Assembly: GCF_030013595.1 (NCBI RefSeq) | Contig: NZ_CP122768.1 | Length of the DNA stretch: 64,000 nt | Reading direction: 5' to 3' (one strand) | Source of the DNA: Escherichia coli | Lineage (GTDB): Bacteria; Pseudomonadota; Gammaproteobacteria; Enterobacterales; Enterobacteriaceae | Shown: one piece after another, positions 1 to 64,000 of the stretch | Numbering within the stretch: position 1 is the first letter of the stretch | Layout of the letters: each line of letters opens with the position of its first letter | The notes under the pieces: model-generated | What the model saw: only the letters and a program-made list of their open reading frames with translations | Told to the model about the DNA's origin: nothing | The model's database searches: none | Translations under genes and position numbers: made by a program

Positions 1-126
1 CAGCACACCTATTGCTGCCCACTGTGAGGGAGTGACTTTATCGAGCAGCTGTAAAAACCAGTAACCGGCACTACCTGCTGAGGTGCCATAGGCGACTCCA
101 GTTGTTAACTTATCCATGAATTTCAT
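1..126 (-). CDS. Phage holin (lambdoid S/EssD-like), N-terminal part only; ORF runs off window start
   Basis: Reverse-strand translation from ATG at 126: [42 protein letters not shown], holin-like; GAGGTG SD upstream. Confidence 0.6.
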
Positions 127-713
127 AACCCCACCTCGCAGACAAAGCGGGTGTAAATTGAGGGAATACAACGTATCGCAAAAAAGCAGAAACGTAACTG
201 ACTCCGAGTCAGTGAATAACTCAGGTATTGAGTTATCAGCTAATATCGAGACTCAAAAAATGGAAAAACCAGCTCGACGGCGGGTTTAAGCTGTGTGACG
301 AAGTAACCACTCTTAACAGCATAACCAATTTTTTACGTACGTAAACCACTGAATGATATTTATGAGAATGCTACCGAGTGTTCAAAACATCACCACAAAT
401 ACATAAGAAAACCTCAACAAATAACCAATAAATAATTTCCAGTGTTATTTTTAGCCGGTTTAAATTAAACAGACGAATTATAGAACCACCATAAATAACA
501 GCCATTAATATAAATTAGCTAATAGATTTATTTTTGTTCAAATAAGAGCCATAAATAGGTTTCGATAGAAAAAGTTCAGATAAAAATAGAGATCTACTTC
601 ACAAATTAAATGAGAAACTAAAACTTACATCTTGAAATAATCACATTGATTAGATGAATATTTATCGCGCAGTGACATCATTTTTTAATAATAGTTCAAA
701 AAAAGGGCTCACG

Positions 714-1811
714 ATGAAAAAATTAACAGTGGCAATTTCTGCTGTAGCTGCATCAGTACTGATGGCGATGTCTGCTCAGGCAGCTGAAATTTATAATAAA
801 GACAGTAACAAGCTGGATCTGTACGGGAAAGTTAATGCCAAGCACTACTTTTCCTCTAACGATGCAGATGATGGTGATACTACTTATGTTCGTCTGGGCT
901 TCAAAGGCGAAACCCAAATCAACGATCAGCTGACTGGTTTCGGTCAGTGGGAATATGAATTCAAAGGCAACCGCGCTGAATCTCAAGGTTCCTCCAAAGA
1001 CAAAACCCGTCTTGCATTTGCAGGCCTGAAATTCGGTGACTACGGCTCAATCGATTACGGCCGTAACTACGGTGTAGCATACGACATCGGTGCGTGGACT
1101 GACGTTCTGCCAGAATTCGGTGGCGATACCTGGACCCAAACAGATGTGTTCATGACTGGTCGCACCACTGGTGTTGCAACCTATCGTAACAACGACTTCT
1201 TTGGTCTGGTTGATGGTCTGAACTTTGCTGCTCAGTACCAAGGCAAAAACGATCGTAGCGATTTCGATAACTACACCGAAGGTAACGGTGATGGCTTCGG
1301 TTTCTCTGCTACCTATGAATACGAAGGATTCGGTATCGGTGCAACTTATGCGAAATCTGATCGTACCGACACTCAAGTTAATGCAGGGAAAGTTCTTCCT
1401 GAAGTATTTGCTTCCGGTAAAAATGCAGAAGTTTGGGCCGCAGGTCTGAAATATGACGCTAACAACATTTACCTGGCCACTACCTATTCTGAAACCCAGA
1501 ATATGACTGTATTTGCTGATCACTTCGTTGCTAATAAAGCTCAAAACTTCGAAGCTGTTGCACAATATCAGTTCGATTTCGGTCTGCGTCCGTCCGTTGC
1601 TTACCTGCAATCTAAAGGTAAGGATCTTGGAGTATGGGGCGATCAGGACTTAGTCAAATATGTTGATGTAGGTGCAACCTATTACTTCAACAAAAATATG
1701 TCTACTTTCGTTGATTACAAAATCAACCTGCTTGACAAAAATGACTTCACTAAAGCACTCGGTGTAAGCACTGATGACATCGTTGCTGTAGGTCTGGTTT
1801 ACCAGTTCTAA
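714..1811 (+). CDS. nmpC: Outer membrane porin NmpC (OmpD/OmpC family), prophage-encoded, intact 365 aa
   Basis: Signal peptide [23 protein letters not shown], porin motifs, C-terminal ...VGLVYQF; ORF track start at 654 is an upstream in-frame extension. Confidence 0.85.
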
Positions 1812-1948
1812 TCTGATTACGAAAAAGATATGTTGCGGGAGGCGTTGCCTCCCCAACATATAAGTGGCTCCCTCAAGCCACTTCCTTTAGGAGCACAACC
1901 TTGCTTCTAACTATATAAACCTTCTGTTATATATTACCCTTTATTTTT

Positions 1949-1973
1949 GGGGGCGTTGCAACGCCCCATTTTT
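1949..1973 (+). terminator. Rho-independent terminator downstream of nmpC
   Basis: Perfect hairpin ggggcgttgcaacgcccc followed by atttttaat. Confidence 0.55.
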
Positions 1974-2000
1974 AATAACTTTCAGTAAACAATTGGCATA

Positions 2001-2399
2001 TTAATTAGAGTTATTAACAACGATATCCATCTCTAACCGGATATCTAATGCCATTAACATCCCTTCAATTATGCCCTCAGCCTTCTGTAACCTTTTCCCG
2101 ATATAACCATCAGAGCAGCAATGCTTACCTGCCAGTGACATGAATGTCATACCGACTACATAATAATCTACTAATAAATCGTGCAAATCGCTGTTGTTCT
2201 TTTTCAGACGGGCCATGCACCCGCAAATAATCATCGCGTCATCGTCACAACATTGCGGGCGAGATTTTACTTTTGAAGGAATTAATCCCTTAAAACCGGC
2301 GGCAATGGACGACCAGGTCACATCTTCATGATTATTAGCCGCCCACGCTCCCCAACGTTCAAGAACCATCTGAATATCACGCATTAACTTTCTCCACAA
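2001..2399 (-). CDS. quuD: Late-gene antiterminator Q (QuuD-like)
   Basis: 132 aa; sequence matches my recall of DLP12 QuuD; sits directly upstream of the porin/lysis region as in K-12. Confidence 0.75.
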
Positions 2400-2401
2400 A
2401 A

Positions 2402-3397
2402 TCAGGCCAGCACACCAATCGCCAGTGCGCGATCGATAAAACGAAATATCAGCTCCAGCTGGGAGCCATACTTCTCTTCAAATGCCACGGTATCCGCATG
2501 CAGTTCGTCGTGGTGTTTTCTGCACAAAGGCAACACAAAAAGGTCATGCGCTTTTGTACCCATTCCACCCTGACCATGGCCTATCAGATGATGCGGATCA
2601 TCAGCTGGCTTTCCACAACATGCACACGGCTGTGTCTTAACCCAGCGCGTGTACTTTTCATTAACCCAGCGGCGACGTTTTGGGCGTAACATAAAAGACT
2701 CCGGCGACTCCGGATCCACTTTCAGCGCCAGCACCTTTTTCGCCTTATCCTGGATGATGCTGGTGGCAGGAACCGAAGGCACAAGGTCACTTTCCCGGGT
2801 AACAGACGGCACAACAGGCTTCGGTAATCTCAGTGCCTTACGGGCTGCACTTTCCGGTAAGGCATCCGCCAGATCATTACGAATCAGCCACCAGCACAGT
2901 TCCGGCATTGTCACAACGTGACTGTCATCAAAACCGAGATCCCGACGCACAACAGACAACACCCAGCGGGCACAGTTATCCGTTGCCATTGATTCCAGCC
3001 GTTCCGTGAACTGATCGCGCAGCTGGTTATCGCAGTGCCAGCACAGACGGATTGCACCCGGAGCGTGTCGCATTGTGGTCATGTTCTCGCTGTGCCAGTC
3101 GGAATGAGGCCACTGGCAGCCTTTTTCACGAAGTAACCAGCTTTCAAGACATTCCACGCCACCAGCACGACGGATCACTGCCTCATTGCGGAACACGGCC
3201 CGAACGGCAGGATCATCCGCCAGCGGTTGTGATGCCGCCGGAACGGCACCACTGGCGAAAGATGAATAACGCTCCGGCTCAGGCTCCAGCAGGACACGCC
3301 CCTGCATAAACAGGGGCATCAGCTCTGAACCTGGCCTGAACAATACGATCCCCATACGCGGGGCAATTTCAGGGGTCAGTAGTGCTCTCACGGTCAC
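2402..3397 (-). CDS. DUF968 family phage protein (YdfU-like) with C-terminal Cys/His HNH-like motif
   Basis: 331 aa; C-terminus CACCGKP...HHLIGHG...[10 protein letters not shown]; nin-region position. Confidence 0.55.
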
Positions 3398-3398
3398 C

Positions 3399-4241
3399 TC
3401 AATGAACGGTATCGAGCAGCTTTAACAGCTCAGGGAATCGGGATTCGAAGAAATGCGGCTGTGTCTCGCGCGGATTTGCGGGACTGGTGATGTTCTTGCC
3501 GAACATGCAACCTTTCGCTGTCAGCGACCAGAATTTTTTGATGTTGTTAATCGCTGTACGGCTGTATCGTTCGCGCTGCTCGACGATCCCCAGTTTCACC
3601 ATCTGGTGATATGCCTGATTAGCCGTCAGGCGTATACCATACTGTTTCAGCAGTGCACTCAGTGACAGTGTCGGGCGACTTGAGCCATCGTGTGCATCAG
3701 CAGGAGCATCAATGGCATAGCGCGGTGCCAGATTCGGTAAGCCAACAGCCTCCTGGAGTTTCTGACAGGCACCAAGCACTGAAGAGTTAGACAGGTTTAA
3801 CTCCCGGCGCATAAAGTCCAGCAGGATCACGCCAGCCTGCATCTTGTCAGCAGCCTGTCCGGATAATTTTTCCGGTGCGCTGGTTACCATATCGAAAGTA
3901 CGGATCACCTTCAGATGGAATGACGGGCTGATCCACATTGCATAGGCATACACCAGTTCCTTGCAGACATACGTTCCCCGTTCATTTCCCCCATGAATCA
4001 CACTCACCGGGTCAACACCCAAATTCTGGGTGTTGGTCAATTCATGAACAAGCTCAACAGTTTGTTGGCTGGAAAGAAACTTTCCCGGCTCCTTGGTTCT
4101 GGCATTTGCACCAGATGCTACTGCTGCGCGATGCAGATCGTTCAGGCTGTAACGCCCATAAGCATCACGACGAACTTCAATACCATCAATGACCATCAGA
4201 TTATTCATACTTCGTTTCTCCTCTTGATCAGGCGGCTGCAC
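3399..4241 (-). CDS. KilA-N domain protein / putative phage antirepressor
   Basis: 280 aa; N-terminal KilA-N-like segment MVIDGIEVRRDAYGRYSLNDLHRAA; start may be the internal Met at 4208. Confidence 0.5.
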   Translation of the reverse strand: MQPPDQEEKRSMNNLMVIDGIEVRRDAYGRYSLNDLHRAAVASGANARTKEPGKFLSSQQTVELVHELTNTQNLGVDPVSVIHGGNERGTYVCKELVYAYAMWISPSFHLKVIRTFDMVTSAPEKLSGQAADKMQAGVILLDFMRRELNLSNSSVLGACQKLQEAVGLPNLAPRYAIDAPADAHDGSSRPTLSLSALLKQYGIRLTANQAYHQMVKLGIVEQRERYSRTAINNIKKFWSLTAKGCMFGKNITSPANPRETQPHFFESRFPELLKLLDTVH

Positions 4242-4617
4242 CCGCCGTTTTCTCGTACTTACTGATAGTGATCTCGACCTTCCCTTTCGGGATAACCGGT
4301 CCCCACTCCACCAGCATTCTTTTCACCTGACTGTCGTCTTCCCACACACCCGCATGGGTCAGGGCGTCAAACAGCGCCTTGTTATAGTTGTCCAGATCGC
4401 GGATCCGGTTATCCGGAGGAAACAACACGATCTCCACTGAAGCAGGTGCCGACGTTGGTTTCGGCAGACGACGTAACTGCTCAACTATTGCTGCGCACGC
4501 CGCGCTCTGGAATTTGCGCCCCGCTGCGCTTATCAGACTCTTACCAGCAAACGCCCCTTTGTTGGGGTGTCGCCAGTACGTGTTCACGCTGGGCGGGAAA
4601 GGCAAGATCAGCTTCAT
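4228..4617 (-). CDS. rusA: Holliday junction resolvase RusA family
   Basis: 129 aa; ...RDLDNYNKALFDALTHAGVWEDDSQV... matches RusA catalytic-region pattern. Confidence 0.75.
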   Translation of the reverse strand: MKLILPFPPSVNTYWRHPNKGAFAGKSLISAAGRKFQSAACAAIVEQLRRLPKPTSAPASVEIVLFPPDNRIRDLDNYNKALFDALTHAGVWEDDSQVKRMLVEWGPVIPKGKVEITISKYEKTAGAAA

Positions 4618-4940
4618 ACTTTCAGGCCCCTCTCATGTAACCAGTGGGCTGCACGCAGCCTGGCGTTTTCCTCACCGGCAAGCAGTGCGCGGATAATCCC
4701 GACCGCCTCGCTGTCGTCGTCCTTCACCGCGGTATGAAGAGTTATCCCCCGGGCCACGCCACGCTTTATCGTGATGACGCCTTTTTTCTCCAGTGCGCGA
4801 AGATGCTCCACCGCTGCATTCACCGAACGGTATCCCAGCATGGTTGCCACCTCCTGATTGGTTGGCGGAAAGCCACGTTCTTGCTGGTAAGAAATCAGCA
4901 TATCCAGCACCTGCTGCTGGCATTGAGTTAACGTCGTCAT
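4614..4940 (-). CDS. LexA-type N-terminal DNA-binding domain protein, no peptidase domain
   Basis: 108 aa; LTQCQQQVLDMLISYQQERGFPPTNQEVATMLGYRSVNAAVEHLRALEKKGVI resembles the LexA winged-helix domain; 4-nt overlap with flanking genes. Confidence 0.5.
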   Translation of the reverse strand: MTTLTQCQQQVLDMLISYQQERGFPPTNQEVATMLGYRSVNAAVEHLRALEKKGVITIKRGVARGITLHTAVKDDDSEAVGIIRALLAGEENARLRAAHWLHERGLKV

Positions 4941-5590
4941 GCCGCCATCTCCCTGACCAGTTTTTCCGCCTGCTGGCGAACCTGCGCCAGAAAGGCCTCA
5001 CCACATGCCTCAAGTTCATCGCGCCCGATGTAGCTGATTGCCGGTCCCTTCCAGGTCTTGTCGAAAACAGCAATAGCACCAGCGAAGAAAGCGCCTGTCG
5101 GCACCTGCTTCTCGTCCTTCGGGATAAACCAGGCTGGCAGTTCAAAACCAATACGCCCGCGAATAAAAGCAATATGGTCTGCATCTTCCGGCCACCACAC
5201 TTCGCTGGTGGCAGCTTTGATCAGGAAAACATAGCGCCCGCCTTTATCACGCATGGCACTGGCATGCTTCATGATGTAACGCATGCCGGTGATGTATTGC
5301 CCCTCATGCTGACTGGCGCGGCTGTACGGGGGATTACCAAAGGCAGCACCTTTAAGCTCCGCAAGACGTTCTGACCAGTCATGCGCCAGCGCGTTGTCTT
5401 CCGCAGTGTAATACGCGGCGCATTTGGCGTTATCACCATCAGTAAACAGATCCAGAACAAACGGGCCAAACAGGGTGTTAATTCCCCAGAAAATGTTGTC
5501 CGGCGTGCGCCACTGATCGCCCACTTCCTTCAGTTCATGGGCTGGTTTGTTCCGCAGCTCCACCAGCGCCTGGCAATATTTATTACTCAT
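4937..5590 (-). CDS. Phage DNA N6-adenine methyltransferase (Dam-like)
   Basis: NPPY motif (GNPPYSR); start placed at Met giving TAATG coupling with the upstream gene; ORF track extends to 5623. Confidence 0.7.
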   Translation of the reverse strand: MSNKYCQALVELRNKPAHELKEVGDQWRTPDNIFWGINTLFGPFVLDLFTDGDNAKCAAYYTAEDNALAHDWSERLAELKGAAFGNPPYSRASQHEGQYITGMRYIMKHASAMRDKGGRYVFLIKAATSEVWWPEDADHIAFIRGRIGFELPAWFIPKDEKQVPTGAFFAGAIAVFDKTWKGPAISYIGRDELEACGEAFLAQVRQQAEKLVREMAA

Positions 5591-6084
5591 TAAGCCCCCA
5601 CGTAATTCCCTGACAGATACCACTCTTCACCCGATGCAGCGCGCTTGCTGCTTTTCCGTAAACACCGCTCACGACGCGCAAGAAAATTGTTTCGCTCTTG
5701 CTGGGAGTGGCTTTCACGGAATGCCGCCATCCACACCGTTGCAGCACGACGGTATAAGCCCCTGGACTCCAGTTCTTCCGCCTGGCGGGTCAGGCACAAA
5801 ATAACCCGGGGATCGTTAGTGCCGACATAGAAATTGCGCACAGGTCTGGATTCACGAACTGGTTGCGGTTCCGGCTCCTGCGGTATCTCAGTCAGCCGCG
5901 GGAAATGTCTGCGTGTATCCCCTTCACAACGGTGAGCCACACGCCCACTCTGACGTAACTTGCTTGCTGACTGCAGAACGCGCTGTCGTGAGTAACCTGC
6001 AAAAGCATCCGCAATGTCTCCGGAAGTACACCCCGGATGGGCTTCAATGAATTTCTGAACGTCATTCAAAAGACTCATGATCAC
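5590..6084 (-). CDS. Hypothetical phage protein in replication module
   Basis: 164 aa, translationally coupled to the replication gene upstream and the methyltransferase downstream. Confidence 0.45.
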   Translation of the reverse strand: MIMSLLNDVQKFIEAHPGCTSGDIADAFAGYSRQRVLQSASKLRQSGRVAHRCEGDTRRHFPRLTEIPQEPEPQPVRESRPVRNFYVGTNDPRVILCLTRQAEELESRGLYRRAATVWMAAFRESHSQQERNNFLARRERCLRKSSKRAASGEEWYLSGNYVGA

Positions 6085-7022
6085 CCCCTGAATCCTGCCG
6101 GGATCTGGCTGTAGTCCACGTTGTCGTAACTGGCTTTGAAGTACGGGTCTTCGCGTTTTTCGGTGTACGTGCTGACGGACGGCGATAAGCGCAGGGAAAG
6201 CTCATCCCATTTTTCCCGCAGCTTCGACGGGCTGAGCACGTTACGGCACCAGAACGGATCGCGACTGACGCGGCTGTACATCTCGCAGATTTGTTTATGA
6301 GTACGACCATCCTGCACACACATCAGGCGAATTTCGTTTGCCCAGGCTGTCCAGTTCGGTTCTTTGGGACGAACCACCTCGCCGTCACATTCGGCGGCAT
6401 GCTCGTACAGGGCGATGATTTTTTTCCAGAGCCACTGTGCGCAGGTCAAATCATCCTGCGTCCCCCACTGGCGCTTTTTAGGGCTGAATACAACCGCATC
6501 AGGATGGCGAGTTAAAAAATCCTGTTCAGCCGTCTGCGTGTCCGGTTGCGAAGAGTCCGGACGAGAAGGTTTTTTATCTGACGGATCATGTTTTGATTTT
6601 ACTGACGGATCCCCGCCAGATTCTGACGGGTGAAAACCCGCTTTTTTGCCAGATTTCGACGCATCAAATTTTGACGGGTCAGATTTTGATGCGTCAGATT
6701 TTGACGGGTCAGAATCTGACAGTTGAGAAAATGCCGCTGCCTGAAGCTTCGCAACGTTAAGCTGATAAACATTCGACGCATTGCGGTTACCCTGGCGACG
6801 CGCCTTACGCGTTAACCAGCCTTCTGCTTCCAGCCGTGCGATAGCCGTTCTGACGGTACTCATCCCCGCGCCAATCTGGCGGGCAATGGTTTCAATCGAT
6901 GGCCAGCACACACCTTCGTCATTACTGAAATCAGCCAGGCGGGCCATAATTGCCACGCTGGATAATTTCATGCCTGACGCTGCGCAACCATCCCATACAT
7001 AGCCGGTTAATTTAGTGCTCAT
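6081..7022 (-). CDS. Putative phage replication initiation protein (N-terminal wHTH, O-like role)
   Basis: 313 aa; HTH segment CWPSIETIARQIGAGMSTVRTAIARLEAEGWL; repetitive SDPSKSDASK linker encoded by internal iterons. Confidence 0.55.
   Translation of the reverse strand: MSTKLTGYVWDGCAASGMKLSSVAIMARLADFSNDEGVCWPSIETIARQIGAGMSTVRTAIARLEAEGWLTRKARRQGNRNASNVYQLNVAKLQAAAFSQLSDSDPSKSDASKSDPSKFDASKSGKKAGFHPSESGGDPSVKSKHDPSDKKPSRPDSSQPDTQTAEQDFLTRHPDAVVFSPKKRQWGTQDDLTCAQWLWKKIIALYEHAAECDGEVVRPKEPNWTAWANEIRLMCVQDGRTHKQICEMYSRVSRDPFWCRNVLSPSKLREKWDELSLRLSPSVSTYTEKREDPYFKASYDNVDYSQIPAGFRG
6575..6730. repeat. Iteron array (putative prophage ori) inside the replication gene
   Basis: About 8 tandem copies of a TGACGG(A/G)TC-like unit (tctgacggatc, actgacggatc, tctgacgggtg, ttgacgggtc x2, ttgatgcgtc) followed by an A/T-rich stretch. 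Confidence 0.55.
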
Positions 7023-7031
7023 GACCGACCT

Positions 7032-7370
7032 CTATTTCCCTGAATTTACGACGAAACTGTTCGAGCGGACTGAAGCACTCATGCTCATAGCCTTCGCGGA
7101 GGTAGATAACCCGTTGTGTTTCCGGTTCCCAACGAATGACTCTGACGGGCACTCCGTAGTGATCTTTGAACCAGCGGTTAACTTGTCGCAAAGGACTGTC
7201 TCCTTCTGCCGGTTGAAATCCCCCACAGCCCACTCTGCAAAGCTGTGGGTTACAATTTCCCTGTCACCTGGTACATTCACTGCATAGCAATATTCCACCT
7301 TCGCTTTTCCACCCGGTACAGGAAGCGCAATCAGTTGCGAGCGACGGTAGTGTGTTGTTAAACTGTTCAT
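7032..7370 (-). CDS. YmfM-like e14-type phage protein
   Basis: 112 aa; 4-nt overlap with the upstream CII-like gene; C-terminal half overlaps an alternative-frame ORF (7012..7233). Confidence 0.45.
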
Positions 7371-7936
7371 GCGTTAGTTTCTCCACAACCAGAAGCAATC
7401 GACGCCACGACGCCCGGAGCTGCACACTCGCGGGCGTCATTACTTTCTGAAATGCAAAAGATTTTGTAGACCAGTGCTGCATGCTCCTGCAGCTTCGAAA
7501 TTGAGAGATACAGCTCGTCGTTAATTGCTGTCTTCTCATGCGGTTCCACTACACCGTCTTCGATTGCTGAACGAATCTGTTTTGAATAACTGCCGATCTG
7601 TTCAATGACTTCCAGCAGACGCTGGTTAATATCGGCGTTGTCCACATCCTCGACGTCAGGAAGCGACACAAAGACGCCATTTGCAGACTGCGCCACAGCA
7701 TCAGCAATGAAGTGAGTGCCACCAGCACGCTGTAAAACCATTGCCCATCCCAGCGGGAAAATCTGATCGCCATCTGCACGAAGGCGGTTGAATAAAGCGT
7801 TTTCTGTTACATCGAGCCAGTCAGCCGCTTCAGCGTAACCACCCGGCAACGCCGCGATAGTTTTTCTGACAGCTTTCACGTACCACTCAGGCTGTTTTTC
7901 TATTTTCCAGTGATGCTTACCCACGATTAGCCTCAT
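7367..7936 (-). CDS. YmfL-like / CII-type phage regulatory protein
   Basis: 189 aa, directly downstream of cro in the rightward operon. Confidence 0.55.
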
Positions 7937-7967
7937 CGTTCTGTGGTTAAAAATTGAAAGTGTTCTG

Positions 7968-8168
7968 CTAATCTTTCGGATAGATATCCGGTCTTAAGTC
8001 AGATTTCGTAATTGCACCTGACGTGCATTGCTCAAGTTTTTTAGCCAGCACAAAACTGGCTTTTTTATAGCCATTGAAAACCAGCCGTAAGTAGCCAGGA
8101 GTTGAGCCAACTTTTCCGGCCAACTCGCCCTGCTGTTCTTTGGTTAAAGAGTCCCAATACGCTTTCAT
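7968..8168 (-). CDS. Cro-like repressor
   Basis: 66 aa MKAYWDSLTKEQQGELAGKVGSTPGYLRLVFNGYKKASF... with HTH; GGAG SD; divergent from cI; ORF track's 167 aa is an upstream extension. Confidence 0.65.
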   Translation of the reverse strand: MKAYWDSLTKEQQGELAGKVGSTPGYLRLVFNGYKKASFVLAKKLEQCTSGAITKSDLRPDIYPKD

Positions 8169-8222
8169 ACAATATGTACCTCCGGTGTACATATTACATG
8201 ATTGAAATGAACCTTCAAGACA

Positions 8223-8243
8223 CTTGTACCTTAACGGTACAAG
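8223..8243. promoter_or_regulatory. Putative OR operator palindrome between cro and cI
   Basis: cttgtacc-ttaa-cggtacaag inverted repeat; further TGTAC half-sites at 8175 and 8186. Confidence 0.45.
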
Positions 8244-8258
8244 GGTTTTAATTTCGTT

Positions 8259-8933
8259 ATGAAAACAATCCATGACATCCGGCGGTCTAACGCCCGAAAA
8301 CTGAGAGATGGTGTTGGAGGGAATTCTTCCTTTGCCACTATGATTGATCGCGAGCCAACCCAGACCAGCAGGTTTATGGGAGATGGTGCTACTAAAAATA
8401 TCGGTGACAGCATGGCACGACACATCGAAAAATGTTTCGACCTGCCTGTCGGATGGCTCGATCAAGAACACCAGACAACGAACATCACAAAAAAACCTGA
8501 TGTTTCAATCACTAATAAACAAATCACATTAGTCCCTGTCATATCATGGGTACAGGCCGGAGCATGGAAAGAAGTTGGATATTCTGAGGTTGATTTGAGC
8601 ACAGCAGAAACGTATCCCTGCCCTGTACCCTGTGGGGAAATGACTTATATCTTGCGGGTGATAGGTGATTCAATGATTGATGAGTACCGCCCGGGAGACA
8701 TGATTTTTGTCGATCCTGAAGTACCTGCCTGCCACGGTGACGACGTTATTGCATTGATGCACGATACAGGTGAAACCACCTTCAAAAGGTTGATAGAAGA
8801 TGGGACACAGCGTTATCTCAAAGCGTTAAACCCAAACTGGCCTGAGCCTTACATTAAGATCAACGGTAATTGCTCTATAATTGGAACTGTGATTTTCTCA
8901 GGAAAACCAAGAAGATACAAAATCAAAGCCTAA
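8259..8933 (+). CDS. CI-like prophage repressor (HTH plus S24 LexA-like peptidase), CohE-like
   Basis: 224 aa; C-terminal S24 region ...VIGDSMIDEYRPGDMIFVDPEV...; divergent from cro. Confidence 0.8.
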   Translation: MKTIHDIRRSNARKLRDGVGGNSSFATMIDREPTQTSRFMGDGATKNIGDSMARHIEKCFDLPVGWLDQEHQTTNITKKPDVSITNKQITLVPVISWVQAGAWKEVGYSEVDLSTAETYPCPVPCGEMTYILRVIGDSMIDEYRPGDMIFVDPEVPACHGDDVIALMHDTGETTFKRLIEDGTQRYLKALNPNWPEPYIKINGNCSIIGTVIFSGKPRRYKIKA

Positions 8934-8946
8934 TCAATGTTTATGA

Positions 8947-8968
8947 ACCTGCTTCGGCAGGTTTTTTT
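8947..8968 (+). terminator. Rho-independent terminator after the cI-like gene
   Basis: acctgc-ttcg-gcaggt hairpin followed by tttttt. Confidence 0.6.
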
Positions 8969-8972
8969 ATAC

Positions 8973-9000
8973 TTGACAATGTACCCACGAGATACATAAT
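8973..9000 (+). promoter_or_regulatory. Putative pL-like sigma70 promoter with operator repeats
   Basis: TTGACA (8973-8978), 16-bp spacer, CATAAT (8995-9000); direct repeats atgtacccacgaga / atgtacccaagaga share the TGTACC operator half-site. Confidence 0.45.
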
Positions 9001-9081
9001 GTACCCAAGAGAAACAACAAACAGGCAGGACGCCCACGAAGTAGCCGCCTGGGGCATATGAAGTCCAGGATGATTCGTTAG

Positions 9082-9110
9082 CAACAAAAAAGCGCCCTAC
9101 AGGACGCTTA
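9082..9110 (-). terminator. Rho-independent terminator for the minus-strand moron
   Basis: On the minus strand: agcgtcc-tgta-gggcgct hairpin followed by tttttgttg, 38 nt past the stop at 9148. Confidence 0.45.
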
Positions 9111-9147
9111 GCTCTTTAACAATCTGGATATCCACAACAGTAGTAAT

Positions 9148-9639
9148 CTACAGATTGCCGTTAAGTTTTCTGGACAACTCCTCAATGGATGGAGGCGATA
9201 CGTAATCCGGATTTTTATTCATCAGAAACTTATTTTCACAGTGGAGGCACCTGCTTTTATGAAAAAGCTCATCTTCGCTAACCGGGAATGGTTGAAGTAT
9301 CGATACTATCTTTTGTCCAAAACATTTTGGGCAAAGATGCATGGTTATGCTGCCACCGTTCACGATTACCTCCTTCGAGTATACAAAAGTACCCGACTCA
9401 AGTTGGTTAAGGATATAGCCTTCCGTCTGAGCCTCAAAGTTTTCGAATTCTGCAATTTTAGCTTTGAGAGAAGCATTTATTTCTTGATAAGAGCCCACCA
9501 GTTCAACGAGAGACACGCATTCGCGCTGAATAGACGCAAGCTTTGAGTTCAGCTCACCAATAGCCGCATTTACTTCAGCTTGAGTTTTTGCCTCGTTCAT
9601 TAGTTTTGCAATCTGGGCTGTTTCACGAATAGCCGTCAT
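9148..9639 (-). CDS. Hypothetical coiled-coil / C4 zinc-ribbon protein (moron between cI and early-left operon)
   Basis: 163 aa from Met at 9639; N-terminal coiled-coil-like region, C-terminal CPKC...(26)...CLHC; opposite to pL transcription; AT-rich; ORF track extends implausibly to 9927. Confidence 0.5.
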   Translation of the reverse strand: MTAIRETAQIAKLMNEAKTQAEVNAAIGELNSKLASIQRECVSLVELVGSYQEINASLKAKIAEFENFEAQTEGYILNQLESGTFVYSKEVIVNGGSITMHLCPKCFGQKIVSILQPFPVSEDELFHKSRCLHCENKFLMNKNPDYVSPPSIEELSRKLNGNL

Positions 9640-9949
9640 TGCTGCCGTTAATTCAGCGATCACATTGAATACTCTTATTGTTGTTGGGGATATCCAGATT
9701 AACCGAATCCTTGTTGTTGGGGAATAACCAGGTCCACCTCGCCTGATGTGGCTAAAAGCAGGCACATAACAGCTAAGTATTTTCAACCAGAGAGAATCCT
9801 TAGCGTTGTGGTGAATGCGGCTCAGCGCACGCGGGTTAAGGTTGAGGCTGACAGTCGACCTTCTGTGGATACCCACCCGCCTGGTGTGCAACCTTCGCCA
9901 GGCACCGGGAGGCACCCGGCACCACAACTTTATGCTGTGTGTAGTCCTG

Positions 9950-9996
9950 GCGGTACCAGTTTGTACCCTTGCTTCCGGCTGGTACCGTCCTTTTTT
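9950..9996 (+). terminator. Rho-independent terminator in GC-rich non-coding region
   Basis: cggtaccag ... ctggtaccg 9-bp stem followed by tcctttttt. Confidence 0.5.
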
Positions 9997-9997
9997 G

Positions 9998-10084
9998 CAA
10001 AACAGAGAAGAGCATCACCGGACGACGGGCTCATAACCCAATCCATCCGGGCGGCTGCCACCGCAGGTGTTCTTCTCTGTTTTG
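9998..10084. repeat. Long imperfect inverted repeat / RNA stem
   Basis: caaaacagagaagagca and tgttcttctctgttttg (17 bp, one mismatch) flanking ~53 bp of GC-rich sequence. Confidence 0.4.
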
Positions 10085-10133
10085 TGGAGAAACCAACCGA
10101 CCTTGCAGGGTCGATATGATGAGGAGCAGCAAA

Positions 10134-10496
10134 ATGGCTAGCGAACGCAGTACTGATGTGCAGGCATTTATCGGGGAGCTGGACGGCGGCGTATTTGAAA
10201 CCAAAATCGGCGCAGTTCTCAGTGAGGTCGCTTCCGGTGTGATGAACACGAAAACCAAAGGGAAGGTCTCACTCAATCTGGAAATCGAACCGTTTGATGA
10301 GAACCGTGTGAAAATCAAACACAAACTCTCATATGTTCGCCCAACTAACCGCGGGAAAATTTCCGAAGAAGACACCACCGAAACGCCGATGTATGTCAAT
10401 CGCGGTGGTCGCCTGACTATTCTGCAGGAAGACCAGGGACAATTACTGACTCTTGCCGGTGAACCTGACGGAAAACTCCGCGCAGCAGGTCGTTAA
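10134..10496 (+). CDS. YfdP-like prophage protein
   Basis: 120 aa; GAGGAG SD 7 nt upstream of ATG; first gene of the early-left operon, gene order as in CPS-53 yfdPQRST. Confidence 0.6.
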   Translation: MASERSTDVQAFIGELDGGVFETKIGAVLSEVASGVMNTKTKGKVSLNLEIEPFDENRVKIKHKLSYVRPTNRGKISEEDTTETPMYVNRGGRLTILQEDQGQLLTLAGEPDGKLRAAGR

Positions 10497-10561
10497 TATC
10501 GTTCGTAATAAACTGATTATTTATCTCATCACTGAATATCTTTATATAGTGAGGACTTATT

Positions 10562-11386
10562 ATGTCTCAGAACTTAGACGCAACCGCAATTAATCAAATC
10601 CATGCCCTTATTTCTGCTCAGAGTGTTAATGAAATTATCAGTAAGATTGGTGCCGATGCTGTGGCATTGCCTGAGAATTTCCGCATTCATGATCTGGAAA
10701 AATTTAATTTAAATCGCTTCCGTTTCCGTGGTGCACTTTCCACTGCCAGCATCGATGATTTTACCCGTTATTCTAAAGATCTTGCAGATGAAGGCACCCG
10801 CTGCTTTATCGATGCCGATAATATGCGTGCCGTCAGTGTGCTTAACCTGGGTACTATTGATGAGCCAGGTCACGCAGATAACACTGCCACTCTCAAACTG
10901 AAAAAGACAGCACCGTTCTCTGCTCTGTTGTCTGTTAACGGCGAGCGTAACTCCCAGAAGTCACTGGCAGAATGGATCGAAGACTGGGCCGACTACCTTG
11001 TGGGCTTTGATGCTAATGGTGACGCCATTCAAGCAACAAAAGCGGCTGCGGCAGTCCGTAAAATCACGATTGAAGCAAACCATACCGCTGATTTTGAAGA
11101 TAATGACTTCAGCGGCAAACGCTCCCTGATGGAGTCTGTCGAAGCGAAGACCAAAGACATTATGCCAGTGGCATTTGAATTTAAATGCGTTCCGTTTGAA
11201 GGTCTGAAAGAACGTCCGTTTAAATTACGCCTCAGCATTATCACTGGCGATCGTCCTGTACTGGTTCTGCGCATTATTCAGCTGGAAGCGGTGCAGGAAG
11301 AAATGGCTAACGAATTTCGTGATCTGCTTGTTGAGAAATTCAAAGACAGCAAAGTAGAAACCTTTATTGGTACTTTCACCGCCTGA
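10562..11386 (+). CDS. yfdQ: YfdQ family protein (DUF2303)
   Basis: 274 aa, same length and position as CPS-53 YfdQ; TGAGGA SD. Confidence 0.7.
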
Positions 11387-11397
11387 TTTCATTACTG

Positions 11398-11420
11398 CAA
11401 ATGCCCCTGCGGGGGCATTT
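11398..11420 (+). terminator. Stable stem-loop between yfdQ and yfdR (possible attenuator)
   Basis: aatgcccc-tgcg-ggggcatt perfect 8-bp stem; weak T tract. Confidence 0.35.
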
Positions 11421-11513
11421 ATGGAAACGTAATTAACTCAATAATCACCGGATGGTGAGGGCTTCCTTTTACCAGAATTCAGCGCGGTGCAGTGCATATA
11501 CGTGGAGAACAAA

Positions 11514-12050
11514 ATGTCATTTATTAAAACTTTTTCCGGGAAGCATTTTTATTATGACAAGATAAATAAAGACGACATCGATATTAACGATATCGCGGTT
11601 TCCCTTTCAAATATCTGTCGCTTTGCCGGTCATCTTTCGCACTTCTACAGCGTCGCCCAACATGCGGTTCTTTGCAGCCAGCTGGTGCCGCAGGAATTTG
11701 CTTTTGAAGCGTTAATGCATGATGCAACAGAAGCGTATTGCCAGGACATTCCCGCACCACTGAAACGCCTTCTTCCTGACTATAAACGGATGGAAGAAAA
11801 AATAGACGCCGTAATCCGTGAGAAATACGGGTTACCCCCAGTTATGAGTACACCCGTGAAATATGCCGATCTCATCATGCTGGCAACCGAACGCCGCGAT
11901 CTCGGGCTTGATGATGGCTCTTTCTGGCCTGTACTGGAAGGCATCCCGGCAACAGAGATGTTCAACGTGATTCCACTGGCACCGGGTCATGCCTACGGGA
12001 TGTTTATGGAACGTTTTAACGATTTATCGGAGTTACGCAAATGCGCATGA
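11514..12050 (+). CDS. yfdR: HD-domain 5'-deoxynucleotidase YfdR-like
   Basis: 178 aa from MSFIKTF; HD-family residues (...QHAVLCSQ..., ...HDATEAY...); ORF track start at 11487 is an upstream extension. Confidence 0.7.
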   Translation: MSFIKTFSGKHFYYDKINKDDIDINDIAVSLSNICRFAGHLSHFYSVAQHAVLCSQLVPQEFAFEALMHDATEAYCQDIPAPLKRLLPDYKRMEEKIDAVIREKYGLPPVMSTPVKYADLIMLATERRDLGLDDGSFWPVLEGIPATEMFNVIPLAPGHAYGMFMERFNDLSELRKCA

Positions 12051-12403
12051 ATGTTTTCGAAATGGAAGGGTTTCTTCGCGGGAAATGTGTACCGCGAGAT
12101 CTGAAAGTGAACGAAACAAATGCTGAGTACCTGTTACGTAAATTCGACGCGCTTGAAGCTAAATGTGCGGCACTGGAAAACAAAATAATACCAGTGTCAG
12201 CTGAACTGCCACCAGCAAATGAAAGTGTTCTGTTATTTGATGCTAACGGAGAAGGCTGGCTGATTGGCTGGCGTTCTCTCTGGTACACCTGGGGACAAAA
12301 AGAAACCGGAGAATGGCAGTGGACATTTCAGGTCGGGGACCTTGAAAACGTCAATATCACTCACTGGGCAGTAATGCCAAAAGCACCGGAGGCTGGAGCA
12401 TAA
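12041..12403 (+). CDS. yfdS: YfdS-like prophage protein (DUF551)
   Basis: 120 aa, follows yfdR as in CPS-53. Confidence 0.65.
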   Translation: MRMNVFEMEGFLRGKCVPRDLKVNETNAEYLLRKFDALEAKCAALENKIIPVSAELPPANESVLLFDANGEGWLIGWRSLWYTWGQKETGEWQWTFQVGDLENVNITHWAVMPKAPEAGA

Positions 12404-12708
12404 TGACCACATTTACCAATAAAGAACTGATTAAAGAAATCAAAGAACGAATCAGCAGCCTAGAGGTTCGAGACGATATTGAGCGCCGTGCTTATGAAAT
12501 CGCACTCGTATCTCTGGAAGTAGAGCCAGATGAACGCGAAGCCTATGAATTATTCATGGAAAAGCGTTTCGGTGACTTAGTAGATCGTCGGAGAGTAAAA
12601 AACGGCGATAACGAATACATGGCATGGGATATGACTCTCGGTTGGATCGTCTGGCAGCAACGAGCTGGTATCCATTTTTCAACAATGACACAGCAAGAGG
12701 TGAAATAA
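12403..12708 (+). CDS. yfdT: YfdT-like prophage protein
   Basis: 101 aa, coupled to yfdS (ATGA-type overlap). Confidence 0.65.
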   Translation: MTTFTNKELIKEIKERISSLEVRDDIERRAYEIALVSLEVEPDEREAYELFMEKRFGDLVDRRRVKNGDNEYMAWDMTLGWIVWQQRAGIHFSTMTQQEVK

Positions 12709-13079
12709 TGGAGCCATACAGCCTCACACTCGATGAGGCCTGTCAGTTTCTTAAGATATCCAGACCAACCGCCACCAACTGGATACGAACAGGCCGCCTA
12801 CAGGCAACACGTAAAGATCCAACCAAGCCAAAATCTCCTTACCTCACAACACGGCAAGCTTGCATTGCGGCGCTTCAGTCTCCGCTGCATACTGTCCAGG
12901 TGAGCGCGGGTGATGGCATAACAGAGGAAAGAAAATGTCACTCTTCCGCAGAAATGAAATATGGTATGCCTCGTATTCGCTCCCGGGCGGGAAACGAATT
13001 AAGGAATCTCTTGGCACAAAGGACAAGCGGCAAGCTCAGGAGTTGCACGACAAGCGAAAAGCAGAACTCTGGCGAGTAG
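12708..13079 (+). CDS. Putative excisionase (AlpA/Xis-like HTH); 3' end uncertain, frame overlaps int
   Basis: Starts TAATG-coupled to yfdT; N-terminal HTH-like segment [28 protein letters not shown]; frame stays open to 13079. Confidence 0.45.
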
Positions 13080-14098
13080 AAAAGCTAGGGGATTTACCTG
13101 ATGTCACTTTTGAAGAGGCCTGCCTAAGATGGCTTGAGGAAAAAGCTGATAAAAAATCTCTCGATTCAGATAAAAGCCGGATTGAGTTCTGGCTTGAACA
13201 TTTTGAGGGTATAAGGCTTAAAGATATCTCGGAGGCAAAGATTTACTCTGCTGTAAGCAGAATGCATAACAGAAAGACGAAAGAAATATGGAAACAGAAA
13301 GTTCAGGCCGCCATCAGGAAAGGTAAAGAACCGCCTGTTTATGAACCAAAGCCAGTATCAACTCAGACAAAGGCAAAGCATCTTGCCATGATAAAGGCCA
13401 TTCTCCGTGCTGCAGAACGCGACTGGAAGTGGCTGGAAAAAGCGCCTGTCATCAAGATACCAGCGGTCAGAAACAAGCGAGTCAGATGGCTGGAAAAGGA
13501 GGAAGCAAAACGCCTTATTGATGAGTGCCCCGAACCACTGAAATCTGTCGTCAAGTTTGCGCTGGCAACTGGTCTGAGAAAGTCGAACATCATAAATCTG
13601 GAATGGCAACAAATCGACATGCAGCGACGAGTTGCCTGGGTGAATCCAGAAGAGAGCAAATCAAACCGCGCCATTGGTGTGGCGCTGAACGATACCGCCT
13701 GTAAAGTGTTGCGTGATCAAATAGGCAAGCATCACAAATGGGTGTTTGTACATACCAAGGCGGCTAAGCGAGCAGATGGAACATCAACGCCTGCGGTCAG
13801 GAAGATGCGCATCGACAGCAAGACATCATGGCTATCAGCTTGTCGTCGTGCAGGAATTGAAGATTTCCGTTTCCATGACCTCAGACACACCTGGGCAAGC
13901 TGGCTGATCCAGTCAGGCGTCCCATTATCTGTGCTTCAGGAAATGGGCGGATGGGAGTCCATAGAAATGGTTCGTAGGTATGCTCACCTTGCGCCTAATC
14001 ATTTGACAGAGCATGCAAGGAAAATAGACGACATTTTTGGTGATAATGTCCCAAATATGTCCCACTGTGGAATTATGGAGGATATAAAGAAGGCGTAA
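12935..14098 (+). CDS. intD: Tyrosine integrase (IntD-like), adjacent to argU
   Basis: 387 aa; C-terminal catalytic region ...[17 protein letters not shown]...VRRYAHL; ends 16 bp from the tRNA 3' end. Confidence 0.85.
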
Positions 14099-14113
14099 CT
14101 GATTGAATTGTAA

Positions 14114-14190
14114 TGGCGCGCCCTGCAGGATTCGAACCTGCGGCCCACGACTTAGAAGGTCGTTGCTCTATCCAACTGAGCTAAGGGCGC
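14114..14190 (-). tRNA. argU: tRNA-Arg (anticodon UCU), argU
   Basis: Reverse complement GCGCCCTTAGCTCAGTTGGATAGAGCAACGACCTTCTAAGTCGTGGGCCGCAGGTTCGAATCCTGCAGGGCGCGCCA, 77 nt, cloverleaf-compatible. Confidence 0.95.
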
Positions 14191-14432
14191 GTTGATACCG
14201 CAATGCGGTGTAATCGCGTGAATTATACGGTCAACCCTTGCTGAGTCAATGGCTTTTGATCTGGTTGCTGAACAAGTGAACGACCGCGTCTGATTTTCTG
14301 ATTTATTTCGCTATAGCGGCAAACAAACGTACATCGCTGCGCGTCTGAATCAAGAAAACTCGTATTTTCATGTATCAAAGTACAATTTCCCGCCCTAACG
14401 GAAAATTGTCCGATCCAATGAGACTGGTAACT

Positions 14433-15065
14433 ATGAAACCAACGTCGGTGATCATTATGGATACTCATCCTATCATCAGAATGTCTATTGAAGTTCTGTT
14501 GCAAAAAAACAATGAATTGCAAATTGTCCTGAAAACGGATGATTATCGCATAACCATCGATTATCTCCGAACCCGTCCTGTTGATTTAATCATTATGGAT
14601 ATAGACTTGCCCGGAACAGACGGTTTTACCTTCCTGAAAAGGATCAAACAAATCCAGAGCACAGTGAAAGTATTATTTTTATCATCGAAATCAGAATGCT
14701 TTTATGCTGGCAGAGCGATACAAGCTGGTGCTAACGGTTTTGTCAGTAAATGCAATGATCAGAATGATATTTTTCACGCCGTTCAGATGATCCTCTCCGG
14801 ATACACTTTTTTTCCCAGCGAAACGCTCAACTATATAAAAAGCAATAAATGCAGTACGAATAGTTCAACGGTCACGGTGCTATCTAATCGTGAAGTGACC
14901 ATATTACGTTATCTGGTTAGCGGATTATCCAATAAAGAAATTGCCGATAAGTTATTACTTAGCAATAAAACAGTTAGTGCGCATAAATCTAATATTTATG
15001 GCAAGCTAGGTTTGCATTCAATTGTAGAGCTTATCGACTACGCCAAATTATATGAATTAATATAA
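14433..15065 (+). CDS. fimZ: Fimbrial response regulator FimZ (LuxR-type)
   Basis: 210 aa from MKPTSVIIMDTHPI; receiver domain plus C-terminal LuxR HTH. Confidence 0.9.
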   Translation: MKPTSVIIMDTHPIIRMSIEVLLQKNNELQIVLKTDDYRITIDYLRTRPVDLIIMDIDLPGTDGFTFLKRIKQIQSTVKVLFLSSKSECFYAGRAIQAGANGFVSKCNDQNDIFHAVQMILSGYTFFPSETLNYIKSNKCSTNSSTVTVLSNREVTILRYLVSGLSNKEIADKLLLSNKTVSAHKSNIYGKLGLHSIVELIDYAKLYELI

Positions 15066-15067
15066 TA

Positions 15068-15583
15068 TTAATTGTAATTGATCATAAATATCGCATCCGC
15101 TTTCGCCACACCTGGCTGAACACCGCTGGCTAACGCTCGATAATTGGCAAAAAAGTTTAGTGTGACATTGCCATTTGCATCTACTTCCTCAGTCGGACTC
15201 GCCTCCCCCAGTGCGAGCCGGGAGCGATCGCTATTACGTAATTCGATGGCGACGGTTTGTGCCATTGCGGGATCATCCAGAGCCAGCAGGTTGGCATCAG
15301 ATGCCGGCGTTCCCGTAAATAAAATCGCAACTGAACCCGGAGGACATCCCTCCAGCCGCAGGCTAAAAGGGACGAGTGCCGTGGTATCGCCAGCGCTCAG
15401 TAATTGTGTCGTAGGCCATCTGCCTAAATCTACCGTCTTATCCTTATCCGCTGTGTTTACGGTACAGGAGAAATCAACAACGTTACCGTGCAAATTGATA
15501 TTAATCGTTCCTAAAGGGTCAACTGCCCATCCACTGGAACTCCACAGTAGCCCGCAGAAACAGCTAAAGAGTACTCTTCTCAT
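15068..15583 (-). CDS. sfmF: Fimbrial minor subunit SfmF
   Basis: 171 aa from MRRVLFSCF; fimbrial subunit fold; ORF track upstream extension ignored. Confidence 0.85.
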   Translation of the reverse strand: MRRVLFSCFCGLLWSSSGWAVDPLGTININLHGNVVDFSCTVNTADKDKTVDLGRWPTTQLLSAGDTTALVPFSLRLEGCPPGSVAILFTGTPASDANLLALDDPAMAQTVAIELRNSDRSRLALGEASPTEEVDANGNVTLNFFANYRALASGVQPGVAKADAIFMINYN

Positions 15584-15593
15584 TCTCCGTACC

Positions 15594-16601
15594 TCATTGA
15601 TAATCGACGCGTAAATACCCCAGCGCGCTAAACGGCCCTTCGGTCGGTTTTTGACCGGTAATACTGATAGGCCAGGCGCGAAGTGTGACATTGGCTGCCG
15701 CAGCTGCATCCAGACGGAAAGGAATAACGCTATTGAGATCGTTAGGCGTGATCGGCGTATCGTTCTGATCGGCCACAATAAAACCTAAATCCTGATTGTC
15801 CGACACCATCGCCTGACCAGAAACGGCACTGGCTTCCAGACGCATTGTTAAATAAGCCTGCGCAGCAACATTCGTACATTTGATCGCAATGCTCTTGGTT
15901 TGCGGCATGACACCAGCTGGTCGATTCCCCGGCCCTGCCGCACTAAATAACGATGCGCCGATATCACCAAAATCAAATTCAACAATTTGCCCGGCATTTA
16001 ATTCGCAGTTTTGCGGTACTTCAACCCGGCCACCAAAACTAATGGTATAAACAGGTGTAACCAACGGATCGTTAGGCGTTGATGTCACATACACGGTAAA
16101 CATCACCTGTCTGGGGATCTCCACCATGTTAATAAAGGGACGAATAACCTTTAAACGAAATATCAAACGAGAATCCATCACCCCGAACGGAAGGTTTTGC
16201 GAAACGTTAGGATCTGTTCCCATACGGATATAATTTTGCGGGGGAAACTGAATATCCATCACGCTATCAACCAGACTCATCGCACCTAATAGATAATCAT
16301 TTAATTGCATATATTTATAATTATCGATAGTTTCCTGAACAATAAAGTTGGTGACATAACTACGGTATGTATAATTCACCAGCGTGCCGGGTGGACAAAT
16401 TGCTGACACACCTACCCAGCCGGATTTTTCCGGTAAAACAACAATCTGGCCTGGCTGGTTATTGGTGCTATTAAAGACATTTGAGAGATCATAGTGTTCA
16501 TCTTCTGCTACGCCAGTACTATTTGCACAAACAGTAGCCCAGGATATGTTTGCCAGACACAAACATGCCATTGCCAATAATAATCTGCAGATTATCTTCA
16601 T
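15594..16601 (-). CDS. sfmH: Fimbrial adhesin-like subunit SfmH
   Basis: FimH-like two-domain protein with signal peptide; start may be the Met 10 codons downstream. Confidence 0.8.
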   Translation of the reverse strand: MKIICRLLLAMACLCLANISWATVCANSTGVAEDEHYDLSNVFNSTNNQPGQIVVLPEKSGWVGVSAICPPGTLVNYTYRSYVTNFIVQETIDNYKYMQLNDYLLGAMSLVDSVMDIQFPPQNYIRMGTDPNVSQNLPFGVMDSRLIFRLKVIRPFINMVEIPRQVMFTVYVTSTPNDPLVTPVYTISFGGRVEVPQNCELNAGQIVEFDFGDIGASLFSAAGPGNRPAGVMPQTKSIAIKCTNVAAQAYLTMRLEASAVSGQAMVSDNQDLGFIVADQNDTPITPNDLNSVIPFRLDAAAAANVTLRAWPISITGQKPTEGPFSALGYLRVDYQ

Positions 16602-16613
16602 TGATAATTTCCT

Positions 16614-19223
16614 TTATGAGCCAGAATGTGTGCAAACTGCCGAAATAACAGTGACGGCTTGCTGTAAGCTTTGCTTCGGCAATACATAGTGCGCAATGCA
16701 GCGTGAGTTCGCGCCGTCTCCCCACTGAACCAGTAATTCACCAGACAATGGCGCACCACTTAAATAAACTTGCCCGTCATCACCCACCATACTGGTTATT
16801 CCGGTACTGTTTTCCCGTACCAGTGATCCAAACGGCACCGGTTTTCCGCCCTGGGTAACGGTAATGAGCGCCCGCACGCCTATGCGGGTATCAAAATTGG
16901 CACGAACCAACGCGCCTTGCGTCGGCACAACACTGCTAATATTTTTTTCAACATCGATGGAATTCCCCATCGTATTGGTATCAAGCGCGATACGGTTATA
17001 CCGATAAACCGTGGCATACGGCATCACCGCATAGCCGCGCCAGTCGGTTAAAATGCCAGTTTGATTTTCAATGCGTACACCGCCTGCGCCAGGCGCTTTA
17101 ATCAAAACATTGGTATCCCCTAAAGGCTGGCTCAGCGTTATGCCATTTTCATGTCCGACCACACCGCCAGACAGCTGCCAGTTAACGTCATGTTGATCGC
17201 GGTCGTAGTTATACCCGACCCCCAGCGTACCGTAAGCGGCCTGCCAGTTTGCCGTAGCGCTGCCCGTATACCCATTATTCGAGGTATCGCCCTGGCTTAC
17301 GTGATAACTCAGGTTGTGGCCTTCCAGTAAGGTCCCACCTACACCTGCCAGCCAGCTATTTTGCCCGTTGCTGTTACGGTTGGCGTTAAAGGAGGCATAA
17401 GCGCGGTCGAGCGCATTTTCCCGGGTGTAGCGACGTTTGGTCAAAACATTGAAAGGCACTGAAACATTAAGTCCGACAATACGTTCGTTATCGGGGATCC
17501 CTACAGATTCATTCCACGAAAATGAGAGCGAATAACTGATGCCAACCCAGCTGCTGGTATACCCCACCTGATACCACGTATCTGAATCCGAAGTATTCCA
17601 GTATTTTTGATGGGTACCAGAAATATAAAGCGAGCCAAAGTCATTAAGTGATTGTGAAATATTTAACTGCAAACGGTCTTTACGGCTAAAGCGTAAATTG
17701 TGGTAATTCACGATTATCGGTTCATCGCGATACTCACCGTCATAATCGTAATCATATTCGTACCCCTCCATACGACGATACGCAACATCATCAAGGGTAT
17801 AAAAACCTTGTGTCGAATAGCGGTAACCCATTAACTGAAAATTGGTGCCGAAAGTGTTCATTGATTTCGCATAGAGGAAGCGAATAGAATCCCCCTCATG
17901 ACGACTATCGTCGGCTAACTGACTGCGCGCATGGGTCACATCCAGAGATACCGCCCCCCAGTTTCCGAGATTGCGCCCCAGCCCTAATAAAAAGGCGGTG
18001 TAATTGGCAGATAATTGCGTCCCGCCGTAGGCAGTAAATTCCTGTGGTAAACCGCCGAGTGCCGTGCCCTGAAAAAAGAAAGGTGATGATTGCTGACTAT
18101 TACCGCTACGAAAATCGCCCGCCGTCAGGTCAAATTTGAAACGCCCTTCGCGTTGTAAAATTGGCACTGTTGAATACGGAATCGTGTAATTCTGCTGATT
18201 GCCATCGCGCTCGTCGATGGTGACATCCAGATCGCCATTTGAAGATGTCGGGTGCAAATCTGTAATTTCAAAAGCGCCGGGGGAAACATAGCTTTGATAG
18301 ATAATAAAACCATTTTGCCGAATCGTTAGCTGGGCCGCCGTACGGGCAATCCCACGTACCGTTGGGGCAAACCCTTGCTGGCTATCAGGATACATATTAT
18401 CGGAAGAATAAAGCCGTACACCTCGAAATCCGACGCCATCGAAAATATCACTCCCTGTATTACCGTCTCCCATTACCAGTTCACTTTTCAGCGGAATAAT
18501 GGCGCGCTGTACCCAGGTGCCAATATTATTCCACTGTTCTGAATGATATCCATTTCCGCGAAAATAGTTCCAGGAACCATTGTTGCGTAAACGCCACGGG
18601 CCAATATTAATCCCGCTGAGTTCACTAAAAAAATAGCTATCGTTACCATTACCTCTGTTACCGGTGAAATTATAGTTCAGGAGTAAAGCAGGAATACCTT
18701 CATCCCACTCTTCAGGCGGAATGTAACCGTGAGCGCTACTCAACAACGCTATCTGAGGAATAGTGATGTTCAGGCGCATCGCTGCAAAATCAAAGTTAAT
18801 TGTGGCATCAGGTACAGCTTTCAGTAAATTGATGCATTTATTATTTTGCTGCTGGGCTAACTCAGGGAATGCACTGCTATTAAGGCCAATTCGTTCAAGG
18901 AGTGCCTGGTTAAAACAAGGCATTAACCCACCTGATTTATCACCTGTATTTACTGTCGTCGATTCAAATACGATATCCTGTGAACCAATGAACTCATCAT
19001 TACGCCAGAGATCCACCCGATACACGCCCGCAGGTTGATGATTACCTCTCTCAAAGCGCGATAAATCAGCAACGGATGTGCCATTCTCTAATAAAAATGC
19101 CGGGTTGAAATAACTTTCCGCATAGCTTAAAAAGGAGGGTAAAATGGCAAGAGATGAATAACAAATTCCGGCCAGACACCAGGTATACCTCTGCGGAATA
19201 TCCGTAGTAGTGGGTATTTTCAT
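16614..19223 (-). CDS. sfmD: Fimbrial usher SfmD
   Basis: 869 aa usher family outer membrane protein. Confidence 0.9.
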
Positions 19224-19253
19224 AATTAGCTCTGATATTGTCAGATGATTCGG

Positions 19254-19946
19254 TTAGTTTAAGTTCACTTCTCTGACCGGGGTTACTGAACCATAATCAT
19301 TAACGGTCTGAAATTTCAGCTTTCCCTGCACTCCTGAGGGTAAGGGAATTTGTGAATTAACTCTGGGTGCAGCCATAGCATTCCCCAGTTTTTGGCTGCC
19401 CACTTGCAAGTTAACCAGGGTGACATAAAAAGGTGATGGATTATGAACATTGATATAGTTAGCGGATCGCGAAAACTTGAGTGTGTCCGGCGCTTCTGCG
19501 GGTAATTCTTGTAATTGAATTGGACGGAGAAATAATTTCATGCGCGATAAAATCGCCAGTTGCAAAACATTCCTGCCGTTCAATGCATTTTTATCTACCG
19601 AAGGGATCGTCTTAACATTCATCCAGAACAGAGACTCACGATCTGCCGCCAGCGGTGGACCGGTGTAAATAATACGCAAAGTATTTTCGCTTTTGGGTTC
19701 ACTAACAAACAGTGGCGGTGTAATGATGAATGACTTTTCTTTTACACCGCTGCTGTTTTCAATCCATGAATTGACCAGAAAGCGCTCATTGGTATGGCTA
19801 TTTCTAATCCATACCGCAGTCTGTTTAGCATCAGCGGGATAAATAATACGCGTGGCACCTAATGCGATCCCTCCGGCAGCATGGGCGCTGGTCGAAATGA
19901 TTAAATAAAATATAATGAGCATCAATAACTTTATTTTAGTCATCAT
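19254..19946 (-). CDS. sfmC: Fimbrial periplasmic chaperone SfmC
   Basis: 230 aa PapD-like chaperone with signal peptide. Confidence 0.9.
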
Positions 19947-20164
19947 AGTTAATACGCCTTGTGTATTCCTGACGGCAAAAATAAGGAGTATAAAGAAATG
20001 ATTGCTTTGGTTTCTTACAACACATCATTCCCTTTTCATTTAATAAAGCGGCATGATACAAAGTGAGCGTGATTTCGATTACATTGACACCATACCGCTT
20101 CAGACAACCGGTACATTACTTCGTTATAAGACGTGATATATAATTCAAAACTACGTAGTTTTGA

Positions 20165-20707
20165 TTATTCGTATCTCATAATAAAAGTCGCGTCAGCATT
20201 TGCTTGCCCTGCTGATGCACTTGTACCGGTGCCTTTATAACGTGCAGAAAAATGAAGAACGTTGGTCCCGGGGATCAAGTTCTGGTTGGTTGAGAAGCTA
20301 TTCCCATCAGGTTTGAGAATTGCGGATGTATTATCAAGTATTTCAATACCGACACCCGTTGCTGTTGTTGTATTAGTACTGGATGCAATGGCCAATAAAT
20401 TATCATTGATTGCATCCGCCTGACCAGAAAATGCAACGGCAGCATTAGCGGCAACGACAGGATCGCAGTCGTTCAACTGTATAGTGAATGGAATTAATGC
20501 AGAGGTATTACCAACAGCATTGAAAATATCGGTACGATATTGACCGAGTGTGACAACCTGGTCTGCCGAGTCAGTATTCACTGAACAGGCAGCATTCACC
20601 AGTTCGCCTTCAAAGTGAATTGTACCGCCATCTACAACGGCAGCATAACTACCCGTAGCGGCGAATAGTGCGGCGGCCAGCGCAGACGAAATAAATCTTA
20701 ATTTCAT
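20165..20707 (-). CDS. sfmA: Fimbrial major subunit SfmA
   Basis: 180 aa from [22 protein letters not shown]; AGGAA SD. Confidence 0.85.
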
Positions 20708-21177
20708 ATATATTCCTTCAATCTCATTTATCGACTCCACATCCGTATATAACCGATTACTTTATTTAAGACACTGATAGTAGTAAATTCCTTTTTATCC
20801 TCTAAGAATGTCTTAATTGAAAATATGCACTCTATTCTAAAAAATAGAGAGCCCCGTTAGATGAATACTTCCGCGCAAAATATATTCAACACAAATATAG
20901 ACCTGAAGCGGTAAATTACCAGGCTGAAAATTCTTTTTATATTGTCAGGTATTTCTTAAATTATCTTAATCCTTTGACAAGGAAATAAGTCAGTTCCAGA
21001 TTTACAACGCCATCATGGACGAAAAATGAAGCTTTCAATCTCAGCGACAGTGCGCCTCACCTTCGCACGAGGTCGCTTCACGCGATAAATCTGAAACGAA
21101 ACCTGACAGCGCGCCCCGCTTCTGACAAAATAGGCGCATCCCCTTCGACCTACGTAACAGATGGAATCCTCTCTCTG

Positions 21178-22044
21178 ATGGCAGCAAAGATTATTGACGG
21201 TAAAACGATTGCGCAGCAGGTGCGCTCTGAAGTTGCTCAAAAAGTTCAGGCGCGTATTGCAGCCGGACTGCGGGCACCAGGACTGGCCGTTGTGCTGGTG
21301 GGTAGTAACCCTGCATCGCAAATTTATGTCGCAAGCAAACGCAAGGCTTGTGAAGAAGTCGGGTTCGTCTCCCGCTCTTACGACCTCCCGGAAACCACCA
21401 GCGAAGCGGAGCTGCTGGAGCTTATCGATACGCTGAATGCCGACAACACCATCGATGGCATTCTGGTTCAACTGCCGTTACCGGCGGGTATTGATAACGT
21501 CAAAGTGCTGGAACGAATTCACCCGGACAAAGACGTAGACGGTTTCCATCCTTATAACGTCGGTCGCCTGTGCCAGCGCGCGCCGCGTCTGCGTCCCTGC
21601 ACCCCGCGCGGTATTGTCACGCTGCTTGAGCGTTACAACATTGATACCTTCGGCCTCAACGCCGTGGTGATTGGCGCATCGAATATCGTTGGCCGCCCGA
21701 TGAGCATGGAACTGCTACTGGCAGGTTGCACCACCACCGTGACTCACCGTTTCACTAAAAATCTGCGTCACCACGTAGAAAATGCCGATCTATTGATCGT
21801 TGCCGTCGGTAAGCCAGGCTTTATTCCCGGTGACTGGATCAAAGAAGGCGCAATTGTGATTGATGTCGGCATCAACCGTCTGGAAAATGGCAAGGTTGTG
21901 GGCGACGTCGTGTTTGAAGACGCGGCTAAACGCGCCTCATACATTACGCCTGTTCCCGGCGGCGTTGGCCCGATGACGGTTGCCACGCTGATTGAAAACA
22001 CGCTACAGGCGTGCGTTGAATATCATGATCCACAGGGTGAGTAA
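21178..22044 (+). CDS. folD: Bifunctional methylenetetrahydrofolate dehydrogenase/cyclohydrolase FolD
   Basis: 288 aa, [19 protein letters not shown]... Confidence 0.95.
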
Positions 22045-22045
22045 C

Positions 22046-22258
22046 ATGGCGACATTTTCTTTAGGTAAACATCCGCACGTTGAGCTGTGCGACTTGCTGA
22101 AACTGGAAGGCTGGAGCGAAAGCGGCGCGCAGGCGAAAATCGCGATTGCCGAAGGCCAGGTGAAAGTCGACGGTGCGGTTGAAACGCGCAAACGCTGCAA
22201 AATCGTTGCCGGGCAGACAGTGAGTTTTGCAGGTCACAGCGTACAGGTTGTTGCCTGA
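22046..22258 (+). CDS. ybcJ: Ribosome-associated S4-like protein YbcJ
   Basis: 70 aa MATFSLGKHPHVELCDLLK...; starts 2 nt after folD stop. Confidence 0.85.
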   Translation: MATFSLGKHPHVELCDLLKLEGWSESGAQAKIAIAEGQVKVDGAVETRKRCKIVAGQTVSFAGHSVQVVA

Positions 22259-22365
22259 TCCCTTTCCCGGCCTGTAACAACAGGCCGGTTCTCTTTTCAG
22301 ACTTTTGCCCTCTACGCCCCGTTCATCCATGCTGATAGCATCGACATTTTGCCGAAGCGACCATC

Positions 22366-22887
22366 ATGCCAACCGTTATTACGCACGCCGCCGTTCCCCT
22401 TTGCATTGGTTTAGGGTTGGGTTCGAAAGTCATCCCTCCGCGCCTGTTATTTGCCGGAATCATCCTGGCGATGCTGCCCGATGCCGACGTCTTGTCGTTT
22501 AAATTTGGCGTTGCTTACGGCAATGTTTTTGGTCATCGCGGGTTTACCCATTCGCTGGTGTTTGCGTTTGTTGTCCCGCTGTTATGTGTGCTGATTGGAC
22601 GTCGATGGTTCAGGGCTGGGCTGATTCGCTGCTGGCTGTTTTTAACCGTCTCGTTGTTATCGCACAGCTTGCTGGATTCGGTAACCACTGGCGGTAAAGG
22701 GGTTGGCTGGCTGTGGCCGTGGTCAGATGAACGCTTTTTCGCTCCCTGGCAGGTGATTAAAGTCGCGCCGTTTGCATTGTCTCGTTACAGCACACCGTAC
22801 GGGCATCAGGTGATAATTTCTGAATTGATGTGGGTGTGGTTGCCGGGGATGCTACTGATAGGAATGTTGTGGTGGCTCAGACGATAA
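22366..22887 (+). CDS. ybcI: Inner membrane protein YbcI (DUF457)
   Basis: 173 aa multi-pass membrane protein. Confidence 0.85.
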   Translation: MPTVITHAAVPLCIGLGLGSKVIPPRLLFAGIILAMLPDADVLSFKFGVAYGNVFGHRGFTHSLVFAFVVPLLCVLIGRRWFRAGLIRCWLFLTVSLLSHSLLDSVTTGGKGVGWLWPWSDERFFAPWQVIKVAPFALSRYSTPYGHQVIISELMWVWLPGMLLIGMLWWLRR

Positions 22888-22922
22888 CCGGATGCGAAAA
22901 CTCGCATCCGGCAATAGCGCAA

Positions 22923-24308
22923 TTACTTACGACGCCAGGTGGTCCCTTGCGGGCCATCTTCCAGCACGATCCCCATCTCGTTAAGACGGTCACGCGCCGC
23001 ATCTGCCGCCGCCCAGTCTTTCGCTTTACGGGCATCCAGACGCTGTTGAATTAACGCTTCAATCTCAGCCACTTCGCTGTCGTCTGCCTGCGCGCCGCTT
23101 TGCAGGAACGCTTCCGGTTCTTGCTCCAGCAGGCCCAATACGGCGGAAAGTTTACGCAGATGAGACGCCATCGCGTTTGCCGCTGCCATATCTTCTGCTT
23201 TCAGACGGTTTACTTCACGCGCCATATCAAACAGTACGGAATAGGCTTCCGGGGTGTTGAAATCGTCGTCCATCGCTTCAATAAAGCGCGCTTCAAACGC
23301 TTCGCCACCCGCAGGCGCAACGGTTTTATCTGTGCCGCGCAGCGCAGTGTAGAGACGCTCCAGCGCCGCACGCGCCTGCTTCAGGTTCTCTTCGCTGTAG
23401 TTCAGCTGGCTGCGATAGTGGCCCGACATCAGGAAATAACGCACGGTTTCCGCGTCGTAGTATTTCAGCACATCGCGCACGGTAAAGAAGTTACCCAGCG
23501 ATTTGGACATCTTCTCGCGGTCAACCATCACCATTCCGGAATGCATCCAGTAGTTCACATACTGACCATCATGGGCACAGGTGGACTGAGCGATTTCGTT
23601 TTCGTGGTGTGGGAACATCAGGTCAGAACCGCCGCCGTGGATATCAAAGTGGTTACCCAGCTGCTTGCAGTTCATTGCCGAACATTCAATGTGCCAGCCT
23701 GGACGGCCCGGGCCCCACGGCGACGGCCAGCTCGGTTCGCCCTCTTTCGACATCTTCCACAGAACGAAATCCATCGGGTTGCGTTTGTCGTCGACCACGT
23801 CAACGCGCGCGCCTGCCTGCAGCTGGTCGAGATCCTGACGCGACAGCACGCCATATGTCGGATCGGTCGGTACGTCAAACATCACGTCGCCGTTGTCCGC
23901 CACATAAGCGTGACCTTTGGCGATCAGTTGTTCAGTGAGTTCAATAATTTCTGCGATATGGTGCGTCGCGCGCGGCTCCATATCCGGGCGCAGAATGTTC
24001 AAAGCATCAAAATCTTTGTGCATTTCGGCGATCATGCGATCCACCAGCGCCACAAAGCTTTCGCCATTTTCATTGGCGCGTTTGATGATTTTGTCGTCGA
24101 TATCAGTAATGTTGCGCACATACTTCAGCTTATAGCCGAGGAAACGCAGATAGCGCGCAACCACGTCAAAGGCAACAAAGGTACGCCCGTGACCGATATG
24201 ACAGAGATCGTAAACGGTGATTCCACACACGTACATGCCGACTTCCCCGGCGTGAATAGGCTTAAATTCCTCTTTTTGGCGTGTCAGAGTATTGAAGATT
24301 TTTAGCAT
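22923..24308 (-). CDS. cysS: Cysteine--tRNA ligase
   Basis: 461 aa with HIGH (CHIGHGR) and KMSKS motifs. Confidence 0.95.
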
Positions 24309-24481
24309 CGAAGATTCCGTTTAGACATGTGTGGGTAATTGAGTTGCGTATAATACCCATATTTCCCGCGCGAATCAGCATACATTGCGTGATGATCCGA
24401 TCGTGCGGTTATGCTATAACACCACCCTATGTATGACCCGAACCGGGTTGAAGCACCAATCAAACGGAACAGGATGCAAAA

Positions 24482-24976
24482 ATGGTTACTTTCCACACCA
24501 ATCACGGCGATATTGTCATCAAAACTTTTGACGATAAAGCACCTGAAACAGTTAAAAACTTCCTGGACTACTGCCGCGAAGGTTTTTACAACAACACCAT
24601 TTTCCACCGTGTAATCAACGGCTTTATGATTCAGGGCGGCGGTTTTGAGCCGGGCATGAAGCAAAAAACCACCAAAGACCCGATCAAAAACGAAGCCAAC
24701 AACGGTCTGAAAAATACCCGTGGTACGCTGGCAATGGCCCGTACTCAGGCACCGCACTCTGCAACTGCACAGTTCTTCATCAACGTGGTTGATAACGACT
24801 TCCTGAACTTCTCTGGCGAAAGCCTGCAAGGTTGGGGTTACTGCGTGTTTGCTGAAGTGGTTGAAGGCATGGACGTGGTAGACAAAATCAAAGGTGTTGC
24901 AACCGGTCGTAGCGGTATGCACCAGGACGTGCCAAAAGAAGACGTTATCATTGAAAGCGTGACCGTTAGCGAGTAA
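24482..24976 (+). CDS. ppiB: Peptidyl-prolyl cis-trans isomerase B
   Basis: 164 aa cyclophilin, [16 protein letters not shown]... Confidence 0.95.
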
Positions 24977-24978
24977 TC

Positions 24979-25701
24979 GTGGCGACACTCTTTATTGCAG
25001 ATCTTCATCTCTGCGCGGAAGAACCGGCGATCACCGCCGGTTTTCTGCGTTTTTTAGCGGGGGAAGCCCGCAAGGCCGACGCGCTGTATATTCTTGGCGA
25101 TCTGTTTGAAGCGTGGATTGGCGACGACGATCCCAACCCACTCCATCGCCAGATGGCGGCAGCGATCAAAGCGGTGTCCGATTCCGGTGTTCCCTGTTAT
25201 TTCATTCATGGCAACCGTGATTTTCTGCTCGGCAAACGCTTTGCCCGTGAAAGCGGCATGACGTTATTGCCGGAAGAAAAGGTGCTCGAACTGTATGGTC
25301 GCCGGGTGTTGATTATGCATGGCGACACGCTGTGCACCGATGACGCCGGTTATCAGGCTTTTCGCGCCAAAGTCCACAAACCCTGGCTGCAAACGCTATT
25401 CCTCGCCCTGCCGTTGTTTGTGCGCAAACGCATTGCCGCGCGAATGCGAGCGAACAGCAAAGAAGCCAACAGCAGTAAATCGCTGGCGATCATGGCCGTT
25501 AACCAAAACGCGGTGGTCAGTGCGATGGAAAAACATCAGGTGCAATGGCTGATTCACGGGCATACCCATCGCCCGGCAGTACATGAACTTATCGCCAATC
25601 AGCAACCTGCTTTCCGCGTCGTGCTGGGTGCCTGGCATACTGAAGGTTCAATGGTGAAAGTCACGGCAGATGACGTTGAGCTGATTCATTTTCCGTTTTA
25701 A
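24979..25701 (+). CDS. lpxH: UDP-2,3-diacylglucosamine hydrolase LpxH
   Basis: 240 aa calcineurin-like phosphoesterase, [11 protein letters not shown]... Confidence 0.95.
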
Positions 25702-25817
25702 ATACCCGCAACTTTGCTGATTTCACAGCCACGCAACCGTTTTCCTTGCTCTCTTTCCGTGCTATTCTCTGTGCCCTCTAAAGCCGAGAGTTGTGCACCA
25801 CAGGAGTTTTAAGACGC

Positions 25818-26327
25818 ATGTCTTCCCGCAATAATCCGGCGCGTGTCGCCATCGTGATGGGGTCCAAAAGCGACTGGGCTACCATGCAGTTCGCCGCCGA
25901 AATCTTCGAAATCCTGAATGTCCCACACCACGTTGAAGTGGTTTCTGCTCACCGCACCCCCGATAAACTGTTCAGCTTCGCCGAAAGTGCCGAAGAGAAC
26001 GGTTATCAGGTGATTATTGCGGGCGCAGGCGGCGCAGCGCACCTGCCAGGCATGATTGCCGCCAAAACGCTGGTGCCAGTGCTGGGCGTGCCAGTACAGA
26101 GCGCCGCACTGAGCGGTGTCGATAGCCTCTACTCCATCGTACAAATGCCGCGCGGCATTCCGGTGGGTACGCTGGCGATTGGTAAAGCTGGCGCGGCAAA
26201 CGCGGCGTTACTGGCAGCACAAATTCTTGCGACTCATGATAAAGAACTGCACCAGCGTCTGAATGACTGGCGCAAAGCCCAGACTGACGAAGTGCTGGAA
26301 AACCCAGACCCGCGAGGTGCGGCATGA
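25818..26327 (+). CDS. purE: N5-carboxyaminoimidazole ribonucleotide mutase PurE
   Basis: 169 aa from [20 protein letters not shown]. Confidence 0.95.
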
Positions 26328-27391
26328 AACAGGTTTGCGTCCTCGGTAACGGGCAGTTAGGCCGTATGCTGCGCCAGGCAGGCGAACCGTTAGGCATTGC
26401 TGTCTGGCCAGTCGGGCTGGACGCTGAACCGGCGGCGGTGCCTTTTCAACAAAGCGTGATTACCGCTGAGATCGAACGCTGGCCGGAAACCGCATTAACC
26501 CGCGAGCTGGCGCGCCATCCGGCCTTTGTGAACCGCGATGTATTCCCGATTATTGCTGACCGTCTGACTCAGAAGCAGCTTTTCGACAAGCTTCACCTAC
26601 CGACCGCACCGTGGCAGTTACTTGCCGATCGCAGCGAGTGGCCTGCGGTGTTTGATCGTTTAGGTGAGCTGGCGATTGTTAAGCGTCGCACTGGTGGCTA
26701 TGACGGACGCGGTCAATGGCGTTTACGCGCCGATGAAACCGAACAGTTACCGGCTGAATCCTACGGCGAATGTATTGTCGAGCAGGGCATAAACTTCTCT
26801 GGTGAAGTGTCGCTGGTTGGCGCGCGCGGCTTTGATGGCAGCACCGTGTTTTATCCGCTGACGCATAACCTGCATCAGGACGGTATTTTACGCACCAGCG
26901 TCGCTTTCCCGCAGGCCAACGCGCAGCAACAGGCACAAGCTGAAGAGATGTTGTCGGCGATTATGCAGGAGCTGGGCTATGTGGGCGTGATGGCGATGGA
27001 GTGTTTTGTCACCCCGCAAGGTCTGCTGATCAACGAACTGGCTCCGCGTGTGCATAACAGCGGTCACTGGACACAAAACGGTGCCAGCATCAGCCAGTTT
27101 GAGCTGCATCTGCGGGCGATTACCGATCTGCCGTTACCGCAACCGGTAGTGAATAGCCCGTCGGTGATGATCAACCTGATTGGTAGCGATGTGAATTATG
27201 ACTGGCTGAAACTGCCGCTGGTGCATCTGCACTGGTACGACAAAGAAGTCCGTCCGGGCCGTAAAGTGGGGCATCTGAATTTAACCGACAGCGACACATC
27301 GCGTCTGACCGCGACGCTGGAAGCCTTAATCCCGCTGCTGCCGCCGGAGTATGCCAGTGGCGTGATTTGGGCGCAGAGTAAGTTCAGTTAA
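26324..27391 (+). CDS. purK: N5-carboxyaminoimidazole ribonucleotide synthase PurK
   Basis: 355 aa ATP-grasp; 4-nt overlap with purE. Confidence 0.95.
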
Positions 27392-27409
27392 CCTGGTGCT
27401 CATATTCTT

Positions 27410-27520
27410 GCCGGATTCGGCGTGAACGCCTTATCCGGCTTACCGCTCCGGTACCCATTGTAGGCCTGATAAGACGCGTCAAGCGTCGCATCAGGCATGG
27501 TGCGCCGATTGCCGGATGCT
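27410..27520. repeat. REP/BIME palindromic elements
   Basis: gccggattcggcgtgaacgccttatccggc and aggcctgataagacgcg...cgtcgcatcaggc motifs. Confidence 0.6.
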
Positions 27521-27527
27521 CTCATCA

Positions 27528-28421
27528 CTACAGCGAAATACAGGTCCCCGCTTCGCCCGCCAGCGTCTCTTCAATCCGCGATAACGCCCCAATCCACGCA
27601 GGTTTGCCACGGCTTCTGACATAGCCACTCACCGCCATTACCTTCGGCCCCATCGAACCATCGGCTTTGGCAAATGGCGCTAACTCATCCGGTGTGGCAT
27701 GGCGAATGGCACGTTGCTGCGGCGTTCCCCAGTTTTCATATACCGCATCAGCATCGGTGAGGATCACCAGCCCATCGGCATTAATCTGCTCGGCGAGCAA
27801 CGCAGCGGCGAGATCTTTATCAATCACTGCTTCACTCCCTGCTCCGTCATCCGTCACAGGCACACCGCCGCCGCCACTGCAAATCACCACATGCCCCTCT
27901 TTGAGCAACAACTCGATGGCTTCGCTGTCGAGAATTTTACGCGGTTGCGGAGACGCCACCACCCGGCGCAAATATTTACCATCACGTTTCATCTGCCAGC
28001 CGTAAGCCGCTTCCAGTGCCTTTTGTTCTTCTGGCTGATAAACCGGACCGATAAACTTCTCTGGCTGCAAAAACGCCGGATCATCAGGCGAAACCTCAAT
28101 GCGCGTCAGCACCGTCGTCACGGGCGGCATCTGCGGCTGTGCGCTCAAGCTCTGCGCCAGCATATAGCCAATCATCCCCTGGCTTTCCGCCACCAGCACA
28201 TCCAGCGGATACGGTTCTACCTCTTTCCACGCCAGATTCTGTAACGCCAGCAGCCCCACCTGCGGCCCGTTGCCGTGAACAATCGCCAGCCGATAAGAAC
28301 GGGCCAGGCGCGCCAGCGCAGGTACAGCGCTGGCGATATTGCGATATTGATTTTCTGCCGTCAGCGCCTCACCGCGCTGAAGCAAGGCATTGCCCCCAAG
28401 AGCCACAACCAGTGTTTTCAT
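27528..28421 (-). CDS. arcC: Carbamate kinase-like protein YbcF/ArcC (allantoin pathway)
   Basis: 297 aa amino-acid kinase family, [18 protein letters not shown]... Confidence 0.9.
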
Positions 28422-29233
28422 GGTTTTCCTTGTAATAATTGTTGACCAAGCCAGAACCCCAGCAGCGTATCTGCCCCTGACGTATGCCCCAGCGCCAGCA
28501 GCGAATCAATCGCAACAGCGGTACGTTTCGGGCAACTCAGAGCATGGACAAAGTGCAGGAGTGGCGAGGCGAAATATCCTTGCGCGGCATAACGTAAATA
28601 ACTGACGCTCACCGCTGTGGTAACGAGTTGAAGATTGTCGGAACAGGCAAAAAACTGGCGACCGGAGCGCGTATCTAAAGCGCCATAATACCAGGCCGCC
28701 AGCAGCATTCCGCTCAGCGTGTCATCATGACTTGGCGTTAATCCCGGACCTTTACCCAGCCAGTGCCGCCAGTCGGTCTTAACGCCATTGAGCGCGGCCT
28801 GAAAACAGTGACGAAACTGGCGTAATTCAGCAGGAAGCGGATCGCCTGCCGCCAACGCCAGTGGCCCGAAAAGCCCGGTTTCCTCCGCGCGTTGCATCCA
28901 TGCCGCTGCAAGCGGTTGAGGATGCGCAGGCGGCGTAATACGCAGCAAACAATAACGCTGTGGCTGTTTAACCGTGAAACGTCCGAGGCGAATCCCTTGA
29001 GCCACAACCTGTGGTCGTTCATTGCCGCATAATCCACCGCATAACGCATCGAATTGCGCGCGGCGAAGCACCCATCCTCCGGGGCCGAAACCACTACCCT
29101 GACGATGCAGCGTTAACAGTTCGCCGCTTTCCGTCATCAGGTTAATCGCCCGCCGCCACACTCCCGCTAACCGCCAGGACTGGCGATAATTCGGTGCGCT
29201 ACTACTGGCAAGCAGAGGATGGATGATCGTCAT
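28418..29233 (-). CDS. ylbF: YlbF (putative oxamate carbamoyltransferase subunit)
   Basis: 271 aa from MTIIHPLL; ORF track upstream extension ignored. Confidence 0.8.
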
Positions 29234-29243
29234 TGCGCGTTCC

Positions 29244-30503
29244 TCAACCAATCCCCATGCTTTCAGCCAGTGCTTCCAGCGCCTGTTCAAAGCACGCCAG
29301 CGGTGCCCGCACAGTGCCTGCGCCAATCTGCCCGATCCCCGCCTCTTTATGGGCGATACCGGTATTGATGAGTGGCGTAATGCCGGTTTCTACCACGCGA
29401 CGAATATCCAGCCCCAGGCACGCGCCCTGAAAATCCCAGCTTGGGATCTGCAACTGCATATTGCGTTCAAGGTAAATTTCCGCCATCTCTTCAGATACCG
29501 CTCTGGCCGCTTCCATGCCACCCGCACCGACAAAGCGCGTTACGCCAGGCGCTGCGATCATTGCCGCACCTCCGATACCAAAGGTTTCGGTAATTGCGCT
29601 ATCGCCCATATCCGGGTTCGCCTGCTCCTGCGAGAAGCCGGTGAAAAACAGACCTTGGGGAGTGTTTACAGGCGCAGTAAACCAGCGTTCGCCCAGCCCG
29701 CTGACCCGAATCCCGAACATATTGCCGTTGCGGGTCATAGCCGTGACGATGCTGCCTGCGCGGATCATCGCACCAGCATCCATCGCCGCCTTGCAGTAAG
29801 CCATCGCGAGGTTGAGGAAGAACTGATCGGTCACGCTGAGGAAATCCATCACTTCCGCGATGTGCTGTTTATCATGATCGAGGCGAGCAATTTGTGGGGC
29901 CAGCGCACGCATTAACAGTGCTGAGGAAGCAATATTGCGTTGATGGAACTCATCGCCCATGGTAATGCCCTGCGCCATCATCGCGGTAAGATCGATACCG
30001 TGCTCCATGCGCCCCAGCGCCGCGCTTAATACTGGCATTAACACATCGCGCATCCAGCGATGGCGAGTCAGGACATCTTCGCCGTAAGCGCCAAAACGCA
30101 TCACTTTGCCGATACCTTCGTTGAGGTTGCAGTACGCCCGGTTGCCGTCGGTCACGTTCTCGACCACCAGCATCGGCATACTGGCAGAAGTAATGCCGCC
30201 CATTGGCCCGACAGCATTCACATGGTGACAAGGAATGAAGTTCACTTCCCCCTGCTCCAGCATTGCCAGCGCCTGCGCTTCATCTTTCGCCCAGCCTTCA
30301 AACAGACATGCGCCCACACATGCCCCTTTCATGGGTCCGGTCATCTCCTGCCAGCGCATTGGCGGCCCGGCGTGAAGCAGTGTTTTGCCCTCGTTTAGTT
30401 CGCTGATAAGTGAAGAAGCCGGTTGCACATCCAGCCAGTGTGGACGAGCGCGACGAATTTGTTCGATAACCGCAGCATTGGCTTGCGCCACTGATGTAAA
30501 CAT
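29244..30503 (-). CDS. ylbE: YlbE (DUF1116), intact
   Basis: 419 aa continuous ORF. Confidence 0.8.
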
Positions 30504-30512
30504 GGGAACCCC

Positions 30513-32180
30513 TTATTGCAAACGTTCTAATAAACGAGCCAGTTTTTTATTGCCGCCGGCGACTGGCGACCATTGGTAATGCACTACCGGTTTGCTGGCG
30601 CTTTGTAGCTCCAGCGCAAAGCTGCGTAATCCAATGTTAATCACGGCGACGTTTTCCAGTAATGACGGTGTATGTGGCTGTGCGGCAGGCGAGAGCGGAT
30701 GAATTAACGCTGCCGCCAGCAAGGTGGCTTCCGGTAGCGAACTCACGACCACAATCCCCGCATCTTCCAGCGTGGCGATTTGCTGCGAGCGGCATTGCGG
30801 GTCACGTTCGGTACCTGTCACCGTGGCAATGGCGTACAGCGGTTGGCTGTCTGAACGCGCGGCACAGGCTTTTTGCCAGGCGCTCACCAGCGAGGCAGCA
30901 GGATCGGCGGTCGCGCCGAAGCCAATCACGACATCAAGCAGCAACACGCGCACTTGCGGTTTAGCGCCGAGATCGGCAATTAACTGGTTGCGTAAGGTTG
31001 GGTCGATCATCGGATGGGGACGCCCGACGGTGTAGAAATCATCGCCGAGGTCAATGATCTGGTGACCATCGGCGTCCAGCATCATGCCGTGATGATGGGT
31101 ATCGTCGGCTTCCACGCCAAGGTGTCCGGCAAGTAATCCCGCCGCTTCGGCAGCCAGCGTACCGCCGGTATACAAACCGCAAATAAATCCGCTGCTGGCA
31201 GGCGTTATCGCGTTACGTCGCGCCGAGACGCGTGAAAGCAGGCAAGCCAGGCGTGCGGCCTCATCCAGCGAGGAGGCAAACCAGACATTCTCGTCGCGGG
31301 CCACCGCCGGGGTATAACCTAAAAACAGCGCCACCGTCGGTTTGCCAGTTGCTTTCATGGCATTAACAATTTTCAGACGCACAGCTTCGGCAGGTGGTTT
31401 TGAAACAAATGCCAGCACTTCGCTTTTCGCGTCGGCGCTTAACATTTCCAGCGCCGTTAGCGCACTGATGCCGCCCACTTCACGGCTGAGGTCGCGCCCG
31501 CCAAGACCAATCGCGTGAGTAATTCCCTCCTCTGCCAGCGCAATCTGTGAGCACAGCTCCTGAATCCCGGTACCGGAAGCGCCAATGACGCCAATGTTGC
31601 CTTCCGGCATCACGTTAGCAAAAGCCAGCGGCGTGGCGGCAATCATCGACGTACCGCAGTCCGGCCCCATCACCAGCAAGCCTTTATCGCGTGCGCGGGT
31701 TTTGAGTTGGATTTCATCTTCCAGCGTGACGTTATCGGAGAACATCATCACGTTGAGGTTGCGATCCAGCGCCTGATTCGCCAGCTCCGCCGCATACTCG
31801 CCAGCCACTGAAATCAGCGCCAGACTGGCATCGGGTAATTTCTGACAGGCACTGTCCCAGCGACGCACCTGCGTCAACGCCTGGCTGCTGCCTGAACCCT
31901 GCGCCAGTTGTTTTAGCGCCTCTTCAAGCTGTTGCATAATCGCCTGCGCGATCCCCGCATCCGCCGCTTCGCTACGAATTGCCACGCAAATATCGTTCGG
32001 CGTGGCGTTATTAAAATCGTCATGCCAGAAACCTGTCGTCTCTAATAACGCTTTATTGGCGGGCGTACCCATCATTACGGAAACATCATCAACATTTTCT
32101 GATTCGCTTAGTTTTCGTGAAATAATCATTAAACTGACCGAATCCTGAAAACACCCTTTTTTAATAAAGGCGTGGATCAT
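30513..32180 (-). CDS. fdrA: FdrA (CoA-binding, succinyl-CoA synthetase-like)
   Basis: 555 aa. Confidence 0.85.
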   Translation of the reverse strand: MIHAFIKKGCFQDSVSLMIISRKLSESENVDDVSVMMGTPANKALLETTGFWHDDFNNATPNDICVAIRSEAADAGIAQAIMQQLEEALKQLAQGSGSSQALTQVRRWDSACQKLPDASLALISVAGEYAAELANQALDRNLNVMMFSDNVTLEDEIQLKTRARDKGLLVMGPDCGTSMIAATPLAFANVMPEGNIGVIGASGTGIQELCSQIALAEEGITHAIGLGGRDLSREVGGISALTALEMLSADAKSEVLAFVSKPPAEAVRLKIVNAMKATGKPTVALFLGYTPAVARDENVWFASSLDEAARLACLLSRVSARRNAITPASSGFICGLYTGGTLAAEAAGLLAGHLGVEADDTHHHGMMLDADGHQIIDLGDDFYTVGRPHPMIDPTLRNQLIADLGAKPQVRVLLLDVVIGFGATADPAASLVSAWQKACAARSDSQPLYAIATVTGTERDPQCRSQQIATLEDAGIVVVSSLPEATLLAAALIHPLSPAAQPHTPSLLENVAVINIGLRSFALELQSASKPVVHYQWSPVAGGNKKLARLLERLQ

Positions 32181-32497
32181 AACAACTCCTTAAAAATTGC
32201 ACCCATGGCAATTGCACGAGCAGTGTTAATGTGGCGATTACGGTATCGATGACAACGAGTAAATAAGGTGATGAATATCACACAGGGATTATTAACAAAA
32301 GAATTCAAATAACCGCCAGGCTATTACGTGTTATTTTTTTAATAAGCGTGGTTGTTTTAAAAACCAGGTTAAAAGCGAGCGGATTATCAAATAAATTCTA
32401 ACTATATTTTTTTGCCTGTCTGGATCACATAATCCAGATATTTTCCCTGTATGTTAATTGCAGTCATGCTTCACACCGTCGTTAAAAAGGAAGACAG

Positions 32498-33547
32498 ATG
32501 AAAATCAGTCGGGAAACACTCCACCAGCTAATCGAGAATAAACTCTGCCAGGCTGGGTTAAAACGTGAGCACGCTGCAACCGTGGCTGAAGTATTGGTTT
32601 ACGCCGATGCCAGAGGGATCCACTCTCATGGCGCGGTGCGCGTGGAATACTACGCGGAACGCATTTCAAAAGGCGGCACCAACCGCGAACCGGAGTTTCG
32701 TCTTGAGGAAACCGGGCCGTGTTCGGCAATTTTACATGCCGACAATGCTGCCGGACAGGTCGCGGCGAAAATGGGTATGGAACATGCCATCAAAACCGCC
32801 CAGCAAAAAGGCGTTGCGGTGGTCGGTATCAGCCGGATGGGTCACAGCGGCGCAATCTCTTATTTTGTACAGCAGGCAGCTCGCGCCGGGTTAATTGGCA
32901 TTTCGATGTGCCAGTCCGATCCAATGGTGGTGCCGTTTGGCGGCGCGGAAATTTACTACGGTACTAACCCACTGGCCTTTGCCGCGCCGGGAGAAGGCGA
33001 CGAGATCCTTACCTTTGATATGGCGACTACCGTACAGGCATGGGGAAAAGTGCTCGACGCCCGCTCGCGTAATATGTCTATCCCGGATACCTGGGCGGTC
33101 GATAAAAACGGTGCACCAACAACCGATCCATTTGCAGTTAACGCCCTGCTCCCTGCCGCCGGACCGAAAGGGTATGGCCTGATGATGATGATTGACGTCC
33201 TCTCAGGCGTCTTACTCGGCTTACCGTTCGGGCGACAGGTTAGTTCGATGTATGACGATTTACACGCCGGGCGTAATTTGGGGCAATTACATATCGTTAT
33301 TAACCCGAACTTTTTCTCCTCCAGCGAACTATTCCGTCAACATCTTAGCCAGACCATGCGCGAATTAAATGCCATAACCCCCGCGCCCGGTTTTAACCAG
33401 GTTTATTATCCCGGACAGGATCAGGATATTAAACAACGCAAAGCCGCCGTCGAAGGCATCGAAATTGTTGATGATATTTACCAGTATTTAATTTCTGACG
33501 CGCTTTATAACACGTCATACGAAACGAAAAATCCCTTTGCGCAATAA
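32498..33547 (+). CDS. allD: Ureidoglycolate dehydrogenase AllD
   Basis: 349 aa Ldh_2 family. Confidence 0.9.
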   Translation: MKISRETLHQLIENKLCQAGLKREHAATVAEVLVYADARGIHSHGAVRVEYYAERISKGGTNREPEFRLEETGPCSAILHADNAAGQVAAKMGMEHAIKTAQQKGVAVVGISRMGHSGAISYFVQQAARAGLIGISMCQSDPMVVPFGGAEIYYGTNPLAFAAPGEGDEILTFDMATTVQAWGKVLDARSRNMSIPDTWAVDKNGAPTTDPFAVNALLPAAGPKGYGLMMMIDVLSGVLLGLPFGRQVSSMYDDLHAGRNLGQLHIVINPNFFSSSELFRQHLSQTMRELNAITPAPGFNQVYYPGQDQDIKQRKAAVEGIEIVDDIYQYLISDALYNTSYETKNPFAQ

Positions 33548-33568
33548 TTATTGAGACAGGACTTTCTT

Positions 33569-34804
33569 ATGATTACACATTTCCGTCAAGCCATAGAAGA
33601 AACGCTGCCCTGGCTTTCCTCTTTTGGCGCTGACCCAACGGGTGGGATGACCCGTTTACTTTATTCGCCGGAATGGCTGGAAACTCAGCAGCAATTTAAA
33701 AAAAGAATGGCAGCAAGCGGGCTGGAAACACGTTTCGATGAAGTGGGGAATTTATATGGTCGCCTGAGTGGCACCGAATATCCACAAGAAGTGGTTCTGA
33801 GCGGTTCGCATATCGATACCGTGGTTAACGGCGGTAACCTCGACGGGCAATTCGGCGCGCTGGCGGCGTGGCTGGCAATTGACTGGCTGAAAACGCAATA
33901 CGGCGCGCCGTTACGTACGGTCGAAGTGGTGGCGATGGCAGAAGAAGAAGGCAGCCGCTTCCCGTATGTCTTCTGGGGCAGTAAAAATATCTTTGGGCTG
34001 GCGAATCCTGACGACGTGCGGAATATCTGTGATGCCAAAGGAAATAGTTTTGTCGATGCGATGAAGGCTTGCGGATTTACTCTGCCGAACGCCCCACTAA
34101 CTCCGCGTCAGGATATTAAAGCCTTTGTTGAACTGCATATTGAACAGGGCTGTGTGCTGGAAAGCAATGGGCAGTCAATTGGCGTGGTGAATGCAATTGT
34201 CGGGCAGCGTCGTTATACGGTGACGCTGAACGGCGAATCAAACCATGCAGGCACCACGCCGATGGGTTATCGTCGTGATACGGTTTACGCTTTCAGTCGC
34301 ATTTGCCATCAGTCTGTCGAAAAAGCGAAAAAGATGGGCGATCCGCTGGTTCTGACCTTTGGCAAAGTAGAGCCGCGCCCGAATACGGTGAATGTGGTGC
34401 CGGGTAAAACCACGTTCACCATTGATTGTCGCCATACCGATGCTGCCGTGCTGCGCGATTTCACCCAACAGTTAGAAAACGACATGCGGGCGATTTGCGA
34501 TGAAATGGACATTGGTATTGATATCGATTTATGGATGGACGAAGAACCCGTGCCGATGAACAAGGAACTGGTCGCCACCCTGACAGAATTGTGTGAACGC
34601 GAAAAACTGAATTACCGGGTGATGCACAGTGGTGCCGGGCACGACGCACAAATTTTCGCGCCGCGCGTGCCGACCTGCATGATTTTTATCCCCAGCATCA
34701 ACGGGATCAGCCATAACCCGGCAGAACGCACCAATATTACCGACCTTGCCGAAGGGGTCAAAACGTTGGCACTCATGCTTTATCAACTTGCCTGGCAGAA
34801 ATAA
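33569..34804 (+). CDS. allC: Allantoate amidohydrolase AllC
   Basis: 411 aa from MITHFRQAIEE; M20 peptidase family. Confidence 0.9.
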   Translation: MITHFRQAIEETLPWLSSFGADPTGGMTRLLYSPEWLETQQQFKKRMAASGLETRFDEVGNLYGRLSGTEYPQEVVLSGSHIDTVVNGGNLDGQFGALAAWLAIDWLKTQYGAPLRTVEVVAMAEEEGSRFPYVFWGSKNIFGLANPDDVRNICDAKGNSFVDAMKACGFTLPNAPLTPRQDIKAFVELHIEQGCVLESNGQSIGVVNAIVGQRRYTVTLNGESNHAGTTPMGYRRDTVYAFSRICHQSVEKAKKMGDPLVLTFGKVEPRPNTVNVVPGKTTFTIDCRHTDAAVLRDFTQQLENDMRAICDEMDIGIDIDLWMDEEPVPMNKELVATLTELCEREKLNYRVMHSGAGHDAQIFAPRVPTCMIFIPSINGISHNPAERTNITDLAEGVKTLALMLYQLAWQK

Positions 34805-34814
34805 GGAGTTATAA

Positions 34815-35600
34815 ATGGGATATTTAAATAACGTCACCGGTTACCGCGATGATTTACTGGCTAACCGTGCGATTGTGAAACACGGTAATTTCGCGCTGCT
34901 AACCCCGGACGGTCTGGTAAAAAATATTATTCCGGGCTTTGAAAATTGTGACGCGACAATCCTCTCCACGCCAAAGCTGGGTGCCTCTTTTGTTGATTAT
35001 CTGGTCACACTGCATCAAAACGGTGGCAACCAACAGGGCTTCGGGGGCGAAGGCATTGAAACGTTCCTGTATGTGATCTCTGGAAATATCACTGCCAAAG
35101 CCGAAGGTAAAACATTTGCCTTAAGCGAAGGTGGCTATCTTTATTGCCCACTAGGCTCCTTAATGACGTTTGTTAACGCCCAGGCCGAAGACAGCCAAAT
35201 CTTTTTATATAAGCGTCGCTATGTTCCGGTAGAAGGTCATGCGCCGTGGCTGGTTTCTGGCAATGCCAGCGAACTCGAACGCATTCATTATGAAGGCATG
35301 GACGATGTTATTCTGCTGGATTTTCTGCCCAAAGAGTTAGGTTTTGATATGAACATGCATATCCTCTCTTTTGCGCCAGGTGCCAGCCACGGTTATATCG
35401 AAACTCACGTCCAGGAACACGGTGCCTATATTCTTTCCGGTCAGGGGGTTTATAACCTCGACAATAACTGGATCCCGGTGAAAAAAGGCGATTACATCTT
35501 TATGGGCGCTTATTCCTTACAGGCCGGTTATGGCGTAGGGCGTGGTGAAGCGTTTAGTTATATTTACTCAAAAGATTGCAACCGCGACGTAGAGATTTAA
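34815..35600 (+). CDS. allE: (S)-ureidoglycine aminohydrolase AllE (cupin)
   Basis: 261 aa. Confidence 0.9.
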   Translation: MGYLNNVTGYRDDLLANRAIVKHGNFALLTPDGLVKNIIPGFENCDATILSTPKLGASFVDYLVTLHQNGGNQQGFGGEGIETFLYVISGNITAKAEGKTFALSEGGYLYCPLGSLMTFVNAQAEDSQIFLYKRRYVPVEGHAPWLVSGNASELERIHYEGMDDVILLDFLPKELGFDMNMHILSFAPGASHGYIETHVQEHGAYILSGQGVYNLDNNWIPVKKGDYIFMGAYSLQAGYGVGRGEAFSYIYSKDCNRDVEI

Positions 35601-35642
35601 GTCATACCACTCGCCTGATTATTTTTAGCTATGTTGGATTTT

Positions 35643-35669
35643 GCCACGGTTTATACCGTGGCTTTTTTT
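35643..35669 (+). terminator. Rho-independent terminator after allE
   Basis: gccacggt-ttat-accgtggc followed by ttttttt. Confidence 0.6.
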
Positions 35670-35684
35670 GCGGTAAATTCAGGT

Positions 35685-35714
35685 AAAAAACGGATGCGGG
35701 ATAAAATGCATCCG
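35685..35714 (-). terminator. Rho-independent terminator after glxK
   Basis: cggatgc...gcatccg hairpin with U-run on the minus strand. Confidence 0.5.
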
Positions 35715-35729
35715 CTCTAATGGCAAGAG

Positions 35730-36875
35730 TCAGTTTTTAATTCCCTGACCTATTTTAATGGCGCAGGCAATATTTCGTGCGCTGTTGAAGAGATTGGTTT
35801 CACCGCTGGCGAGCACTTCGGCTAAAGGTGCCAGACGTGGCAAAATGCTGAACACCGCGTCAATGCCGTACTGGTGCACCACTTCCACGCCATCACCCAA
35901 TACGCCAGCAATCCCAATCACCGGGACATTAAACTGCTTCGCCACCGACGCCACGCCCAGCGGCGCTTTACCACCTGCCGTTTGCGAGTCGATGCGCCCT
36001 TCCCCGGTGATCACCAGCGCTGCACCCTGCACCGCCTGCTCCAGGTTGACTGCCCGCAGTACAATCTCAATACCCGGTTTAATATCCGCATTGAGGAATA
36101 CCGCCGCCGCAATACCCATCCCGCCCGCCGCGCCGCCGCCCGTCATCTGGCAGACGTTGATTTCAGTTTGCTGTTGTAAAACACGGGCGTAATTTTGCAG
36201 CCCCTGCTCCAGCTCTTCGACCATTTCCGGCGTTGCCCCTTTTTGCGGGCCGAACACCGCCGCCGCGCCGCGTGCCCCTACCAGCGGGTTATCAACGTCA
36301 CATGCCACTTCAATACGGCTGTTCGCCAGACGCGGATCGCATTCATCCATCTCAATGCTTGCCACGCGCACTAAATTGCCGCCGTTAGCCACCAGCACCT
36401 GACCGTCGGCATCAAGGAAACGCACACCAAGCGCCTGCGCCATGCCCATACCACCGTCGACCGTCGCACTGCCGCCTATGCCGAGAATAATATGGCGAAT
36501 GCCGTTATCCAGCGCATGACGAATTAACTCCCCCGTACCAAAACTGGAGGCCAGCAACGGATTACGCTTTTCAGGCGCGACCAGCATCAGACCACTTGCT
36601 GCCGCCATCTCAATCACTGCCGTTTTCCCGTCGCCGGTAAGGCCATAAAAAGCATTCACTTTTTCGCCCATCGGTCCACAGACTTCAAGCTTCACGATGT
36701 TACCGTCCGTCGCGGCAACCATCGCCTCCACCGTCCCTTCGCCGCCATCCGCTATCGGCAAACAGATATAGTGCGCATCGGGAAATATGGTCGAAAACCC
36801 GGCTTTAATTGCCTGACAACATTTTTCTGCACTTAAGCTCTCTTTAAAAGAGTCTGGCGCAATGACAATCTTCAT
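35730..36875 (-). CDS. glxK: Glycerate 2-kinase GlxK
   Basis: 381 aa from [16 protein letters not shown]. Confidence 0.9.
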
Positions 36876-36896
36876 TATCAATCCTTTTTCAACAAA

Positions 36897-38204
36897 TTAT
36901 TCGATGCGTTCCCACGGAATAAGATTATCCATAAGAACAGCCAGTAAAATTCCGACCAGTAAGCCGTTACTGAGCAGAGGACGAAGCGTTAATGGAAGGT
37001 CTTGCAGATACACAGGCGGTAATGCCATTAAAAATATGCCGACAAATAACGGCAATGCGAGTCGATAAATATTGCGAGCGGTAAACGTTATTTGCTGGCT
37101 AAACACCAGCGCAGAAAAGAGTAAAGGCAGATAAGAAACCAGCATGACCGCGCTACTCACTGGTAAAGGGATACTGCAAAACAGTCGCGTGAGTGCCGGA
37201 ACCAGTGCCACCAGCAGGCAAATAACGCTGCCATAAATAAACGAACGCCGCGTGTAATCGCCTGTCTGGGTTAATAAACCAATGGATGAAACAAACGGTG
37301 AAAATGGAATTACTGCCAGCGGCACGGTTATCAGTGTCATAAATCCGGTCGCCACAAAGCTACGACGATAACGCGTATTCCCCGCCCCCTGCTGCGGATA
37401 AAAAACATCCGTGCCCCGAATCGCACCGTAGGTATTGCTGATATTTACCAGACCTGTAATCACCGCCGTCAGAATAATCCCCGGCGACAAAGCACCGCCA
37501 CTGCCGAGCGGGAACCACTGCCAGTGCAACTCACCGGAGAGCGAATGCGAAGAAGGAAAGCAAAAGTACCACAACAACCAGCCAGTTATCGTGCCGACCA
37601 GCAGGCCGTAACGGGCAAAACGTTGTGGCAGGAAAATAATCATCGCCAGTACCAGGCACATCACCGCCACCGAGAGCGCGAACGGCGGTAACTGAATCTT
37701 AAAATTCGGGTCGGCTATGCCAAACGGCAGCCCGAGCATACCTTTGAAAAAGATAGTGGTCAGTTGCGCGCCCAGCATCAACATAAACAAAACCATCACC
37801 GACGGCGTAAATAACCGCGCCAGGCGATGGCCTAATCCGCTAAAACCAATCAACATCGTCAGCACGCCAGAGAGCGCAATCCCCACCGACAGGCTGGTAG
37901 CGATATCGTTGATCGGTGTCCCGCGCGATGCTTCGCCAAGGGTGATAGTAAGGATGGTTCCCCACCACAGGCCACCCGGCCCTTCCATAATAGCGCGGCG
38001 ATGACCGCAGAACGCCTGAGCGAAGCAGGCCAGTGCGGTAGCAAGAAAAGCATATTGCGTGAGCGTAAGCAGGCTACTTTGCGGCAACTGAAAAGCAGAA
38101 AGTAGCGTAGGAGGAACCACAACAGTGTTGCAAAAAATAAAGAAAAACCACTGAAACCCAGATAACAGGCTTTCGCGGCTCACTGCAAAATTGAACATAA
38201 ACAC
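36897..38204 (-). CDS. ybbY: Putative purine permease YbbY (NCS2 family)
   Basis: Multi-pass membrane protein, about 433 aa. Confidence 0.85.
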   Translation of the reverse strand: MFMFNFAVSRESLLSGFQWFFFIFCNTVVVPPTLLSAFQLPQSSLLTLTQYAFLATALACFAQAFCGHRRAIMEGPGGLWWGTILTITLGEASRGTPINDIATSLSVGIALSGVLTMLIGFSGLGHRLARLFTPSVMVLFMLMLGAQLTTIFFKGMLGLPFGIADPNFKIQLPPFALSVAVMCLVLAMIIFLPQRFARYGLLVGTITGWLLWYFCFPSSHSLSGELHWQWFPLGSGGALSPGIILTAVITGLVNISNTYGAIRGTDVFYPQQGAGNTRYRRSFVATGFMTLITVPLAVIPFSPFVSSIGLLTQTGDYTRRSFIYGSVICLLVALVPALTRLFCSIPLPVSSAVMLVSYLPLLFSALVFSQQITFTARNIYRLALPLFVGIFLMALPPVYLQDLPLTLRPLLSNGLLVGILLAVLMDNLIPWERIE

Positions 38205-38254
38205 ACCTTAACCGGAGAATGCCCGCCACAAGGACGGGCATTGCAGGGGCCAGA

Positions 38255-39616
38255 TTACTGCTGATGTTTAAGGATAAATTGACCTTTCGGCGCAACAGGG
38301 AAGCCCTGTTCGATGTCGTAAATCACATCACCACGTAAGATGGTTTTCGTGATACGCGCGCCAATGGTACGGCCAACATACGGGCTGACTTTGTGGCGAT
38401 ATTCCAGATCGTCATTGGTAAGAACATAGCTGCTATTCGGCTGAATGAAGACGAAGTCGGCATCTTTTCCTGGGGCGATACGGCCTTTTTGCTGCAGACC
38501 GAAAATATCCGCCGCGTTGGTGGCCATTAGTTTGCCAAACATCGGCAAAGACATACCGCGTTTCTGTACCGCTTCATCGAACATCACGTCCATGCAGCTT
38601 TGCAGACCAGCGATACCGCCCCATGCTTCCATGATGTTGCCTGCTTTCATTTCAGGCGGGCATGGAGAGTGGTCGGAAACCAGGCAGTCAATTTCACCGT
38701 TAAACAGTTTTTCCCACATGCCTTTCTGGTTTTCCAGATCGCGGATCGGCGGTGAACACTTCGCCAGGGTGCCAATTTTTTCGAACTGATCGGTATCCAG
38801 CACAAAATAATGTGGGCAGGATTCACAGGTAACATCCTGACCTTCCTGACGTGCACGAGTGACTTCCTCAACACCTTCCGGGCTGCTGACGTGGCAAACG
38901 TGCAGACGGCAACCAGCGACTTTCGCCAGGTACAGCACGCGGCGAATCGCTTCCACTTCGGTAAATACCGGGCGCGAAGCCACATAGTCATGAGCGGTTA
39001 CGCGACCTTCACGCTTCGCTTCTTCGCCCAGTGCGTCACAGATCAGCGCGTTTTCGCAGTGCACCAACACCGGCTGGCCTAGTTCACCCAGCTTCTGCGC
39101 ACCTTTGAAGAATTGCCAGTCATTGACGTCACGGAAGTCGTTGTCGATACCGCGATCGCCACAGGTCGCAACGAAGCATTTGAAGCCGACAACGCCCACT
39201 TCATCCAGCTCATGCAGACGGTCAATGTTGTAAGACACCAGGCCACCGAGTTGTGCCGCATCGATAGTCAGCTTGCCTTTAGCGGCATCGAACTTCAGTT
39301 CAATTGAAGCGCGGTCAACCGTTGCAGGCAACTGGTTGAGCGGCATTTCGATCATGGTGGTGATACCGCCTTTTGCCGCTGCGCGAGTACCGGTTTCATA
39401 ACCTTCCCAGTGGCTACGACCTGGCTCAGAAATATGGGTATGCGCATCGACCATGCCCGGCGAAACCACCAGACCAGACGCATCCATAACGTCTTTTGCA
39501 TCGCCCAGATCCTGACCGATAGCAGCAATTTTTCCGCCTTTAACGGCGATATCTACAACGCGAGCTTCGTTTTCTAAAATAACGGTGCCGTTTTTAATGA
39601 TTAAATCAAAAGACAT
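38255..39616 (-). CDS. allB: Allantoinase AllB
   Basis: 453 aa cyclic amidohydrolase, [17 protein letters not shown]... Confidence 0.95.
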
Positions 39617-39675
39617 AACAAACTCCTTGTAAAATACAGATTGGTTTTTAACTCAATGTTCAATATCGTGATTAA

Positions 39676-41130
39676 TTAACCTATGGTTTTTTGTTCTCCT
39701 GTTTTTTCTGCTGTTGTACGTTTCTTTAATAAGGCGTAGGCCGCAAAGGCGACGATGACGCCGACAAACCATGAAACACGCGATAACGGTTCCATAAAGG
39801 GAATAAACTTACCGCCAAGAGATAAAATAACGGCCACCAGAGTTACTGAGAACGCTGTGAGGTTAAAGCCGTTATCGTAATATTTAAAATCACCTGGTGC
39901 AGTGTACAGCTCGTCAAGATTAATTTGCCCACGCATCACCACAAAATAATGCGCCATCATCACACCAATTACCGGACCAAGCATTCCGCCAATAATATCG
40001 AGGAACAGATAAATACTGTCCTGATTTTCCATTAATTTCCACGGGCAGATCAGCAGGCTGATAATACTGGCAATCAGTACGCCGTTTTTATAGGTCAGTT
40101 TCGTCGGTGCAATAGCGGCAATCTGATAACCGGCCGGAATAATATTACCGGTGGCGTTAGTGGAAATGGTCGTCATCAGAATAACCAGTACCGCAAAGAA
40201 CGAGGCGAACAGACTGTCCCAACGCTGAACAATATCCAGCACGTTCCAGGTATCTGCGCCGTAATGAATACTGGCTCCGGCAATAATACATACCCCGGCG
40301 ACCGCAAACAGAATATAGGCCACAACTAAACCCAGCGTTTGCCCCAGCGCCTGCTCACGAAACGAGTGGGCGTTTTGCGTAAAGTCGGATGCGCTCACCG
40401 CCGGTGCCGCCCAGACCGCAACCACCGCGTTTATCACCACCAGAAACAGGAAGCCACTGTTTTCTGCTTTCTGAATACCGCTCGGGATATAGTCAAAGAT
40501 TGGACCGATCCCAACCAGCGAAACCGCCCAAATCGCCATGCCGCCGAAGACGATATAGATGCACGGGTTAAGAATGGCGGTGAATTTATTTAAAACTTTG
40601 CCGCCGCCAAAACCAATACCAACGTTTACCAGCCAGAAGAGTAAGAAAGTAATTAAGCCCGGTAGAGAAAGGCCTAACAGGGTGAAATCGCCACCGAGAG
40701 TCAAAAATCCCGGCCAGATTTTGCCAATCAGAATCAAGCAGGCCAGTGACCCCGCGTAACATTGCAGGCCAAACCACATAATGGCAGCAATTCCGCCCCT
40801 TAATAATCCGGGAAACAGTGCACCACGTACGCCGTAAGAAGCACGCAGGATCATGGAAAATGGTACGCCGTATTTACTGCCCGCAGCACCGTTTAATACC
40901 ATTACCGCGGCAATGAAAAAGGCACTGAGGATAATTGCCAGCATAATACTAAAGGTAGACAAGCCGAGAATAAAAAAGCCGCCAACCATCACATAATGGG
41001 GAACGTTATGAACCGAACCCATCCATAAGGTAAAATAGTTAAATGTTTTCCAGGTCCGCTGGCTTTGCGTTTTCGGCAATAGATCTTCGCTATAGCCGCG
41101 TTGCTGGAATAGTTTTCTCTGATGTTCCAT
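39676..41130 (-). CDS. ybbW: Allantoin permease YbbW (NCS1 family)
   Basis: 484 aa multi-pass membrane protein. Confidence 0.9.
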   Translation of the reverse strand: MEHQRKLFQQRGYSEDLLPKTQSQRTWKTFNYFTLWMGSVHNVPHYVMVGGFFILGLSTFSIMLAIILSAFFIAAVMVLNGAAGSKYGVPFSMILRASYGVRGALFPGLLRGGIAAIMWFGLQCYAGSLACLILIGKIWPGFLTLGGDFTLLGLSLPGLITFLLFWLVNVGIGFGGGKVLNKFTAILNPCIYIVFGGMAIWAVSLVGIGPIFDYIPSGIQKAENSGFLFLVVINAVVAVWAAPAVSASDFTQNAHSFREQALGQTLGLVVAYILFAVAGVCIIAGASIHYGADTWNVLDIVQRWDSLFASFFAVLVILMTTISTNATGNIIPAGYQIAAIAPTKLTYKNGVLIASIISLLICPWKLMENQDSIYLFLDIIGGMLGPVIGVMMAHYFVVMRGQINLDELYTAPGDFKYYDNGFNLTAFSVTLVAVILSLGGKFIPFMEPLSRVSWFVGVIVAFAAYALLKKRTTAEKTGEQKTIG

Positions 41131-41399
41131 AAATCCCTCTTAATTTCACGTATCGAATAACGTTGTTTTAATCTAGCTATGAGGAACAAATAAAATAAAA
41201 AATATTATTTTTAATGCTGAAGCAACATCTTTGGCTGCTTTCTTTTTTTAATATTGCTGGCCGATTCATTTTCTGATATCGGCCATTTTTATTGCGGGTA
41301 TCAGGCCAGTTTATGGTTAGCCATTAATTCCAGCGCCTGCACTAACGCAGAGTGATCCAACTGGCTGCCACCGTTTGCCGCACAGGTATTAAATAACTC

Positions 41400-42179
41400 C
41401 TAGCAGGTCGCAGTGTTTGGCAGGTTCAGCGCAAGTGCTTTCGCACTTTGCAGTGCCAGGTTGAGATCTTTCTGGTGCAGCGCAATTTTAAAACCTGGAT
41501 TAAAGGTGCGTTTAATCATGCGCTCACCGTGAACTTCCAGAATACGTGAGGAAGCAAAGCCGCCCATCAGCGCCTGGCGCACACGTACCGGATCCGCTCC
41601 GGCTTTTGAAGCAAATAGCAGGGCTTCAGAAACCGCTTCAATATTGAGCGCCACGATAATCTGATTTGCCACTTTGCAGGTTTGACCGTCGCCGTTACCG
41701 CCCACGAGGGTGATATTTTTACCGAGCAGTTCAAACAGCGGTTTAACACGTTCAAATACCGCTTCGTCGCCGCCAACCATAATCGACAACGTCCCTTCAC
41801 GCGCGCCGATTTCACCGCCGGAGACGGGCGCATCGAGATAATCGCCGCACAGTTCATTCACCTGACGAGCGAAACGTTTAGTTTCGATCGGGGAAATGGA
41901 GCTCATATCAACAATGGTTTTGCCCTTCAGCGAGGTTTTGGTACAACCATTTTCACCAAACAGAACTTCTTCAACCTGTGGCGTATCCGGCACCATAATA
42001 AAAATGATGTCCGATGCTTCCGTTACCTGGCGCGCAGTTTCAACACTGACGGCACCCAGTGACAGTAATTCATCAGCAACCGGACCAATGGTTGTGACAT
42101 GCAGTTGATGACCGGCACGCGCCAGATTAATGGCCATCGGTGTACCCATAATGCCTAAGCCAATAAATCCCAGTTTCAT
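41400..42179 (-). CDS. glxR: Tartronate semialdehyde reductase GlxR, C-terminally truncated by an in-frame TAG (259 aa vs 292 aa full length); possible pseudogene
   Basis: Stop at 41400-41402; the same frame continues with ELFNTCAANGGSQLDHSALVQALELMANHKLA to TGA at 41301-41303. Confidence 0.85.
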   Translation of the reverse strand: MKLGFIGLGIMGTPMAINLARAGHQLHVTTIGPVADELLSLGAVSVETARQVTEASDIIFIMVPDTPQVEEVLFGENGCTKTSLKGKTIVDMSSISPIETKRFARQVNELCGDYLDAPVSGGEIGAREGTLSIMVGGDEAVFERVKPLFELLGKNITLVGGNGDGQTCKVANQIIVALNIEAVSEALLFASKAGADPVRVRQALMGGFASSRILEVHGERMIKRTFNPGFKIALHQKDLNLALQSAKALALNLPNTATC

Positions 42180-42278
42180 AATTAACCTCTTTTAAATTTC
42201 GCTTTTCCTGAATTCAGACAACACGATCCCCTGCCGACTTAGCGACCTAAAAAAGCATTGTCTGAATAGCGTTACGTT

Positions 42279-43055
42279 TTAACGGTACGGATCCATCCAG
42301 CGTAAACCGGCTTCCGTGGTGGTTTGGGGTTTATATTCACACCCAACCCAACCGTTGTAGTCAGAATTTTCAATTACCGTAAAGAGATATTCGTAATTAA
42401 TTTCTCCGGTTCCCGGTTCGCCGCGATGCGGATTATCGGCAATTTGCAGGTGACCAATTTTATCCGCCCATTGAGTCATAGTGTTGGTTAATTCACCTTC
42501 CATCCGCTGCATGTGATAAATGTCATACTGAATTTTCAAATTGCAGCAACCAACATCATCAATCAGTTTCAGCGCCTGCCGAGTTCCGGTGAGATGGAAA
42601 CCAGGAATATCAAAATGGTTGATAGGTTCAATCAGTAATAAAATATCTTCTTTCATCAGCATATTCGCGGCATAACGCAGGTTTTCTACAAGCGTTGTGT
42701 GAATCTGTTCACTGCTGAAACCAGCCGGCGTTTTACCAACCAGACAGTTAATTTTTTTATTACCCAGCGCACGAGCATAACGAATCGCTGCTGCTACGCC
42801 ATCCCGAAACTCTTCTTCACGACCAGGAATACAAGCAATACCCCGCTCGCCCGCCGCCCAGTCACCTGCCGGTAAATTGTGCAACGTATGTTCGAGTTTA
42901 TTACTCGCCAGCACCTGTTTTAATTCTTCAATGTCATAGTCATAAGGGAACATAAATTCAACGCCGCGAAAACCACACTGCGCAGCTTTCTCAAAACGGG
43001 CGAGAAAATCATATTCACCAAATAACATCGATAAATTAGCAGAGAAACGTAACAT
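42279..43055 (-). CDS. hyi: Hydroxypyruvate isomerase Hyi
   Basis: 258 aa TIM-barrel. Confidence 0.9.
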   Translation of the reverse strand: MLRFSANLSMLFGEYDFLARFEKAAQCGFRGVEFMFPYDYDIEELKQVLASNKLEHTLHNLPAGDWAAGERGIACIPGREEEFRDGVAAAIRYARALGNKKINCLVGKTPAGFSSEQIHTTLVENLRYAANMLMKEDILLLIEPINHFDIPGFHLTGTRQALKLIDDVGCCNLKIQYDIYHMQRMEGELTNTMTQWADKIGHLQIADNPHRGEPGTGEINYEYLFTVIENSDYNGWVGCEYKPQTTTEAGLRWMDPYR

Positions 43056-43067
43056 TATTTATCTCCC

Positions 43068-44849
43068 TTATTCATAGTGCATGAAGCAGGTTTCAGTCGG
43101 TGCGTCCACTGCGTTATCGGCGATATCTTCAAATTCCATGACGTTATCCAGTTCGCTGCCCATCGAAATATTGGTCACACGCTCGAGAATAACTTCCACG
43201 ACTACCGGTACCCGATATTGCGCCATTAAGGCTTTCGCCTGTTCAAAGGCTGGTGCAATATCTTCCGGTTTGAAAACGCGAATCGCTTTACAACCTAAAC
43301 CTTCCGCTACTTTTACGTGGTCGACGCCGTAACCGTTCACTTCACTGGAGTTAATATTTTCGAACGCGAGCTGTACGCAGTAATCCATATCAAACGCGCG
43401 CTGCGACTGGCGAATCAGCCCCAGATAGGCGTTATTGACCAGTACATGGATGTACGGAATGTTGAACTGTGCGCCAACGGCTAATTCTTCAATCAGGAAC
43501 TGGAAGTCGAAGTCACCGGAAATCGCCACCACATTGCGCTCTGGATCAGCGGCACACACGCCCAGCGCCGCCGGAATGGTCCAGCCCAACGGGCCTGCCT
43601 GCCCACAGTTGATCCAGTGGCGGTCTTTAAAGACATGCAGCATTTGTGCCGCAGCGATTTGTGACAGACCAATGGTGGTGACATAACAAACATCGCGACC
43701 AAAGGCTTTGTTCATCTCTTCATACACGCGCTGCGGTTTCACCGGCACATTGTCGAAGTGGGTTTTGCGCAGCAAAGTGCGTTTGCGCTGCTGGCAGTCG
43801 GCGACCCATTCTTTACGACACGGCAGACGACCCGCTTTTTGCATCTCCTGCGCCACTTCAACCAGCAGTGTCAGCGCCGCTTTAGCATCAGAGACAATGC
43901 CGAGATCCGGACACAGCACGCGGCCAATTTGCGTCGGCTCAATATCGATATGAACGATTTTGCGCCCTTCGGTGTATTTCTCTACCGAACCGGTATGACG
44001 GTTCGCAAAACGGTTACCGATACCAAACACCATGTCGGACGCCAGTAGCGTTGCGTTACCGTAACGATGCGCGGTTTGCAGACCCACCATCCCGGCCATC
44101 AGTTCGTGGTCATCCGGGATACAGCCCCAGCCCATCAGCGTTGGGATCACCGGAACGCTGGTCAGTTCAGCAAACTGTTGTAGCAGTGCAGCTGCGTCAG
44201 CATTGATTACCCCGCCCCCGGCAACAATCACCGGACGTTCGGCCTGAATTAACATTTCTACCGCTTTTTCGATCTGCATACGGCTGGCAGCAGGTTTGTA
44301 GACCGGCAGCGGTTCGTACATGTCAGGATCAAACTCGATTTCCGCAACCTGAACGTCGAACGGTAAATCCACCAGTACCGGACCCGGACGACCAGAACGC
44401 ATCAGGTGAAACGCCTGTTGCAGCACGCGAGGCACCAGCGCCGCTTCACGAACTGTAACCGCCATTTTGCTGACCGGTTTAGCAATTGCTTCAATATCTA
44501 CGGCCTGAAAATCTTCTTTATGCAGACGGGCGCGCGGTGCCTGGCCGGTAATGCACAGAATAGGAATGGAATCAGCAGAAGCGGAATAGAGCGCGGTGAT
44601 CATGTCCGTGCCCGCAGGACCGGAAGTCCCCAGACATACGCCGATATTCCCTGCCGTTGCGCGGGTATAACCTTCCGCCATGTGCGAAGCACCTTCCACA
44701 TGACGCGCCAGAATGTGACGAATACCGCCGTGCTTACGCATCGCTGAGTAGAACGGATTGATTGCAGCTCCCGGAACGCCGAAGGCGGTGGTGATACCTT
44801 CTTTCTCCAGCACATACATTGCCGCGTCAACGGCTCTCATTTTTGCCAT
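43068..44849 (-). CDS. gcl: Glyoxylate carboligase Gcl
   Basis: 593 aa from [18 protein letters not shown]; ThDP enzyme; AGGAAT SD; ORF track upstream extension ignored. Confidence 0.95.
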
Positions 44850-44869
44850 TTTATTCCTACCTCTATTAA

Positions 44870-44886
44870 TTGGAAAAATTTTCCAA
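44870..44886. promoter_or_regulatory. Putative AllR operator in gcl promoter
   Basis: Perfect palindrome TTGGAAAAATTTTCCAA about 20 bp upstream of the gcl start. Confidence 0.5.
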
Positions 44887-44901
44887 CTTTCAAATTTTGT
44901 C

Positions 44902-44926
44902 AAAAAAACCCGCTCCGCAGAGCGGG
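44902..44926 (-). terminator. Rho-independent terminator after allR
   Basis: cccgct...agcggg hairpin with U-run on the minus strand. Confidence 0.5.
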
Positions 44927-44938
44927 ATGCGACAGACA

Positions 44939-45754
44939 CTATGGATGTGCTTTCAGTCCCAACGCCGTGCTGATATCGCGGGCGGTGTCTCTGACCAGCT
45001 CACCCTGACTGACAAAACGATCTTCTGTCAGTCTTGATGAAGGCCCGGAGATGGAGATAGCGGCAACAACGCTACCTACATCATCGTAAATTGCTGAAGC
45101 TATGCAATTCAGACCGACAACATGCTCTTCTTTATCTACGGTATAGCCCAGTTCACGCGCTTGTTCCAGGTCCTTCAGCAAGGTGGGCATATCCACAAGC
45201 GTCGTTGGCGTAAACTGCTGCAAACCGGTTTGCAGAATGATGCTCATCAACTCCTCTTCCGCCAGCGGATAAAGCAGCGCCTTGCCCGCACCGGAAGCAT
45301 GCAGCGGCAGACGACTGCCCAGCGGCGCACACATCCTGACCATCGATTTACACTCCAACTGACCAATTAATACTGCTTCATTGCCGTTACGAATCGCGAC
45401 ATTGACCGTTTCGCCGGAAAGTAACATCAGGCGGCGCATAAACGGCCCGGCGACGGAGAGGACATCGCGGTTATGGATGTACGCCGCACCGACGTTAAAA
45501 ACACCTAATCCTATATGCCACCAGCCTAACTGACTGTCCTGGTAGACAAAATCCGCTGCCTGTAAAACCTTCAGCAAGCGAAAGGTCGTGGAGAGCGGCA
45601 AATCCAGATTGAGAGAAATATCGCTAACCGACGAACTCCCCCCACTTTTTTCCAGATATTGCAGAATCGCAATTCCCCGCTCTAACGCCTGTGCGCCCTT
45701 CTGTGCCACAGGCTCCGCCTGTCCTGGCCTGCCGCGCCGTCTAACTTCCGTCAT
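44939..45754 (-). CDS. allR: IclR-family repressor AllR
   Basis: 271 aa. Confidence 0.9.
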
Positions 45755-45831
45755 ACCTACGTTAACTCCGACCTACAAGTGAGCATAAACAATGAACAAT
45801 TAGTTTATCTTATGCAAGTCGGTTGCAGGCG

Positions 45832-46314
45832 TCACGCAAAACAGAGTTCCTGTTCAGGAATACTTTCAACATCACAGTTGTCACTGCCGCCGCGATCGAT
45901 GGTCAGAAAATCGGTGACGCGCTGCCAGGCGAAAAGTGGGTGATGCCAGACGTTACGATGGTAATTCACTCCCTGTTCGCCGTTGGTAATAAACGCCCGC
46001 AGAGTTGACAGGTCTGGTTTGTCGTCACCTAACGCCACGACCACCACAAACACTTCACCTTTCATCGGGATAAAGGCCTGAGTACCCAGCGGATGACGTT
46101 CGAGTTCGTGAATGGTCAGCGGCAGATTCGCCGGTTGCGCGCGGTTAATGCTGATAAGCGTACGGTCTTGCTCAAGAATCTCAACCAGCGCCAAATCGTG
46201 GTAACGCTCCACCAGGCCATTGTTAATATGGAAAAAATCCCGTTGCTGCGTTTCGATTACATCGCCATAAGCACTAAAGGCTTCCTGACTTAACGGTAAT
46301 ACCTGAAGTTTCAT
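45832..46314 (-). CDS. allA: Ureidoglycolate lyase AllA
   Basis: 160 aa, [21 protein letters not shown]... Confidence 0.9.
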
Positions 46315-46419
46315 CTTTTTGTCCTTGTAACATAATTCCGTTCAACCACCGCCGACCGGTCAGCTTGGTTTCAATAACAGGCAATCTAAAACCTTAAGAG
46401 AACAACATCAACACAAAAG

Positions 46420-46436
46420 TTGGAATATTTTTCCAA
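46420..46436. promoter_or_regulatory. Putative AllR operator in allA-allS intergenic region
   Basis: Palindrome TTGGAATATTTTTCCAA. Confidence 0.5.
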
Positions 46437-46543
46437 AACTAGATTTAGTCCACAAATTGAACAGGGTTATCATGTAAAAATACTGATAAATCAGAGGATA
46501 AGAAAATCACGCAACTTGCGGATTTAAAAGGGGATACCTGAAG

Positions 46544-47470
46544 ATGTTCGATCCAGAAACCTTGCGGACTTTCATTGCGGTTGCTGAAACAGGAAGTTTT
46601 TCAAAAGCGGCAGAACGATTATGTAAAACCACGGCGACGATCAGTTATCGCATTAAACTTCTGGAAGAGAATACCGGAGTAGCGCTGTTTTTCCGCACGA
46701 CTCGCAGCGTGACATTGACAGCGGCTGGCGAGCATCTACTTTCTCAGGCCAGAGACTGGCTGAGCTGGCTGGAAAGTATGCCAAGCGAGCTGCAACAGGT
46801 GAATGATGGCGTGGAACGCCAGGTGAATATTGTCATCAACAACCTGCTCTATAATCCCCAGGCCGTCGCCCAGTTGCTGGCGTGGCTGAATGAGCGTTAC
46901 CCCTTTACCCAGTTTCACATCTCCCGACAAATCTATATGGGCGTCTGGGACTCGCTATTGTACGAAGGTTTTTCGCTGGCTATCGGCGTCACGGGAACTG
47001 AGGCGCTGGCAAATACCTTTAGTCTTGATCCCTTAGGATCGGTGCAATGGCGCTTTGTCATGGCGGCGGATCATCCGCTGGCGAACGTTGAAGAGCCGCT
47101 AACAGAAGCTCAGTTGCGTCGCTTTCCGGCGGTCAATATTGAAGACAGCGCCCGCACCTTAACCAAACGCGTCGCCTGGCGATTGCCAGGGCAAAAAGAG
47201 ATTATTGTTCCTGATATGGAAACGAAAATCGCCGCCCATCTGGCGGGCGTTGGCATTGGTTTTTTGCCAAAATCACTTTGCCAGTCAATGATCGATAATC
47301 AACAACTGGTCAGCCGGGTAATCCCAACGATGCGCCCGCCTTCGCCATTGAGTCTGGCATGGCGCAAATTTGGCAGCGGCAAAGCGGTAGAAGATATTGT
47401 GACCTTGTTTACCCAGCGCAGGCCGGAAATCAGCGGATTTTTAGAAATTTTCGGCAACCCACGCAGTTAA
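46544..47470 (+). CDS. allS: LysR-family activator AllS
   Basis: 308 aa with N-terminal HTH. Confidence 0.9.
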
Positions 47471-47523
47471 AAATCAAGTTTCCTTGCGCGTTGGCGCGTA
47501 AAATAGCGTGCAAGCTGATTTGA

Positions 47524-48633
<1,110 letters not shown>

Positions 48634-48695
48634 TGGGCGGTATTCTGAAACGGCGATTGTCGTGAGAACAAAATGGTTGCACCAGAATACAGATA

Positions 48696-48733
48696 TAAAA
48701 AAACCGACATGACAGTCGGTTTTTTTATTTTTT
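48696..48733 (+). terminator. Rho-independent terminator after mnmH
   Basis: aaaaaaaccgacatgacagtcggtttttttatttttt; a degenerate second copy lies at 49174-49203. Confidence 0.6.
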
Positions 48734-49044
48734 CCGCCCAAGACTTGGTGGTTCCGGGCAGAAATGAAACAGTCCTCATCTAGCAAGTGAATTATAAGTC
48801 AGGATGCCTACATATTCAAACAGCTATGTTGGCGATACAATCCCGACGCTAGTAGTGATACTGCCTCAAGGGATTACCGCAGTGCGGAAAAGTACTTTTA
48901 AGTCCTGGTCAGGATACAGGTGGTGCTGATTCTGGTGCTCTAATTTGGAGAGAGGCAGTCCTCATCTAGCACATGAAGAAAATCATAGTTACAGGCAACG
49001 TAAGGGTAAGCTGTGATTGTCTTTCTCCCTTAAGGGAGCAACGG

Positions 49045-49128
49045 ATGAAAACTTTTCTCGATAAAGTTCTCATCGTTCTTAAGGCGCTAATCGCGCTGCT
49101 GGAACTGATCCGTCAGTTTATTGAATAA
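49045..49128 (+). CDS. Candidate small protein, 27 aa amphipathic peptide (MKTFLDKVLIVLKALIALLELIRQFIE)
   Basis: AAGGGAG SD 6 nt upstream; SD lies in the palindrome ctccc-ttaa-gggag; strong hairpin aaggccgaagg...ccttcggcctt downstream; not in the ORF track because it is under 60 aa. Confidence 0.35.
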   Translation: MKTFLDKVLIVLKALIALLELIRQFIE

Positions 49129-49231
49129 CTGAGGAAACGTAGCTAAGGCCGAAGGTTTACCACCTTCGGCCTTTAAAAAAACCGACATGACAGTTGGTTT
49201 CATATTTATTGCCAAAATGCACACTGTTCAT

Positions 49232-49330
49232 GCCAGATGCGGCGTAAACGCCTTATCCGGCCTACACAATCTTGCAAAATCAATATATTGCACGCTCTTC
49301 GTAGGCCTGATAAGCGTAGCGCATCAGGCA
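49232..49330. repeat. REP/BIME palindromic elements
   Basis: gccagatgcggcgtaaacgccttatccggcc and aggcctgataagcgtagcgcatcaggc. Confidence 0.55.
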
Positions 49331-49345
49331 ATCTAACACCTGTCA

Positions 49346-51694
49346 TCACCCCGCAAACTGCCTGAACAGCGCCTTACCCTTAACCAGTCGCGCGCCCAGC
49401 CAGCCGCCGCAAAGCGACAGCAGCAGCGCACCGCTGCACGGCAGAACAATCCACAATCGCCAGTCTGGCTCCCACGGAAAATCAAACACTTTCGCCTGCA
49501 ACACTGCCAGCGCCGTTTCCGCACCAATTGCGGCCACCAGGCCAGAAACAAACCCGAGCATGGCGAACTCACACCACAACGTGGTACGCAGCAGTTTTTT
49601 CCCCGCACCGAGTGTGCGCCACACCACCAGCTCCTGATGACGCTGACGCATTCCCACCTGCACCTGTGCCAGCAACAGCAACATACCGCAGGCGGTGACC
49701 AGCACCACCATCACCTCCAGCGCCCGACTTACCTGCTCCAGCACCTGACCGACCTGTTTTAAAATCGCGCCAATGTCTAACAGGCTAATGGTAGGGAACT
49801 GGCGGTTGAGTTGCGTCAACATGCCGTTGCCATTCTCCCAGCGGAAACTGGTAAGCCAGCTCTGCGGTTGCCCGTCTAATGCCCCTTCCGGGAAAATAAA
49901 ATAGAAATTAGGCCGCAGACTTTCCCAGTCCACTTTGCGCAGGCTGGTCACTTTAGCGCGGAACTCCTGGGTATCGCCCATAAAGGTGACTGTATCGCCG
50001 AGGCCAACGTTTAAGCGTTTCGCCAGCCCCTCTTCCATCGACACTTCATCGGCTTTTGGCGGCCAGTTACCGGCGACAATCGGATTATGATCGGGCCGCG
50101 TATTTTGCCAGGTAAGATTAAGTTCGCGATTGAGCGCCTCATCTTCATTGCCTTCTGTCGGCTTGCCGTTAATCGCCGTCAGTCTCGCCCGCACCACCGG
50201 ATAAAATGATTCCGGGACTATCTGATGTTCCGCGAGGAACGCTTTTAGCGGTGCTACCTGTTCTGTGGCGATGTTGATTAAAAAGTAGTTCGGGCTTTCT
50301 GGCGGTAGCTGCTGTTGCCAGCGGTCGAGCAGATCGCCACGCAATACCAGCAACAGCGCCAGCAGCATAAAGGAGAGCGAAAATGCCGAAAGCTGGCTTA
50401 ACGTTGACCACGGCTGACGTAACAGGCGGCTAACCGCCAGGCGCAGAGGCAGCGATTTCAGCGTCATGCGGCGAAGTACATTCAGCAGCATGCTGCCACC
50501 CATTAATCCGGCGAGCAGCACCACAACCACCACACTGACAATCGGCAGATAAAACTTCAGCGGCCAGACGTTCGCTACCACATCATTACGTAATACGCGT
50601 AAAGGCTGCGTTGCCAGCAACAAGCGGTATGGTCGTAGCCCCACCAGCAGCGAGATAACCGTCATGGTGCCCAGCGCCCATAGCCACGGCCAGAGGCTGG
50701 CTGGCGGTAGTGCAGCAGGCAGAACGGGCTTGAGCAGCACCATCAACACGTTTTCGAACAACAGGCCTATCGCCCCGCCGGTAACGGCTGAAAGCGCCAG
50801 CACCATCAACCACTGACCGACGATTAGCTTACGCAGTTGCGCTCGCCCTGCCCCCAGCGTTTTGAGGATCGCCACCAGATCGTAGCGACTGCGACAGTAA
50901 TGATTCATCGCCACCGCCACCGCTGCCACTGCCAGCAGCAAGGTCAGAAGCGCCGAAAGCAGCAGGAACTGTTGCGAGCGTTCCATCGAGCGCCCCAGCG
51001 CGCCTTCGTCCTGTTCCAGACCGTACCAGCGTTGTTCGGGTTTAAGCTGGGGTAACAACCATTTCTCATAGCCGTCGAGCTGGTTCTCGTTGCCGCCGAA
51101 TTTATAGCGCCAGGTGACCCGACTTCCCGGCTGCACGGCTCCGGTTTTATCGACATCCGCCAGATTCATCATCAGACGCGGAGCCATCTGGAAGGGGTTA
51201 AAACCGGAATCCGGTTCCTGAATCACTTCTCCGGCAATCCGCAAGGTGGCATCACCCACGTCGATGGTGTCGCCTGTTTTCAGGTTAAGCAGTGCCATCA
51301 GGCGTGGGGCCAGCAATACGCTGCCCGCCTGCGGTTTCAGGCCAGGGGGATTAGTTTGCAGATCGCCATACATCGGGTAGATATCATCCACCGCTTTGAC
51401 GTTCGCCAGCTGCGGTGTGTCGCCTGCAAATGTCATGGTGGCGAAAGTCAGCTGCTTGCCGACTTTCAGGCCGCGCTTTTGCGCTTCCTCCAGCCACGCT
51501 TGCGGCACTTCGCGCGAACTGCGCAACGCCCGATCGCCCGCCATAAACTCCCGGCTTTGCTGGCTTAAGCCCTTCTCCATGCGATCGCTGATATTGCCCA
51601 GCGCCAGCACGCAGGCCACCGCCAGGCTTAGCGCCAGCCAGACAATTAATAGCGACGGCGAGCGCCATTCGCGCCAGAACCAACGTGCAATCAT
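49346..51694 (-). CDS. ybbP: ABC transporter permease YbbP (FtsX-like)
   Basis: 782 aa multi-pass membrane protein; 4-nt overlap with ybbA. Confidence 0.9.
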   Translation of the reverse strand: MIARWFWREWRSPSLLIVWLALSLAVACVLALGNISDRMEKGLSQQSREFMAGDRALRSSREVPQAWLEEAQKRGLKVGKQLTFATMTFAGDTPQLANVKAVDDIYPMYGDLQTNPPGLKPQAGSVLLAPRLMALLNLKTGDTIDVGDATLRIAGEVIQEPDSGFNPFQMAPRLMMNLADVDKTGAVQPGSRVTWRYKFGGNENQLDGYEKWLLPQLKPEQRWYGLEQDEGALGRSMERSQQFLLLSALLTLLLAVAAVAVAMNHYCRSRYDLVAILKTLGAGRAQLRKLIVGQWLMVLALSAVTGGAIGLLFENVLMVLLKPVLPAALPPASLWPWLWALGTMTVISLLVGLRPYRLLLATQPLRVLRNDVVANVWPLKFYLPIVSVVVVVLLAGLMGGSMLLNVLRRMTLKSLPLRLAVSRLLRQPWSTLSQLSAFSLSFMLLALLLVLRGDLLDRWQQQLPPESPNYFLINIATEQVAPLKAFLAEHQIVPESFYPVVRARLTAINGKPTEGNEDEALNRELNLTWQNTRPDHNPIVAGNWPPKADEVSMEEGLAKRLNVGLGDTVTFMGDTQEFRAKVTSLRKVDWESLRPNFYFIFPEGALDGQPQSWLTSFRWENGNGMLTQLNRQFPTISLLDIGAILKQVGQVLEQVSRALEVMVVLVTACGMLLLLAQVQVGMRQRHQELVVWRTLGAGKKLLRTTLWCEFAMLGFVSGLVAAIGAETALAVLQAKVFDFPWEPDWRLWIVLPCSGALLLSLCGGWLGARLVKGKALFRQFAG

Positions 51695-52377
51695 GCTTCC
51701 TCCTGCAACTGCCCGTTCATCAGCCGTAAGCAGCGGTCGCAGCGTGCCGCCAGTTGCAGGTCGTGGGTCACCATAATCAACGTGGTGCCATGTTCACGGT
51801 TGAGGGAAAACAGCAGGTCGGCAATTTTATCGCCCGTCTGGCGGTCAAGGTTGCCGGTGGGTTCGTCGGCAAACAGCACATCAGGCCGACCATTAAAGGC
51901 TCGCGCCAGCGCCACTCGTTGCTGTTCGCCGCCGGAAAGCTGTGCCGGAAGATGATCAAGACGTTTACCCAGCCCTAACTGTTCGAGCAACGCTTTCGCT
52001 CCGTTACGACTTTCCGCGCTACTCTCACCGCGCAGCAGCGCCGGAAGCTCGACGTTTTCCAGCGCGTTAAGGGTAGGAATTAACATAAATGACTGAAAAA
52101 CAAAGCCGACGTGCTTCGCGCGCAACTTTGCCCGCGCTTCTTCGTCCATATTATGTAGCGGTTGTCCCACCAGACTCACTTCGCCACTGCTGCCGTCATC
52201 CAGCCCGGCGAGGATCGCCAGCAAGGTTGACTTACCCGATCCCGACTCGCCCACCAGTGCGATGGTCTCGCCACGTTTGACAACCAGCTCAACTCCGGTG
52301 AGGATGGAGAGTTCATGCTCCCCCTGACCGACGGACTTCTTAAGATGATGAACTTCAACAATGTTTTCCGCTGGCAT
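51691..52377 (-). CDS. ybbA: ABC transporter ATP-binding protein YbbA
   Basis: 228 aa; Walker A GESGSGKST, signature LSGGEQQR. Confidence 0.9.
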   Translation of the reverse strand: MPAENIVEVHHLKKSVGQGEHELSILTGVELVVKRGETIALVGESGSGKSTLLAILAGLDDGSSGEVSLVGQPLHNMDEEARAKLRAKHVGFVFQSFMLIPTLNALENVELPALLRGESSAESRNGAKALLEQLGLGKRLDHLPAQLSGGEQQRVALARAFNGRPDVLFADEPTGNLDRQTGDKIADLLFSLNREHGTTLIMVTHDLQLAARCDRCLRLMNGQLQEEA

Positions 52378-52971
52378 TTGCCCTTCCTGTTCCTGGTCCT
52401 GTTAACCTTCCGTGCCGCCGCAGCGGACACGTTATTGATTCTGGGTGATAGCCTGAGCGCCGGGTATCGAATGTCTGCCAGCGCGGCCTGGCCTGCCTTG
52501 TTGAATGATAAGTGGCAGAGTAAAACGTCGGTAGTCAATGCCAGCATCAGCGGCGACACCTCGCAACAAGGGCTGGCGCGCCTTCCGGCTCTGCTGAAAC
52601 AGCATCAGCCGCGCTGGGTGCTGGTAGAACTGGGCGGCAATGACGGTTTGCGTGGTTTTCAGCCACAGCAAACCGAGCAAACGCTGCGCCAGATTTTGCA
52701 GGATGTCAAAGCCGCCAACGCTGAACCATTGTTAATGCAAATACGTCTGCCTGCAAACTATGGTCGCCGTTATAATGAAGCCTTTAGCGCCATTTACCCC
52801 AAACTCGCCAAAGAGTTTGATGTTCCGCTGCTGCCCTTTTTTATGGAAGAGGTCTATCTCAAACCACAATGGATGCAGGATGACGGTATTCATCCCAACC
52901 GCGACGCCCAGCCGTTTATTGCCGACTGGATGGCGAAGCAGTTGCAGCCTTTAGTAAATCATGACTCATAA
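52345..52971 (+). CDS. tesA: Thioesterase I / lysophospholipase L1 TesA
   Basis: 208 aa from MMNFNNVF; SGNH hydrolase GDSLS motif. Confidence 0.9.
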   Translation: MMNFNNVFRWHLPFLFLVLLTFRAAAADTLLILGDSLSAGYRMSASAAWPALLNDKWQSKTSVVNASISGDTSQQGLARLPALLKQHQPRWVLVELGGNDGLRGFQPQQTEQTLRQILQDVKAANAEPLLMQIRLPANYGRRYNEAFSAIYPKLAKEFDVPLLPFFMEEVYLKPQWMQDDGIHPNRDAQPFIADWMAKQLQPLVNHDS

Positions 52972-53770
52972 AGCAACGGAGATCCTGACAGGTAAAGTTA
53001 TGCAAAAATCGGTCTTAATTACCGGATGTTCCAGTGGAATTGGCCTGGAAAGCGCGCTCGAATTAAAACGCCAGGGTTTTCATGTGCTGGCAGGTTGCCG
53101 GAAACCGGATGATGTTGAGCGCATGAACAGCATGGGATTTACCGGCGTGTTGATCGATCTGGATTCGCCAGAAAGTGTTGATCGCGCAGCCGACGAAGTG
53201 ATCGCCCTGACCGATAATTGTCTGTATGGGATCTTTAACAATGCCGGATTCGGCATGTATGGCCCCCTTTCCACCATCAGCCGTGCGCAGATGGAACAGC
53301 AGTTTTCCGCCAACTTTTTCGGCGCACACCAGCTCACCATGCGCCTGTTACCCGCGATGTTACCGCACGGTGAAGGGCGTATTGTGATGACCTCATCGGT
53401 GATGGGATTAATCTCCACGCCGGGTCGCGGCGCTTACGCAGCCAGTAAATATGCGCTGGAGGCGTGGTCGGATGCGCTGCGCATGGAGCTGCGCCACAGC
53501 GGAATTAAAGTTAGCCTGATCGAACCCGGTCCCATTCGTACTCGCTTCACCGACAACGTCAACCAGACGCAAAGTGATAAACCTGTCGAAAATCCCGGCA
53601 TCGCCGCCCGCTTTACGTTGGGGCCGGAAGCGGTGGTCGACAAAGTGCGCCATGCTTTTATTAGCGAGAAACCGAAGATGCGCTATCCGGTAACGCTGGT
53701 GACCTGGGCAGTAATGGTGCTTAAGCGCCTGCTGCCGGGGCGCGTGATGGACAAAATATTGCAGGGGTGA
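52961..53770 (+). CDS. ybbO: Short-chain dehydrogenase/reductase YbbO
   Basis: 269 aa; glycine-rich TGCSSGIG. Confidence 0.9.
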   Translation: MTHKATEILTGKVMQKSVLITGCSSGIGLESALELKRQGFHVLAGCRKPDDVERMNSMGFTGVLIDLDSPESVDRAADEVIALTDNCLYGIFNNAGFGMYGPLSTISRAQMEQQFSANFFGAHQLTMRLLPAMLPHGEGRIVMTSSVMGLISTPGRGAYAASKYALEAWSDALRMELRHSGIKVSLIEPGPIRTRFTDNVNQTQSDKPVENPGIAARFTLGPEAVVDKVRHAFISEKPKMRYPVTLVTWAVMVLKRLLPGRVMDKILQG

Positions 53771-53788
53771 GTTGAAGCGCGCGCTTAA

Positions 53789-54685
<897 letters not shown>

Positions 54686-54747
54686 GTTTCCGTTGATCGG
54701 CACATGAACCACAACGCCGGATGCGATGCTGCGCATCCGGCATTGCA

Positions 54748-55527
54748 TCATTTCTTCTTCAATTGCGTCACCACCAACTGGTGGCGCGAATTGTAAAACT
54801 TACGATAGGTTAAATAGCAGGCAATAATGGTCGACAGGCTGGCGGTTGAGAGCAGCATAAAGGTCACCATAATCTGATATTTAATCGCCTTCACCGGATC
54901 AATCCCGGCAAATATCAGCCCGGACATCATTCCTGGTAAACTCACTAAGCCAACCGTTTTTGCTGAATCGACCGTCGGAATTAAAGCCGCGCGAATACTG
55001 TCGCGAATCAATATCGCTGAAGCCTGTTTCGGCGTCGCGCCAAGACTCAGTTTCTCCTGAATCTGTTGCTGTTCGCTAATGACCCGTTGCCCTAAATTGT
55101 TGTAACACAACCCCACCGCTACCATGGCGTTACCGGCTATCATCCCGGCGATAGGGATCACCTGCATCGGGATAAATTCAATCGACCCGGAGAGAATCAG
55201 CACCGCCAGGGTAATTCCCGCACCAACCGTAATGGCAATAAACGATGAGATAAAAGCTTTAGCAATATATTTACTGCGTTTTTGCGCGTTCCACGCCGCA
55301 TTAAAGCAGATAAATAACACCATCAATAATGTCAGGCTGGCATCATCCACGCTGAAAATATACTTCAGCACATAGCCGACAATAATCAGCTGAATTATCG
55401 CGCGCCCGACGCTCCAGAGAATATCTTTCTCCAGCGCCAGTTTTTCTTTATGGCTAATTAAGATTGCCACCACCACCAGCATTAATGCCAGTGCCAATGA
55501 TTCGTTAGTAATATTATGCGAGTTCAT
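54748..55527 (-). CDS. fetB: Iron export ABC permease FetB (YbbM)
   Basis: 259 aa from MNSHNITNESL. Confidence 0.85.
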   Translation of the reverse strand: MNSHNITNESLALALMLVVVAILISHKEKLALEKDILWSVGRAIIQLIIVGYVLKYIFSVDDASLTLLMVLFICFNAAWNAQKRSKYIAKAFISSFIAITVGAGITLAVLILSGSIEFIPMQVIPIAGMIAGNAMVAVGLCYNNLGQRVISEQQQIQEKLSLGATPKQASAILIRDSIRAALIPTVDSAKTVGLVSLPGMMSGLIFAGIDPVKAIKYQIMVTFMLLSTASLSTIIACYLTYRKFYNSRHQLVVTQLKKK

Positions 55528-56191
55528 AGCGTGCTTCCTGCATTTCTCCGGCATGCGGTTGCAGTGTAATCACTTTATCCGCATGATTAATTTCGTCTTT
55601 ATCGTGTGTCACCCACAGCACGGCAATATTTTGCTCGCGCACATAGCGATGGATCATCTCATTAACGTTATGTTTATTACTTTCATCCAGCGCACTGGTT
55701 ATTTCATCCAGCAATAAAACTTTCGGCATAAATTGCAGGTTACGAATCAATGAGATGCGTTGTTTTTCACCACCAGATAGCTCGGCGATATTCTTCGTCA
55801 AAATGCTGTCCGGCAAAGCGAAGCGTTCGAGAAAATCGAGAAAAATGGCCGGGTCAGGCTGCTGGTTACGGATCTGCCAGGGAAAAATCAGGTTATCGTA
55901 TACCGTATCGCCAAACAGCGTCGGCGTCTGGGCGCAGTAAGACACTTGCTGGCGGTAGATTTCTGGCTTTAGTGTGCTGACATCCTCACCTTCAAACAGT
56001 AACGTTCCGCTGGTTGGGCTGATCAATGAAGCAACTATTTTTAGCAGCGTACTTTTGCCACAACCAGAAGGACCGGTAATTAACTTAAATTCGCCAGCAC
56101 GCAGCGAAAAATTGATGTTATTAAGAATCTTCGCATCACCCACCAGATATCCTACGTTTTGTAGCTGAACCAAAGGACTATTTTCCTGCAT
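55514..56191 (-). CDS. fetA: Iron export ABC ATPase FetA (YbbL)
   Basis: 225 aa; Walker A GPSGCGKST. Confidence 0.9.
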   Translation of the reverse strand: MQENSPLVQLQNVGYLVGDAKILNNINFSLRAGEFKLITGPSGCGKSTLLKIVASLISPTSGTLLFEGEDVSTLKPEIYRQQVSYCAQTPTLFGDTVYDNLIFPWQIRNQQPDPAIFLDFLERFALPDSILTKNIAELSGGEKQRISLIRNLQFMPKVLLLDEITSALDESNKHNVNEMIHRYVREQNIAVLWVTHDKDEINHADKVITLQPHAGEMQEARYELA

Positions 56192-56336
56192 CGCTGTTCC
56201 CTTTTTCTGATTTTTACTAAAAACAGTTTATCCTTCGCAGGAATAAGGGGGAACTCTCTTTCAGTAATCAGGTATAATTTGTTTAATCAAGCAGCAATTT
56301 TGCTGATTATGGACGGTACAACAGGAGGTTTTTCCG

Positions 56337-57254
56337 ATGCTTATCTTTATCCCGATTCTCATTTTTGTCGCGCTGGTCATTGTCGGCGCGGGCGTCAAAA
56401 TCGTGCCGCAGGGCTATCAATGGACGGTAGAACGTTTTGGTCGCTATACCAAAACGTTACAGCCGGGGCTCAGTCTGGTGGTGCCGTTTATGGATCGCAT
56501 TGGTCGCAAGATCAATATGATGGAGCAAGTGCTCGATATCCCTTCCCAGGAAGTTATCTCGAAAGATAACGCCAACGTTACCATCGACGCCGTGTGCTTT
56601 ATTCAGGTGATTGACGCGCCACGCGCTGCCTATGAAGTCAGCAATCTGGAGCTGGCGATCATCAACCTGACCATGACTAACATCCGTACCGTGTTGGGTT
56701 CAATGGAACTTGATGAAATGCTCTCTCAGCGCGACAGCATCAACTCACGCCTGCTGCGTATTGTCGATGAGGCCACCAACCCGTGGGGGATTAAAGTCAC
56801 CCGTATTGAAATTCGCGACGTGCGCCCACCGGCAGAGCTTATCTCTTCAATGAACGCGCAGATGAAAGCGGAACGTACCAAACGCGCTTACATCCTTGAA
56901 GCGGAAGGGATCCGTCAGGCGGAAATCCTCAAAGCCGAAGGTGAAAAACAGTCGCAAATCCTGAAAGCGGAAGGTGAACGTCAGTCGGCATTCTTACAGG
57001 CTGAAGCGCGTGAACGTTCCGCTGAAGCAGAAGCCCGCGCCACCAAAATGGTGTCTGAAGCCATCGCCTCCGGTGATATTCAGGCGGTGAACTACTTCGT
57101 CGCACAGAAATACACCGAAGCGTTACAGCAGATCGGTTCGTCCAGTAACAGCAAAGTAGTGATGATGCCATTAGAGGCCAGCAGCCTGATGGGGTCGATT
57201 GCCGGGATTGCCGAGCTGGTGAAAGACAGCGCCAACAAACGGACTCAGCCATGA
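56337..57254 (+). CDS. qmcA: SPFH/band-7 protein QmcA (YbbK)
   Basis: 305 aa stomatin-like. Confidence 0.9.
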
Positions 57255-57709
57255 TGGAGTTAATGGTCGTTCATCCACATATTTTCTGGCTCAGTCTCGG
57301 CGGGTTGCTGCTGGCAGCCGAGATGCTGGGCGGAAATGGTTATCTGTTGTGGAGCGGCGTGGCAGCGGTGATTACCGGCCTGGTGGTCTGGCTGTTGCCG
57401 CTGGGTTGGGAGTGGCAAGGGGTGATGTTTGCCGTCCTGACGCTGCTCGCCGCCTGGCTGTGGTGGAAATGGTTGTCGCGGCGGGTGCGCGAACAAAAGC
57501 ACAGCGACAGTCATTTAAACCAGCGCGGGCAGCAGCTGATTGGCCGACGTTTTGTGCTGGAATCTCCGCTGGTCAACGGGCGCGGTCATATGCGCGTCGG
57601 TGACAGTTCATGGCCTGTCAGCGCCAGCGAGGATCTCGGCGCAGGTACGCATGTTGAAGTCATTGCGATAGAAGGGATAACGCTGATCATCCGTGCGGTC
57701 ATCGCCTGA
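57251..57709 (+). CDS. ybbJ: NfeD-like membrane protein YbbJ
   Basis: 152 aa, coupled to qmcA. Confidence 0.85.
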
Positions 57710-57711
57710 TG

Positions 57712-57792
57712 CGACGCTGACGCGTCTTATCATGCCTACAAAATATGCCCGAATCGTAGGCCGGATAAGGCGCTTGCGCCGCATCCGGCATA
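57712..57792. repeat. REP palindromic elements
   Basis: gcgacgctgacgcgtc...aggccggataaggcgcttgcgccgcatccggc. Confidence 0.5.
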
Positions 57793-57811
57793 TAGCCGAG
57801 TAGAGGCAAAA

Positions 57812-58174
57812 TTACTCTTCCCGGCCTTTACCCATACTTTTTTGGTCTTCATCCGGATAGTGTTTTTTTAGATATTCCAGGACGTTTTTATTGACCTTGT
57901 GTTGGGTATACACCCACCCTTTCCAGTAATCAGGTTGGTCCAGGTAAACTTCTGGCGGAATGGTGAAATCAGAAAGCGTTAACCATTCGGCTAACAGATC
58001 GGGGTTTCGTTTCTGGATTAACTGCAACAGCATAATCAGTGACATAGCTGAGGCAGGAGCCGTACTATCGCCACTTAAATATTTCCACACTGTTGACCGG
58101 TTCGAACGAAAAAGGATCGGTAGCAATGCCCGGTCCAGATTCATTTCATTAAAAATCTTCTCAAATTCATTCAT
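57812..58174 (-). CDS. Hypothetical small protein, possible DNA-binding regulator, divergent from adhesin operon
   Basis: 120 aa; HTH-like segment NRSTVWKYLSGDSTAPASAMSL. Confidence 0.45.
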   Translation of the reverse strand: MNEFEKIFNEMNLDRALLPILFRSNRSTVWKYLSGDSTAPASAMSLIMLLQLIQKRNPDLLAEWLTLSDFTIPPEVYLDQPDYWKGWVYTQHKVNKNVLEYLKKHYPDEDQKSMGKGREE

Positions 58175-58358
58175 TTAAATTTTCCTGCCTGGCGTAAACC
58201 TCTTAAAAATTGAGATTTATCAAAGAAACGCATTTTAGCACACATCAGGAACCGCTTCACGTTTAGTCCAGAAACAGAATTTATTTCGCTTATCAAAACA
58301 AGTCTTTACTCTTTTTTACATTGAAAGAGCACAAAATGATTTTCGATTTTATTTATAT

Positions 58359-58379
58359 AAGAAACATTTTTTGTTTCTT
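58359..58379. promoter_or_regulatory. Palindromic operator-like site (aagaaaca-N5-tgtttctt)
   Basis: 21-bp palindrome in the divergent promoter region. Confidence 0.35.
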
Positions 58380-58490
58380 ATTGGTGGTGTTTACGCTTAC
58401 ACCAGACAAAAATGCGCTTTACATCACACAAATGGCGGCGTAGATTTCGATTAAATTGCAACGCAGTTTATTTCTTAAAACAATATTATT

Positions 58491-58507
58491 TGTTTCTTAT
58501 AGAAACA
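58491..58507. promoter_or_regulatory. Palindromic operator-like site (tgtttct-tat-agaaaca)
   Basis: Same half-site as 58359-58379 in opposite arrangement, about 35 bp upstream of the adhesin ATG. Confidence 0.35.
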
Positions 58508-58540
58508 TTAATGCGACTTGTTTTGAACAAGAGAAAATGA

Positions 58541-59557
58541 ATGAAAACTGTAAACGTAGCTTTACTGGCACTCATAATTTCAGCAACATCCAGCCCTGTT
58601 GTTTTAGCTGGTGATACCATTGAAGCGGCGGCAACAGAGCTTTCAGCCATTAACTCTGGCATGTCGCAATCGGAGATTGAGCAGAAGATTACCCGCTTTT
58701 TAGAACGCACAGACAACAGCCCCGCTGCGTATACCTATTTGACTGAACATCACTACATCCCTTCTGAAACACCTGATACCACTCAGACTCCCCCTGTCCA
58801 GACAGATCCTGACGCAGGACAAAAAACCGTTGCCGCTACAGGTGATGTACAGACAACCGCCCGTTATCAGAGCATGATCAACGCCCGACAGTCTGCGGTA
58901 ACTGATGCCCAGCAAACGCAAATTACAGAGCAACAGGCGCAGATCGTAGCCACACAAAAAACGCTCGCCGCGACTGGAGATACGCAAAATACCGCGCATT
59001 ATCAGGAGATGATTAATGCCAGGCTGGCGGCTCAAAATGAGGCTAATCAGCGCACTACCACGGAACAAGGGCAGAAAATGAATGCACTGACAACCGATGT
59101 GGCAGCACAACAGCAAAAAGAAAGGGCTCAATACGATAAACAAATGCAAAGTCTGGCGCAGAAGTCTGTCCAGGCACATGAGCAAATTGAAAGTCTGAGA
59201 CAAGATTCCGCACAAACGCAGCAACAGTTAACCAACACGCAAAAACGGGTCGCAGATAACAGCCAACAAATTAACACGCTCAATAACCATTTCGATTCTC
59301 TGAAAAACGAAGTTGAGGACAATCGTAAAGAAGCCAATGCGGGAACTGCATCAGCCATCGCTATCGCCTCACAACCACAGGTGAAAACCGGTGACTTGAT
59401 GATGGTGTCAGCGGGAGCGGGAACCTTCAACGGTGAATCTGCGGTGTCTGTAGGAACATCTTTTAATGCCGGAACGCATACGGTACTTAAAGCAGGTATT
59501 TCTGCGGATACACAATCTGATTTCGGTGCGGGTGTCGGCGTGGGATATTCGTTCTAA
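58541..59557 (+). CDS. Short trimeric autotransporter adhesin (YadA-like C-terminal anchor)
   Basis: 338 aa; signal peptide; repeated stalk motif AATGD(V/T)Q(T/N)TA(R/H)YQ(S/E)MINAR; anchor ...GDLMMVSAGAGTFNGESAVSVGTSFNAG...GVGVGYSF ending in aromatic residue. Confidence 0.7.
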   Translation: MKTVNVALLALIISATSSPVVLAGDTIEAAATELSAINSGMSQSEIEQKITRFLERTDNSPAAYTYLTEHHYIPSETPDTTQTPPVQTDPDAGQKTVAATGDVQTTARYQSMINARQSAVTDAQQTQITEQQAQIVATQKTLAATGDTQNTAHYQEMINARLAAQNEANQRTTTEQGQKMNALTTDVAAQQQKERAQYDKQMQSLAQKSVQAHEQIESLRQDSAQTQQQLTNTQKRVADNSQQINTLNNHFDSLKNEVEDNRKEANAGTASAIAIASQPQVKTGDLMMVSAGAGTFNGESAVSVGTSFNAGTHTVLKAGISADTQSDFGAGVGVGYSF

Positions 59558-59610
59558 TTTTAACAGCAATTTCTTATTCGCAATTTTCCGTACATTATTT
59601 AAGGTTAACA

Positions 59611-60033
59611 ATGATGAATAGCTCCATTAAATCGTTTTCCCTGCTGGCGGTTATATTACTGGCTGGCTGTAGTTCACCCACTTCCCGCATCGCAGATTGC
59701 CAGGCGCAGGGCGTCAGCCATGACACCTGTTATCTCGCAGAACAACAGCGTCAGACGGCTATTTTAAGTGCATCCGAAGCGCAGGCATTTAAAAATGCAG
59801 AAGCCGCACAACATGCCCAGGCGGCAAAGAAAGCCATTTATAAAGGATTTGGCATGACCTTTAGAATGAGCAGTAAAAACTTTGCTTATCTCAATGATTC
59901 ATTATGTGCAATTGATGAAGACAATAAAGATGCCACTGTTTATCAGTCAGGTCTGTATAACGTCATTGTTTATCATCACACAGGAAAAGTCGCCTTAATG
60001 AAAGAAGGTCAGTTTGTGGGTTATTTAAAATGA
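59611..60033 (+). CDS. Lipoprotein (lipobox LLAGC)
   Basis: 140 aa; signal peptide with LAGC lipobox; AAGG SD. Confidence 0.6.
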   Translation: MMNSSIKSFSLLAVILLAGCSSPTSRIADCQAQGVSHDTCYLAEQQRQTAILSASEAQAFKNAEAAQHAQAAKKAIYKGFGMTFRMSSKNFAYLNDSLCAIDEDNKDATVYQSGLYNVIVYHHTGKVALMKEGQFVGYLK

Positions 60034-60233
60034 AGGAGCAAAGGAAAATCCCCCTGACGCATATTATGATTATCGGTGCGTTTATTTTTGCCTTCTTGCA
60101 AGTGGTGTTATTAGCCTCCCTGGTTCACGCTGTGAATGTTAACAACGAAATCCAGGAAGGCTTATTTCAATCGGGGCGCATAATGGTAGAAAGTTTGCAG
60201 CATATTCTTTCGGTGCAAACGGGGATTAACTGA
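60030..60233 (+). CDS. Small single-pass membrane protein
   Basis: 67 aa; TM segment IMIIGAFIFAFLQVVLLASLV; ATGA-type coupling to the lipoprotein gene. Confidence 0.5.
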   Translation: MKEQRKIPLTHIMIIGAFIFAFLQVVLLASLVHAVNVNNEIQEGLFQSGRIMVESLQHILSVQTGIN

Positions 60234-60236
60234 TTT

Positions 60237-60644
60237 TCACCCCGCCCGATGATGACAGCAGCCGGAGAGATTTTCGATAATCGGGCAGTCGGCGCTGTCA
60301 TCACCAGGGCAGGCATTCGCCAGCGCCAGTAGCTGGTCGCGCATGGATTGCAGCTCCTCAATGTGCCGTTCGATCTCCGCTACCTTCTCCAGCGTGCGCC
60401 GTTTTACATCGGCGCTGTGACGCTGTGGGTCGTTAAACAGATTCACCAGTTCGCCGCTCTCTTCCAGGTTAAAGCCCACCTGGCGCGCCTGGCGCAGTAA
60501 GGTCAGTTCGTTGAGATGCTGCTGCGTGTAGGTTCGATAACCATTTTCGCTGCGCATCGGCGGCGTCACCAGCCCCTTCTCTTCATAGAAGCGAATGGCT
60601 TTGCTGGTCAGGCCGGTAATTTTTGCTACATCGCTAATGTTCAT
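60237..60644 (-). CDS. cueR: Copper-responsive MerR-family regulator CueR
   Basis: 135 aa [26 protein letters not shown]... with C-terminal Cys pair. Confidence 0.95.
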
Positions 60645-61816
60645 CGTTCGCGCAACGCCTCCTGTGCTTTATTAAAGGGTTTCAACAGATAATCCAGCAC
60701 GCTTTTTTTGCCGGTGCGGATATCGACCGTCGCCACCATGCCGGGAAATATCGGAAACTGCTGTTTATGTTTATTTTCCAGATGGTTGCTGAAAGTGCGA
60801 ATGTACACCCGATAGTAATAAACATCGCGCCGCACTTCATCCTGCACGGTGTCTGGTGATATCACCGCCACTTCTCCCGGCAGGCCGCCGTAGATGGAGT
60901 AATCGTAGGCAGTTATTTTCACCAGCGATTTTTGCCCCGGGTGGATAAACGCCACATCGCGCGGGGAGATTTTTGCCTCAATCAGCAGTTGCTCATCCAG
61001 CGGCACGATGGTCATCAGTTTACCACCGGGGGCAATGACGCCGCCAACCGTGGTGACGTCAATGTCCTGAACAATGCCACGTACCGGCGCGGTAAAGTTG
61101 AGCCGGGTGAGAGAATCTTCCCGCCCGCGGATCACCGAACGCTGGGTTTCCACTTCCGCATTGGCTTTCGCTAACTCTTCGCGCGCCTGAACGTAATATT
61201 GCGTGCGCACGTCGCTGAGTTTGTTTTCCAGTTCATTGGCCTGGCGTTGCAGGCGCAGCACTTCAACGCTGCTCGCCGCCCCCTGTTTTACCAGCGGCAG
61301 GGTCATCGCCAGTTCGCGGTTGACCAGGCTAATCCCCTGCGTCAGCCCGGTGGTGGCTTTGTTCAACCCGTCGCGGCGAGTGTTGTACAACGCCGTTTCC
61401 GACTCGATAAGTTCGGGGAATTTATTCAGTTCGTCAGGGAAGACCAGCGGTTTATTACTCACTTCCGCCCGCAGCCGCGCCGAGGTTGCCAGCGCCGCGT
61501 ACAGCCGCGACATTGCTTCCTGGACGTCGGATTCCGTTTTGGTGCGGTTAAGCTGCGCCAGCGGCTGGCCCTGTTCAACAATATCGCCAACCTTGACGTC
61601 GAGATGATACAGAATTCCGCCTTCCAGCGACTGCACCACCTGTTCGCGCCCGGAAGGTTCTACCGTGCCGCTGCCGGTGGTGACTTCATCAAGCTGGAAG
61701 TACCACGCCCAGCCGAGAAAACAGAGCAGCATCACAGCGGTAACGCGTACCGCCAGCGCCGAACGCGGCAGGCGGGGTTCAGTCAGGCCACGGTTGTATT
61801 GCAGTTGTCCATTCAT
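60641..61816 (-). CDS. Type I secretion membrane fusion protein (HlyD family)
   Basis: 391 aa; N-terminal TM, long coiled-coil, C-terminal beta domain. Confidence 0.85.
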
Positions 61817-64000
61817 GCGGCAGACCCCTTATTCTTCTCCTGCAACACCACCCGTCGCGTCGTGGGTTCGCTCTGTTCACGCAAAATGGCCTCTTTCGCT
61901 CCATCCATCACAATCCGCCCCTGATCCATCACGATGATCCTGTCCACCAGTTGCAGCATCGCCGTGCGGTGAGTAGCGATGACCAGCGTGCGATGCCCAA
62001 CCCATTGTTTTAGTTGTTCAATTAAATACGCTTCTGCCATTTCGTCCAGCGAGGCGCTGGGTTCATCGAGCAGCACGATATTGGGTTGAGAGATGAGTAG
62101 CCGCGCCAGCAGCAGCGTTTGCCGCTGACCGCCAGAAAGACCAAATCCCCCTTCCTGAATCATGTAGTTGAGGCCGTTTTTCTGCTTCTGCACAAAGGGC
62201 AGCGCCCCGCTGAGCGTTAACGCGCGTTCGATATCTTCATCGCTGGCTTCCGGCATCCCCATGGTGAGGTTTTCCCGCAGTGAACCGAAAAATAGTCGCC
62301 CGGTCTGGCTGAGTAGCCCCATGTCGCGGCGCAGATCCGCCGGATCAAGCTGACCGATGCTGATGTTATCCAGCAGCACCTGCCCCTGCTGGGCGATACG
62401 CATTCCGGCGAGCATTTGCAGTAGCGTTGATTTACCCGCGCCGTTGCGCCCAAGAATGGCGATTTTCTCTCCGGCCTGAATGTTGAGTTTGCCAATCGCC
62501 ACATCGGCAATTTTCTCTTCTTCGTCGTAATAAAAGATAGCGTTGCTGAACTGATAATTGCCGTGCAGTACCGCTTTATGCACCAGCTTGCCGTGTTCCG
62601 GCTGATCCACCGGGCGCTTCATCAGTTCATCAAGGCCGTTGCGTGCCACTTTCGCCTGCTGCCAGCGCGAGAGTACGCCGGAAATCTGCGACAGCGGCGC
62701 AATAGTACGCGAAGCCAGGATCGTCGTTCCCACCAGTGCGCCGGTGGTCATGTCGCCGTTCATCACCATAAAGCAGCCCACCAACAGCACCACGACGTAG
62801 ACGATGGATTGCACTTCCTGAGTCCAGGTGAGCAGTAGCCCGGTGAGAAAACGTTGCTTCATACTGATGGACGAGGCCACGTCGTTGGTGTGGTTCCACT
62901 GATTCTGAAAACGCTGTTCAGCACGCAGCAGTTTAATATCTTCAATCGACTGCACGGCTTCCACCAGCGTAGCGTTGCGTACCGCTGACTCGCGCATTCC
63001 TTCGTTCGCCAGCCGCGCCAGCGGGCGTTGCACCAGCAGGCCAGGGATCACTAATAACGGCAGTGCCAGCAAAACCACCAGCACCAGCCAACCGCCGATC
63101 ATCCACAAAATAAAGACAAACAGCAGGAAGAACGGCAGATCCGCCACTGCACCAATGGTGGTGGAGGTGATCAGCTCCCGCACCGATTCCAGTTCGCGGA
63201 TCTGCGAGATAAACGATCCGGTGGATTTCGATCGCACGTTATTTTTCAGCCGTAATGCGTGACCAAAAACGCGATCCGAAATGCGCAGATCCGCCCGCTT
63301 GCCGATCACATCCGAAAGATGTGTGCGCACCATACGCATACAGAATTCAAACAGGATCGCCATCATCACCCCGGCGAACAGCACCCACAGCGTCGGGTAG
63401 GACTGCGCCGGAACCACCCGGTCGTAAACCTGCATCGAGAAAATCATCGCCGCCAGCGCCAGCACGTTCGCCACCAGTGACGCCAGCATAATATCGCCAT
63501 AGCGCCGCCAGTCTTTTAGCGAGAGATTCCAGAACCAGTTCGCCTGATACGGGCGAATGTAGTCATCCACCCGCGCGTCAGGGATTGCGCTGAGCGGGCG
63601 CAGTAGCGCCAGTTCAACGATTTTATCCTCAACATCCGCGACGTTAAGCGTAGTTTCCAGCCCTTCGTCACCGCTGAACTGAATGCTGATATTGTCGTGA
63701 TTGTCACGGCGGGTGATTTGCGCCAGCGTGGTCGGAATAGAGGTATCGACCGTCAGGACAAAATCACTGGAGGAGGTGATATTCCCCGCCAAATCCACCA
63801 CTCGCGCGCTGTAGGTGTAGGCACCGCTGACCAGCCCGCTGTCGCTGTAGGTCCAGTTCAGCGCGCCGACCATCGTCACCGCGCCTAACAGCAGGCCGTT
63901 GCGGTAGAGGTAAACCACTTCACCGCTGGCAAGCGGCGCGGAGAGCACGCCGTTCAGCAATGGCGTAGTGTCGTCGGTGGCCTGCGAACTGCTTAATGTC
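61813..64000 (-). CDS. Type I secretion ABC transporter (HlyB/PrtD-like) with in-frame N-terminal Ig-like (Big) adhesin-type repeat; ORF open at window end, 5' partial
   Basis: TMD then NBD with Walker A GRNGAGKST, signature LSGGQRQ, Walker B VLLDEPSASLD; frame has no stop through 64000; ORF track start at 63960 is a TTG. Confidence 0.85.
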   Translation of the reverse strand, partial: TLSSSQATDDTTPLLNGVLSAPLASGEVVYLYRNGLLLGAVTMVGALNWTYSDSGLVSGAYTYSARVVDLAGNITSSSDFVLTVDTSIPTTLAQITRRDNHDNISIQFSGDEGLETTLNVADVEDKIVELALLRPLSAIPDARVDDYIRPYQANWFWNLSLKDWRRYGDIMLASLVANVLALAAMIFSMQVYDRVVPAQSYPTLWVLFAGVMMAILFEFCMRMVRTHLSDVIGKRADLRISDRVFGHALRLKNNVRSKSTGSFISQIRELESVRELITSTTIGAVADLPFFLLFVFILWMIGGWLVLVVLLALPLLVIPGLLVQRPLARLANEGMRESAVRNATLVEAVQSIEDIKLLRAEQRFQNQWNHTNDVASSISMKQRFLTGLLLTWTQEVQSIVYVVVLLVGCFMVMNGDMTTGALVGTTILASRTIAPLSQISGVLSRWQQAKVARNGLDELMKRPVDQPEHGKLVHKAVLHGNYQFSNAIFYYDEEEKIADVAIGKLNIQAGEKIAILGRNGAGKSTLLQMLAGMRIAQQGQVLLDNISIGQLDPADLRRDMGLLSQTGRLFFGSLRENLTMGMPEASDEDIERALTLSGALPFVQKQKNGLNYMIQEGGFGLSGGQRQTLLLARLLISQPNIVLLDEPSASLDEMAEAYLIEQLKQWVGHRTLVIATHRTAMLQLVDRIIVMDQGRIVMDGAKEAILREQSEPTTRRVVLQEKNKGSAA

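Follow-up and report, generated by a model that had tools for sequence, protein, structure and literature searches.

The argU locus of Escherichia coli has been reported to carry a prophage in 74% of strains, the K-12 copy being cryptic, and the att core of that copy, DLP12, has been reported as 47 bp (PMC6379469). In DLP12 the segment running from A to the tail genes is missing, nmpC carries an IS5 and xis is truncated. The closest known systems to the prophage described below are Escherichia phage PhiR29_1 (ΦR29.1, GenBank PV340556.1) and, grouped with it, PhiR29_2 and PhiR49_1. ΦR29.1 has been listed among isolated temperate phages, in a paper whose plaquing assays employed a panel of temperate phages related to lambda. 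Its 46.3-kb genome has the full set of lambda-type virion genes (Nu1, A, W, B, C/Nu3, D, E, FI, FII, Z, U, V, G, T, H, M, L, K, I, J, Lom, Stf and Tfa).

Three further systems are relevant to parts of such a genome. The Shigella serotype-converting phages SfII, SfIV and SfV have early genes of the kind described below, but other integrases and att sites, different virion modules and gtr genes. P22 attaches at thrW. PA-2, a functional lambdoid phage, has its porin (Lc) gene placed between Q and its lysis genes, and this gene is the classical nmpC counterpart.

The integrase-proximal arm and its attachment site

The window (the whole 64,000-nt stretch of E. coli DNA that was analyzed) starts within a holin gene, and the prophage arm occupies positions 1-14158, late genes and the other att copy lying outside (Table 1). 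With high probability, this arm is the integrase-proximal third of a ΦR29.1-type, lambda-like temperate prophage that was integrated into the 3' end of argU by a P22/DLP12-type integrase. It is the integrase-to-holin part of a widespread lambda-like argU prophage that is already known and ordinary, and at least 80% of the arm is carried in one place by 190 of 5,426 complete E. coli genomes. No prophage in the genome collection was identical to that of the window, the best match being that of E. coli 2014C-4587 (99.87% identity; 17 substitutions and one indel).

Table 1. Features of the prophage arm and its junction with argU, in window coordinates.
Feature	Position	Strand	Evidence or remark
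argU, tRNA-Arg(UCU)	14114-14190	-	ARAGORN; Rfam tRNA 72 bits
47-nt att core, int-proximal prophage/chromosome junction	14112-14158	.	Repeat found in 2014C-4587
Tyrosine integrase IntD, 387 aa	12935-14098	+	Pfam Phage_integrase 1-171/172, E 5.5e-47
P22-type excisionase Xis, 123 aa, full length	12708-13079	+	Pfam HTH_17; phrog_2907 excisionase 1-116/117
Early-left operon: yfdP, yfdQ (DUF2303), yfdR (HD 5'-deoxynucleotidase), yfdS (DUF551), yfdT	10134-12708	+	Pfam, PHROGs
STnc100-like structured RNA	9775-9998	+	Rfam RF02076 40.3 bits (gathering score 47), E 5.5e-7, full model
Rip1-like protein, 171 aa	9148-9663	-	phrog_1244, E 9e-60
Leftward early promoter TTGACA-16-CATAAT	8973-9016	+	11/12 promoter match
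cI-type repressor (ymfK), 224 aa	8259-8933	+	Pfam Peptidase_S24, E 1.5e-26
Divergent promoter and right-operator region	8169-8258	.	Two TGTACC-N7-GGTACA palindromes
cro-type repressor (ymfT), 66 aa	7968-8168	-	HTH_3 / YdaS-type match
cII-like ymfL	7367-7924	-	Pfam Phage_CP76; e14 98.5%
ymfM, 112 aa	7032-7370	-	phrog_1170 full length; e14 98.5%
Alternative-frame DUF4222 ORF	7012-7191		Pfam DUF4222
O-type replication initiator, 313 aa, intact	6081-7022	-	HTH_36 and DnaD_N-like N-terminus
yfdN, PerC-like activator	5590-6084	-	Pfam PerC; CPS-53 97.7%
nin-type region, five genes	2402-5590	-	Pfam, PHROGs, PADLOC matches
Dam methyltransferase	4937-5590	-	nin-type region; Pfam Dam
108-aa protein, only LexA DNA-binding domain	4614-4940	-	nin-type region
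RusA resolvase	4228-4617	-	nin-type region; Pfam RusA
KilA-N protein	3399-4208	-	nin-type region
DUF968/HNH protein	2402-3391	-	nin-type region
Late antiterminator Q (quuD)	2001-2384	-	Pfam Phage_antitermQ, E 1e-53; DLP12 quuD 97.8%
Porin (nmpC / lc / OmpD type), 365 aa, intact	714-1811	+	Pfam Porin_1, E 2e-156
Class II holin (essD / S21 type), 5' 42 codons	1-126	-	Pfam Phage_holin_2_1, E 2.5e-18

Comparison with PhiR29_1 was over the 14.1-kb arm only, as the late 32 kb of the phage have no counterpart in the window, and gave 99.69% identity across 14,139 nt. The two are collinear all the way between holin and att core and differ by 42 substitutions and two intergenic 1-nt indels. Int, Xis, cI, Cro, O, Q, RusA and the porin are unchanged in amino acid sequence, all ten amino acid changes being in accessory proteins (KilA-N, DUF4222, yfdP, yfdQ, yfdS and yfdT), and three of the substitutions fall in operator regions. 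The porin and the Rip1-like moron are the same in both. In the GenBank record rusA is given as 65 aa and xis is left unannotated, but the DNA is the same as that of the window.

The initial annotation had set the border of the prophage at 14113; a junction at argU was borne out, but the exact point gives way to the 47-nt att core, which spans the 3' 45 nt of argU, the tRNA gene being kept intact by the 3' end that the prophage supplies. In 2014C-4587 a second copy of these 47 nt lies between ompT and envY, at a distance of 47,496 bp, and the two repeats flank a 47.5-kb prophage. The int ORF ends 15 nt from argU and its DNA is 99.45% identical to K-12 intD (blastn). Use of the argU core and the order quuD-nmpC-essD (95-98%) are also as in DLP12, and relatives of the window prophage have bor, ybcV, ybcW, nohD and the ompT-side end in common with it. 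The xis gene runs 145 nt into the start of int, an overlap that P22 has likewise, and Xis shares 75% identity with P22 Xis across 99% of its length; a likeness of the 387-aa Int to that of P22 is suggested by overlap of the hit with the annotated P22 int. Outside this module the genome does not resemble P22. Similarity to K-12 xisD begins only at 12840, full-length Xis having been lost from DLP12.

Within the immunity region, the cI protein has a LexA-like self-cleavage domain with, in its translation, an Ala-Gly site (VQAGAW) and the Ser/Lys motifs GDSM and FKRL. The inverted repeats of the right operator are at 8174-8192 and 8225-8243, and the leftward promoter is overlapped by two operator half-repeats in direct orientation. 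The O gene contains an ori iteron array at about 6579-6729 (4-5 iterons, 15-nt spacing). Between Q and the lysis genes lies the porin gene as a moron, 95-98% identical to both halves of K-12 nmpC, and the P21-type holin is the counterpart of K-12 essD and of the PhiR29_1 holin at 14013-14228.

These features suggest a genome of four blocks: (i) an att/int/xis module of DLP12 type; (ii) a single contiguous early region of SfII/SfIV type; (iii) a Q-porin-holin block of DLP12/PA-2 type; and (iv) lambda-type head and tail genes, which would lie outside the window, as judged from relatives. In block (ii), cI sits between a leftward promoter, reading through the STnc100-like RNA, yfdP-T, xis and int, and a rightward one, reading through cro, cII-like ymfL, ymfM, O with its ori, yfdN, dam, rusA and Q. 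When stimulated by RecA, cI would cleave itself through its S24 domain and so open both early promoters, after which Xis and Int would excise the prophage at the 47-nt core, O would fire the iteron origin and Q would turn on the genes for lysis and for the virion. The Rip1-like gene and the porin gene would be accessory genes expressed in the lysogen.

Condition of the prophage copy

All 22 genes of the visible arm have full-length ORFs, none being broken, in agreement with the initial annotation. Its suggestion that the prophage is more complete than K-12 DLP12 also held for the visible arm, given a porin gene without the IS5 of K-12, a full-length Xis and a whole immunity, replication and Q region. 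The prophage may be inducible, a proposal backed by proxy through the 99.69% identity to PhiR29_1 and the unchanged Int, Xis, cI, Cro, O and Q, so that what lysogeny control, excision, replication and activation of the late genes require matches the proteins of an isolated, infectious phage. Since the window takes in neither the late half nor the second att copy, completeness can be stated for the visible arm, and inducibility of this copy as a possibility.

Possible, although we doubt it, is that the copy is defective ("grounded"), with an intact early arm but a broken late region or regulation, so that no phage is made; such a copy would be comparable to DLP12 but less far decayed. Decay is real in the lineage of the window, because HCP5S3_I2 and LCP30S3_I5, the two strains that match its chromosomal flank at 100.0%, have an IS-rearranged copy, with ISVsa5 splitting the porin gene and the entire early arm inverted, parting Q from the late genes. 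Also consistent with a defective copy are the PGAP flags on two tail genes of 2014C-4587, K for a frameshift and G for an internal stop, the frequency of argU prophages and cryptic state of the K-12 one cited above, and operator-region changes private to the window: at 8221 it has C where all four aligned relatives, including e14, have T, and in the left operator the substitutions at 8986 and 8988 were found in the window alone. However, IS elements are absent from the porin gene and from beside argU in the window, which is collinear with PhiR29_1 from holin to att and has every visible gene open and key proteins the same as those of ΦR29.1, and the late region of HCP5S3_I2 is otherwise unflagged.

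Contiguity of the early region

The arm had initially been described as a mosaic of DLP12-like, CPS-53-like and e14-like parts at argU. Blastn of the window against these three K-12 loci recovered each homology named for the arm at 95-99.5% nucleotide identity. The DLP12-like layout of int/argU, Q, nmpC and holin (95-99.5%) comprises 1-1753 (essD-nmpC-quuD, 95.0%), 1745-2419 (97.8%) and 12840-14300 (xisD'/intD/argU, 99.45%). CPS-53 matches at 97.7% over 5324-6789 (yfdM/N/O) and 10115-12770, the latter covering the early-left operon yfdP-T, in which every ORF is open. The e14-like immunity region, 6789-9082 (ymfK-ymfT-ymfL-ymfM-oweE), matches at 98.5%, and the sizes given for it were correct (cI 224 aa, ymfM-like 112 aa, and ymfL-like 189 aa if its start is taken at the first ATG, 7936); e14 ymfH corresponds to 9734-10123 at 89.5%. 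The first 78 codons of O match e14 oweE and the remainder CPS-53 yfdO. Positions 2420-5323 had no DNA match in DLP12, e14 or CPS-53 by blastn, and the DLP12 int-to-Q region (exoD', peaD', renD::IS3, emrE, ybcK-ybcO, ninE, rusA, ylcG) has no detectable DNA similarity to 2420-12840.

The argU prophage and its three homologies thus stood, but the separate e14 and CPS-53 tiles did not: judged by alignment, this part is a single contiguous SfII/SfIV-type early region. In SfIV, SfII, SfV and several E. coli phages the whole stretch of 2.4-13.2 kb runs without a break at 96-98%, with yfdT-yfdP, cI/cro/cII-like, O, yfdN, dam, rusA and DUF968 in the same order, and its nin-type region is about 96% identical to those of SfIV and SfV. 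K-12 keeps two complementary fragments of such a region, e14 and CPS-53 (KpLE1) each retaining just part, and the real module joints are only near 2420 (Q side) and 12770-12840 (inside xis). It is very improbable that the arm is a mosaic in the literal sense, a newly built three-way recombinant of DLP12-, e14- and CPS-53-like prophages resident in one cell, to which the sharp breaks between best K-12 matches at 6789, 10115 and 12770/12840 might point, given that the borders at 6789 and 10115 are K-12 deletion end points rather than phage joints, that the stretch is unbroken in the phages above, none of whose matches breaks at 6789, and that the K-12 junctions are full length only in K-12-type genomes. 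Even less credible is that argU harbours a satellite, or some other integrative island that is not a phage, with lambdoid early genes as mere cargo, because, although the window shows early genes only, in every close relative endolysin, Rz and terminase genes and a complete virion operon of lambda type come after the holin, and Q, the qut-side layout and the lysis cassette are phage late-control features. The K-12 e14 and CPS-53 elements have a breakpoint in common.

Rip1-like gene and STnc100-like RNA

The Rip1-like gene is a moron that opposes the leftward promoter and has its own terminator (9109-9090). Its product has a coiled coil plus CxxC...CxxC and matched PDB 9oox, "ring interacting pore 1 (Rip1)", over 137 residues (phmmer E 2.7e-7), with no match in PADLOC or NCBIfam. 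By likeness it is a defence gene.

The score of the STnc100-like RNA was below the RF02076 gathering score; its fold z-score is -6.2, its 3' end is an intrinsic terminator, and 8 of its 61 pairs, including some in the terminator stem, have a compensatory change. It overlaps the homologue of e14 "ymfH", which PGAP calls a "frameshifted hypothetical" in related genomes, and the "incomplete HTH protein" pseudogene called there corresponds to the 5' end of the full 123-aa Xis ORF. Both pseudogene flags appear to be annotation artefacts.

Layout of the prophage arm and its relation to the K-12 cryptic prophages

Window positions 1-14300 were aligned by blastn to the loci of the K-12 cryptic prophages DLP12, e14 and CPS-53 (KpLE1), and the int-proximal arm of the argU prophage (1-14158) was found to be covered by the segments listed in the table. 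The initial annotation had recognized a DLP12-like integrase/argU junction and Q-porin-holin block, CPS-53-like early-left genes (yfdP-yfdT) and an e14-like immunity region, and we confirmed these observations, as the blastn map, the ORF sizes (cI, 224 aa; ymfL-like, 189 aa; ymfM-like, 112 aa, all as listed ORFs) and every domain-search assignment are in agreement with them. The DLP12 gene order is kept in the late-control block quuD-nmpC-essD. The claim that all visible genes are intact also held, with full-length ORFs in all 22 arm genes after examination of the two PGAP pseudogene flags. The antiterminator Q is intact; the lysis cassette is represented in the window by 42 codons of the holin only, because the window begins inside that gene, and the endolysin and Rz genes fall beyond the window start.

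Coordinates of features in the prophage arm, the ybbJ-cueR insert and related loci (window positions unless another locus is named)
Feature	Position	Strand	Remarks
DLP12 essD-nmpC-quuD match	1-1753 and 1745-2419		95.0% and 97.8%; nmpC without IS5
No match to DLP12, e14 or CPS-53	2420-5323		blastn
CPS-53 yfdM/yfdN/yfdO match	5324-6789		97.7%
e14 ymfK, ymfT, ymfL, ymfM, oweE match	6789-9082		98.5%
e14 ymfH match	9734-10123		89.5%
CPS-53 yfdP-yfdT match	10115-12770		97.7%
DLP12 xisD'/intD/argU match	12840-14300		99.45%
Breakpoints of e14 and CPS-53 in K-12	e14 (L004) 9404; CPS-53 (L005) 8586-8587		window 6789/6790 and 10114/10115
STnc100-like structured RNA	9775-9998	+	just upstream of yfdP; wider structured region 9730-10135
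Annotation gap, xis	12708-13079	+
Annotation gap, rusA	locus L001, 9713-9910
47-nt att core	14112-14158		AATGGCGCGCCCTGCAGGATTCGAACCTGCGGCCCACGACTTAGAAG
argU, tRNA-Arg(UCU)	14114-14190	-	ARAGORN and Rfam
Rearranged prophage, HCP5S3_I2	L006 (NZ_CM149870.1), 31543-47826
338-aa coiled-coil protein	58541-59557	+	ybbJ-cueR insert
140-aa lipoprotein	59611-60033	+	ybbJ-cueR insert
67-aa membrane peptide			ybbJ-cueR insert
120-aa protein		-	ybbJ-cueR insert

Two of the earlier statements were only partly upheld. The description of the element as a more complete DLP12 is correct at the att/int end and from Q to the late part, but it does not extend to the early region, which has no similarity to that of DLP12: the DLP12 early genes (ren, ybcK-ybcO, ninE and the DLP12 rusA) gave no blastn match in window 2420-12840. 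Likewise, the description as a mosaic of DLP12, e14 and CPS-53 is accurate as far as the segment-wise matches to K-12 go, but the e14-like and CPS-53-like tiles together form a single SfII/SfIV-type early region, given that approximately 2.4-13.2 kb is collinear and contiguous at 96-98% identity in the phages SfIV, SfII and SfV and in several E. coli phages. Shigella phage SfIV spans window 2336-13203 at 96.4%, and 6100-7500 is covered in a single piece by both SfII and SfIV at 98%. We caution, therefore, that the "e14 + CPS-53 mosaic" is an artefact of a K-12-centred view. In K-12, deletions end at 6789 and 10115, which gives the sharp borders there; these are not joints of the phage in the window. 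The true module joints are two others, one near 2420 between the early region and the DLP12-type Q-porin-holin block, and the other inside xis (12770-12840) between the early region and the DLP12/P22-type int-att module. The idea that 6789 is a general hot spot of mosaicism was ruled out, as none of the phage matches breaks there.

When measured on the intact early region, e14 and CPS-53 are exactly complementary. CPS-53 follows the window as far as 6789 and resumes at 10115, with 2 nt of microhomology at the joint, so that 6790-10114 is cleanly deleted from it; e14 covers the sequence from 6789/6790 to ~10123, with a terminase fragment joined on at 6790. Since the O gene is broken at the same nucleotide in the two elements, oweE and yfdO are the two parts of one O gene. 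The two K-12 junctions were found at full length in only 361 and 283 of 5,426 complete E. coli genomes, and among the matches listed these genomes are all laboratory derivatives of K-12. One explanation for the complementarity, that the immunity segment of e14 was cut and pasted from CPS-53, is less likely: SZQ1, a non-K-12 genome, has the xisE/ymfH border too, at 95% identity, which indicates that this border is native to e14-type elements. We tentatively raise the possibility, to which we give somewhat less than even weight, that e14 and CPS-53 did not decay independently and instead owe their shape to a single linked recombination event, or else to a break at a specific site ~60 nt away from the iterons of the origin. 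The intact sequence in the window is a good reference for reconstructing the decay of the K-12 cryptic prophages.

Integration, immunity and accessory genes

The integrase ORF (387 aa) has a complete tyrosine-recombinase domain and ends 15 nt from argU, and both Int and the 123-aa Xis are full length and adjoin the att core. The size of the core agrees with the 47 bp reported for DLP12 (PMC6379469). A second copy of the core was found in relatives only; in strain 2014C-4587, the closest complete E. coli genome, 47.5 kb of prophage lies between 47-nt direct repeats of the argU 3' end. The xis ORF gave an end-to-end match to an excisionase PHROG and is 75% identical to P22 Xis across 99% of its length. 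The "incomplete helix-turn-helix protein" that PGAP flags in the closest genomes corresponds to the first 22 codons of this ORF. As DLP12 matches the window only from 12840, the K-12 xis is without its N-terminal DNA-binding part. Phage phi458 has an Xis related to that of the window; argU and the att sites are unmentioned in the phi458 paper. Two gaps in the annotation of Escherichia phage PhiR29_1 were seen at the same time: its full-length P22-type xis is unannotated, and its rusA is annotated as 65 aa, with identical DNA encoding an ORF of 129 aa.

All of the elements of a lambda-type switch are present in the arm. The repressor cI carries the S24 domain for self-cleavage, including the Ala-Gly, GDSM and FKRL motifs, and cro is divergent from cI, with 90 nt between them that hold two TGTACC-N7-GGTACA palindromes. 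The leftward promoter is near consensus (11/12) and is overlapped by two operator repeats. YmfL is cII-like, the O-type initiator (313 aa) has four to five iterons within its gene (6579-6729), and RusA, Dam and Q are present. With these features, induction would probably begin with SOS-triggered cleavage of cI, which would release both early operons from repression. Xis and Int would then cut the element out at its 47-nt core, with O starting replication at the origin and Q activating the late genes. Two genes resemble accessory genes of the kind expressed in a lysogen: the porin gene, and a 171-aa gene on the minus strand that lies between cI and the early-left operon.

Several further observations were made in and around the control regions. 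Position 8221, 4 nt from a right-operator palindrome and in a GATACT-like hexamer upstream of cI, is C in the window only and T in four relatives (PhiR29_1, 2014C-4587, the pig isolate HCP5S3_I2 and K-12 e14). Substitutions private to the window are also found at 8986 and 8988, at the centre of the first left-operator repeat and within the spacer of the leftward promoter. The first ~65 nt of the predicted leftward transcript (9013-9077, +) are 88-94% conserved in phages of Klebsiella, Citrobacter and Salmonella while the flanking sequence of those phages differs, which suggests a functional leader element. No element similar to this leader was found on the rightward side, and the idea of a put-like antitermination RNA was dropped given that the leftward leader and the rightward operon share chance 9-12-mers only. 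Between Dam and RusA, at 4614-4940 (-), is a gene for a 108-aa protein that consists of a LexA-type DNA-binding domain alone, without the S24 cleavage domain, and this protein could bind SOS boxes without being cleavable.

The 171-aa gene (9148-9663, -), which we refer to as a moron, belongs to phrog_1244 and has coiled-coil and zinc-ribbon features. It is read in the direction opposite to the leftward promoter and ends at a terminator of its own. Searches of PADLOC and NCBIfam returned nothing for it, and a match came from the PDB sequence search alone: its product is significantly similar (phmmer E 2.7e-7) to "ring interacting pore 1 (Rip1)" in PDB entry 9oox, with residues 14-150 aligning to 28-159 of the 164-aa chain 9oox_L and with CxxC...CxxC in both. 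The moron is thus designated Rip1-like, as judged from this alignment. In brief published descriptions, Rip1 is a recently recognized defence protein of prophages: it is said to bind and cap the phage's ring of small terminase, to sense this ring and to block phage replication. At the position of the Rip1-like gene, e14 carries ymfI/ymfJ instead.

The second PGAP flag concerns a "frameshifted hypothetical protein" that is homologous to e14 ymfH, with four indels between the two, and that overlaps a putative structured RNA. At gathering thresholds, Rfam identified only the tRNA inside the prophage. The locus matched the full length of the STnc100 model (RF02076) at 40.3 bits (E 5.5e-7), which is below the gathering score of 47; related phage loci scored 35-41 bits. 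Its predicted fold is much more stable than that of shuffled sequence (z = -6.2), and compensatory changes were seen in 8 of 61 pairs, a count that comes from five sequences only. The RNA ends in a hairpin and U-run typical of an intrinsic terminator, and covariation of its stem was seen in ST64B, a Salmonella phage, and phiES15, a Cronobacter phage. A 26-bp hairpin comes next, at ~9990-10100. The locus is conserved in ST64B, phiES15, phiNP and Klebsiella phages, where it falls in unannotated gaps. The region of the ymfH homologue thus more probably encodes an RNA than a defunct protein.

Closest phage, prevalence and state of the copy

The arm was compared with phage records by megablast and, separately, with the 5,426 complete E. 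coli genomes, counting those in which 80% or more of the 14.2 kb occurs at a single place. The best phage match was PhiR29_1 (ΦR29.1; PV340556.1, 46,273 bp, host ECOR13), at 99.69% over 14,139 nt, with PhiR29_2 and PhiR49_1 ranking just after it. Between the window and PhiR29_1 there are 42 substitutions and two indels, both of 1 nt and intergenic. At the protein level the two agree fully in Int, Xis, cI, Cro, O, Q, RusA and the porin, and ten amino acid substitutions lie in accessory proteins. PhiR29_1 has a full lambda-type late region (Nu1, A through J, Lom, Stf and Tfa, then the ompT-side end). It is listed as an isolated temperate phage in the strain table of PMC13190303, and that table and the GenBank host fields are our basis for treating it as an isolate; in that study, a panel of lambda-related temperate phages including ΦR29.1 is put to plaquing assays. 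The element in the window is, with high confidence, a ΦR29.1-type lambdoid prophage at argU.

This phage type and its site are already known, and a near-identical representative has been sequenced and isolated. As the arm is present in 190 of the 5,426 genomes, intact lambda-like argU prophages are common, and since a virtually identical phage has also been used experimentally, the element carries little weight as a discovery. One use of the analysis is in annotation: the region is identified, the att core is fixed, and Xis is intact though missed by pipelines.

The late genes, cos and second att copy of the prophage are upstream of window position 1, and so its state has to be judged from the arm and from relatives. 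Genes for terminase, head and tail are found in the corresponding part of PhiR29_1, 2014C-4587 and HCP5S3_I2. The best genome match, 2014C-4587 (99.87%), has two tail genes flagged as damaged. The chromosomal flank (14332-39000) is 100.0% identical in two pig isolates, HCP5S3_I2 and LCP30S3_I5, but their prophage is only 99.7% identical to that of the window. In these isolates one ISVsa5 copy interrupts the porin gene and another adjoins argU; between the two, the entire early arm, from the 3' half of the porin gene to argU, is inverted. Theirs is an example of how the prophage becomes grounded. Both ISVsa5 insertions are absent from the window, which keeps the gene order of the live phage. 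We consider the chance that the copy in the window is inducible to be slightly better than even. If it is, phage released from the strain could bring with them both the porin gene and the Rip1-like gene for defence.

Other differences from K-12 in the window

Two further regions of the window differ from K-12. The 7.3-kb K-12 block rhsD-ybbC-ylbH-ybbD-ylbI-ylbG, between selU and ybbP, is absent, and ~700 bp (48636-49342) is in its place. This replacement holds an Rfam match to AgrB (48695-48783, -; 53.6 bits) and a small ORF (48973-49128, ending ...LIALLELIRQFIE) whose product presumably resembles the DinQ peptide, and it looks like a type I toxin-antitoxin locus of the dinQ/agrB type. The other region is a 2.5-kb insert of low GC content (0.43) between ybbJ and cueR (57708-60236) that K-12 does not have, and which encodes four proteins. 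The C-terminus of the largest of these, the coiled-coil protein, reads by eye like a YadA-type anchor.

Follow-up and report, generated by a model that had tools for sequence, protein, structure and literature searches.

A porin locus known as nmpC/lc has been described in Escherichia coli and its phages since the 1980s, and the increase of NmpC together with the decrease of OmpC and OmpF is the classical 'protein 2' conversion phenotype of phage PA-2. In PA-2 the porin gene lc is reportedly followed by the ipeX sequence, which in K-12 is said to lie between the stop codon of nmpC and its terminator, and OmpC is reportedly lowered in PA-2 lysogens. E. coli K-12 harbors nmpC in the defective prophage DLP12, where the gene carries an IS5B element after codon 346. 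The K-12 promoter PnmpC was mapped by 5'RACE and deletion analysis as an active sigma-70 promoter within the region -210 to -1 of the ATG, with a G as transcription start; it is activated by CRP and repressed by OmpR, IHF and MprA, it drives the only detectable ins5A mRNA in K-12, and IS5 transposition is lower once it is deleted or blocked (PMC11677980). IpeX is a 167-nt RNA encoded by DLP12 that is made from the porin promoter within the porin transcript and represses OmpC and OmpF (PMC12197685, PMC5069750), and the repression of OmpC has been ascribed to the 3' part of the porin transcript (PMC12197685). It was further described that the nmpC mRNA is a target of RybB in E. coli, and that OmpD is a major porin of Salmonella, where it is not treated as a prophage gene (PMC3333887). 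Thus nmpC/lc, its disruption by IS5 in K-12, its promoter, its regulation by an sRNA and IpeX are all published, and the locus is already known.

The copy analyzed here lies at the beginning of a 64,000-nucleotide stretch of E. coli DNA (GCF_030013595.1, NZ_CP122768.1), referred to below as the window. On the + strand an open reading frame is unbroken from 654 to 1811, corresponding to 385 aa if counted from the first ATG. The original prediction had placed the feature at 654-2000; a porin gene is indeed present there, but its functional start is at 714 and not at 654. Translation most likely begins at ATG 714, which is preceded at a distance of 6 nt by a Shine-Dalgarno motif readable in the sequence (AAGGG, 703-707, + strand) and is used as the start by RefSeq in strains printed as 100.0% identical to this stretch. 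Most phage records also use 714, while in the annotation of three of them (ev207, 2G7b and ev017) the CDS is extended to the upstream ATG. We rejected initiation at ATG 654 with its 385-aa product, as a Shine-Dalgarno motif is missing there and neither RefSeq nor the majority of phage records place the start at this codon; since ATG 654 moreover coincides in part with the probable -10 hexamer and precedes the probable site of transcription initiation, the additional 20 codons are probably not translated.

From ATG 714 the CDS runs to 1811 (+ strand; 365 aa plus stop), and its product is a full-length OmpC-type general porin, in agreement with the predicted 365-aa member of the OmpC/OmpD family. 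Pfam Porin_1 (PF00267) covers residues 29-365 over profile positions 1-337 of 337 (E=1.8e-156; 521.2 bits against a cut-off of 23.7), and the NCBIfam 'porin OmpC' subfamily model scores 527.8 bits against a curated cut-off of 484. In alignments with the mature chains of OmpC, Omp36 and OmpK36 from the PDB, the match begins at query residue 24 (E about 1e-136), which sets the signal-peptide cleavage between AQA and AEIYNK. The gene thus begins with a normal Sec signal peptide of 23 aa (714-782, + strand), as had been expected, and the n, h and c regions of this peptide are visible in the sequence. Residues 131-140 hold the loop-3 constriction motif PEFGGD, and the protein ends in VYQF, whose terminal Phe represents the aromatic barrel assembly signal. 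The PEFGGD motif, the C-terminal YQF and the mature N-terminus AE(I/V)YNKD are shared with the OmpC, OmpK36 and Omp36 structures. In contrast to these proteins, the porin of the window is phage-borne, and it deviates in length and sequence in the gapped parts of the alignment at residues ~180-190, 220-235 and 305-310, which probably correspond to the surface loops L4, L5 and L7. From the similarity of about 1e-136 to solved OmpC-type structures we infer a trimeric 16-stranded barrel with pore activity; a PDB search returned no solved structure of NmpC or Lc itself. As to the relationship with Salmonella OmpD, phage records annotate genes of the window type as OmpD, and a putative link is given by these annotation names together with the statement in PMC3333887. 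Two antisense reading frames within the porin gene (1047-1610 and 1650-1859, - strand), for which there was no supporting evidence, were taken as shadow ORFs of a codon-biased gene.

The closest described relative is the K-12 gene. The IS element named by the original prediction is annotated as IS5B in the MG1655 pseudogene, and its removal restores a 365-aa reading frame that is identical to the window porin at 362 of 365 residues (1069 of 1098 nt of the CDS, 97.4%). From K-12 to the window the substitutions are A59V, Q149G and A151T; G149 and T151 are found in 10/10 other copies compared, as in the window, and V59 in 3/10. Unlike K-12, the window copy carries no IS5B, and the CTAA target, located after codon 346 from the K-12 annotation and flanks and from a note in the phage 434B record, is intact (1750-1753, + strand). 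The neighbors quuD and essD, their orientation and the tRNA-Arg/intD site are all as in DLP12, from which the window differs by a 16-bp indel in the holin-proximal spacer. A frameshift or other disruption of the window copy was looked for, and translation from 714 and comparison with other copies revealed zero frameshifts, internal stops or insertions. A decaying copy, with an overlooked frameshift, a premature stop or a lost start, might have been suspected from the IS5 in nmpC of K-12 and its derivatives, and from two phage records (PhiR68_2 and ev243) in which the gene is annotated as two ORFs. These split annotations were rejected as frameshifts, as both copies give 360 aa without stops from the homologous ATG. 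With 365 aa read from 714 without a stop, colinearity with all other copies and a full-length HMM match, this explanation is refuted and retains a negligible probability.

Upstream of the gene, a hexamer scan places the probable core promoter PnmpC at 632-669 (+ strand), with a -35 element TTGAAA (632-637), a spacer of 18 nt, a -10 element GAATAT (656-661) and a probable start at G667 or G669. The 93 bp in front of the ATG (621-713), comprising core promoter and 5'UTR, are the same as K-12 PnmpC base for base and near-invariant in 10 other copies. A CRP-like site, AGAGATCTACTTCACA, was picked up by pattern search at 588-603 (+ strand) with its center ~72 bp upstream of the probable start; it has 2 mismatches and, not being significant alone, is regarded as a candidate. 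A scan for consensus promoters called none upstream of the porin gene, and the region is AT-rich (GC 0.28-0.29 at 301-750).

Downstream of the stop codon the porin mRNA would continue into a structured 3'UTR (1812-1975, + strand) that ends in a predicted intrinsic terminator, so that a terminator of its own, as originally proposed, is indeed assigned to the gene. According to terminator scan and fold this element (1950-1975, + strand) consists of GGGGCGTTGCAACGCCCC followed by ATTTTT, with a 7-bp GC stem and a T5 run. The segment between quuD and nmpC is identical to its K-12 DLP12 counterpart at 184/189 positions (97%). The distance from the stop codon to the T-run is ~162-167 nt and agrees with the 167 nt of IpeX. 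The 3'UTR folds into five hairpins (-63 kcal/mol, z=-7.66 versus shuffled controls) and is 93-100% conserved in 10 other copies, while the coding sequence is 85-88% conserved across allele classes. Taking K-12 identity, fold and conservation together with the IpeX literature, the 3'UTR is most likely IpeX. The stretch 1812-1975, which we take to be ipeX from its identity with K-12 and from secondary literature, would thus follow the porin gene in the same arrangement as reportedly found in PA-2. In Rfam, neither gathering thresholds nor a limit of E<=1 yielded a family for the 3'UTR, the sole match being a chance snoRNA inside the coding sequence. Among the 11 copies compared, no covariation supporting the five hairpins was detected; most changes are in loops or one-sided and two shorten a stem, which is uninformative because the 11 3'UTR copies are too similar.

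The porin gene is embedded in a prophage. It lies, as predicted, between quuD and the holin gene on the opposite strand, giving the order quuD (-), porin (+), essD (-), in which the porin is opposite in strand to the late operon. The Q-type late antiterminator gene quuD (2001-2384, - strand; 127 aa) was identified by Pfam Phage_antitermQ (E=8.5e-54) and is 99.2% identical in nucleotide sequence to K-12 quuD; at the E-values obtained, chance is no concern for either the porin or the Q family match. Only the 5' part of essD is present (1-126, - strand), since the gene runs off the window; sequence, RefSeq and phage annotations assign it to a class II holin of the phage 21 type with dual starts at 126 and 117 (MKFMDK...). 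The prophage adjoins intD and tRNA-Arg(tct) (14114-14190), the same attachment site as that of DLP12. Window positions 1-14138 are 99.7% identical to positions 1-14138 of the isolated phage PhiR29_1 (record host ECOR13), and in contrast to the defective DLP12 this prophage has retained its entire early region and is a close match to a viable phage. From this we conclude that the porin is cargo of a still viable phage type and not a mere relic. That a chromosomal gene of the ompC/ompD type merely happens to lie beside phage remnants could be read from the NCBIfam OmpC subfamily assignment and from the many database copies named 'porin OmpC'. This reading is refuted by the near identity of the whole 1-14138 segment, porin included, to PhiR29_1, by the presence of the Q-porin-holin block in 36 phage records and by the prophage end at intD and tRNA-Arg, and virtually no weight is left to it. 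In composition the porin CDS (GC 0.44, optimal-codon fraction 0.76) is set apart from the early genes beyond quuD (GC 0.51-0.57, 0.53-0.60), while quuD has a GC of 0.43 and an optimal-codon fraction of 0.47.

In phage ev087 the slot just downstream of a related Q is occupied by a different cargo, the lipocalin Blc, likewise in antisense orientation and with a strong - strand terminator between Q and cargo. The Q gene of ev087 is 87% identical in DNA, the homology between ev087 and the window breaks off within the 3'-terminal part of Q, and the cargo protein is unrelated. The slot between Q and the lysis genes thus holds replaceable cargo, as is characteristic of a moron. No phage with this Q and gap that lacks the porin was found; phages without the porin share homology only as far as the 3'-terminal part of Q (window 2025 or 2052).

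The 189-bp gap between Q and nmpC appears to carry a late promoter and a terminator on the - strand in addition to the 3'UTR on the + strand. Scanning and alignment with ev087 suggest a candidate pR' at 1910-1961 (- strand), composed of TTGCAA and TAATAT with a spacing of 19 (1961-1931), followed by a -10-like TATAGT (1915-1910). The 9-mer ATATAACAG at 1933-1925 (- strand) is also present in ev087, where it occupies a comparable position downstream of the related Q. In the candidate pR' region the consensus promoter scan called no - strand promoter. QuuD matches the Q21 structures weakly (E=7.6e-8 over 80 aa), and due to this distance the known Q binding site from the phage 21 late promoter is not transferable. 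A candidate tR' (1821-1861, - strand) is predicted by the - strand fold as a 15-bp bulged GC-rich hairpin followed by CTTTTTC. The ev087 layout supports, but does not prove, such a pR'-tR' unit in the window. If it is real, polymerase modified by Q has to transcribe through the complete porin unit in antisense before it arrives at essD, in line with the title of the original prediction. The candidate tR' is placed directly ahead of the entry of the late transcript, in antisense, into the porin gene.

To compare alleles, 11 copies were aligned. The window, K-12, PhiR29_1, Turner and PhiR26_1 belong to the 365-aa class, and the 360-aa alleles comprise at least two subtypes (ev099, PhiR68_2 and ev243 on the one hand, ev207, 2G7b and ev017 on the other). 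The dN/dS ratio is 0.05 against K-12, with 24.5 of 29 substitutions synonymous, and 0.08-0.10 against the 360-aa alleles. The fraction of optimal codons (0.76) and the share of rare codons (1.1%) in the porin gene differ from those of neighboring prophage genes (0.47-0.60 and 4-11%). Codon usage and dN/dS point to a maintained, highly expressed gene. Throughout the 11 copies residues 1-180 are almost invariant, and the differences fall into patches that match the gapped stretches of the OmpC structure alignment and probably represent the surface loops L4-L8. Synonymous divergence amounts to ~0.15-0.2 in codons 1-180 and to 1-2.3 thereafter, a jump that indicates recombination within the gene, as is commonplace among porins exposed at the surface.

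Taken together, these data suggest an uninterrupted representative of the classical nmpC/lc lysogenic-conversion module, carried by a lambdoid prophage, with the following mechanism, a reading to which we give a probability of about 0.85. In the lysogen, host RNA polymerase would start at PnmpC, read nmpC and the structured 3'UTR of ~165 nt and end at the terminator at 1950-1975. NmpC would be exported, lose its signal peptide after AQA and form trimeric pores, and the 3'UTR RNA, IpeX, would reduce the synthesis of OmpC and OmpF, whereby the phage porin would partly replace the major porins of the host. This exchange would alter permeability and take away OmpC and OmpF as receptors for other phages and colicins. 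Upon induction, Q-modified polymerase would start at the late promoter in the 189-bp gap, pass the terminator at 1861-1821 and cross the porin unit in antisense to the lysis genes. As PnmpC and the ipeX-like 3'UTR are contiguous in the window, while IS5 separates them in K-12, a replacement of porins (NmpC up, OmpC and OmpF down) is likely rather than the addition of one extra pore. Given that the 3'UTR is most likely IpeX, receptor availability is expected to change largely through the down-regulation of OmpC and OmpF.

Indirect support for expression of the porin in the lysogen, which the original prediction considered possible, comes from the identity of the promoter to that of K-12, from codon usage and dN/dS, and from the occurrence of the protein in other strains: NmpC was identified in outer-membrane preparations of AIEC (PMC9409007), and in UPEC CFT073 at 37 °C two nmpC copies were up and ompC was down at RNA and protein level (PMC12890032). 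In this strain the prophage thus probably supplies a working general porin and an RNA lowering OmpC and OmpF, and the two can alter surface antigenicity, the permeability for antibiotics and nutrients, and the susceptibility to phages and colicins that depend on OmpC or OmpF.

A different outcome would be that the gene is intact but silent, either silenced by H-NS or 'quiescent', traveling with the Q-S region and contributing nothing to the lysogen under ordinary conditions. The low GC content of the upstream region is of the type silenced by H-NS, the predicted -10 hexamer GAATAT is weak and the consensus scan called no promoter there, repression by OmpR, IHF and MprA has been reported (PMC11677980), and a title cited in PMC3333887 calls the porin gene nmpC of E. 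coli B quiescent. Against this, the core promoter is identical to the one that drives the only detectable ins5A mRNA in K-12 (PMC11677980), NmpC protein has been seen in wild strains (PMC9409007, PMC12890032), and dN/dS values of 0.05-0.10 along with a strong codon bias argue for frequent expression at a high level. We therefore regard a silent gene as unlikely. An equally unlikely explanation is that the RNA is the main selected payload, in which case the shutdown of OmpC and OmpF by IpeX would exclude superinfecting phages and colicins while the porin compensates for the lost pores. It would account for the better conservation of the 3'UTR (93-100%) than of the CDS (85-88%) across allele classes, for a fold far better than that of shuffled sequences (z=-7.66) and for the decrease of ompC when nmpC is up in CFT073. 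It would also fit the ascription of OmpC repression to the 3' part of the transcript, noted above and reportedly made in earlier work as well. However, the same 189 bp also have to accommodate the late promoter and terminator of the other strand, a constraint that could by itself explain their conservation, and strong purifying selection acts on the porin protein too, which has diversified only in probable surface loops. A payload of this kind complements the nmpC/lc conversion module with its porin and its RNA more than it competes with it.

The predicted short transcript from pR' to tR' is likened to the 6S RNA of phage lambda. The IpeX 3'UTR and this late leader would be perfectly complementary over ~100 nt, and a two-strand device is conceivable in which the late RNA pairs with, processes or titrates IpeX, and Q-antiterminated antisense transcription across nmpC after induction turns off the porin conversion. 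We consider this speculative device improbable, more so than either a silent gene or a main RNA payload; if true, it would make lysogenic conversion dependent on whether the phage is in the lytic or the lysogenic state.

Both E. coli genomes and sequenced temperate phages commonly contain the gene without interruption, so that this copy adds nothing new for the field. At least 80% of the 2.4-kb holin-porin-Q block, which is ~96% identical to DLP12, is carried by 2396 of 5426 complete E. coli genomes. When a 200-bp probe centered on the K-12 IS5 site was used, it was covered to at least 80% in 1922 of the 5426 genomes, and at least ~640 of these, with more than 90% identity, have this allele uninterrupted at the IS5 site. 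The remaining probe-positive genomes appear to contain the related 360-aa alleles under the PGAP name 'ompC'. At least 1000 contigs encode exactly this protein, labeled as porin, outer membrane porin protein LC, putative NmpC or porin OmpC; the second of these names links it to Lc (protein 2) of PA-2. With regard to annotation, such copies should be named nmpC/lc with ipeX instead of 'ompC' or 'hypothetical protein'. At least 14 E. coli chromosomes match the 2.4-kb block at 100.0% as printed, and a direct comparison with one of them showed a 1-base indel. E. coli 2012EL-2448 is printed as 100.0% identical over window positions 1-2400 and 99.2% identical over 22 kb, and has a different allantoin region.

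The porin gene of the window (714-1811, + strand) and its copies in phages fall into a 365-aa and a 360-aa size class, and the 360-aa class can be divided into two subtypes or more. The flanks of both classes are nearly identical, and the amino-acid differences between the encoded proteins are grouped in probable surface loops. Beyond codon 180 of the porin gene, synonymous divergence rises about ten-fold. This jump indicates that recombination has taken place within the gene.

Codons 149-151 (window 1158-1166) encode QRA in NmpC of K-12 and GRT in the window as well as in all nine other copies. Since only K-12 has QRA among the copies compared and the site is located directly past the PEFGGD loop-3 motif, it is the reference K-12 protein that deviates in the pore-lining region. 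A further difference was found immediately 5' of the Shine-Dalgarno sequence, where an A-tract (window 698-704) consists of seven residues in the window, in K-12 and in three phages carrying the 360-aa allele (ev207, 2G7b and ev017). Strain 2012EL-2448 and six of the phage copies have eight residues at this position. The tract, which lies near the ribosome-binding region, is possibly a slippage-prone site. Between the window and 2012EL-2448 the porin block is 100.0% identical as printed, with one 1-base indel.

In phage ev087 (LR597644, 1802-2326; for comparison, window 1812-2060) the slot that the porin gene takes in the window is filled by a gene for the lipocalin Blc, likewise in antisense orientation. 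The Q gene of phage ev087 shares 87% nucleotide identity with that of the window, a late-strand terminator sits between Q and the Blc cargo, and the 9-mer ATATAACAG is common to the phage and the window (1933-1925). Antisense cargo genes appear to have landed repeatedly in the gap between Q and the lysis genes. The K-12 DLP12 segment comprising Q, nmpC::IS5 and the lysis genes is contained in phage 434B (OL657227), a sequenced laboratory phage, and is annotated in that record as a 434 non-homology region with a crossover in ylcG. Phage 434B is an example of a phage that acquired the late region of the defective prophage.

On the late-operon strand (-), long open reading frames of 187 aa (window 1047-1610) and 69 aa (window 1650-1859) lie within or overlap the porin gene. 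For the shorter one, the phage 434B record gives the product name 'hypothetical protein' and a ribosome-binding site; the two frames probably represent shadow ORFs of a gene with biased codon usage. The holin gene essD (window 1-126, -) carries the dual-start motif MKFMDK of the phage 21 type, with starts at 126 and 117, implying that it encodes a holin/antiholin pair; RefSeq annotates the shorter form only. In the late direction, Q is preceded by the early-right genes (window 2402-6084, -), which encode a DUF968/HNH-like protein (2402-3397), a KilA-N protein (3399-4241), RusA, a short, N-terminal-like LexA-family protein (4614-4940), a Dam-type methyltransferase and a PerC-family regulator (5590-6084).

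For window 33283-49447 (16 kb, from the allantoin/glyoxylate region to ybbP), no counterpart was found in the corresponding segment of 2012EL-2448, where IS1 is flanked by truncated ybbP and allD genes. In spite of its matching porin block, 2012EL-2448 is therefore not the strain from which the window comes. An Rfam match to AgrB (window 48695-48783, -; 53.6 bits, gathering score 40) adjoins the RefSeq-annotated type I toxin gene dinQ, flanked by mnmH and ybbP, and seems to mark a toxin-antisense locus of the dinQ/agrB type. Within the 1.8-kb query covering this locus, some parts are highly repeated, with a median of 25 places in each genome. In the allantoin region, with allE and glxK on either side, the Rfam sRNA family STnc480 was matched at window 35607-35673 (-; 84.9 bits, gathering score 72).

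Follow-up and report, generated by a model that had tools for sequence, protein, structure and literature searches.

An SfV-type nin block in an Escherichia coli prophage at argU encodes a protease-free LexA DNA-binding-domain protein, a possible lytic-phase modulator of LexA-controlled transcription

The DNA analysed, here called the window, is a stretch of 64,000 nucleotides from Escherichia coli (assembly GCF_030013595.1, contig NZ_CP122768.1) that includes a lambdoid prophage at argU, the DLP12 site. The nin (delayed-early) block of this prophage, which is of the SfV type, occupies positions 2402-5590 on the minus strand. The block and its surroundings contain the following features:

2001..2384, minus strand: Q antiterminator (quuD; PF06530, E 9.8e-54), the downstream boundary of the module
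2402..3391 (PGAP start), minus strand: DUF968 protein with a C-terminal HNH/zinc-finger nuclease motif, 329 aa (PF06147, phrog_96)
3399..4208, minus strand: KilA-N domain protein, 269 aa (PF04383, phrog_129)
4228..4617, minus strand: RusA-family Holliday junction resolvase, 129 aa (PF05866)
4614..4940, minus strand: protein consisting of a LexA DNA-binding domain only (LexA_DNA_bind), 108 aa (PF01726, phrog_362), hereafter the LexA-like protein
4937..5590, minus strand: Dam-like N6-adenine DNA methyltransferase of the orphan phage type, 217 aa, ATG start (PF05869, TIGR01712)
5590..6084, minus strand: PerC/YfdN-family regulator (PF06069, E 2.3e-09; PGAP name yfdN), outside 2402-5590
6081-7022: O-like replication gene, upstream of PerC
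window-equivalent 7956-8156, minus strand: Cro/CI gene (PGAP)
8165..8249, no strand assigned: inverted-repeat operators I4 and I5, between cI (plus) and cro (minus)
about 8254-8880, plus strand: LexA-family cI (PGAP)

The five genes of the block, all on the minus strand, have the coordinates given in the initial annotation; the methyltransferase ATG begins, with its A, at position 5590, and the DUF968 stop codon ends at position 2402. Their presence was confirmed by HMM matches far beyond chance level and by PGAP, which annotates the same five genes on an identical chromosome. Upstream of them lie cro, a cII-like gene, the O-like gene and PerC, and downstream lies Q. The placement of the set between the replication genes and Q therefore holds, except that a PerC gene separates the methyltransferase from the replication gene.

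Copies 100% identical to the block exist on other chromosomes of the species, and of 5426 complete E. coli genomes, 1631 (about 30%) contain 80% or more of it. The LexA-like gene also occurs in the phages SfV, SfII, SfIV, cdtI and mEp460 and in Stx2a/Stx2c phages. The five genes had been presented as an accessory set, but the combination is already known: SfV-like and Stx2c-like lambdoid phages have it as their standard nin region, thousands of genomes carry an annotation of it, and its methyltransferase is dispensable. Q is a mosaic breakpoint, its alleles ranging from 43 to 100% identity across loci in which the nin block is about 98-100% identical.

The methyltransferase scored 155.7 bits against PF05869 (E 1.1e-45; cut-off 28.1) and 255.6 bits against the equivalog model TIGR01712 (cut-off 97.05). 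Its target is most likely GATC, as judged from its sequence, since the enzyme is 99% identical to the product of SfV dam/orf41; the Dam activity of orf41 was reportedly confirmed by experiment by Allison et al. in 2002. The catalytic (D/N)PPY motif is intact (NPPY, residues 86-89), and the segment GNPPYS at residues 85-90 aligns with NNPPYS of M.EcoVT2Dam. The latter enzyme, from the Stx2 phage VT2-Sakai, is likewise a PF05869 member with an NPPY motif, is encoded at the same kind of nin-region position and has GATC specificity (PMC6602927); it differs in being 42 residues shorter and 31% identical to the window enzyme. Two families of non-specific methyltransferases were considered and rejected, M.EcoGII being a 349-aa beta-class enzyme and Hia5/Hin1523 alpha-class relatives of Dam; both fall outside the family of the window enzyme. 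No cognate endonuclease that would make up a Type II restriction-modification system lies beside the gene, its neighbours being PerC and the LexA-like gene, and a PADLOC search for defence systems matched only generic methyltransferase models, on the methyltransferase alone. In the phage cycle the enzyme would methylate replicating phage DNA. Of 80 modules that are near-identical in other respects, 18 lack the gene, as does SfIV; other methyltransferase families fill its slot in distant relatives, and its presence or absence is independent of DUF968. The methyltransferase is an optional insert of the module, and those 18 modules together with SfIV rule out an obligate partnership with the LexA-like gene.

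The RusA protein matched PF05866 with 56.3 bits (E 6.6e-15; cut-off 22.8). It is 39% identical to K-12 RusA, and its Asp74, Asp76 and Asp95 align with K-12 Asp70, Asp72 and Asp91, the three aspartates essential for catalysis. The DUF968 protein matched PF06147 with 271.7 bits (E 3.5e-81) and phrog_96, 'HNH endonuclease' (E 2.9e-177), and its match to PF16784 (HNHc_6) was borderline, at 26.9 bits against a cut-off of 26.6; its translation contains a CxxC...HH...CxxHH motif and it is a predicted nuclease. RusA and DUF968 would process recombination and replication intermediates, filling the slot held by Rap/NinG in other lambdoid phages. The remaining member of this group had been described as a KilA-N antirepressor-like protein. 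Its KilA-N domain is real (PF04383, E 2.6e-22, residues 18-120; phrog_129, 'transcriptional regulator'), but the antirepressor part of the description found no support, since the Pfam search returned no ANT, Bro-N or pRha domain and the C-terminal 153 residues matched nothing in Pfam even at E values up to 10. In related loci the KilA-N slot holds two main alleles (about 100% and about 87%), with pRha/ANT in distant relatives. No sequence relatives of the methyltransferase, the DUF968 protein or the KilA-N protein were found in the PDB.

The LexA-like protein matched the whole of PF01726 (profile positions 1-65 of 65; E 2.6e-19). It comprises a winged helix (residues 1-68), a flexible linker (about 69-73) and a two-helix tail (74-103), and it stops at residue 108. 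There is no match to Peptidase_S24 (PF00717), and the TIGR00498 lexA model gave 70.3 bits, below its cut-off of 110.95, with the match confined to profile positions 1-91; the earlier description of a LexA domain lacking the autoprotease was thus correct. E. coli LexA is about 50% identical to it over residues 1-68 and, unlike it, has an S24 catalytic and dimerisation domain (Ser119/Lys156); the Ala84-Gly85 cleavage site of LexA has no conserved equivalent in the LexA-like family. An AF2 monomer model (pLDDT 84.8) superimposes its N-terminal domain on DNA-bound LexA (3JSO) with an rmsd of 0.9-1.0 A and 50% identity, and Foldseek matched the model to 3JSO and 1LEA (rmsd 0.9-1.2 A). The tail is predicted as two helices with a block-mean pLDDT of 88-90, behind the low-confidence linker, and is kept in relatives down to 40% identity, with Ala97 and Leu101 invariant. 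LexA dimerises via its C-terminal domain; this domain is missing here, so the LexA-like protein needs a new dimer interface. The two-helix tail probably mediates dimerisation; an AF2 pseudo-dimer joined by a Gly-Ser linker was of low confidence (pLDDT 65, pTM 0.34). A further candidate feature, a mimic of the LexA cleavage site seen when HMMER placed 'ALLAGEE' on LexA 'RVAAGEP', was rejected: in relatives the Gly is replaced by Asn, another relative has Val for the preceding Ala, and in distant members the motif is missing. A literature search on the family found no functional or experimental study.

The arrangement of the genes bears on when this protein would be made. PerC/YfdN is the first gene of a translationally coupled chain: the methyltransferase start overlaps the PerC stop as TAATG, and the LexA-like gene has ATGA overlaps with both its neighbours, the methyltransferase and RusA. 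A promoter scan, which missed a dam promoter that the SfV record annotates, gave promoter-like sites not above chance level and none on the minus strand inside 2402-5590. The region between cI and cro is likely to be pR, driving the whole leftward operon, and this packing, together with the lack of a convincing promoter of their own, makes it most likely that the module genes are made only from pR during lytic growth. They would be silent in the lysogen and expressed from pR once cI is inactivated. The initial annotation had proposed that a LexA domain without autoprotease could occupy SOS boxes constitutively. If the LexA-like protein were present in the lysogen it could indeed not be removed by RecA-stimulated self-cleavage, and by sitting on host SOS boxes it would damp the SOS response and the frequency of prophage induction. 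Such a role appears very improbable, since the gene belongs to a pR operon that cI represses, is coupled in translation to its neighbours and lacks any promoter-like site; the prophage nin-region methyltransferases studied in other strains of E. coli show no transcription in lysogens (PMC4659465; PMC5778455), and an uncleavable SOS repressor in about 30% of E. coli would be expected to give a LexA(Ind-)-like phenotype. The LexA-like protein, then, would not be a constitutive occupant of SOS boxes.

The DNA that it might recognise was approached from both the protein and the genome. Five DNA-contact residues are listed for LexA (PMC3091678), and four of them (Ser39, Asn41, Ala42 and Glu45) are kept in the LexA-like protein. 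The fifth, Glu44, is replaced by Val and is non-acidic in every tail-bearing relative, while it is present in the canonical LexA matches shown (helix NAAE); the wing motif Arg64-Gly65-Ile66 is invariant. The window contains no exact CTGT-N8-ACAG, and sequences with one mismatch to this pattern occur at chance level (22 observed, 17.8 expected). The search for LexA boxes suggested in the initial annotation turned up no canonical SOS box in any part of the window prophage; the highest-scoring CTG-N10-CAG site reached 12/20 and lies inside the KilA-N gene. Among divergent loci, on the other hand, 58 of 80 have a box matching 14-19 of the 20 consensus positions within 900 bp upstream of the LexA-like gene, and in Klebsiella prophages an SOS box usually heads an operon of dinI, a 75-aa ORF and the lexA-like gene. 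Positions 43-45 of the recognition helix differ from allele to allele (AVE, AAE, VAL, VLL, VFI, AVD and others), with the SOS box upstream remaining canonical, which argues that each allele would have a specificity of its own. The loss of Glu44 and this variation weaken the idea of an exact SOS-box specificity. Binding of the LexA-like protein to canonical or near-canonical SOS boxes is, on its sequence, plausible but somewhat short of probable.

These same observations could be explained if the LexA-like protein were a phage-specific activator or repressor acting on an operator of its own in the phage or host genome and leaving SOS boxes untouched, which is possible but not likely. The family-wide loss of Glu44 and the hypervariability of positions 43-45 between alleles in the same slot recall immunity-type specificity proteins; the LexA-like protein diverges faster (43-50% identity) than the flanking RusA (67-77%) and DUF968 (49-67%); the window prophage has no SOS box; and gp6 of phage GIL01 recognises a sequence unlike the LexA box (PMC6182141). 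An operator of this kind did not emerge, however, when the spacer between Q and the porin gene and the short non-coding gaps were searched: origin iterons and cI/cro operators account for the inverted repeats in 1800-8400, and the module has almost no non-coding DNA. The retention of four of the five contact residues and of the wing also speaks against a wholly different target, and late transcription already has a dedicated antiterminator in Q.

The constancy of the neighbours raises another alternative, in which the LexA-like protein would not be a transcription factor at all and would bind or bend DNA as an accessory to the recombination and nuclease functions of RusA and DUF968. RusA lies directly downstream of the LexA-like gene, with the ATGA overlap, in all 80 near-identical IMG/VR loci and within two genes of it in seven of eight distant contexts. 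Its most constant companion is DUF968, which follows it in 78 of 80 divergent loci, including those that lack RusA. A precedent for a mimic of a host DNA-binding domain encoded beside a junction nuclease exists in NinH, yet NinH showed no preference for junction DNA (PMC7166090). Co-inheritance as a block would explain the synteny without functional coupling, lambdoid nin regions generally keep their slot order (compare VT2-Sakai), and RusA and DUF968 both exist without a LexA-like gene in K-12 DLP12 and Serratia phage BZS1. From this comparison of loci, an accessory role seems improbable.

Taken together, we consider it somewhat probable that the locus is an SfV-type nin block expressed from pR during lytic growth, in which the LexA-like protein serves as a lytic-phase surrogate or modulator of LexA. 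It would most likely dimerise by its helical tail and bind LexA-box-like palindromes with CTGT-type half-sites, and during lytic growth, once host LexA has been cleaved, this phage-made protein would stand in for LexA or modulate the transcription under LexA control; RecA-mediated cleavage of the protein itself would be impossible because it has no protease domain. For the family as a whole, in Enterobacterales prophages, we regard as doubtful the idea of a RecA-insensitive surrogate LexA whose hairpin dimer re-occupies SOS boxes and shuts the SOS regulon during lytic growth, forming with DinI an 'SOS-off' cassette in Klebsiella. Were this so, LexA-controlled rival prophages, colicins and toxins would also be switched back off, and in the Klebsiella relatives the RecA inhibitor DinI would be co-expressed from the LexA-controlled promoter, giving a self-limiting cassette.

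As a set, the genes form an ordinary, already catalogued early-lytic block and matter little; the only uncharacterised part is the phage copy of the DNA-binding half of LexA. About 30% of complete E. coli genomes carry the block, as do Shiga-toxin phages. Should the LexA-like protein rewire LexA-controlled transcription after induction, SOS-dependent processes would be affected in lysogens exposed to DNA-damaging antibiotics, among them Stx phage induction, prophage competition, colicin release and mutagenesis.

The closest known counterpart of the block is that of Shigella phage SfV (NC_003444), in which orf40-dam(orf41)-orf42-orf43-orf44-orf45-Q encode PerC, Dam, LexA-like, RusA, KilA-N, DUF968 and Q in the same order as here; SfII, cdtI, mEp460 and Stx2c/Stx2a phages are related carriers, and the LexA-like proteins of SfV and these phages are 95-100% identical to that of the window. 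The two differ in their surroundings: the window prophage has the argU/DLP12 site and DLP12-type late genes (quuD, an nmpC-like porin and essD), whereas SfV has the genome of a virion with a Mu-like tail. K-12 DLP12, also at argU, has the nin region ybcN-ninE-ybcO-rusA-ylcG-quuD, unlike the window set, a difference that the initial annotation had rightly noted. Lambda NinH mimics the DNA-binding domain of Fis, has its own dimer interface and is encoded beside Rap in the nin region (PMC7166090). Like the LexA-like protein, it is a small nin-region protein that imitates the DNA-binding domain of a global regulator of the host, encoded beside a junction nuclease and just upstream of Q, and it replaces the host dimer interface with a C-terminal region of its own, the counterpart of which would be the predicted tail. 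NinH copies Fis and the LexA-like protein copies LexA, so that the two have different folds and are non-homologous; dimerisation and DNA binding have been demonstrated by experiment for NinH and are predicted for the LexA-like protein. Gp6 of GIL01, a tectivirus of Bacillus thuringiensis, is a DNA-binding protein homologous to LexA but truncated (PMC6182141). The likeness, one of domain make-up, is that both are essentially a LexA winged helix without a protease domain, and gp6 is an early product of lytic growth in a temperate phage linked to SOS, as the LexA-like gene lies in an early operon of its prophage. The 35-aa two-helix tail has no equivalent in gp6, which binds a palindrome of its own at P3, the late promoter that it activates, whereas the window phage has Q for late control and no such operator was found in it. 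If the proposed role of the LexA-like protein is correct, it would be the second independent case, after gp6, of a phage borrowing the DNA-binding domain of LexA.

The initial annotation had listed five genes between the replication genes of the prophage and Q, all of which were borne out at the coordinates given by ORF listing and profile searches, which place them on the minus strand. The block and its neighbours are as follows:

2001-2384: Q (quuD), downstream of the block
2402-3391, minus strand: DUF968/HNH protein (PF06147, E 3.5e-81; phrog_96, 'HNH endonuclease')
3399-4208, minus strand: KilA-N protein (PF04383, E 2.6e-22)
4228-4617, minus strand: RusA (PF05866, E 6.6e-15)
4614-4940, minus strand: protein of 108 aa with only a LexA DNA-binding domain (PF01726, E 2.6e-19)
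4937-5590, minus strand: adenine methyltransferase (PF05869, E 1.1e-45; TIGR01712, 255.6 bits, cut-off 97)
5590-6084: PerC/YfdN gene, the first of a translationally coupled chain, upstream of the methyltransferase
6081-7022: O-like replication gene, upstream of the block

The same PGAP annotations are found in an E. coli chromosome 100% identical across the block, from which the prophage could be placed next to tRNA-Arg (argU) and fimZ, the DLP12 site; ARAGORN located tRNA-Arg(UCU) at 14114-14190 of the window. The earlier impression that the set is unlike that of DLP12 proved right: K-12 DLP12, which shares the attachment site, carries ybcN-ninE-ybcO-rusA-ylcG-quuD. Late genes of the DLP12 type are combined in the prophage with an early region of the SfV/CPS-53 type, making it a mosaic. 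Q and the lysis genes are separated by an intact OmpC/NmpC-like porin gene (654-1811, plus strand), whose orientation is antisense to that of late transcription, and a strong hairpin at 1950-1967 is probably the terminator of this gene; unlike this copy, that of K-12 DLP12 (nmpC) is broken by IS5. The product of the PerC/YfdN gene (5590-6084) also resembles the ANR negative-regulator family weakly, scoring 24 bits where the cut-off is 32; homologues of PerC carried by EHEC prophages are known virulence regulators. Outside the prophage, in the host chromosome, two Rfam models exceeded their gathering scores: the sRNA STnc480 (35607-35673, 84.9 bits) and the antisense RNA AgrB (48695-48783, 53.6 bits).

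Of 5426 complete E. coli genomes, 4657 gave some match to the 4-kb block and 1631 contained at least 80% of it. SfV, SfII, SfIV, cdtI, mEp460 and the Stx2a- and Stx2c-converting phages have LexA-like proteins 95-100% identical to that of the window, and the order in SfV is identical: orf40 (PerC), dam (orf41), orf42 (LexA-like), orf43 (RusA), orf44 (KilA-N), orf45 (DUF968) and Q. The gene set is already known, from the 2002 SfV genome paper, from PGAP ('LexA family protein') and from PHROGs (phrog_362). A literature search found no functional study of the enterobacterial LexA-like family. What is added here is descriptive: a helical tail that is conserved, the loss of Glu44 throughout the family, an optional Dam, a constant DUF968 partner, and an SOS-box/dinI operon in the Klebsiella relatives.

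The PerC stop and Dam start codons overlap (TAATG), the LexA-like gene is joined by ATGA overlaps to both Dam and RusA, and the other gaps within the block measure 7-19 bp. Between 1800 and 8400, a promoter scan returned four sites (5.0 expected), none of them on the minus strand within the block; the cI/cro operators lie at 8165-8249. We infer that transcription of the five genes starts from pR only, once the repressor is lost, which is consistent with methylome work showing prophage-borne methyltransferases to be silent in lysogens of other E. coli strains (PMC4659465, PMC5778455). The initial annotation had proposed that the LexA-like protein, having no protease domain, could occupy SOS boxes constitutively. 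Such occupancy is highly improbable, since the scan showed no minus-strand promoter within the overlapping genes, which would be expressed only after repressor loss. The same 1800-8400 region contains 19 terminator-like hairpins, a roughly threefold excess over shuffled sequences (6.7 ± 2.8); the hairpin at 1950-1967 is one of them, and most of the rest fall within coding sequence. Inside the O-like gene, nested inverted and direct GTCAGATTTTGAC-like repeats (6658-6720) have the appearance of origin iterons; in the protein they account for the repetitive SDPSKSDASKSDPSKFDASKS stretch.

Residues 1-68 of the LexA-like protein are ∼50% identical to E. coli LexA. The AlphaFold2 monomer, built from 15 family sequences (mean pLDDT 84.8), shows a LexA winged helix (helices 6-22, 28-35 and 40-52; strands 56-58 and 66-68) followed by a low-confidence linker (71-73) and a tail of two helices (74-88 and 93-103; block-mean pLDDT 88-90). 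With Foldseek, the N-terminal domain fitted DNA-bound LexA (3JSO) at 0.9-1.0 Å, and the tail had no counterpart in LexA. Profile searches detected no S24 domain, and the protein scored below the lexA equivalog cut-off. An exhaustive HMMER search yielded eight distant tail-bearing members (37-53% identity by HMMER, 40-50% in MAFFT alignments), all of which share the pattern of the tail, including an invariant Ala97 and Leu101. Two helices folded into a hairpin at the end of a flexible linker lack a core, and we infer that the tail may act as a dimer interface in place of the absent C-terminal domain; the model of a linked pseudo-dimer was of low confidence (pTM 0.34). The same search recovered, from metagenomes, proteins in which two LexA DNA-binding domains stand in tandem and the S24 domain is missing (P0128, P0135, P0141, P0144, P0148, P0149, P0156, P0159, P0163 and P0164), unrelated to the window locus. 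Each resembles a pseudo-dimer on a single chain, which would fit a requirement for two domains at each operator.

LexA contacts DNA through Ser39, Asn41, Ala42, Glu44 and Glu45 (PMC3091678). Four of these five residues are kept in the LexA-like protein, Glu44 being replaced by Val; position 44 is non-acidic in all eight tail-bearing members and Glu in the canonical LexA matches listed. That the protein binds canonical or near-canonical SOS boxes is our tentative reading, held with rather less than even confidence. When the window prophage was searched for LexA boxes (CTG-N10-CAG against the E. coli consensus), no credible SOS box was found. In 58 of 80 divergent loci, boxes that agree with the consensus at 14-19 of 20 positions, and are thus strong, do occur at most 900 bp upstream of the orphan LexA-like gene. 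In the three such loci that were read, which match Klebsiella prophages such as ST846-OXA48phi9.1, the box overlaps a promoter-like region and is followed by dinI (in L011, one of these loci), a conserved ORF of 75-82 aa and the LexA-like gene. The full Klebsiella-type operon (loci L095-L160 from IMG/VR, L006, L009, L011 and L175, the last being ST846-OXA48phi9.1) has a canonical box at its head (e.g. TACTGTTTATTTATACAGTA, 18/20), then dinI, the 75-82-aa ORF (motif GYAxIRCxDG...SFVPL), the LexA-like gene, a 67-aa ORF, DUF968 and Q; ST846-OXA48phi9.1 is annotated as DinI, hypothetical, DNA-binding protein, hypothetical, DUF968 and Q. Judged from sequence, this arrangement would mean a promoter controlled by host LexA just upstream of the nin/Q region, so that in the Klebsiella lineage the orphan would be LexA-repressed and co-expressed with an inhibitor of the RecA co-protease. 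These operons tie the family to SOS biology without proving SOS-box binding, because alleles with different recognition helices (AAAE, AVAL, AVLL, TVFI and others) share a canonical upstream box. An operator of its own, as for GIL01 gp6, is possible for the LexA-like protein, if somewhat doubtful.

Downstream of Q, SfV (34170-34189) and L009 (6739-6758) have a further good SOS box, TACTGTAAAAATAAACAGTG or a variant of it (15-16/20), as do several of the loci L096-L174 at +3333 to +4219. In SfV and L009 the box coincides with the start of a gene for a PF01555-type DNA methyltransferase, and this second methyltransferase may thus be LexA-regulated; the window prophage has its porin gene in that place.

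RusA lies directly downstream of the orphan in all 80 near-identical loci and within two genes of it in seven of eight distant contexts, where it is usually followed by KilA-N or pRha/ANT, DUF968, and then Q or another antiterminator. Q alleles are 43-100% identical among the near-identical loci, which places a mosaic breakpoint immediately past DUF968. Another set of 80 loci, of greater divergence, has DUF968 downstream in 78 cases and RusA in just 18, making DUF968 the gene most regularly found with the orphan. A role as recombination accessory, as NinH may have, is an unlikely one for the LexA-like protein; its constant neighbours may simply be a co-inherited block in the slots of Roi/Ant, Rap/NinG and NinH of VT2-Sakai.

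The methyltransferase has an intact NPPY motif and is 99% identical (215/217) to the product of the SfV gene named dam; this gene, orf41, was reportedly confirmed experimentally as encoding a Dam methylase in the SfV genome study of Allison et al. in 2002. Identity to M.EcoVT2Dam, a GATC-specific member of the family (PMC6602927), is only 31%. A defence-system model search of the locus found no restriction gene alongside. The enzyme is optional: of 80 IMG/VR loci whose LexA-like gene is near-identical, 61 have it and 18 lack it, PerC abutting the LexA-like gene in the latter (one locus was too short to tell), and it is likewise absent from SfIV (PMC3851460). In distant relatives the slot holds other methyltransferase families (C5 or C5+D12 fusions). 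Many RefSeq phage records (SfV, SfII, cdtI, mEp460, Chi and others) label the PF05869 enzyme 'phosphoadenosine phosphosulfate reductase', which looks like an annotation error apparently propagated from phrog_33262, of whose 495 positions the enzyme covers only 283-492.

Taken as a normal nin region active in the lytic phase, the block would supply a methyltransferase modifying progeny DNA (probably at GATC), RusA and DUF968 to process branched DNA, and a DNA-binding KilA-N protein. The LexA-like protein would be a RecA-insensitive, tail-dimerised winged-helix binder of LexA-box-like palindromes once host LexA has been cleaved. Precedents exist for such a protein. Lambda NinH is an established nin-region mimic of the DNA-binding domain of a host regulator (PMC7166090), and gp6 of phage GIL01 is an established phage-encoded truncated LexA homologue whose partner, gp7, is a LexA co-repressor that blocks cleavage (PMC6182141). 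The co-expression of DinI and the LexA-like protein in the Klebsiella relatives would recall this gp7/gp6 pairing.

Follow-up and report, generated by a model that had tools for sequence, protein, structure and literature searches.

A putative replication origin in the linker-coding part of an O-like initiator gene of a lambdoid Escherichia coli prophage

The window analysed here, a stretch of 64,000 nucleotides (64 kb) of Escherichia coli DNA, carries a minus-strand gene whose product matched PHROG 391 ('replication initiation O-like') over its full length (E = 4e-135). Features of this gene and of its downstream neighbour are collected in Table 1. The N-terminal domain displayed a Pfam HTH_36 match at residues 23-70 as well as GntR and MarR-type matches, and was modelled by AlphaFold2 as helices with a two-strand wing (pLDDT 65-90, as means of 10-residue blocks). 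With this model Foldseek retrieved MarR-like winged-helix proteins, although weakly and always with E values above 0.001, and a sequence search of the PDB returned weak MarR matches to the N-domain and nothing else. Residues 103-159 formed a linker with pLDDT below 50. Block means in the C-terminal domain were mostly 88-97, with 76 for residues 161-170 and 211-220; searched alone against Pfam, this domain matched no family. The entire protein had no Pfam match to Rep_3, while RP-C stayed below threshold (17.2 bits for a cut-off of 24.4). In the C-terminal tail, residues P308, G310, F311 and R312 were conserved at 90 % or more among homologues.

Table 1. Features of the initiator gene, its repeats and the adjoining gene (window coordinates; a dot marks features without strand)
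Feature	Position	Strand	Basis or remark
O-like replication initiator gene, 313 aa	6081-7022	-	ORF; RefSeq label: helix-turn-helix domain-containing protein
N-terminal winged-helix DNA-binding domain, aa 1-98	6729-7022	-	Pfam HTH_36, GntR, MarR-type; AlphaFold2; Foldseek
Iteron 1, dyad TCAGATTCTGAC in gene sense	6708-6719	.	18.7 bits on one strand, 19.7 on the other
Iteron 2, TCAAAATCTGAC	6693-6704	.	21.1 bits, the maximum possible
Iteron 3, TCAAAATCTGAC	6678-6689	.	21.1 bits
Iteron 4, TCAAAATTTGAT	6663-6674	.	16.4 bits on one strand, 17.3 on the other
Iteron 5, degenerate TCGAAATCTGGC	6648-6659	.	11.2 bits, in phase with the 15-bp array; score not unique in the window
Iteron 6, isolated TCAGAATCTGGC	6615-6626	.	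14.3 and 15.0 bits
Predicted disordered linker, aa 103-159; contains the whole cis element	6546-6716	-	pLDDT <50; frozen codons
Class-independent conserved block, putative unwinding or helicase-entry region	6561-6614	.	54-gene conservation; aligns with lambda A/T-rich region
Most A/T-rich 40 nt of the gene	6564-6603	.	30 % G+C (70 % A+T)
C-terminal domain, aa 160-280; lambda O C-domain homologue	6183-6545	-	tblastn, BLASTP, pLDDT
C-terminal tail IPAGFRG, nearly invariant	6084-6104	-	residue conservation
yfdN-like gene (PerC family), at the position of lambda P	5590-6084	-	Pfam PerC, E = 2e-9; PHROG 1324 'transcriptional activator'

A preliminary description had placed about eight tandem TGACGG(A/G)TC-like units within the coding sequence of this helix-turn-helix replication protein. 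Their location was confirmed: they lie in the minus-strand frame 6081-7022 and encode a repetitive linker peptide (SDPSKSDASKSDPSKFDASKS, then HPSES, DPSVKS and DPSDK). The clustering was real too, since TGACGGRTC with at most one mismatch occurred six times in 6579-6710, against 25 times on both strands of the whole 64 kb and an expectation of ~0.05 for a stretch of that size (estimated from the window-wide count). However, only four or five units (6648-6719) were truly tandem at 15-nt spacing, the others being dispersed at 6615-6626 and 6572-6611. The unit itself was out of register, spanning two dyads and the variable middle GG(A/G) triplet between them, and the copies at 6579-6587 and 6603-6611 belonged to a different element that was conserved across all classes of homologues.

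The comparison of 54 homologues from more than 25 genera placed the conserved repeat element as a 12-bp dyad, TCAAAATCTGAC in gene sense, repeated with a period of 15 bp. Repeats unique to this copy would, according to the preliminary description, have spoken against its reading, and this was not so: they were found in 54/54 homologues examined. Every dyad site reads TCA-N5-TGA and gives a score on either strand. The array (6615-6719) corresponds to codons 102-136 and thus falls between the N-domain (residues 1-98) and the C-domain (residues 160-280); at 6650-6713, Tandem Repeats Finder counted 4.3 copies with a 15-nt period. For site scoring, a weight matrix was derived from 209 units belonging to 44 genes from other genera, the window sequence being left out. 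In the whole 64 kb only five sites reached 14 bits with this matrix, all of them in 6615-6719, and the best score elsewhere was 13.4. Weaker dyad sites (below 14 bits with the same matrix) were found at 6648-6659 and 6585-6596. Genes of classes A and C have an equivalent of the isolated sixth iteron, which reads YCAGAATCTGG in the alignment. Most 15-bp units were lost in the close homologues P0015-P0017. The alternative site TGAC-NN-GTCA was rejected, as the variable triplet, with 0.3-0.8 bits, would form its centre and as neither 6615-6626 nor the first site of each array has the required flanking half.

The conserved block was composed of GATCCGTCAGTA, twelve unspecified positions and GATCCGTCAGAT in all classes. 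It contains two direct repeats, GATCCGTCAGTAAAATC (6595-6611) and GATCCGTCAGATAAAAAA (6570-6587), which were spaced by 24 nt in 49 of the 54 genes. GATC occurs at 6584 and 6608, the two GATCs being kept in 54/54 and 48/54 genes. Every position of GATCCGTCAGTA displayed 1.5-2.0 bits (maximum 2.0) over the 54 genes and all three classes, while the sequence immediately upstream of it had diverged among homologues. The A/T-rich stretch that was said to follow the array was indeed present (30 % G+C at 6564-6603), but it was modest and overlapped the last two copies rather than following them; it is the minimum of the gene for 40 nt, yet only at the 3.6th percentile of the window. Examined by eye against consensus sequences, the block offered no convincing fit to a DnaA box, an IHF site or an oriC 13-mer.

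Codon usage was clearly different in the linker. At conserved amino acids the linker had a relative synonymous-codon entropy of 0.21, whereas values of 0.81 and 0.85 were obtained for the N-domain and the C-domain (Mann-Whitney p = 1e-9 for 51 genes and p = 4e-11 for class A with the window left out). Linker serines were encoded by TCA in 45/45, 44/44 and 48/49 genes, Asp138 by GAT in 51/51 and Val141 by GTA in 49/51. The N-domains of these same genes shared only 65-81 % nucleotide identity, with saturated synonymous sites. The linker is under purifying selection at the nucleotide level, and the protein gives little reason for this conservation because the encoded peptide is predicted to be disordered (pLDDT <50). 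The middle codon of the repeat unit was the only one to vary freely. In class B, the product of the core TCAAATATTGA is SNID in E. coli but SNIE in Morganella, the flanking residues being different too (VDPSN versus GSNIE units), and in class C YCAGAAWCTGAAC encodes RPETE or RSESE; one DNA core was kept with different amino acids in different hosts. The lambda origin, taken as a positive control, was without power because the 80 lambda-type O genes retrieved from viral contigs (80/80) were 99-100 % identical.

All 54 genes belonged to one of three classes, each with its own pairing of N-domain helix and dyad core, and there was no exception. Helix STVRT was paired with TCAAAATCTGAC, helices STVK, TTVS or NTVT with TCAAATATTGA, and helix GRSTVI with GTYCAGAAWCTGAAC. 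The dyad core thus covaries with the N-domain class, and the N-terminal winged-helix domain is presumed to be the reader of the iterons. Because N-domain and repeats are physically adjacent, co-inheritance alone is expected even when the two are not functionally coupled. In the recombinants P0037 and P0021 the C-domains had been swapped and each N-domain was still accompanied by its own repeat type.

The origin of lambda lies within gene O and is composed of four 19-bp iterons and an A/T-rich region, with formation of the O-some and recruitment of DnaB through P. Lambdoid origins inside the initiator gene include those of lambda, phi80, 82, P22 and L. In BLASTP, the window protein and lambda O were 31 % identical over a 216-column alignment (E = 3e-26), and tblastn against lambda-type O genes gave 39 % identity over residues 166-277. 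Nothing aligned with lambda O before residue 70 of the window protein, and residues 70-165 aligned weakly. In this alignment the iterons and the A/T-rich region of lambda were collinear with the repeats and the A/T-rich block of the window, the conserved block occupying the position of the lambda A/T-rich region.

As in lambda, the candidate origin is located in the segment of the initiator gene that codes for the linker between a DNA-binding N-domain and a homologous C-domain, and its repeated sites are dyads. On their C-domain side, later in gene direction, lies a modestly A/T-rich block, the putative counterpart of the lambda unwinding region. Unlike in lambda, the N-domain belongs to Pfam HTH_36, and the family of the lambda O N-domain was not matched. 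The sites are 12-bp TCA-N5-TGA dyads with a tight 15-bp period, in contrast to 19-bp iterons starting ~20-24 bp apart, and the A/T-rich block is weaker (70 % A+T over 40 nt, the lambda region being much richer) and carries two invariant GATCCGTCAG repeats. Furthermore, no P gene is found 3' of the initiator gene, and the tail IPAGFRG differs from the lambda-type tail that is paired with P. Judged from the Pfam matches and these alignments, the initiator is a chimeric O-like protein and not an orthologue of lambda O. The lambda-like layout put forward in the preliminary description was supported by every computational test made, through C-domain homology, collinearity, selection on DNA and covariation of the core, all in favour of a putative ori.

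We consider it probable (roughly 0.8) that a lambdoid prophage of the PhiR29/SfIV/SfII/CPS-53 type has its replication origin in this region, inside the segment of its O-like initiator gene that codes for the linker. From the observations above we infer protein binding at the sites, unwinding at the block, a route of helicase loading and origin activity, as follows. The N-terminal winged-helix domain, probably dimeric, would bind five to seven 12-bp dyads (consensus TCAAAATCTGAC, TCA-N5-TGA). These include a run of four or five at 6648-6719 with 15-bp spacing and an isolated site at 6615-6626. The resulting nucleoprotein complex would destabilise the adjoining conserved A/T-rich block (6561-6614), which has the position of the lambda unwinding region. 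The lambda-O-like C-domain with its IPAGFRG tail would then recruit the host DnaB helicase, the loader presumably being host DnaC.

This last step is conjecture, since no helicase-loader gene was found directly 3' of the initiator gene, where the yfdN-like gene is not a loader by sequence (Pfam, PHROG). Homologues with an IPxGFRG tail were followed by a Phage_lambda_P gene in 0/32 cases, against 11/11 genome-contig loci, plus locus L089, for homologues with a lambda-like tail. Recruitment through host DnaC is presumed because the lambda-P gene is absent.

Among the other readings, the least improbable, though still one to which we give low odds, is that the initiator or another phage protein binds the array for regulation (autorepression, handcuffing copy control, or an incompatibility or exclusion site) and that the origin lies elsewhere. 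The selection, dyad and covariation data fit any protein-binding array and do not show unwinding, and the weakness of the A/T-rich block would suit such a role. The array is, however, collinear with the lambda origin and lies in a gene that encodes a homologue of the lambda O C-domain, and the class-independent block sits exactly where lambda has its unwinding region; moreover, a scan of the 64 kb limited to the TCA-N5-TGA matrix motif revealed no second cluster.

It appears very unlikely that the block 6561-6614 was conserved merely as a junction for module recombination, with no part in an origin. Crossovers joining N-domain and repeats to different C-domains do map just downstream of it (P0037, P0021; many C-domain types). 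Recombination alone, however, imposes no purifying selection, whereas GATCCGTCAGTA kept 1.5-2.0 bits per position in 54 genes next to a diverged upstream sequence, at a place that matches the lambda unwinding region.

Slightly less credible again is a slippage-prone, low-complexity linker that arose by recent duplication and concerted evolution and is devoid of function at the DNA level. It would agree with the predicted disorder of the peptide and with the variation in unit number, in 15-nt steps, that is seen even between genes of 97-99 % identity. Concerted evolution homogenises repeats within a lineage, but it cannot hold a 12-mer, third positions included, across more than 25 genera with saturated N-domains, nor does it fit the restriction of free variation to the middle codon and the preservation of one core under different amino acids across hosts.

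Least probable of all is a nucleotide constraint exerted by an overlapping frame or by a structured RNA or single-stranded DNA element rather than by initiator binding: an antisense frame of at least 50 codons is open in 88 % of homologues and a +1 sense frame in 53 %, and the strand folds better than its shuffled versions (z = -4.6), but these frames are open because the repeat unit has no stop codons in them, the plus-strand ORF of the window starts at TTG and would encode (QILTx)n, the Rfam scan of the region yielded no family at threshold (the best, a microRNA match caused by the dyads, had 30.7 bits where the gathering score is 97), the half-sites are conserved in sequence with no compensatory pair changes, and the dyads of all classes are of the kind typically bound by winged-helix dimers.

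The origin reading can also be set against other known systems. Iterons within the initiator gene were described for lambda, for gene 18 of P22 and for gene 18 of phage L, where six imprecise 11-bp repeats were identified by sequence inspection only (PMC8022706), a basis comparable to that of the preliminary description of the window. Like the window gene, gene 18 of P22 and L encodes an initiator distantly related to lambda O and contains family-specific repeats in its coding region (PMC8022706). The repeat is however TGTCCAACGGA in L, and those of P22 also differ from the window's; in both phages gene 18 adjoins a gene for their own DnaB-type helicase, gp12, whereas the window module encodes none. 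Iteron plasmids (RepA, pi, RepE, TrfA; Rep_3) are likely alike in that a winged-helix initiator acts on direct repeats beside an A/T-rich unwinding element. Plasmid iterons usually measure 17-22 bp with a period of ~22 bp and lie outside the rep gene, in contrast to the window sites, which are dyads inside the gene of an initiator with no Rep_3 match.

Rather tentatively, and with clearly less than even confidence, the family may be seen as a distinct origin architecture. This would combine class-specific TCA-N5-TGA dyads of 15-bp period, a near-invariant class-independent element (GATCCGTCAGTA, 12 nt, GATCCRTCAGAT) with two Dam sites 24 nt apart, and an 'O-only' module whose lambda-O-type C-domain carries a terminal IPxGFRG tail that would engage host or phage DnaC-type loaders and not lambda P. 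A dedicated site for a host factor or for helicase entry is one conceivable role of the class-independent element, with Dam and SeqA as possible readers.

The module is widespread. The array was detected in 1,959 out of 5,426 complete E. coli genomes and also occurs in serotype-converting Shigella phages. The deposited phage PhiR29_1 encodes an initiator identical to that of the window (100 %), and its module shares 99.8 % identity with the window module. The module further displayed 98 % DNA identity to that of SfIV, which was isolated as a phage (PMC3851460). Given these matches, the replication module is probably still functional, as the preliminary description had thought possible. That phages carrying this module have been isolated gives indirect support to binding of the repeats and to origin activity. 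Other copies were truncated: that of K-12 CPS-53 kept the array and lost the N-domain, while the S43 copy kept the N-domain alone. The SfIV paper contained nothing on an origin (PMC3851460). Literature on yfdO/CPS-53, e14/ymfL and PhiR29 yielded nothing relevant, and no paper or annotation describing this ori was found.

An origin within the initiator gene is a common and ordinary layout; in concept, the textbook case of lambda is here extended to another initiator family, for which it has apparently not been described before. The exact cis element, with its core, register and conserved block, tells which prophage copies could still replicate. Its knowledge would also be useful for the design of compatible vectors and for the reading of local amplification after prophage induction. 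Finally, origins hidden in other initiator genes can be traced simply, by looking for frozen synonymous sites in a disordered linker.

The gene carrying the repeats was described beforehand as coding for a helix-turn-helix replication protein. It was found to encode a Pfam HTH_36 winged-helix domain (aa 23-70), and the whole protein matched PHROG 391, 'replication initiation O-like' (E = 4e-135). Over aa 166-277, its C-terminal domain shares 39% identity with that of lambda-type O proteins, and BLASTP against lambda O gave E = 3e-26. In the AlphaFold2 model, the N-domain (aa 1-98) and the C-domain (aa 160-280) are folded, the latter with pLDDT means per 10-residue block mostly at 88-97; since pLDDT fell below 50 over aa 103-159, the linker encoded by the repeats is predicted to be disordered, and values were equally below 50 at aa 283-298 near the C-terminus. 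Upstream in gene sense, at 7012-7370 (minus strand), two same-strand ORFs overlap in different frames and each matches a protein family. Either this is a real gene overlap of ~200 nt, or one of the two families was founded on mis-called ORFs.

The preliminary description proposed about eight tandem TGACGG(A/G)TC units. With up to one mismatch, TGACGGRTC matched six times within 6579-6710 and 25 times on both strands of the whole 64-kb window, the latter number not exceeding that of shuffled sequence. The cluster is far beyond chance, because only ~0.05 matches would be expected over that length; the tandem units, in turn, are just four or five, the others being dispersed. Tandem Repeats Finder reported a period of 15 nt and 4.3 copies at 6650-6713. 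The gene-sense units TCT GAC CCG TCA AAA and TCT GAC GCA TCA AAA encode SDPSK and SDASK, as read before in a SDPSKSDASK linker, while the dispersed copies that follow encode HPSES, DPSVKS and DPSDK. A weight matrix of 209 units from 44 genes of other genera had the consensus nnn TCA AAA TCT GAC, with 0.9-1.8 bits at each of positions 4-14 and just 0.3-0.8 bits in the first triplet. TGACGG(A/G)TC corresponds on the opposite strand to GAC-nnn-TCA; it runs from the tail of one core across the variable triplet into the head of the following core. Run across the window, the matrix gave the seven sites tabulated below; they are TCA-N5-TGA dyads scoring on both strands, and the top score outside them in the 64-kb scan was 13.4 bits. 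Among nearly identical genes, the number of 15-nt units (6648-6719 and homologues) was polymorphic by 15-nt steps (-15 nt in strain A15; +15 and +45 nt also seen). Homologue proteins of 274-323 aa displayed 90-99% identity, and a Klebsiella homologue (P0047) carried about ten units.

Features of the initiator gene and its upstream neighbours (window coordinates; sequences in gene sense)
Feature	Position	Strand	Sequence	Score or remark
Initiator ORF	6081-7022	minus		313 aa
DUF4222 ORF	7012-7233	minus		Pfam E = 3e-19; annotated by RefSeq
ymfM-like ORF	7032-7370	minus		PHROG 1170, E = 6e-70; annotated in phage records
Site 1	6708-6719		TCAGATTCTGAC	18.7 / 19.7 bits
Site 2	6693-6704		TCAAAATCTGAC	21.1 bits
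Site 3	6678-6689		TCAAAATCTGAC	21.1 bits
Site 4	6663-6674		TCAAAATTTGAT	16.4 / 17.3 bits
Site 5	6648-6659		TCGAAATCTGGC	11.2 bits
Site 6	6615-6626		TCAGAATCTGGC	14.3 / 15.0 bits
Site 7	6585-6596		TCAAAACATGAT	10.2 bits
Conserved block	6561-6614			
First repeat of block	6595-6611		GATCCGTCAGTAAAATC	
Second repeat of block	6570-6587		GATCCGTCAGATAAAAAA	
Lowest-G+C 40-nt window of gene	6564-6603			30% G+C
C-terminal tail	6084-6104			IPxGFRG type

Two of the copies first counted in the array (6579-6587 and 6603-6611) fall in a block conserved across classes A, B and C, the N-domain types of homologous initiators. Within it, GATCCGTCAGTA carried 1.5-2.0 bits at each position (maximum 2.0; 54 genes); GATC was retained in the first repeat in 54/54 genes and in the second in 48/54, and the two repeats were spaced by 24 nt in 49/54. 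GATCCGTCAGTA represents the most conserved nucleotides of the gene and is the same in all three classes, a second GATCC lying 24 nt downstream. The A/T-rich stretch previously noted corresponds to the lowest-G+C window of the gene, which coincides with the block; its A/T-richness is modest, ranking just at the 3.6th percentile within the 64 kb. Comparison by eye with the DnaA, IHF and oriC 13-mer consensus sequences gave no convincing fit. When the protein is aligned to lambda O by BLASTP, the block faces the residues for which the A/T-rich region of lambda codes, immediately after the four iterons of that phage, and it would be a putative unwinding or helicase-entry region. This collinearity and the C-domain homology uphold the lambda-like arrangement suggested at the outset. 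Collinearity with lambda also argues against an array devoted to regulation or handcuffing and not to an origin, which is improbable, though the least so of the alternatives.

Selection on the linker was examined in 54 genes that share the N-domain family and represent more than 25 genera; they came from 80 loci on contigs sampled at one genome per species, together with the O104:H4 prophage copy and three loci of class C. Relative synonymous codon entropy, i.e. codon freedom at columns with a conserved amino acid, was 0.81 in the N-domain, 0.85 in the C-domain and 0.21 in the linker (N-domain versus linker, Mann-Whitney p = 1e-9, 51 genes; p = 4e-11 for 44 class A genes, window excluded). Linker serines were encoded by TCA in 45/45, 44/44 and 48/49 genes, Asp138 by GAT in 51/51, Pro139 by CCG in 48/51 and Val141 by GTA in 49/51. 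Since these codons are frozen while the N-domains diverge (just 65-81% nucleotide identity), the alignments point to purifying selection on the linker DNA, beyond the peptide alone. A slippage-prone linker of purely protein-level significance is very unlikely, as synonymous sites are frozen across genera and one DNA core encodes different residues.

The repeat core followed the N-domain class without exception (0/54 genes). Class A (helix STVRT), comprising the window and most homologues, displayed TCAAAATCTGAC; class B (STVK, TTVS or NTVT), found in the O104:H4 prophage, Edwardsiella, Mixta and Morganella, displayed TCAAATATTGA; and class C (GRSTVI), from Trabulsiella, Klebsiella, Rahnella and E. 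coli, displayed GTYCAGAAWCTGAAC. The class B core encodes SNID in E. coli and SNIE in Morganella, with flanking residues that also differ (VDPSN versus GSNIE units), while the peptides encoded by class C units are RPETE or RSESE. In two natural recombinants (proteins P0037 and P0021), C-domains were swapped and the repeat type stayed with each N-domain. Such a pairing is to be expected of an initiator and its iterons, with the caveat of linkage, because N-domain and repeats are physically adjacent. Nucleotide constraint from an overlapping ORF or a structured RNA is the least credible explanation: the open alternative frames of many homologues result solely from the absence of stop codons in the unit when read in those frames, the plus-strand ORF of the window starts at TTG and would encode (QILTx)n, no Rfam family reached threshold, and half-sites are conserved in sequence and not via compensatory change.

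Among homologous loci (L005-L089), the C-terminal tail of the initiator predicted the downstream gene. Lambda-like tails (…W-E-x-x-L) preceded Phage_lambda_P in 11/11 cases, plus locus L089, and IPxGFRG tails in 0/32, their next genes being DnaC-like (3), PerC-like (10), Dam (8), DUF977 (3), DUF1627 (1) or without match to these reference families (7). The tail may be a loader-selecting peptide. As IPxGFRG tails are not followed by lambda P, it is conjectured that phages with this module use a DnaC-type route, here the host DnaC-DnaB complex. No helicase or helicase-loader gene was found among the neighbours of the initiator (ORFs, Pfam, PHROG).

In gene sense, the initiator is preceded by cro-like, cII-like (Phage_CP76), ymfM-like and DUF4222 ORFs and followed by a PerC/yfdN-like gene, the phage's own Dam methylase gene (two genes downstream), a LexA-like and a RusA-like gene; the cro-, LexA- and RusA-like names come from reading ORF translations and from the PhiR29_1 annotation. 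Window 1-14138 is collinear with PhiR29_1 1-14138 (99.7% identity; O proteins 100%), and the prophage extends past the window start, with its integrase end near 14.1 kb. Phages SfIV and SfII share the module at 98% identity, SfIV being a serotype-converting phage isolated in functional form (PMC3851460). A mosaic joint lies inside the initiator gene: its last 76 nt and yfdN (5590-6156) are 96-97% identical to SfV, mEp460 and Stx2 phages, whose initiators are otherwise unrelated over N-domain, linker and C-domain, SfV orf39 having linker repeats of its own type, GGSAxxS. The array was found in 1,959 of 5,426 complete E. coli genomes. The K-12 CPS-53 copy (L001) kept array and C-domain and lost the N-domain, while the S43 copy (L003) kept the N-domain alone, fused to a KilA-N remnant beside ymfL, ymfT and ymfK; these complementary wrecks of one gene could not be autonomous replicons. 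Enterobacterial-type copies on contigs labelled Collinsella, Lachnospiraceae, Chryseobacterium or Bacillota genomes or MAGs (L005, L010, L030, L056, L084) likely reflect assembly contamination or mis-binning; those of L005 and L010 hardly differ from the one in E. coli O104:H4.

The repeats are not unique to the copy studied here, class-specific cores occurring throughout the 54 genes. The comparison supports their designation as a putative prophage ori after three corrections, concerning unit register, site number and the distinction of two kinds of elements. Lambda has its iterons inside the initiator gene; P22 is accepted as having the same arrangement, and phage L is inferred to have it (PMC8022706). 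In the literature searched, no description of an origin was found for the HTH_36-type initiator family. The array would represent a known arrangement, iterons inside the initiator gene, here in the HTH_36-type initiator family.

Follow-up and report, generated by a model that had tools for sequence, protein, structure and literature searches.

A probable out-of-frame overlap between ymfM and a DUF4222 gene in an e14-like prophage of Escherichia coli

In Rz/Rz1 of phage lambda and in related spanin pairs, a small gene lies largely inside another one in the +1 frame, and in Rz/Rz1 both overlapping parts encode functional sequence. Another form of close packing concerns the junctions between genes: in operons of phages and bacteria, a stop codon lying close to the next start codon can couple translation by termination-reinitiation. 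Gene overlap and embedding are familiar in phages, but the pair analysed here, made of ymfM and a gene of the DUF4222 family, appears to be undescribed, as does its consequence for SfiC.

The annotation of this pair is contradictory. The curated record of E. coli K-12, NC_000913.3, contains ymfM only, under the name 'cell division inhibitor YmfM', whereas the PGAP annotations of K-12 and of the strain identical to the window (the whole stretch of 64,000 nt that was analysed) contain DUF4222 only. PHROGs holds both, as two separate families with no assigned function, phrog_1170 (ymfM) and phrog_1343 (DUF4222). Phage records variously call ymfM, DUF4222 or an antisense ORF. The analysis below argues that ymfM and DUF4222 are very probably two protein-coding genes in genuine out-of-frame overlap.

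The locus and its two reading frames

The pair belongs to the early-right operon of an e14-like lambdoid prophage of E. coli and is encoded by the minus strand. The order in the operon is cro, the cII-like ymfL, ymfM, DUF4222 and an O-like replication gene, followed by perC-like, dam and rusA genes. The features of the region are as follows.

8259..8933, plus strand: ymfK, cI-like repressor
Between ymfK and ymfL in the gene order: ymfT, cro-like
7367..7936, minus strand: ymfL, cII-like regulator, Pfam Phage_CP76; the PGAP start is at 7924 (185 aa)
7032..7370, minus strand: ymfM, 112 aa, full ORF including the TAG stop at 7032..7034; phrog_1170
7173..7370, minus strand: part of ymfM for the N-terminal domain, residues 1-66, with three beta strands and a helix (42-66) predicted
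7035..7172, minus strand: part of ymfM for the Ser/Thr-rich tail, predicted disordered, residues 67-112; +1 frame of DUF4222 from 7191 downward
7192..7233, minus strand: upstream extension of the 73-aa ORF (GTG at 7233), probably outside the DUF4222 protein
7200..7205, minus strand: AAGGAG, putative Shine-Dalgarno motif of DUF4222, within ymfM codons (K-E), 8 nt upstream of the TTG
7012..7191, minus strand: DUF4222 gene, 59 aa, TTG start at 7189..7191 and TAA stop at 7012..7014; PGAP CDS WP_001250269.1, phrog_1343
7032..7191, minus strand: stretch of 160 nt that would be coding in two frames
6081..7022, minus strand: O-like replication initiator, HTH_36, ATG at 7020..7022, 313 aa, intact

Packing is tight at both borders: the TGA stop of ymfL (7367..7369) and the ATG of ymfM (7368..7370) overlap as ATGA, and the 3′ end of DUF4222 shares 11 nt with the start of the replication gene. 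A nucleotide query of 601 bp covering ymfL-ymfM-DUF4222 (6900..7500) matched E. coli 2014C-4587 at 100% identity and K-12 e14 at 98.3%. Of 5,426 complete E. coli genomes, 1,931 (about 36%), K-12 included, carried 80% or more of this query.

The first-pass annotation had pointed to two ORFs, 7032..7370 and 7012..7233, overlapping out of frame, and both were confirmed, on the minus strand. Each ymfM codon consists of positions 2 and 3 of a DUF4222 codon plus position 1 of the next one. Position 1 of the DUF4222 codon is thus position 3 of the ymfM codon, which places ymfM in the +1 frame relative to the small ORF. The length of the latter had to be revised: an ORF of 73 aa is indeed present from a GTG, and the beginning of its product had been given correctly, but the real gene would encode 59 aa from the TTG at 7191. 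In homologues an ATG, GTG or TTG is found at the position of L15, each behind a Shine-Dalgarno motif of the GGAG/GAGG type, and the frame just upstream of this start carries stops in many of them. Because homologues start at the L15 position behind a Shine-Dalgarno motif, and because PGAP calls the same start, the 73-aa ORF is best seen as the maximal ORF, with a true overlap of 160 nt. Within it, the codons of the ymfM tail cross 53 of the 59 DUF4222 codons in the +1 frame.

An antisense ORF of 90 aa (7015..7287, plus strand) is a shadow ORF, the codon-aligned antisense frame being open in nearly all DUF4222 genes, linked to ymfM or not.

Homologous loci and selection in the two frames

Homologous loci came from three sets: eleven phage records that one or the other product hit in tblastn, six contigs with genes for diverged ymfM-like proteins, and eighty viral contigs recovered with a DUF4222 alignment, a sample blind to the ymfM frame. 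A DUF4222 HMM placed the gene in 181 of 182 loci, which yielded 115 distinct DUF4222 nucleotide sequences. Scanning viral contigs with an N-domain alignment returned e14-identical copies only, and scanning species-representative genomes returned two loci only. The excess of third-position polymorphism that the first viral-contig scan gave for the N-domain was biased by this e14-identical sampling, and was left unused.

In linked loci, where an ORF with at least 50 open upstream codons reads into DUF4222, the +1 frame stayed open for at least 52 further codons, typically 52-59, to the end of DUF4222. This pattern persisted among DUF4222 proteins down to about 40% mutual identity. All ORFs reading in were ymfM-like, 108-118 aa long, with Ser/Thr-rich and poorly conserved tails. 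In most lineages of unlinked DUF4222, +1 stops occurred within 3-17 codons (Serratia BZS1, phiNP type, and the L122, L159, L163 and L178 groups). Three unlinked lineages nevertheless had an open +1 frame (the L101/L156 group, L165 and L097), which means that chance openness does occur. The +2 frame across DUF4222 was never open in the sampled loci. The two genes were found in the following architectures.

Overlapped: e14 and most lineages
Split, with an ATGA junction: L118, L181
Adjacent, tail-less: YeP1, L154-L160
Rha gene between the two: Citrobacter phiNP
DUF4222 largely deleted, 78-aa ymfM-like ORF kept: Entomohabitans L088

In the split loci, the N-domain ORF is in a different frame and is joined by ATGA to a separate +1 ORF of 59 aa, with its own ATG, that runs across DUF4222; this ORF is open despite a chance probability of 0.003 by synonymous shuffling. 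An ATGA is also seen in the Yersinia-phage group, where it joins the end of the N-domain ORF to the ATG of DUF4222; the following +1 stop comes at +89, which suggests that the +1 frame is not translated there. The tail-less YmfM-like proteins (YeP1, phiNP, L088) indicate that the tail would be dispensable for the function of the N-domain in some phages.

To score openness, the DUF4222 protein was kept fixed, its codons were redrawn from local codon usage, and the +1 frame was examined over 50 codons. For the lineage of the window, the frame was open in only about 3% of such draws. The loci with an ORF reading in formed 13 clusters at 80% nucleotide identity; all were open, with a chance of 2.7-10.6% each. 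Treating the clusters as independent gives a joint probability near 4×10−17, which overstates the significance, the lineages being related. Between most lineages, the synonymous sites of DUF4222 had reached saturation or come near it (dS above 1.2, or incalculable).

Recent changes were then counted on the edges of a minimum spanning tree between close relatives, these edges being only approximately independent. In the overlapped group, no change that was silent in DUF4222 created a stop in the other frame, versus 9.4 expected (Poisson P 8×10−5). In the unlinked control group, 4 such changes were observed versus 3.5 expected, so the neutral expectation is well calibrated. Changes in the overlap were also classed by their joint effect on DUF4222 and YmfM.

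DUF4222-silent, YmfM-altering: 164 changes, 31.8 sites, rate 5.15
Altering in both: 53 changes, 82.9 sites, rate 0.64
DUF4222-altering, YmfM-silent: 28 changes, 32.1 sites, rate 0.87

The rate of 5.15 for DUF4222-silent changes, compared with 0.64 when both proteins are altered, means that DUF4222 is strongly constrained inside the overlap, with a ratio of about 0.12 indicative of strong purifying selection. No amino-acid constraint was detectable on the YmfM tail (dNN/dNS 0.73, versus 0.87 in the control group), and amino-acid conservation within the overlap was limited to DUF4222. A naive calculation gave a dN/dS above 1 for the tail; this is an artefact of the overlap rather than positive selection, and the site-class analysis was used instead. 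In 16 of 16 representatives, the tail contained more Ser plus Thr than the mean of the synonymous shuffles, a shift that unlinked +1 frames do not show. As a test of dual coding, the overlap gave a divided answer: both frames were open in diverged homologues beyond chance, but purifying amino-acid selection was found in one of them only, the tail failing to show it.

The first-pass annotation had asked whether one frame would prove conserved while the other accumulated stops. This was not the case, the ymfM frame being stop-free wherever a ymfM-like ORF reads in. As judged from these comparisons, both frames are retained by selection, the tail being apparently constrained solely against stops and, weakly, towards a hydrophilic, Ser/Thr-rich composition.

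The most serious alternative is that only the N-domain of ymfM matters, the tail being an unselected read-through into an open +1 frame, inherited passively. It would account for the absence of detectable amino-acid constraint and the predicted disorder of the tail, as well as for the existence of tail-less homologues and of some unlinked DUF4222 genes open in +1. We nevertheless consider it improbable. Passive inheritance does not explain the missing stop-creating changes in a test whose control group behaves neutrally, nor the openness of 13 out of 13 diverged clusters, at a 3-11% chance each, when synonymous sites of DUF4222 are near or at saturation. It would also leave aside the separate +1 ORF kept, with its own ATG, in the split architecture, the Ser/Thr shift seen in every representative, and the position of the ymfM-like stop, fixed at the start of the replication gene (see below).

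The two products

YmfM would consist of a folded N-domain (about 60 residues) followed by a disordered tail (about 45 residues) rich in Ser and Thr. AlphaFold2 gave pLDDT values of about 80-88 for residues 7-66, with three strands and the helix 42-66. The first-pass remark that the C-terminal part is rich in Ser holds for residues 69-112, with Thr in addition, and this part is also predicted to be disordered (pLDDT below 50). Membership in the YmfM family is supported by a match to phrog_1170 over residues 1-112 (E 6×10−70), by relatives at 94-98% protein identity and by the conserved K-12 gene order. The N-domain exists in several subtypes, all sharing the pattern MNSLT..QLR..P..G...Y...V.(N/T)HS.A..VG, and also as stand-alone ORFs of 53-78 aa (YeP1, phiNP, Entomohabitans). 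Its dN/dS was 0.17-0.49 between e14-type lineages, and 0.20 for a second subtype taken from the sample chosen blind to the ymfM frame. A fold search against the PDB gave nothing significant for YmfM, and a sequence search against PDB chains no match. The N-domain is constrained at the amino-acid level and predicted to fold, which supports its reality.

These data bear on the view implied by PGAP, that DUF4222 is the only gene and ymfM a mis-called frame. PGAP indeed lists DUF4222 alone, both in the identical strain and in K-12, and neither Pfam nor NCBIfam has a model for ymfM. This reading is very improbable, however, given that the 5′ half of ymfM, which does not overlap DUF4222, is under purifying selection in the ymfM frame and conserved across phages of five genera (Escherichia, Klebsiella, Pantoea, Citrobacter, Yersinia), that it has a predicted fold and an ATGA overlap with the ymfL stop, and that removing ymfM would leave a gap of 175 nt in a tightly packed operon.

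The 59-aa product matches Pfam PF13973 (DUF4222) at 68.7 bits, for a gathering cut-off of 27 (E 3.2×10−19), covering positions 1-52 of the 53 in the model. It lacks an NCBIfam model, and a sequence search against PDB chains gave no match. That the small product is compact, as first proposed from its sequence, agrees with this match and with an AlphaFold2 model of mean pLDDT 85, in which it is predicted to be a small barrel, possibly of the SH3/Tudor-like class. The gene is also present where no ymfM overlaps it, beside replication genes, as in Serratia BZS1 and Citrobacter phiNP among others. DUF4222 is thereby supported as a real gene, its translation probably directed by a Shine-Dalgarno motif and a TTG of its own, both embedded in ymfM.

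The converse view, implied by NC_000913.3, is that ymfM is the only gene and that the 73-aa ORF is open by chance or as a shadow, that record having ymfM ('cell division inhibitor') and nothing in the other frame. It can hardly be upheld against a Pfam match far above cut-off, the strong amino-acid constraint inside the overlap, a family that occurs alone beside replication genes, a conserved Shine-Dalgarno motif and start, and a confident fold prediction. A mis-called frame, one of the options raised at first, is thus rejected for ymfM and DUF4222 alike, while that of a real overlapping gene is supported by selection on both frames.

A frameshift product had also been raised at first. A programmed −1 frameshift fusing the YmfM N-domain to DUF4222 is scarcely credible: fusion proteins do exist in databases (P0031, P0053, P0059, P0065) and a run of five G is present at GTG GGG GAT near 7233, but the fusions show four different junctions, which points to indel or assembly variants, no in-frame X XXY YYZ heptamer was found in the 15 representative loci checked, DUF4222-frame stops separate the N-domain from the DUF4222 start in 8 of 17 representatives (L003, L099, L007, L090, L110, L111, L115, L092), and DUF4222 has start signals of its own.

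RNA structure masking the DUF4222 start was considered as well, and rejected. The fold of 7150..7260 had a z of −1.6, and its sole strong hairpin, located within the conserved FAEWAVGD codons, has no counterpart in other N-domain subtypes.

Stop geometry, SfiC and comparison with known systems

Relative to the ATG of the replication gene (7022), the ymfM TAG begins 12 nt earlier and the DUF4222 stop 8 nt further on. Nineteen overlapped representatives were compared for this spacing. In 18 of them, the ymfM-like stop begins no more than 12 nt ahead of the replication-gene start, an ATG or GTG, and no more than 11 nt beyond it. This start was located automatically for 17 representatives, and read from the sequence for L111 (stop at +8). 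In the 19th representative, L113, the ymfM-like stop is a few codons past the probable GTG start. Rare DUF4222 codons (ATA, TTA or GTA) often supply the ymfM-like stop.

The position of the DUF4222 stop is more variable, from +1 to +44 relative to the replication-gene start. Ribosomes translating DUF4222 would likewise terminate at or near this start, which makes the need for ymfM ribosomes at that site less obvious.

After crossing DUF4222, ribosomes that translate ymfM would reach their stop at the ribosome-binding site for the replication gene. From the stop/start geometry, we favour a model in which the tail would mainly be a translated bridge, or spacer, delivering ribosomes to the replication-gene start by termination-reinitiation coupling. 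Alternatively, what is needed of the tail may be no more than a flexible extension at the C-terminus, and not a sequence-specific domain.

The overlap also bears on the phenotype attributed to ymfM. Ansari et al. (bioRxiv 10.1101/2020.11.19.390815) reported that the ymfM ORF in pBAD24 led to filamentation and loss of the Z-ring, and proposed that ymfM is SfiC, whose identity had, according to this preprint, been open for more than 35 years. The preprint does not mention the second frame, and describes no start-codon, stop-codon or frame-specific controls. Division inhibition by YmfM is known solely from this K-12 pBAD24-ymfM experiment, the other papers found on ymfM reporting transcript induction only. 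In the literature on DUF4222, we found no mention of it in connection with ymfM, and no description of the overlap. The DNA of the pBAD-ymfM clone includes the ribosome-binding site, the start codon and 53 of the 59 codons of DUF4222. Since the clone carries most of DUF4222, SfiC filamentation is not yet assignable to YmfM alone, and frame-specific controls are needed.

A bolder proposal, which we offer as speculation and with little confidence, is that DUF4222, rather than YmfM alone, might cause SfiC filamentation or be needed for it. More broadly, ymfM, DUF4222 and the replication gene might form a translationally interlocked module tying the arrest of host division to the onset of phage replication, with the tail as the bridge that sets replication-gene expression.

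The arrangement is common in E. coli, and each main annotation track omits one of the two genes. The locus is also a clean natural case of an overprinted frame that appears to be selected to stay open, with no detectable selection on its sequence, and as such could be useful for calibrating the detection of overlapping genes.

Among the closest described systems is the K-12 e14 prophage. Its ymfM (b1148) is the same gene, 98% identical in DNA, also of 112 aa and in the same place after ymfL. The replication gene of e14 differs, being truncated and fused to a terminase fragment, while it is intact in the window.

Coupled operons resemble the locus in having ATGA junctions, found here at ymfL/ymfM and, in many lineages, at DUF4222/replication gene. 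Unusually, two upstream ORFs in different frames converge on one start.

The likeness to Rz/Rz1 lies in the +1 nesting in a lambdoid phage and in the variety of arrangements across relatives, which here are overlapped, split by ATGA, adjacent or separated. The operon and the functions are different, the sequences are unrelated and, unlike in the spanin pairs, one of the overlapping frames, that of the YmfM tail, has no detectable amino-acid constraint.

Finally, the 59-aa product matches the near-full model of a family (Pfam DUF4222, phrog_1343) with no assigned function. New for this family are a predicted barrel fold, possibly SH3/Tudor-like, a usual site directly upstream of an O-like replication gene and overlapping it, and overprinting by ymfM-like frames in many lineages.

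Variants at the end of the YmfM N-domain

Five consecutive G (GTG GGG GAT, window about 7225..7235) lie at the end of the N-domain of YmfM (residues 1-66 of 112; gene at 7032..7370, minus strand). P0065, a variant represented in the database by 14 member sequences, has a frameshift at this run that joins the N-domain to the frame of the 73-aa ORF that contains the DUF4222 gene, yielding a 119-aa protein. At another locus (L015), DUF4222 itself carries a W-to-stop mutation. Both the frameshift and the nonsense mutation look like decay or sequencing variants of cryptic prophages. Upstream of ymfM, the start of the cII-like regulator gene ymfL varies by source, at 7936 in the longest ORF (189 aa) versus 7924 in PGAP and K-12 (185 aa).

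Other frames open through DUF4222

A split architecture was found at two homologous loci, L118 and L181 (~860-1075), where the TGA of a ymfM-like N-domain ORF overlaps the ATG at which a distinct 59-aa ORF (MKTAKTS...) begins. This second ORF spans DUF4222 in the +1 frame, and its openness has a chance probability of ~0.003. Longer genes, both annotated as 'antirepressor/regulatory', also cross DUF4222 in the +1 frame:

L096 (mEp460), 1052..2203: 383 aa
L097 (Stx2_14744), 1184..2017: 277 aa

Past the DUF4222 stop, both traverse a hairpin plus T-run lying directly after it. These two annotations are probably over-extended, since the Rha-like domain starts only at about MATIPTL/MATVPVS.

One ORF lies antisense to DUF4222:

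7015..7287, plus strand: 90-aa ORF

Its homologues are called as genes in some phage records (e.g. QBQ71618.1 and URC09955.1, loci L004/L005). It is a shadow ORF rather than a gene, because almost every DUF4222 gene, in any context, has an open codon-aligned antisense frame.

The O-like replication gene

The replication gene (6081..7022, minus strand) is intact in the window and encodes 313 aa. It contains a periodic repeat, whose five copies encode the SDxSK repeats of the protein:

6602..6724: 15-nt repeat, 5 copies, CAGATTTTGACGGGT-like

These repeats resemble origin iterons placed inside the initiator gene, an arrangement also seen in lambda O. In K-12 e14 (L002/L182), by contrast, the replication gene is cut off after ~72 codons and fused to a terminase fragment (ymfN / oweE-aaaE); the window prophage is therefore less decayed than K-12 e14.
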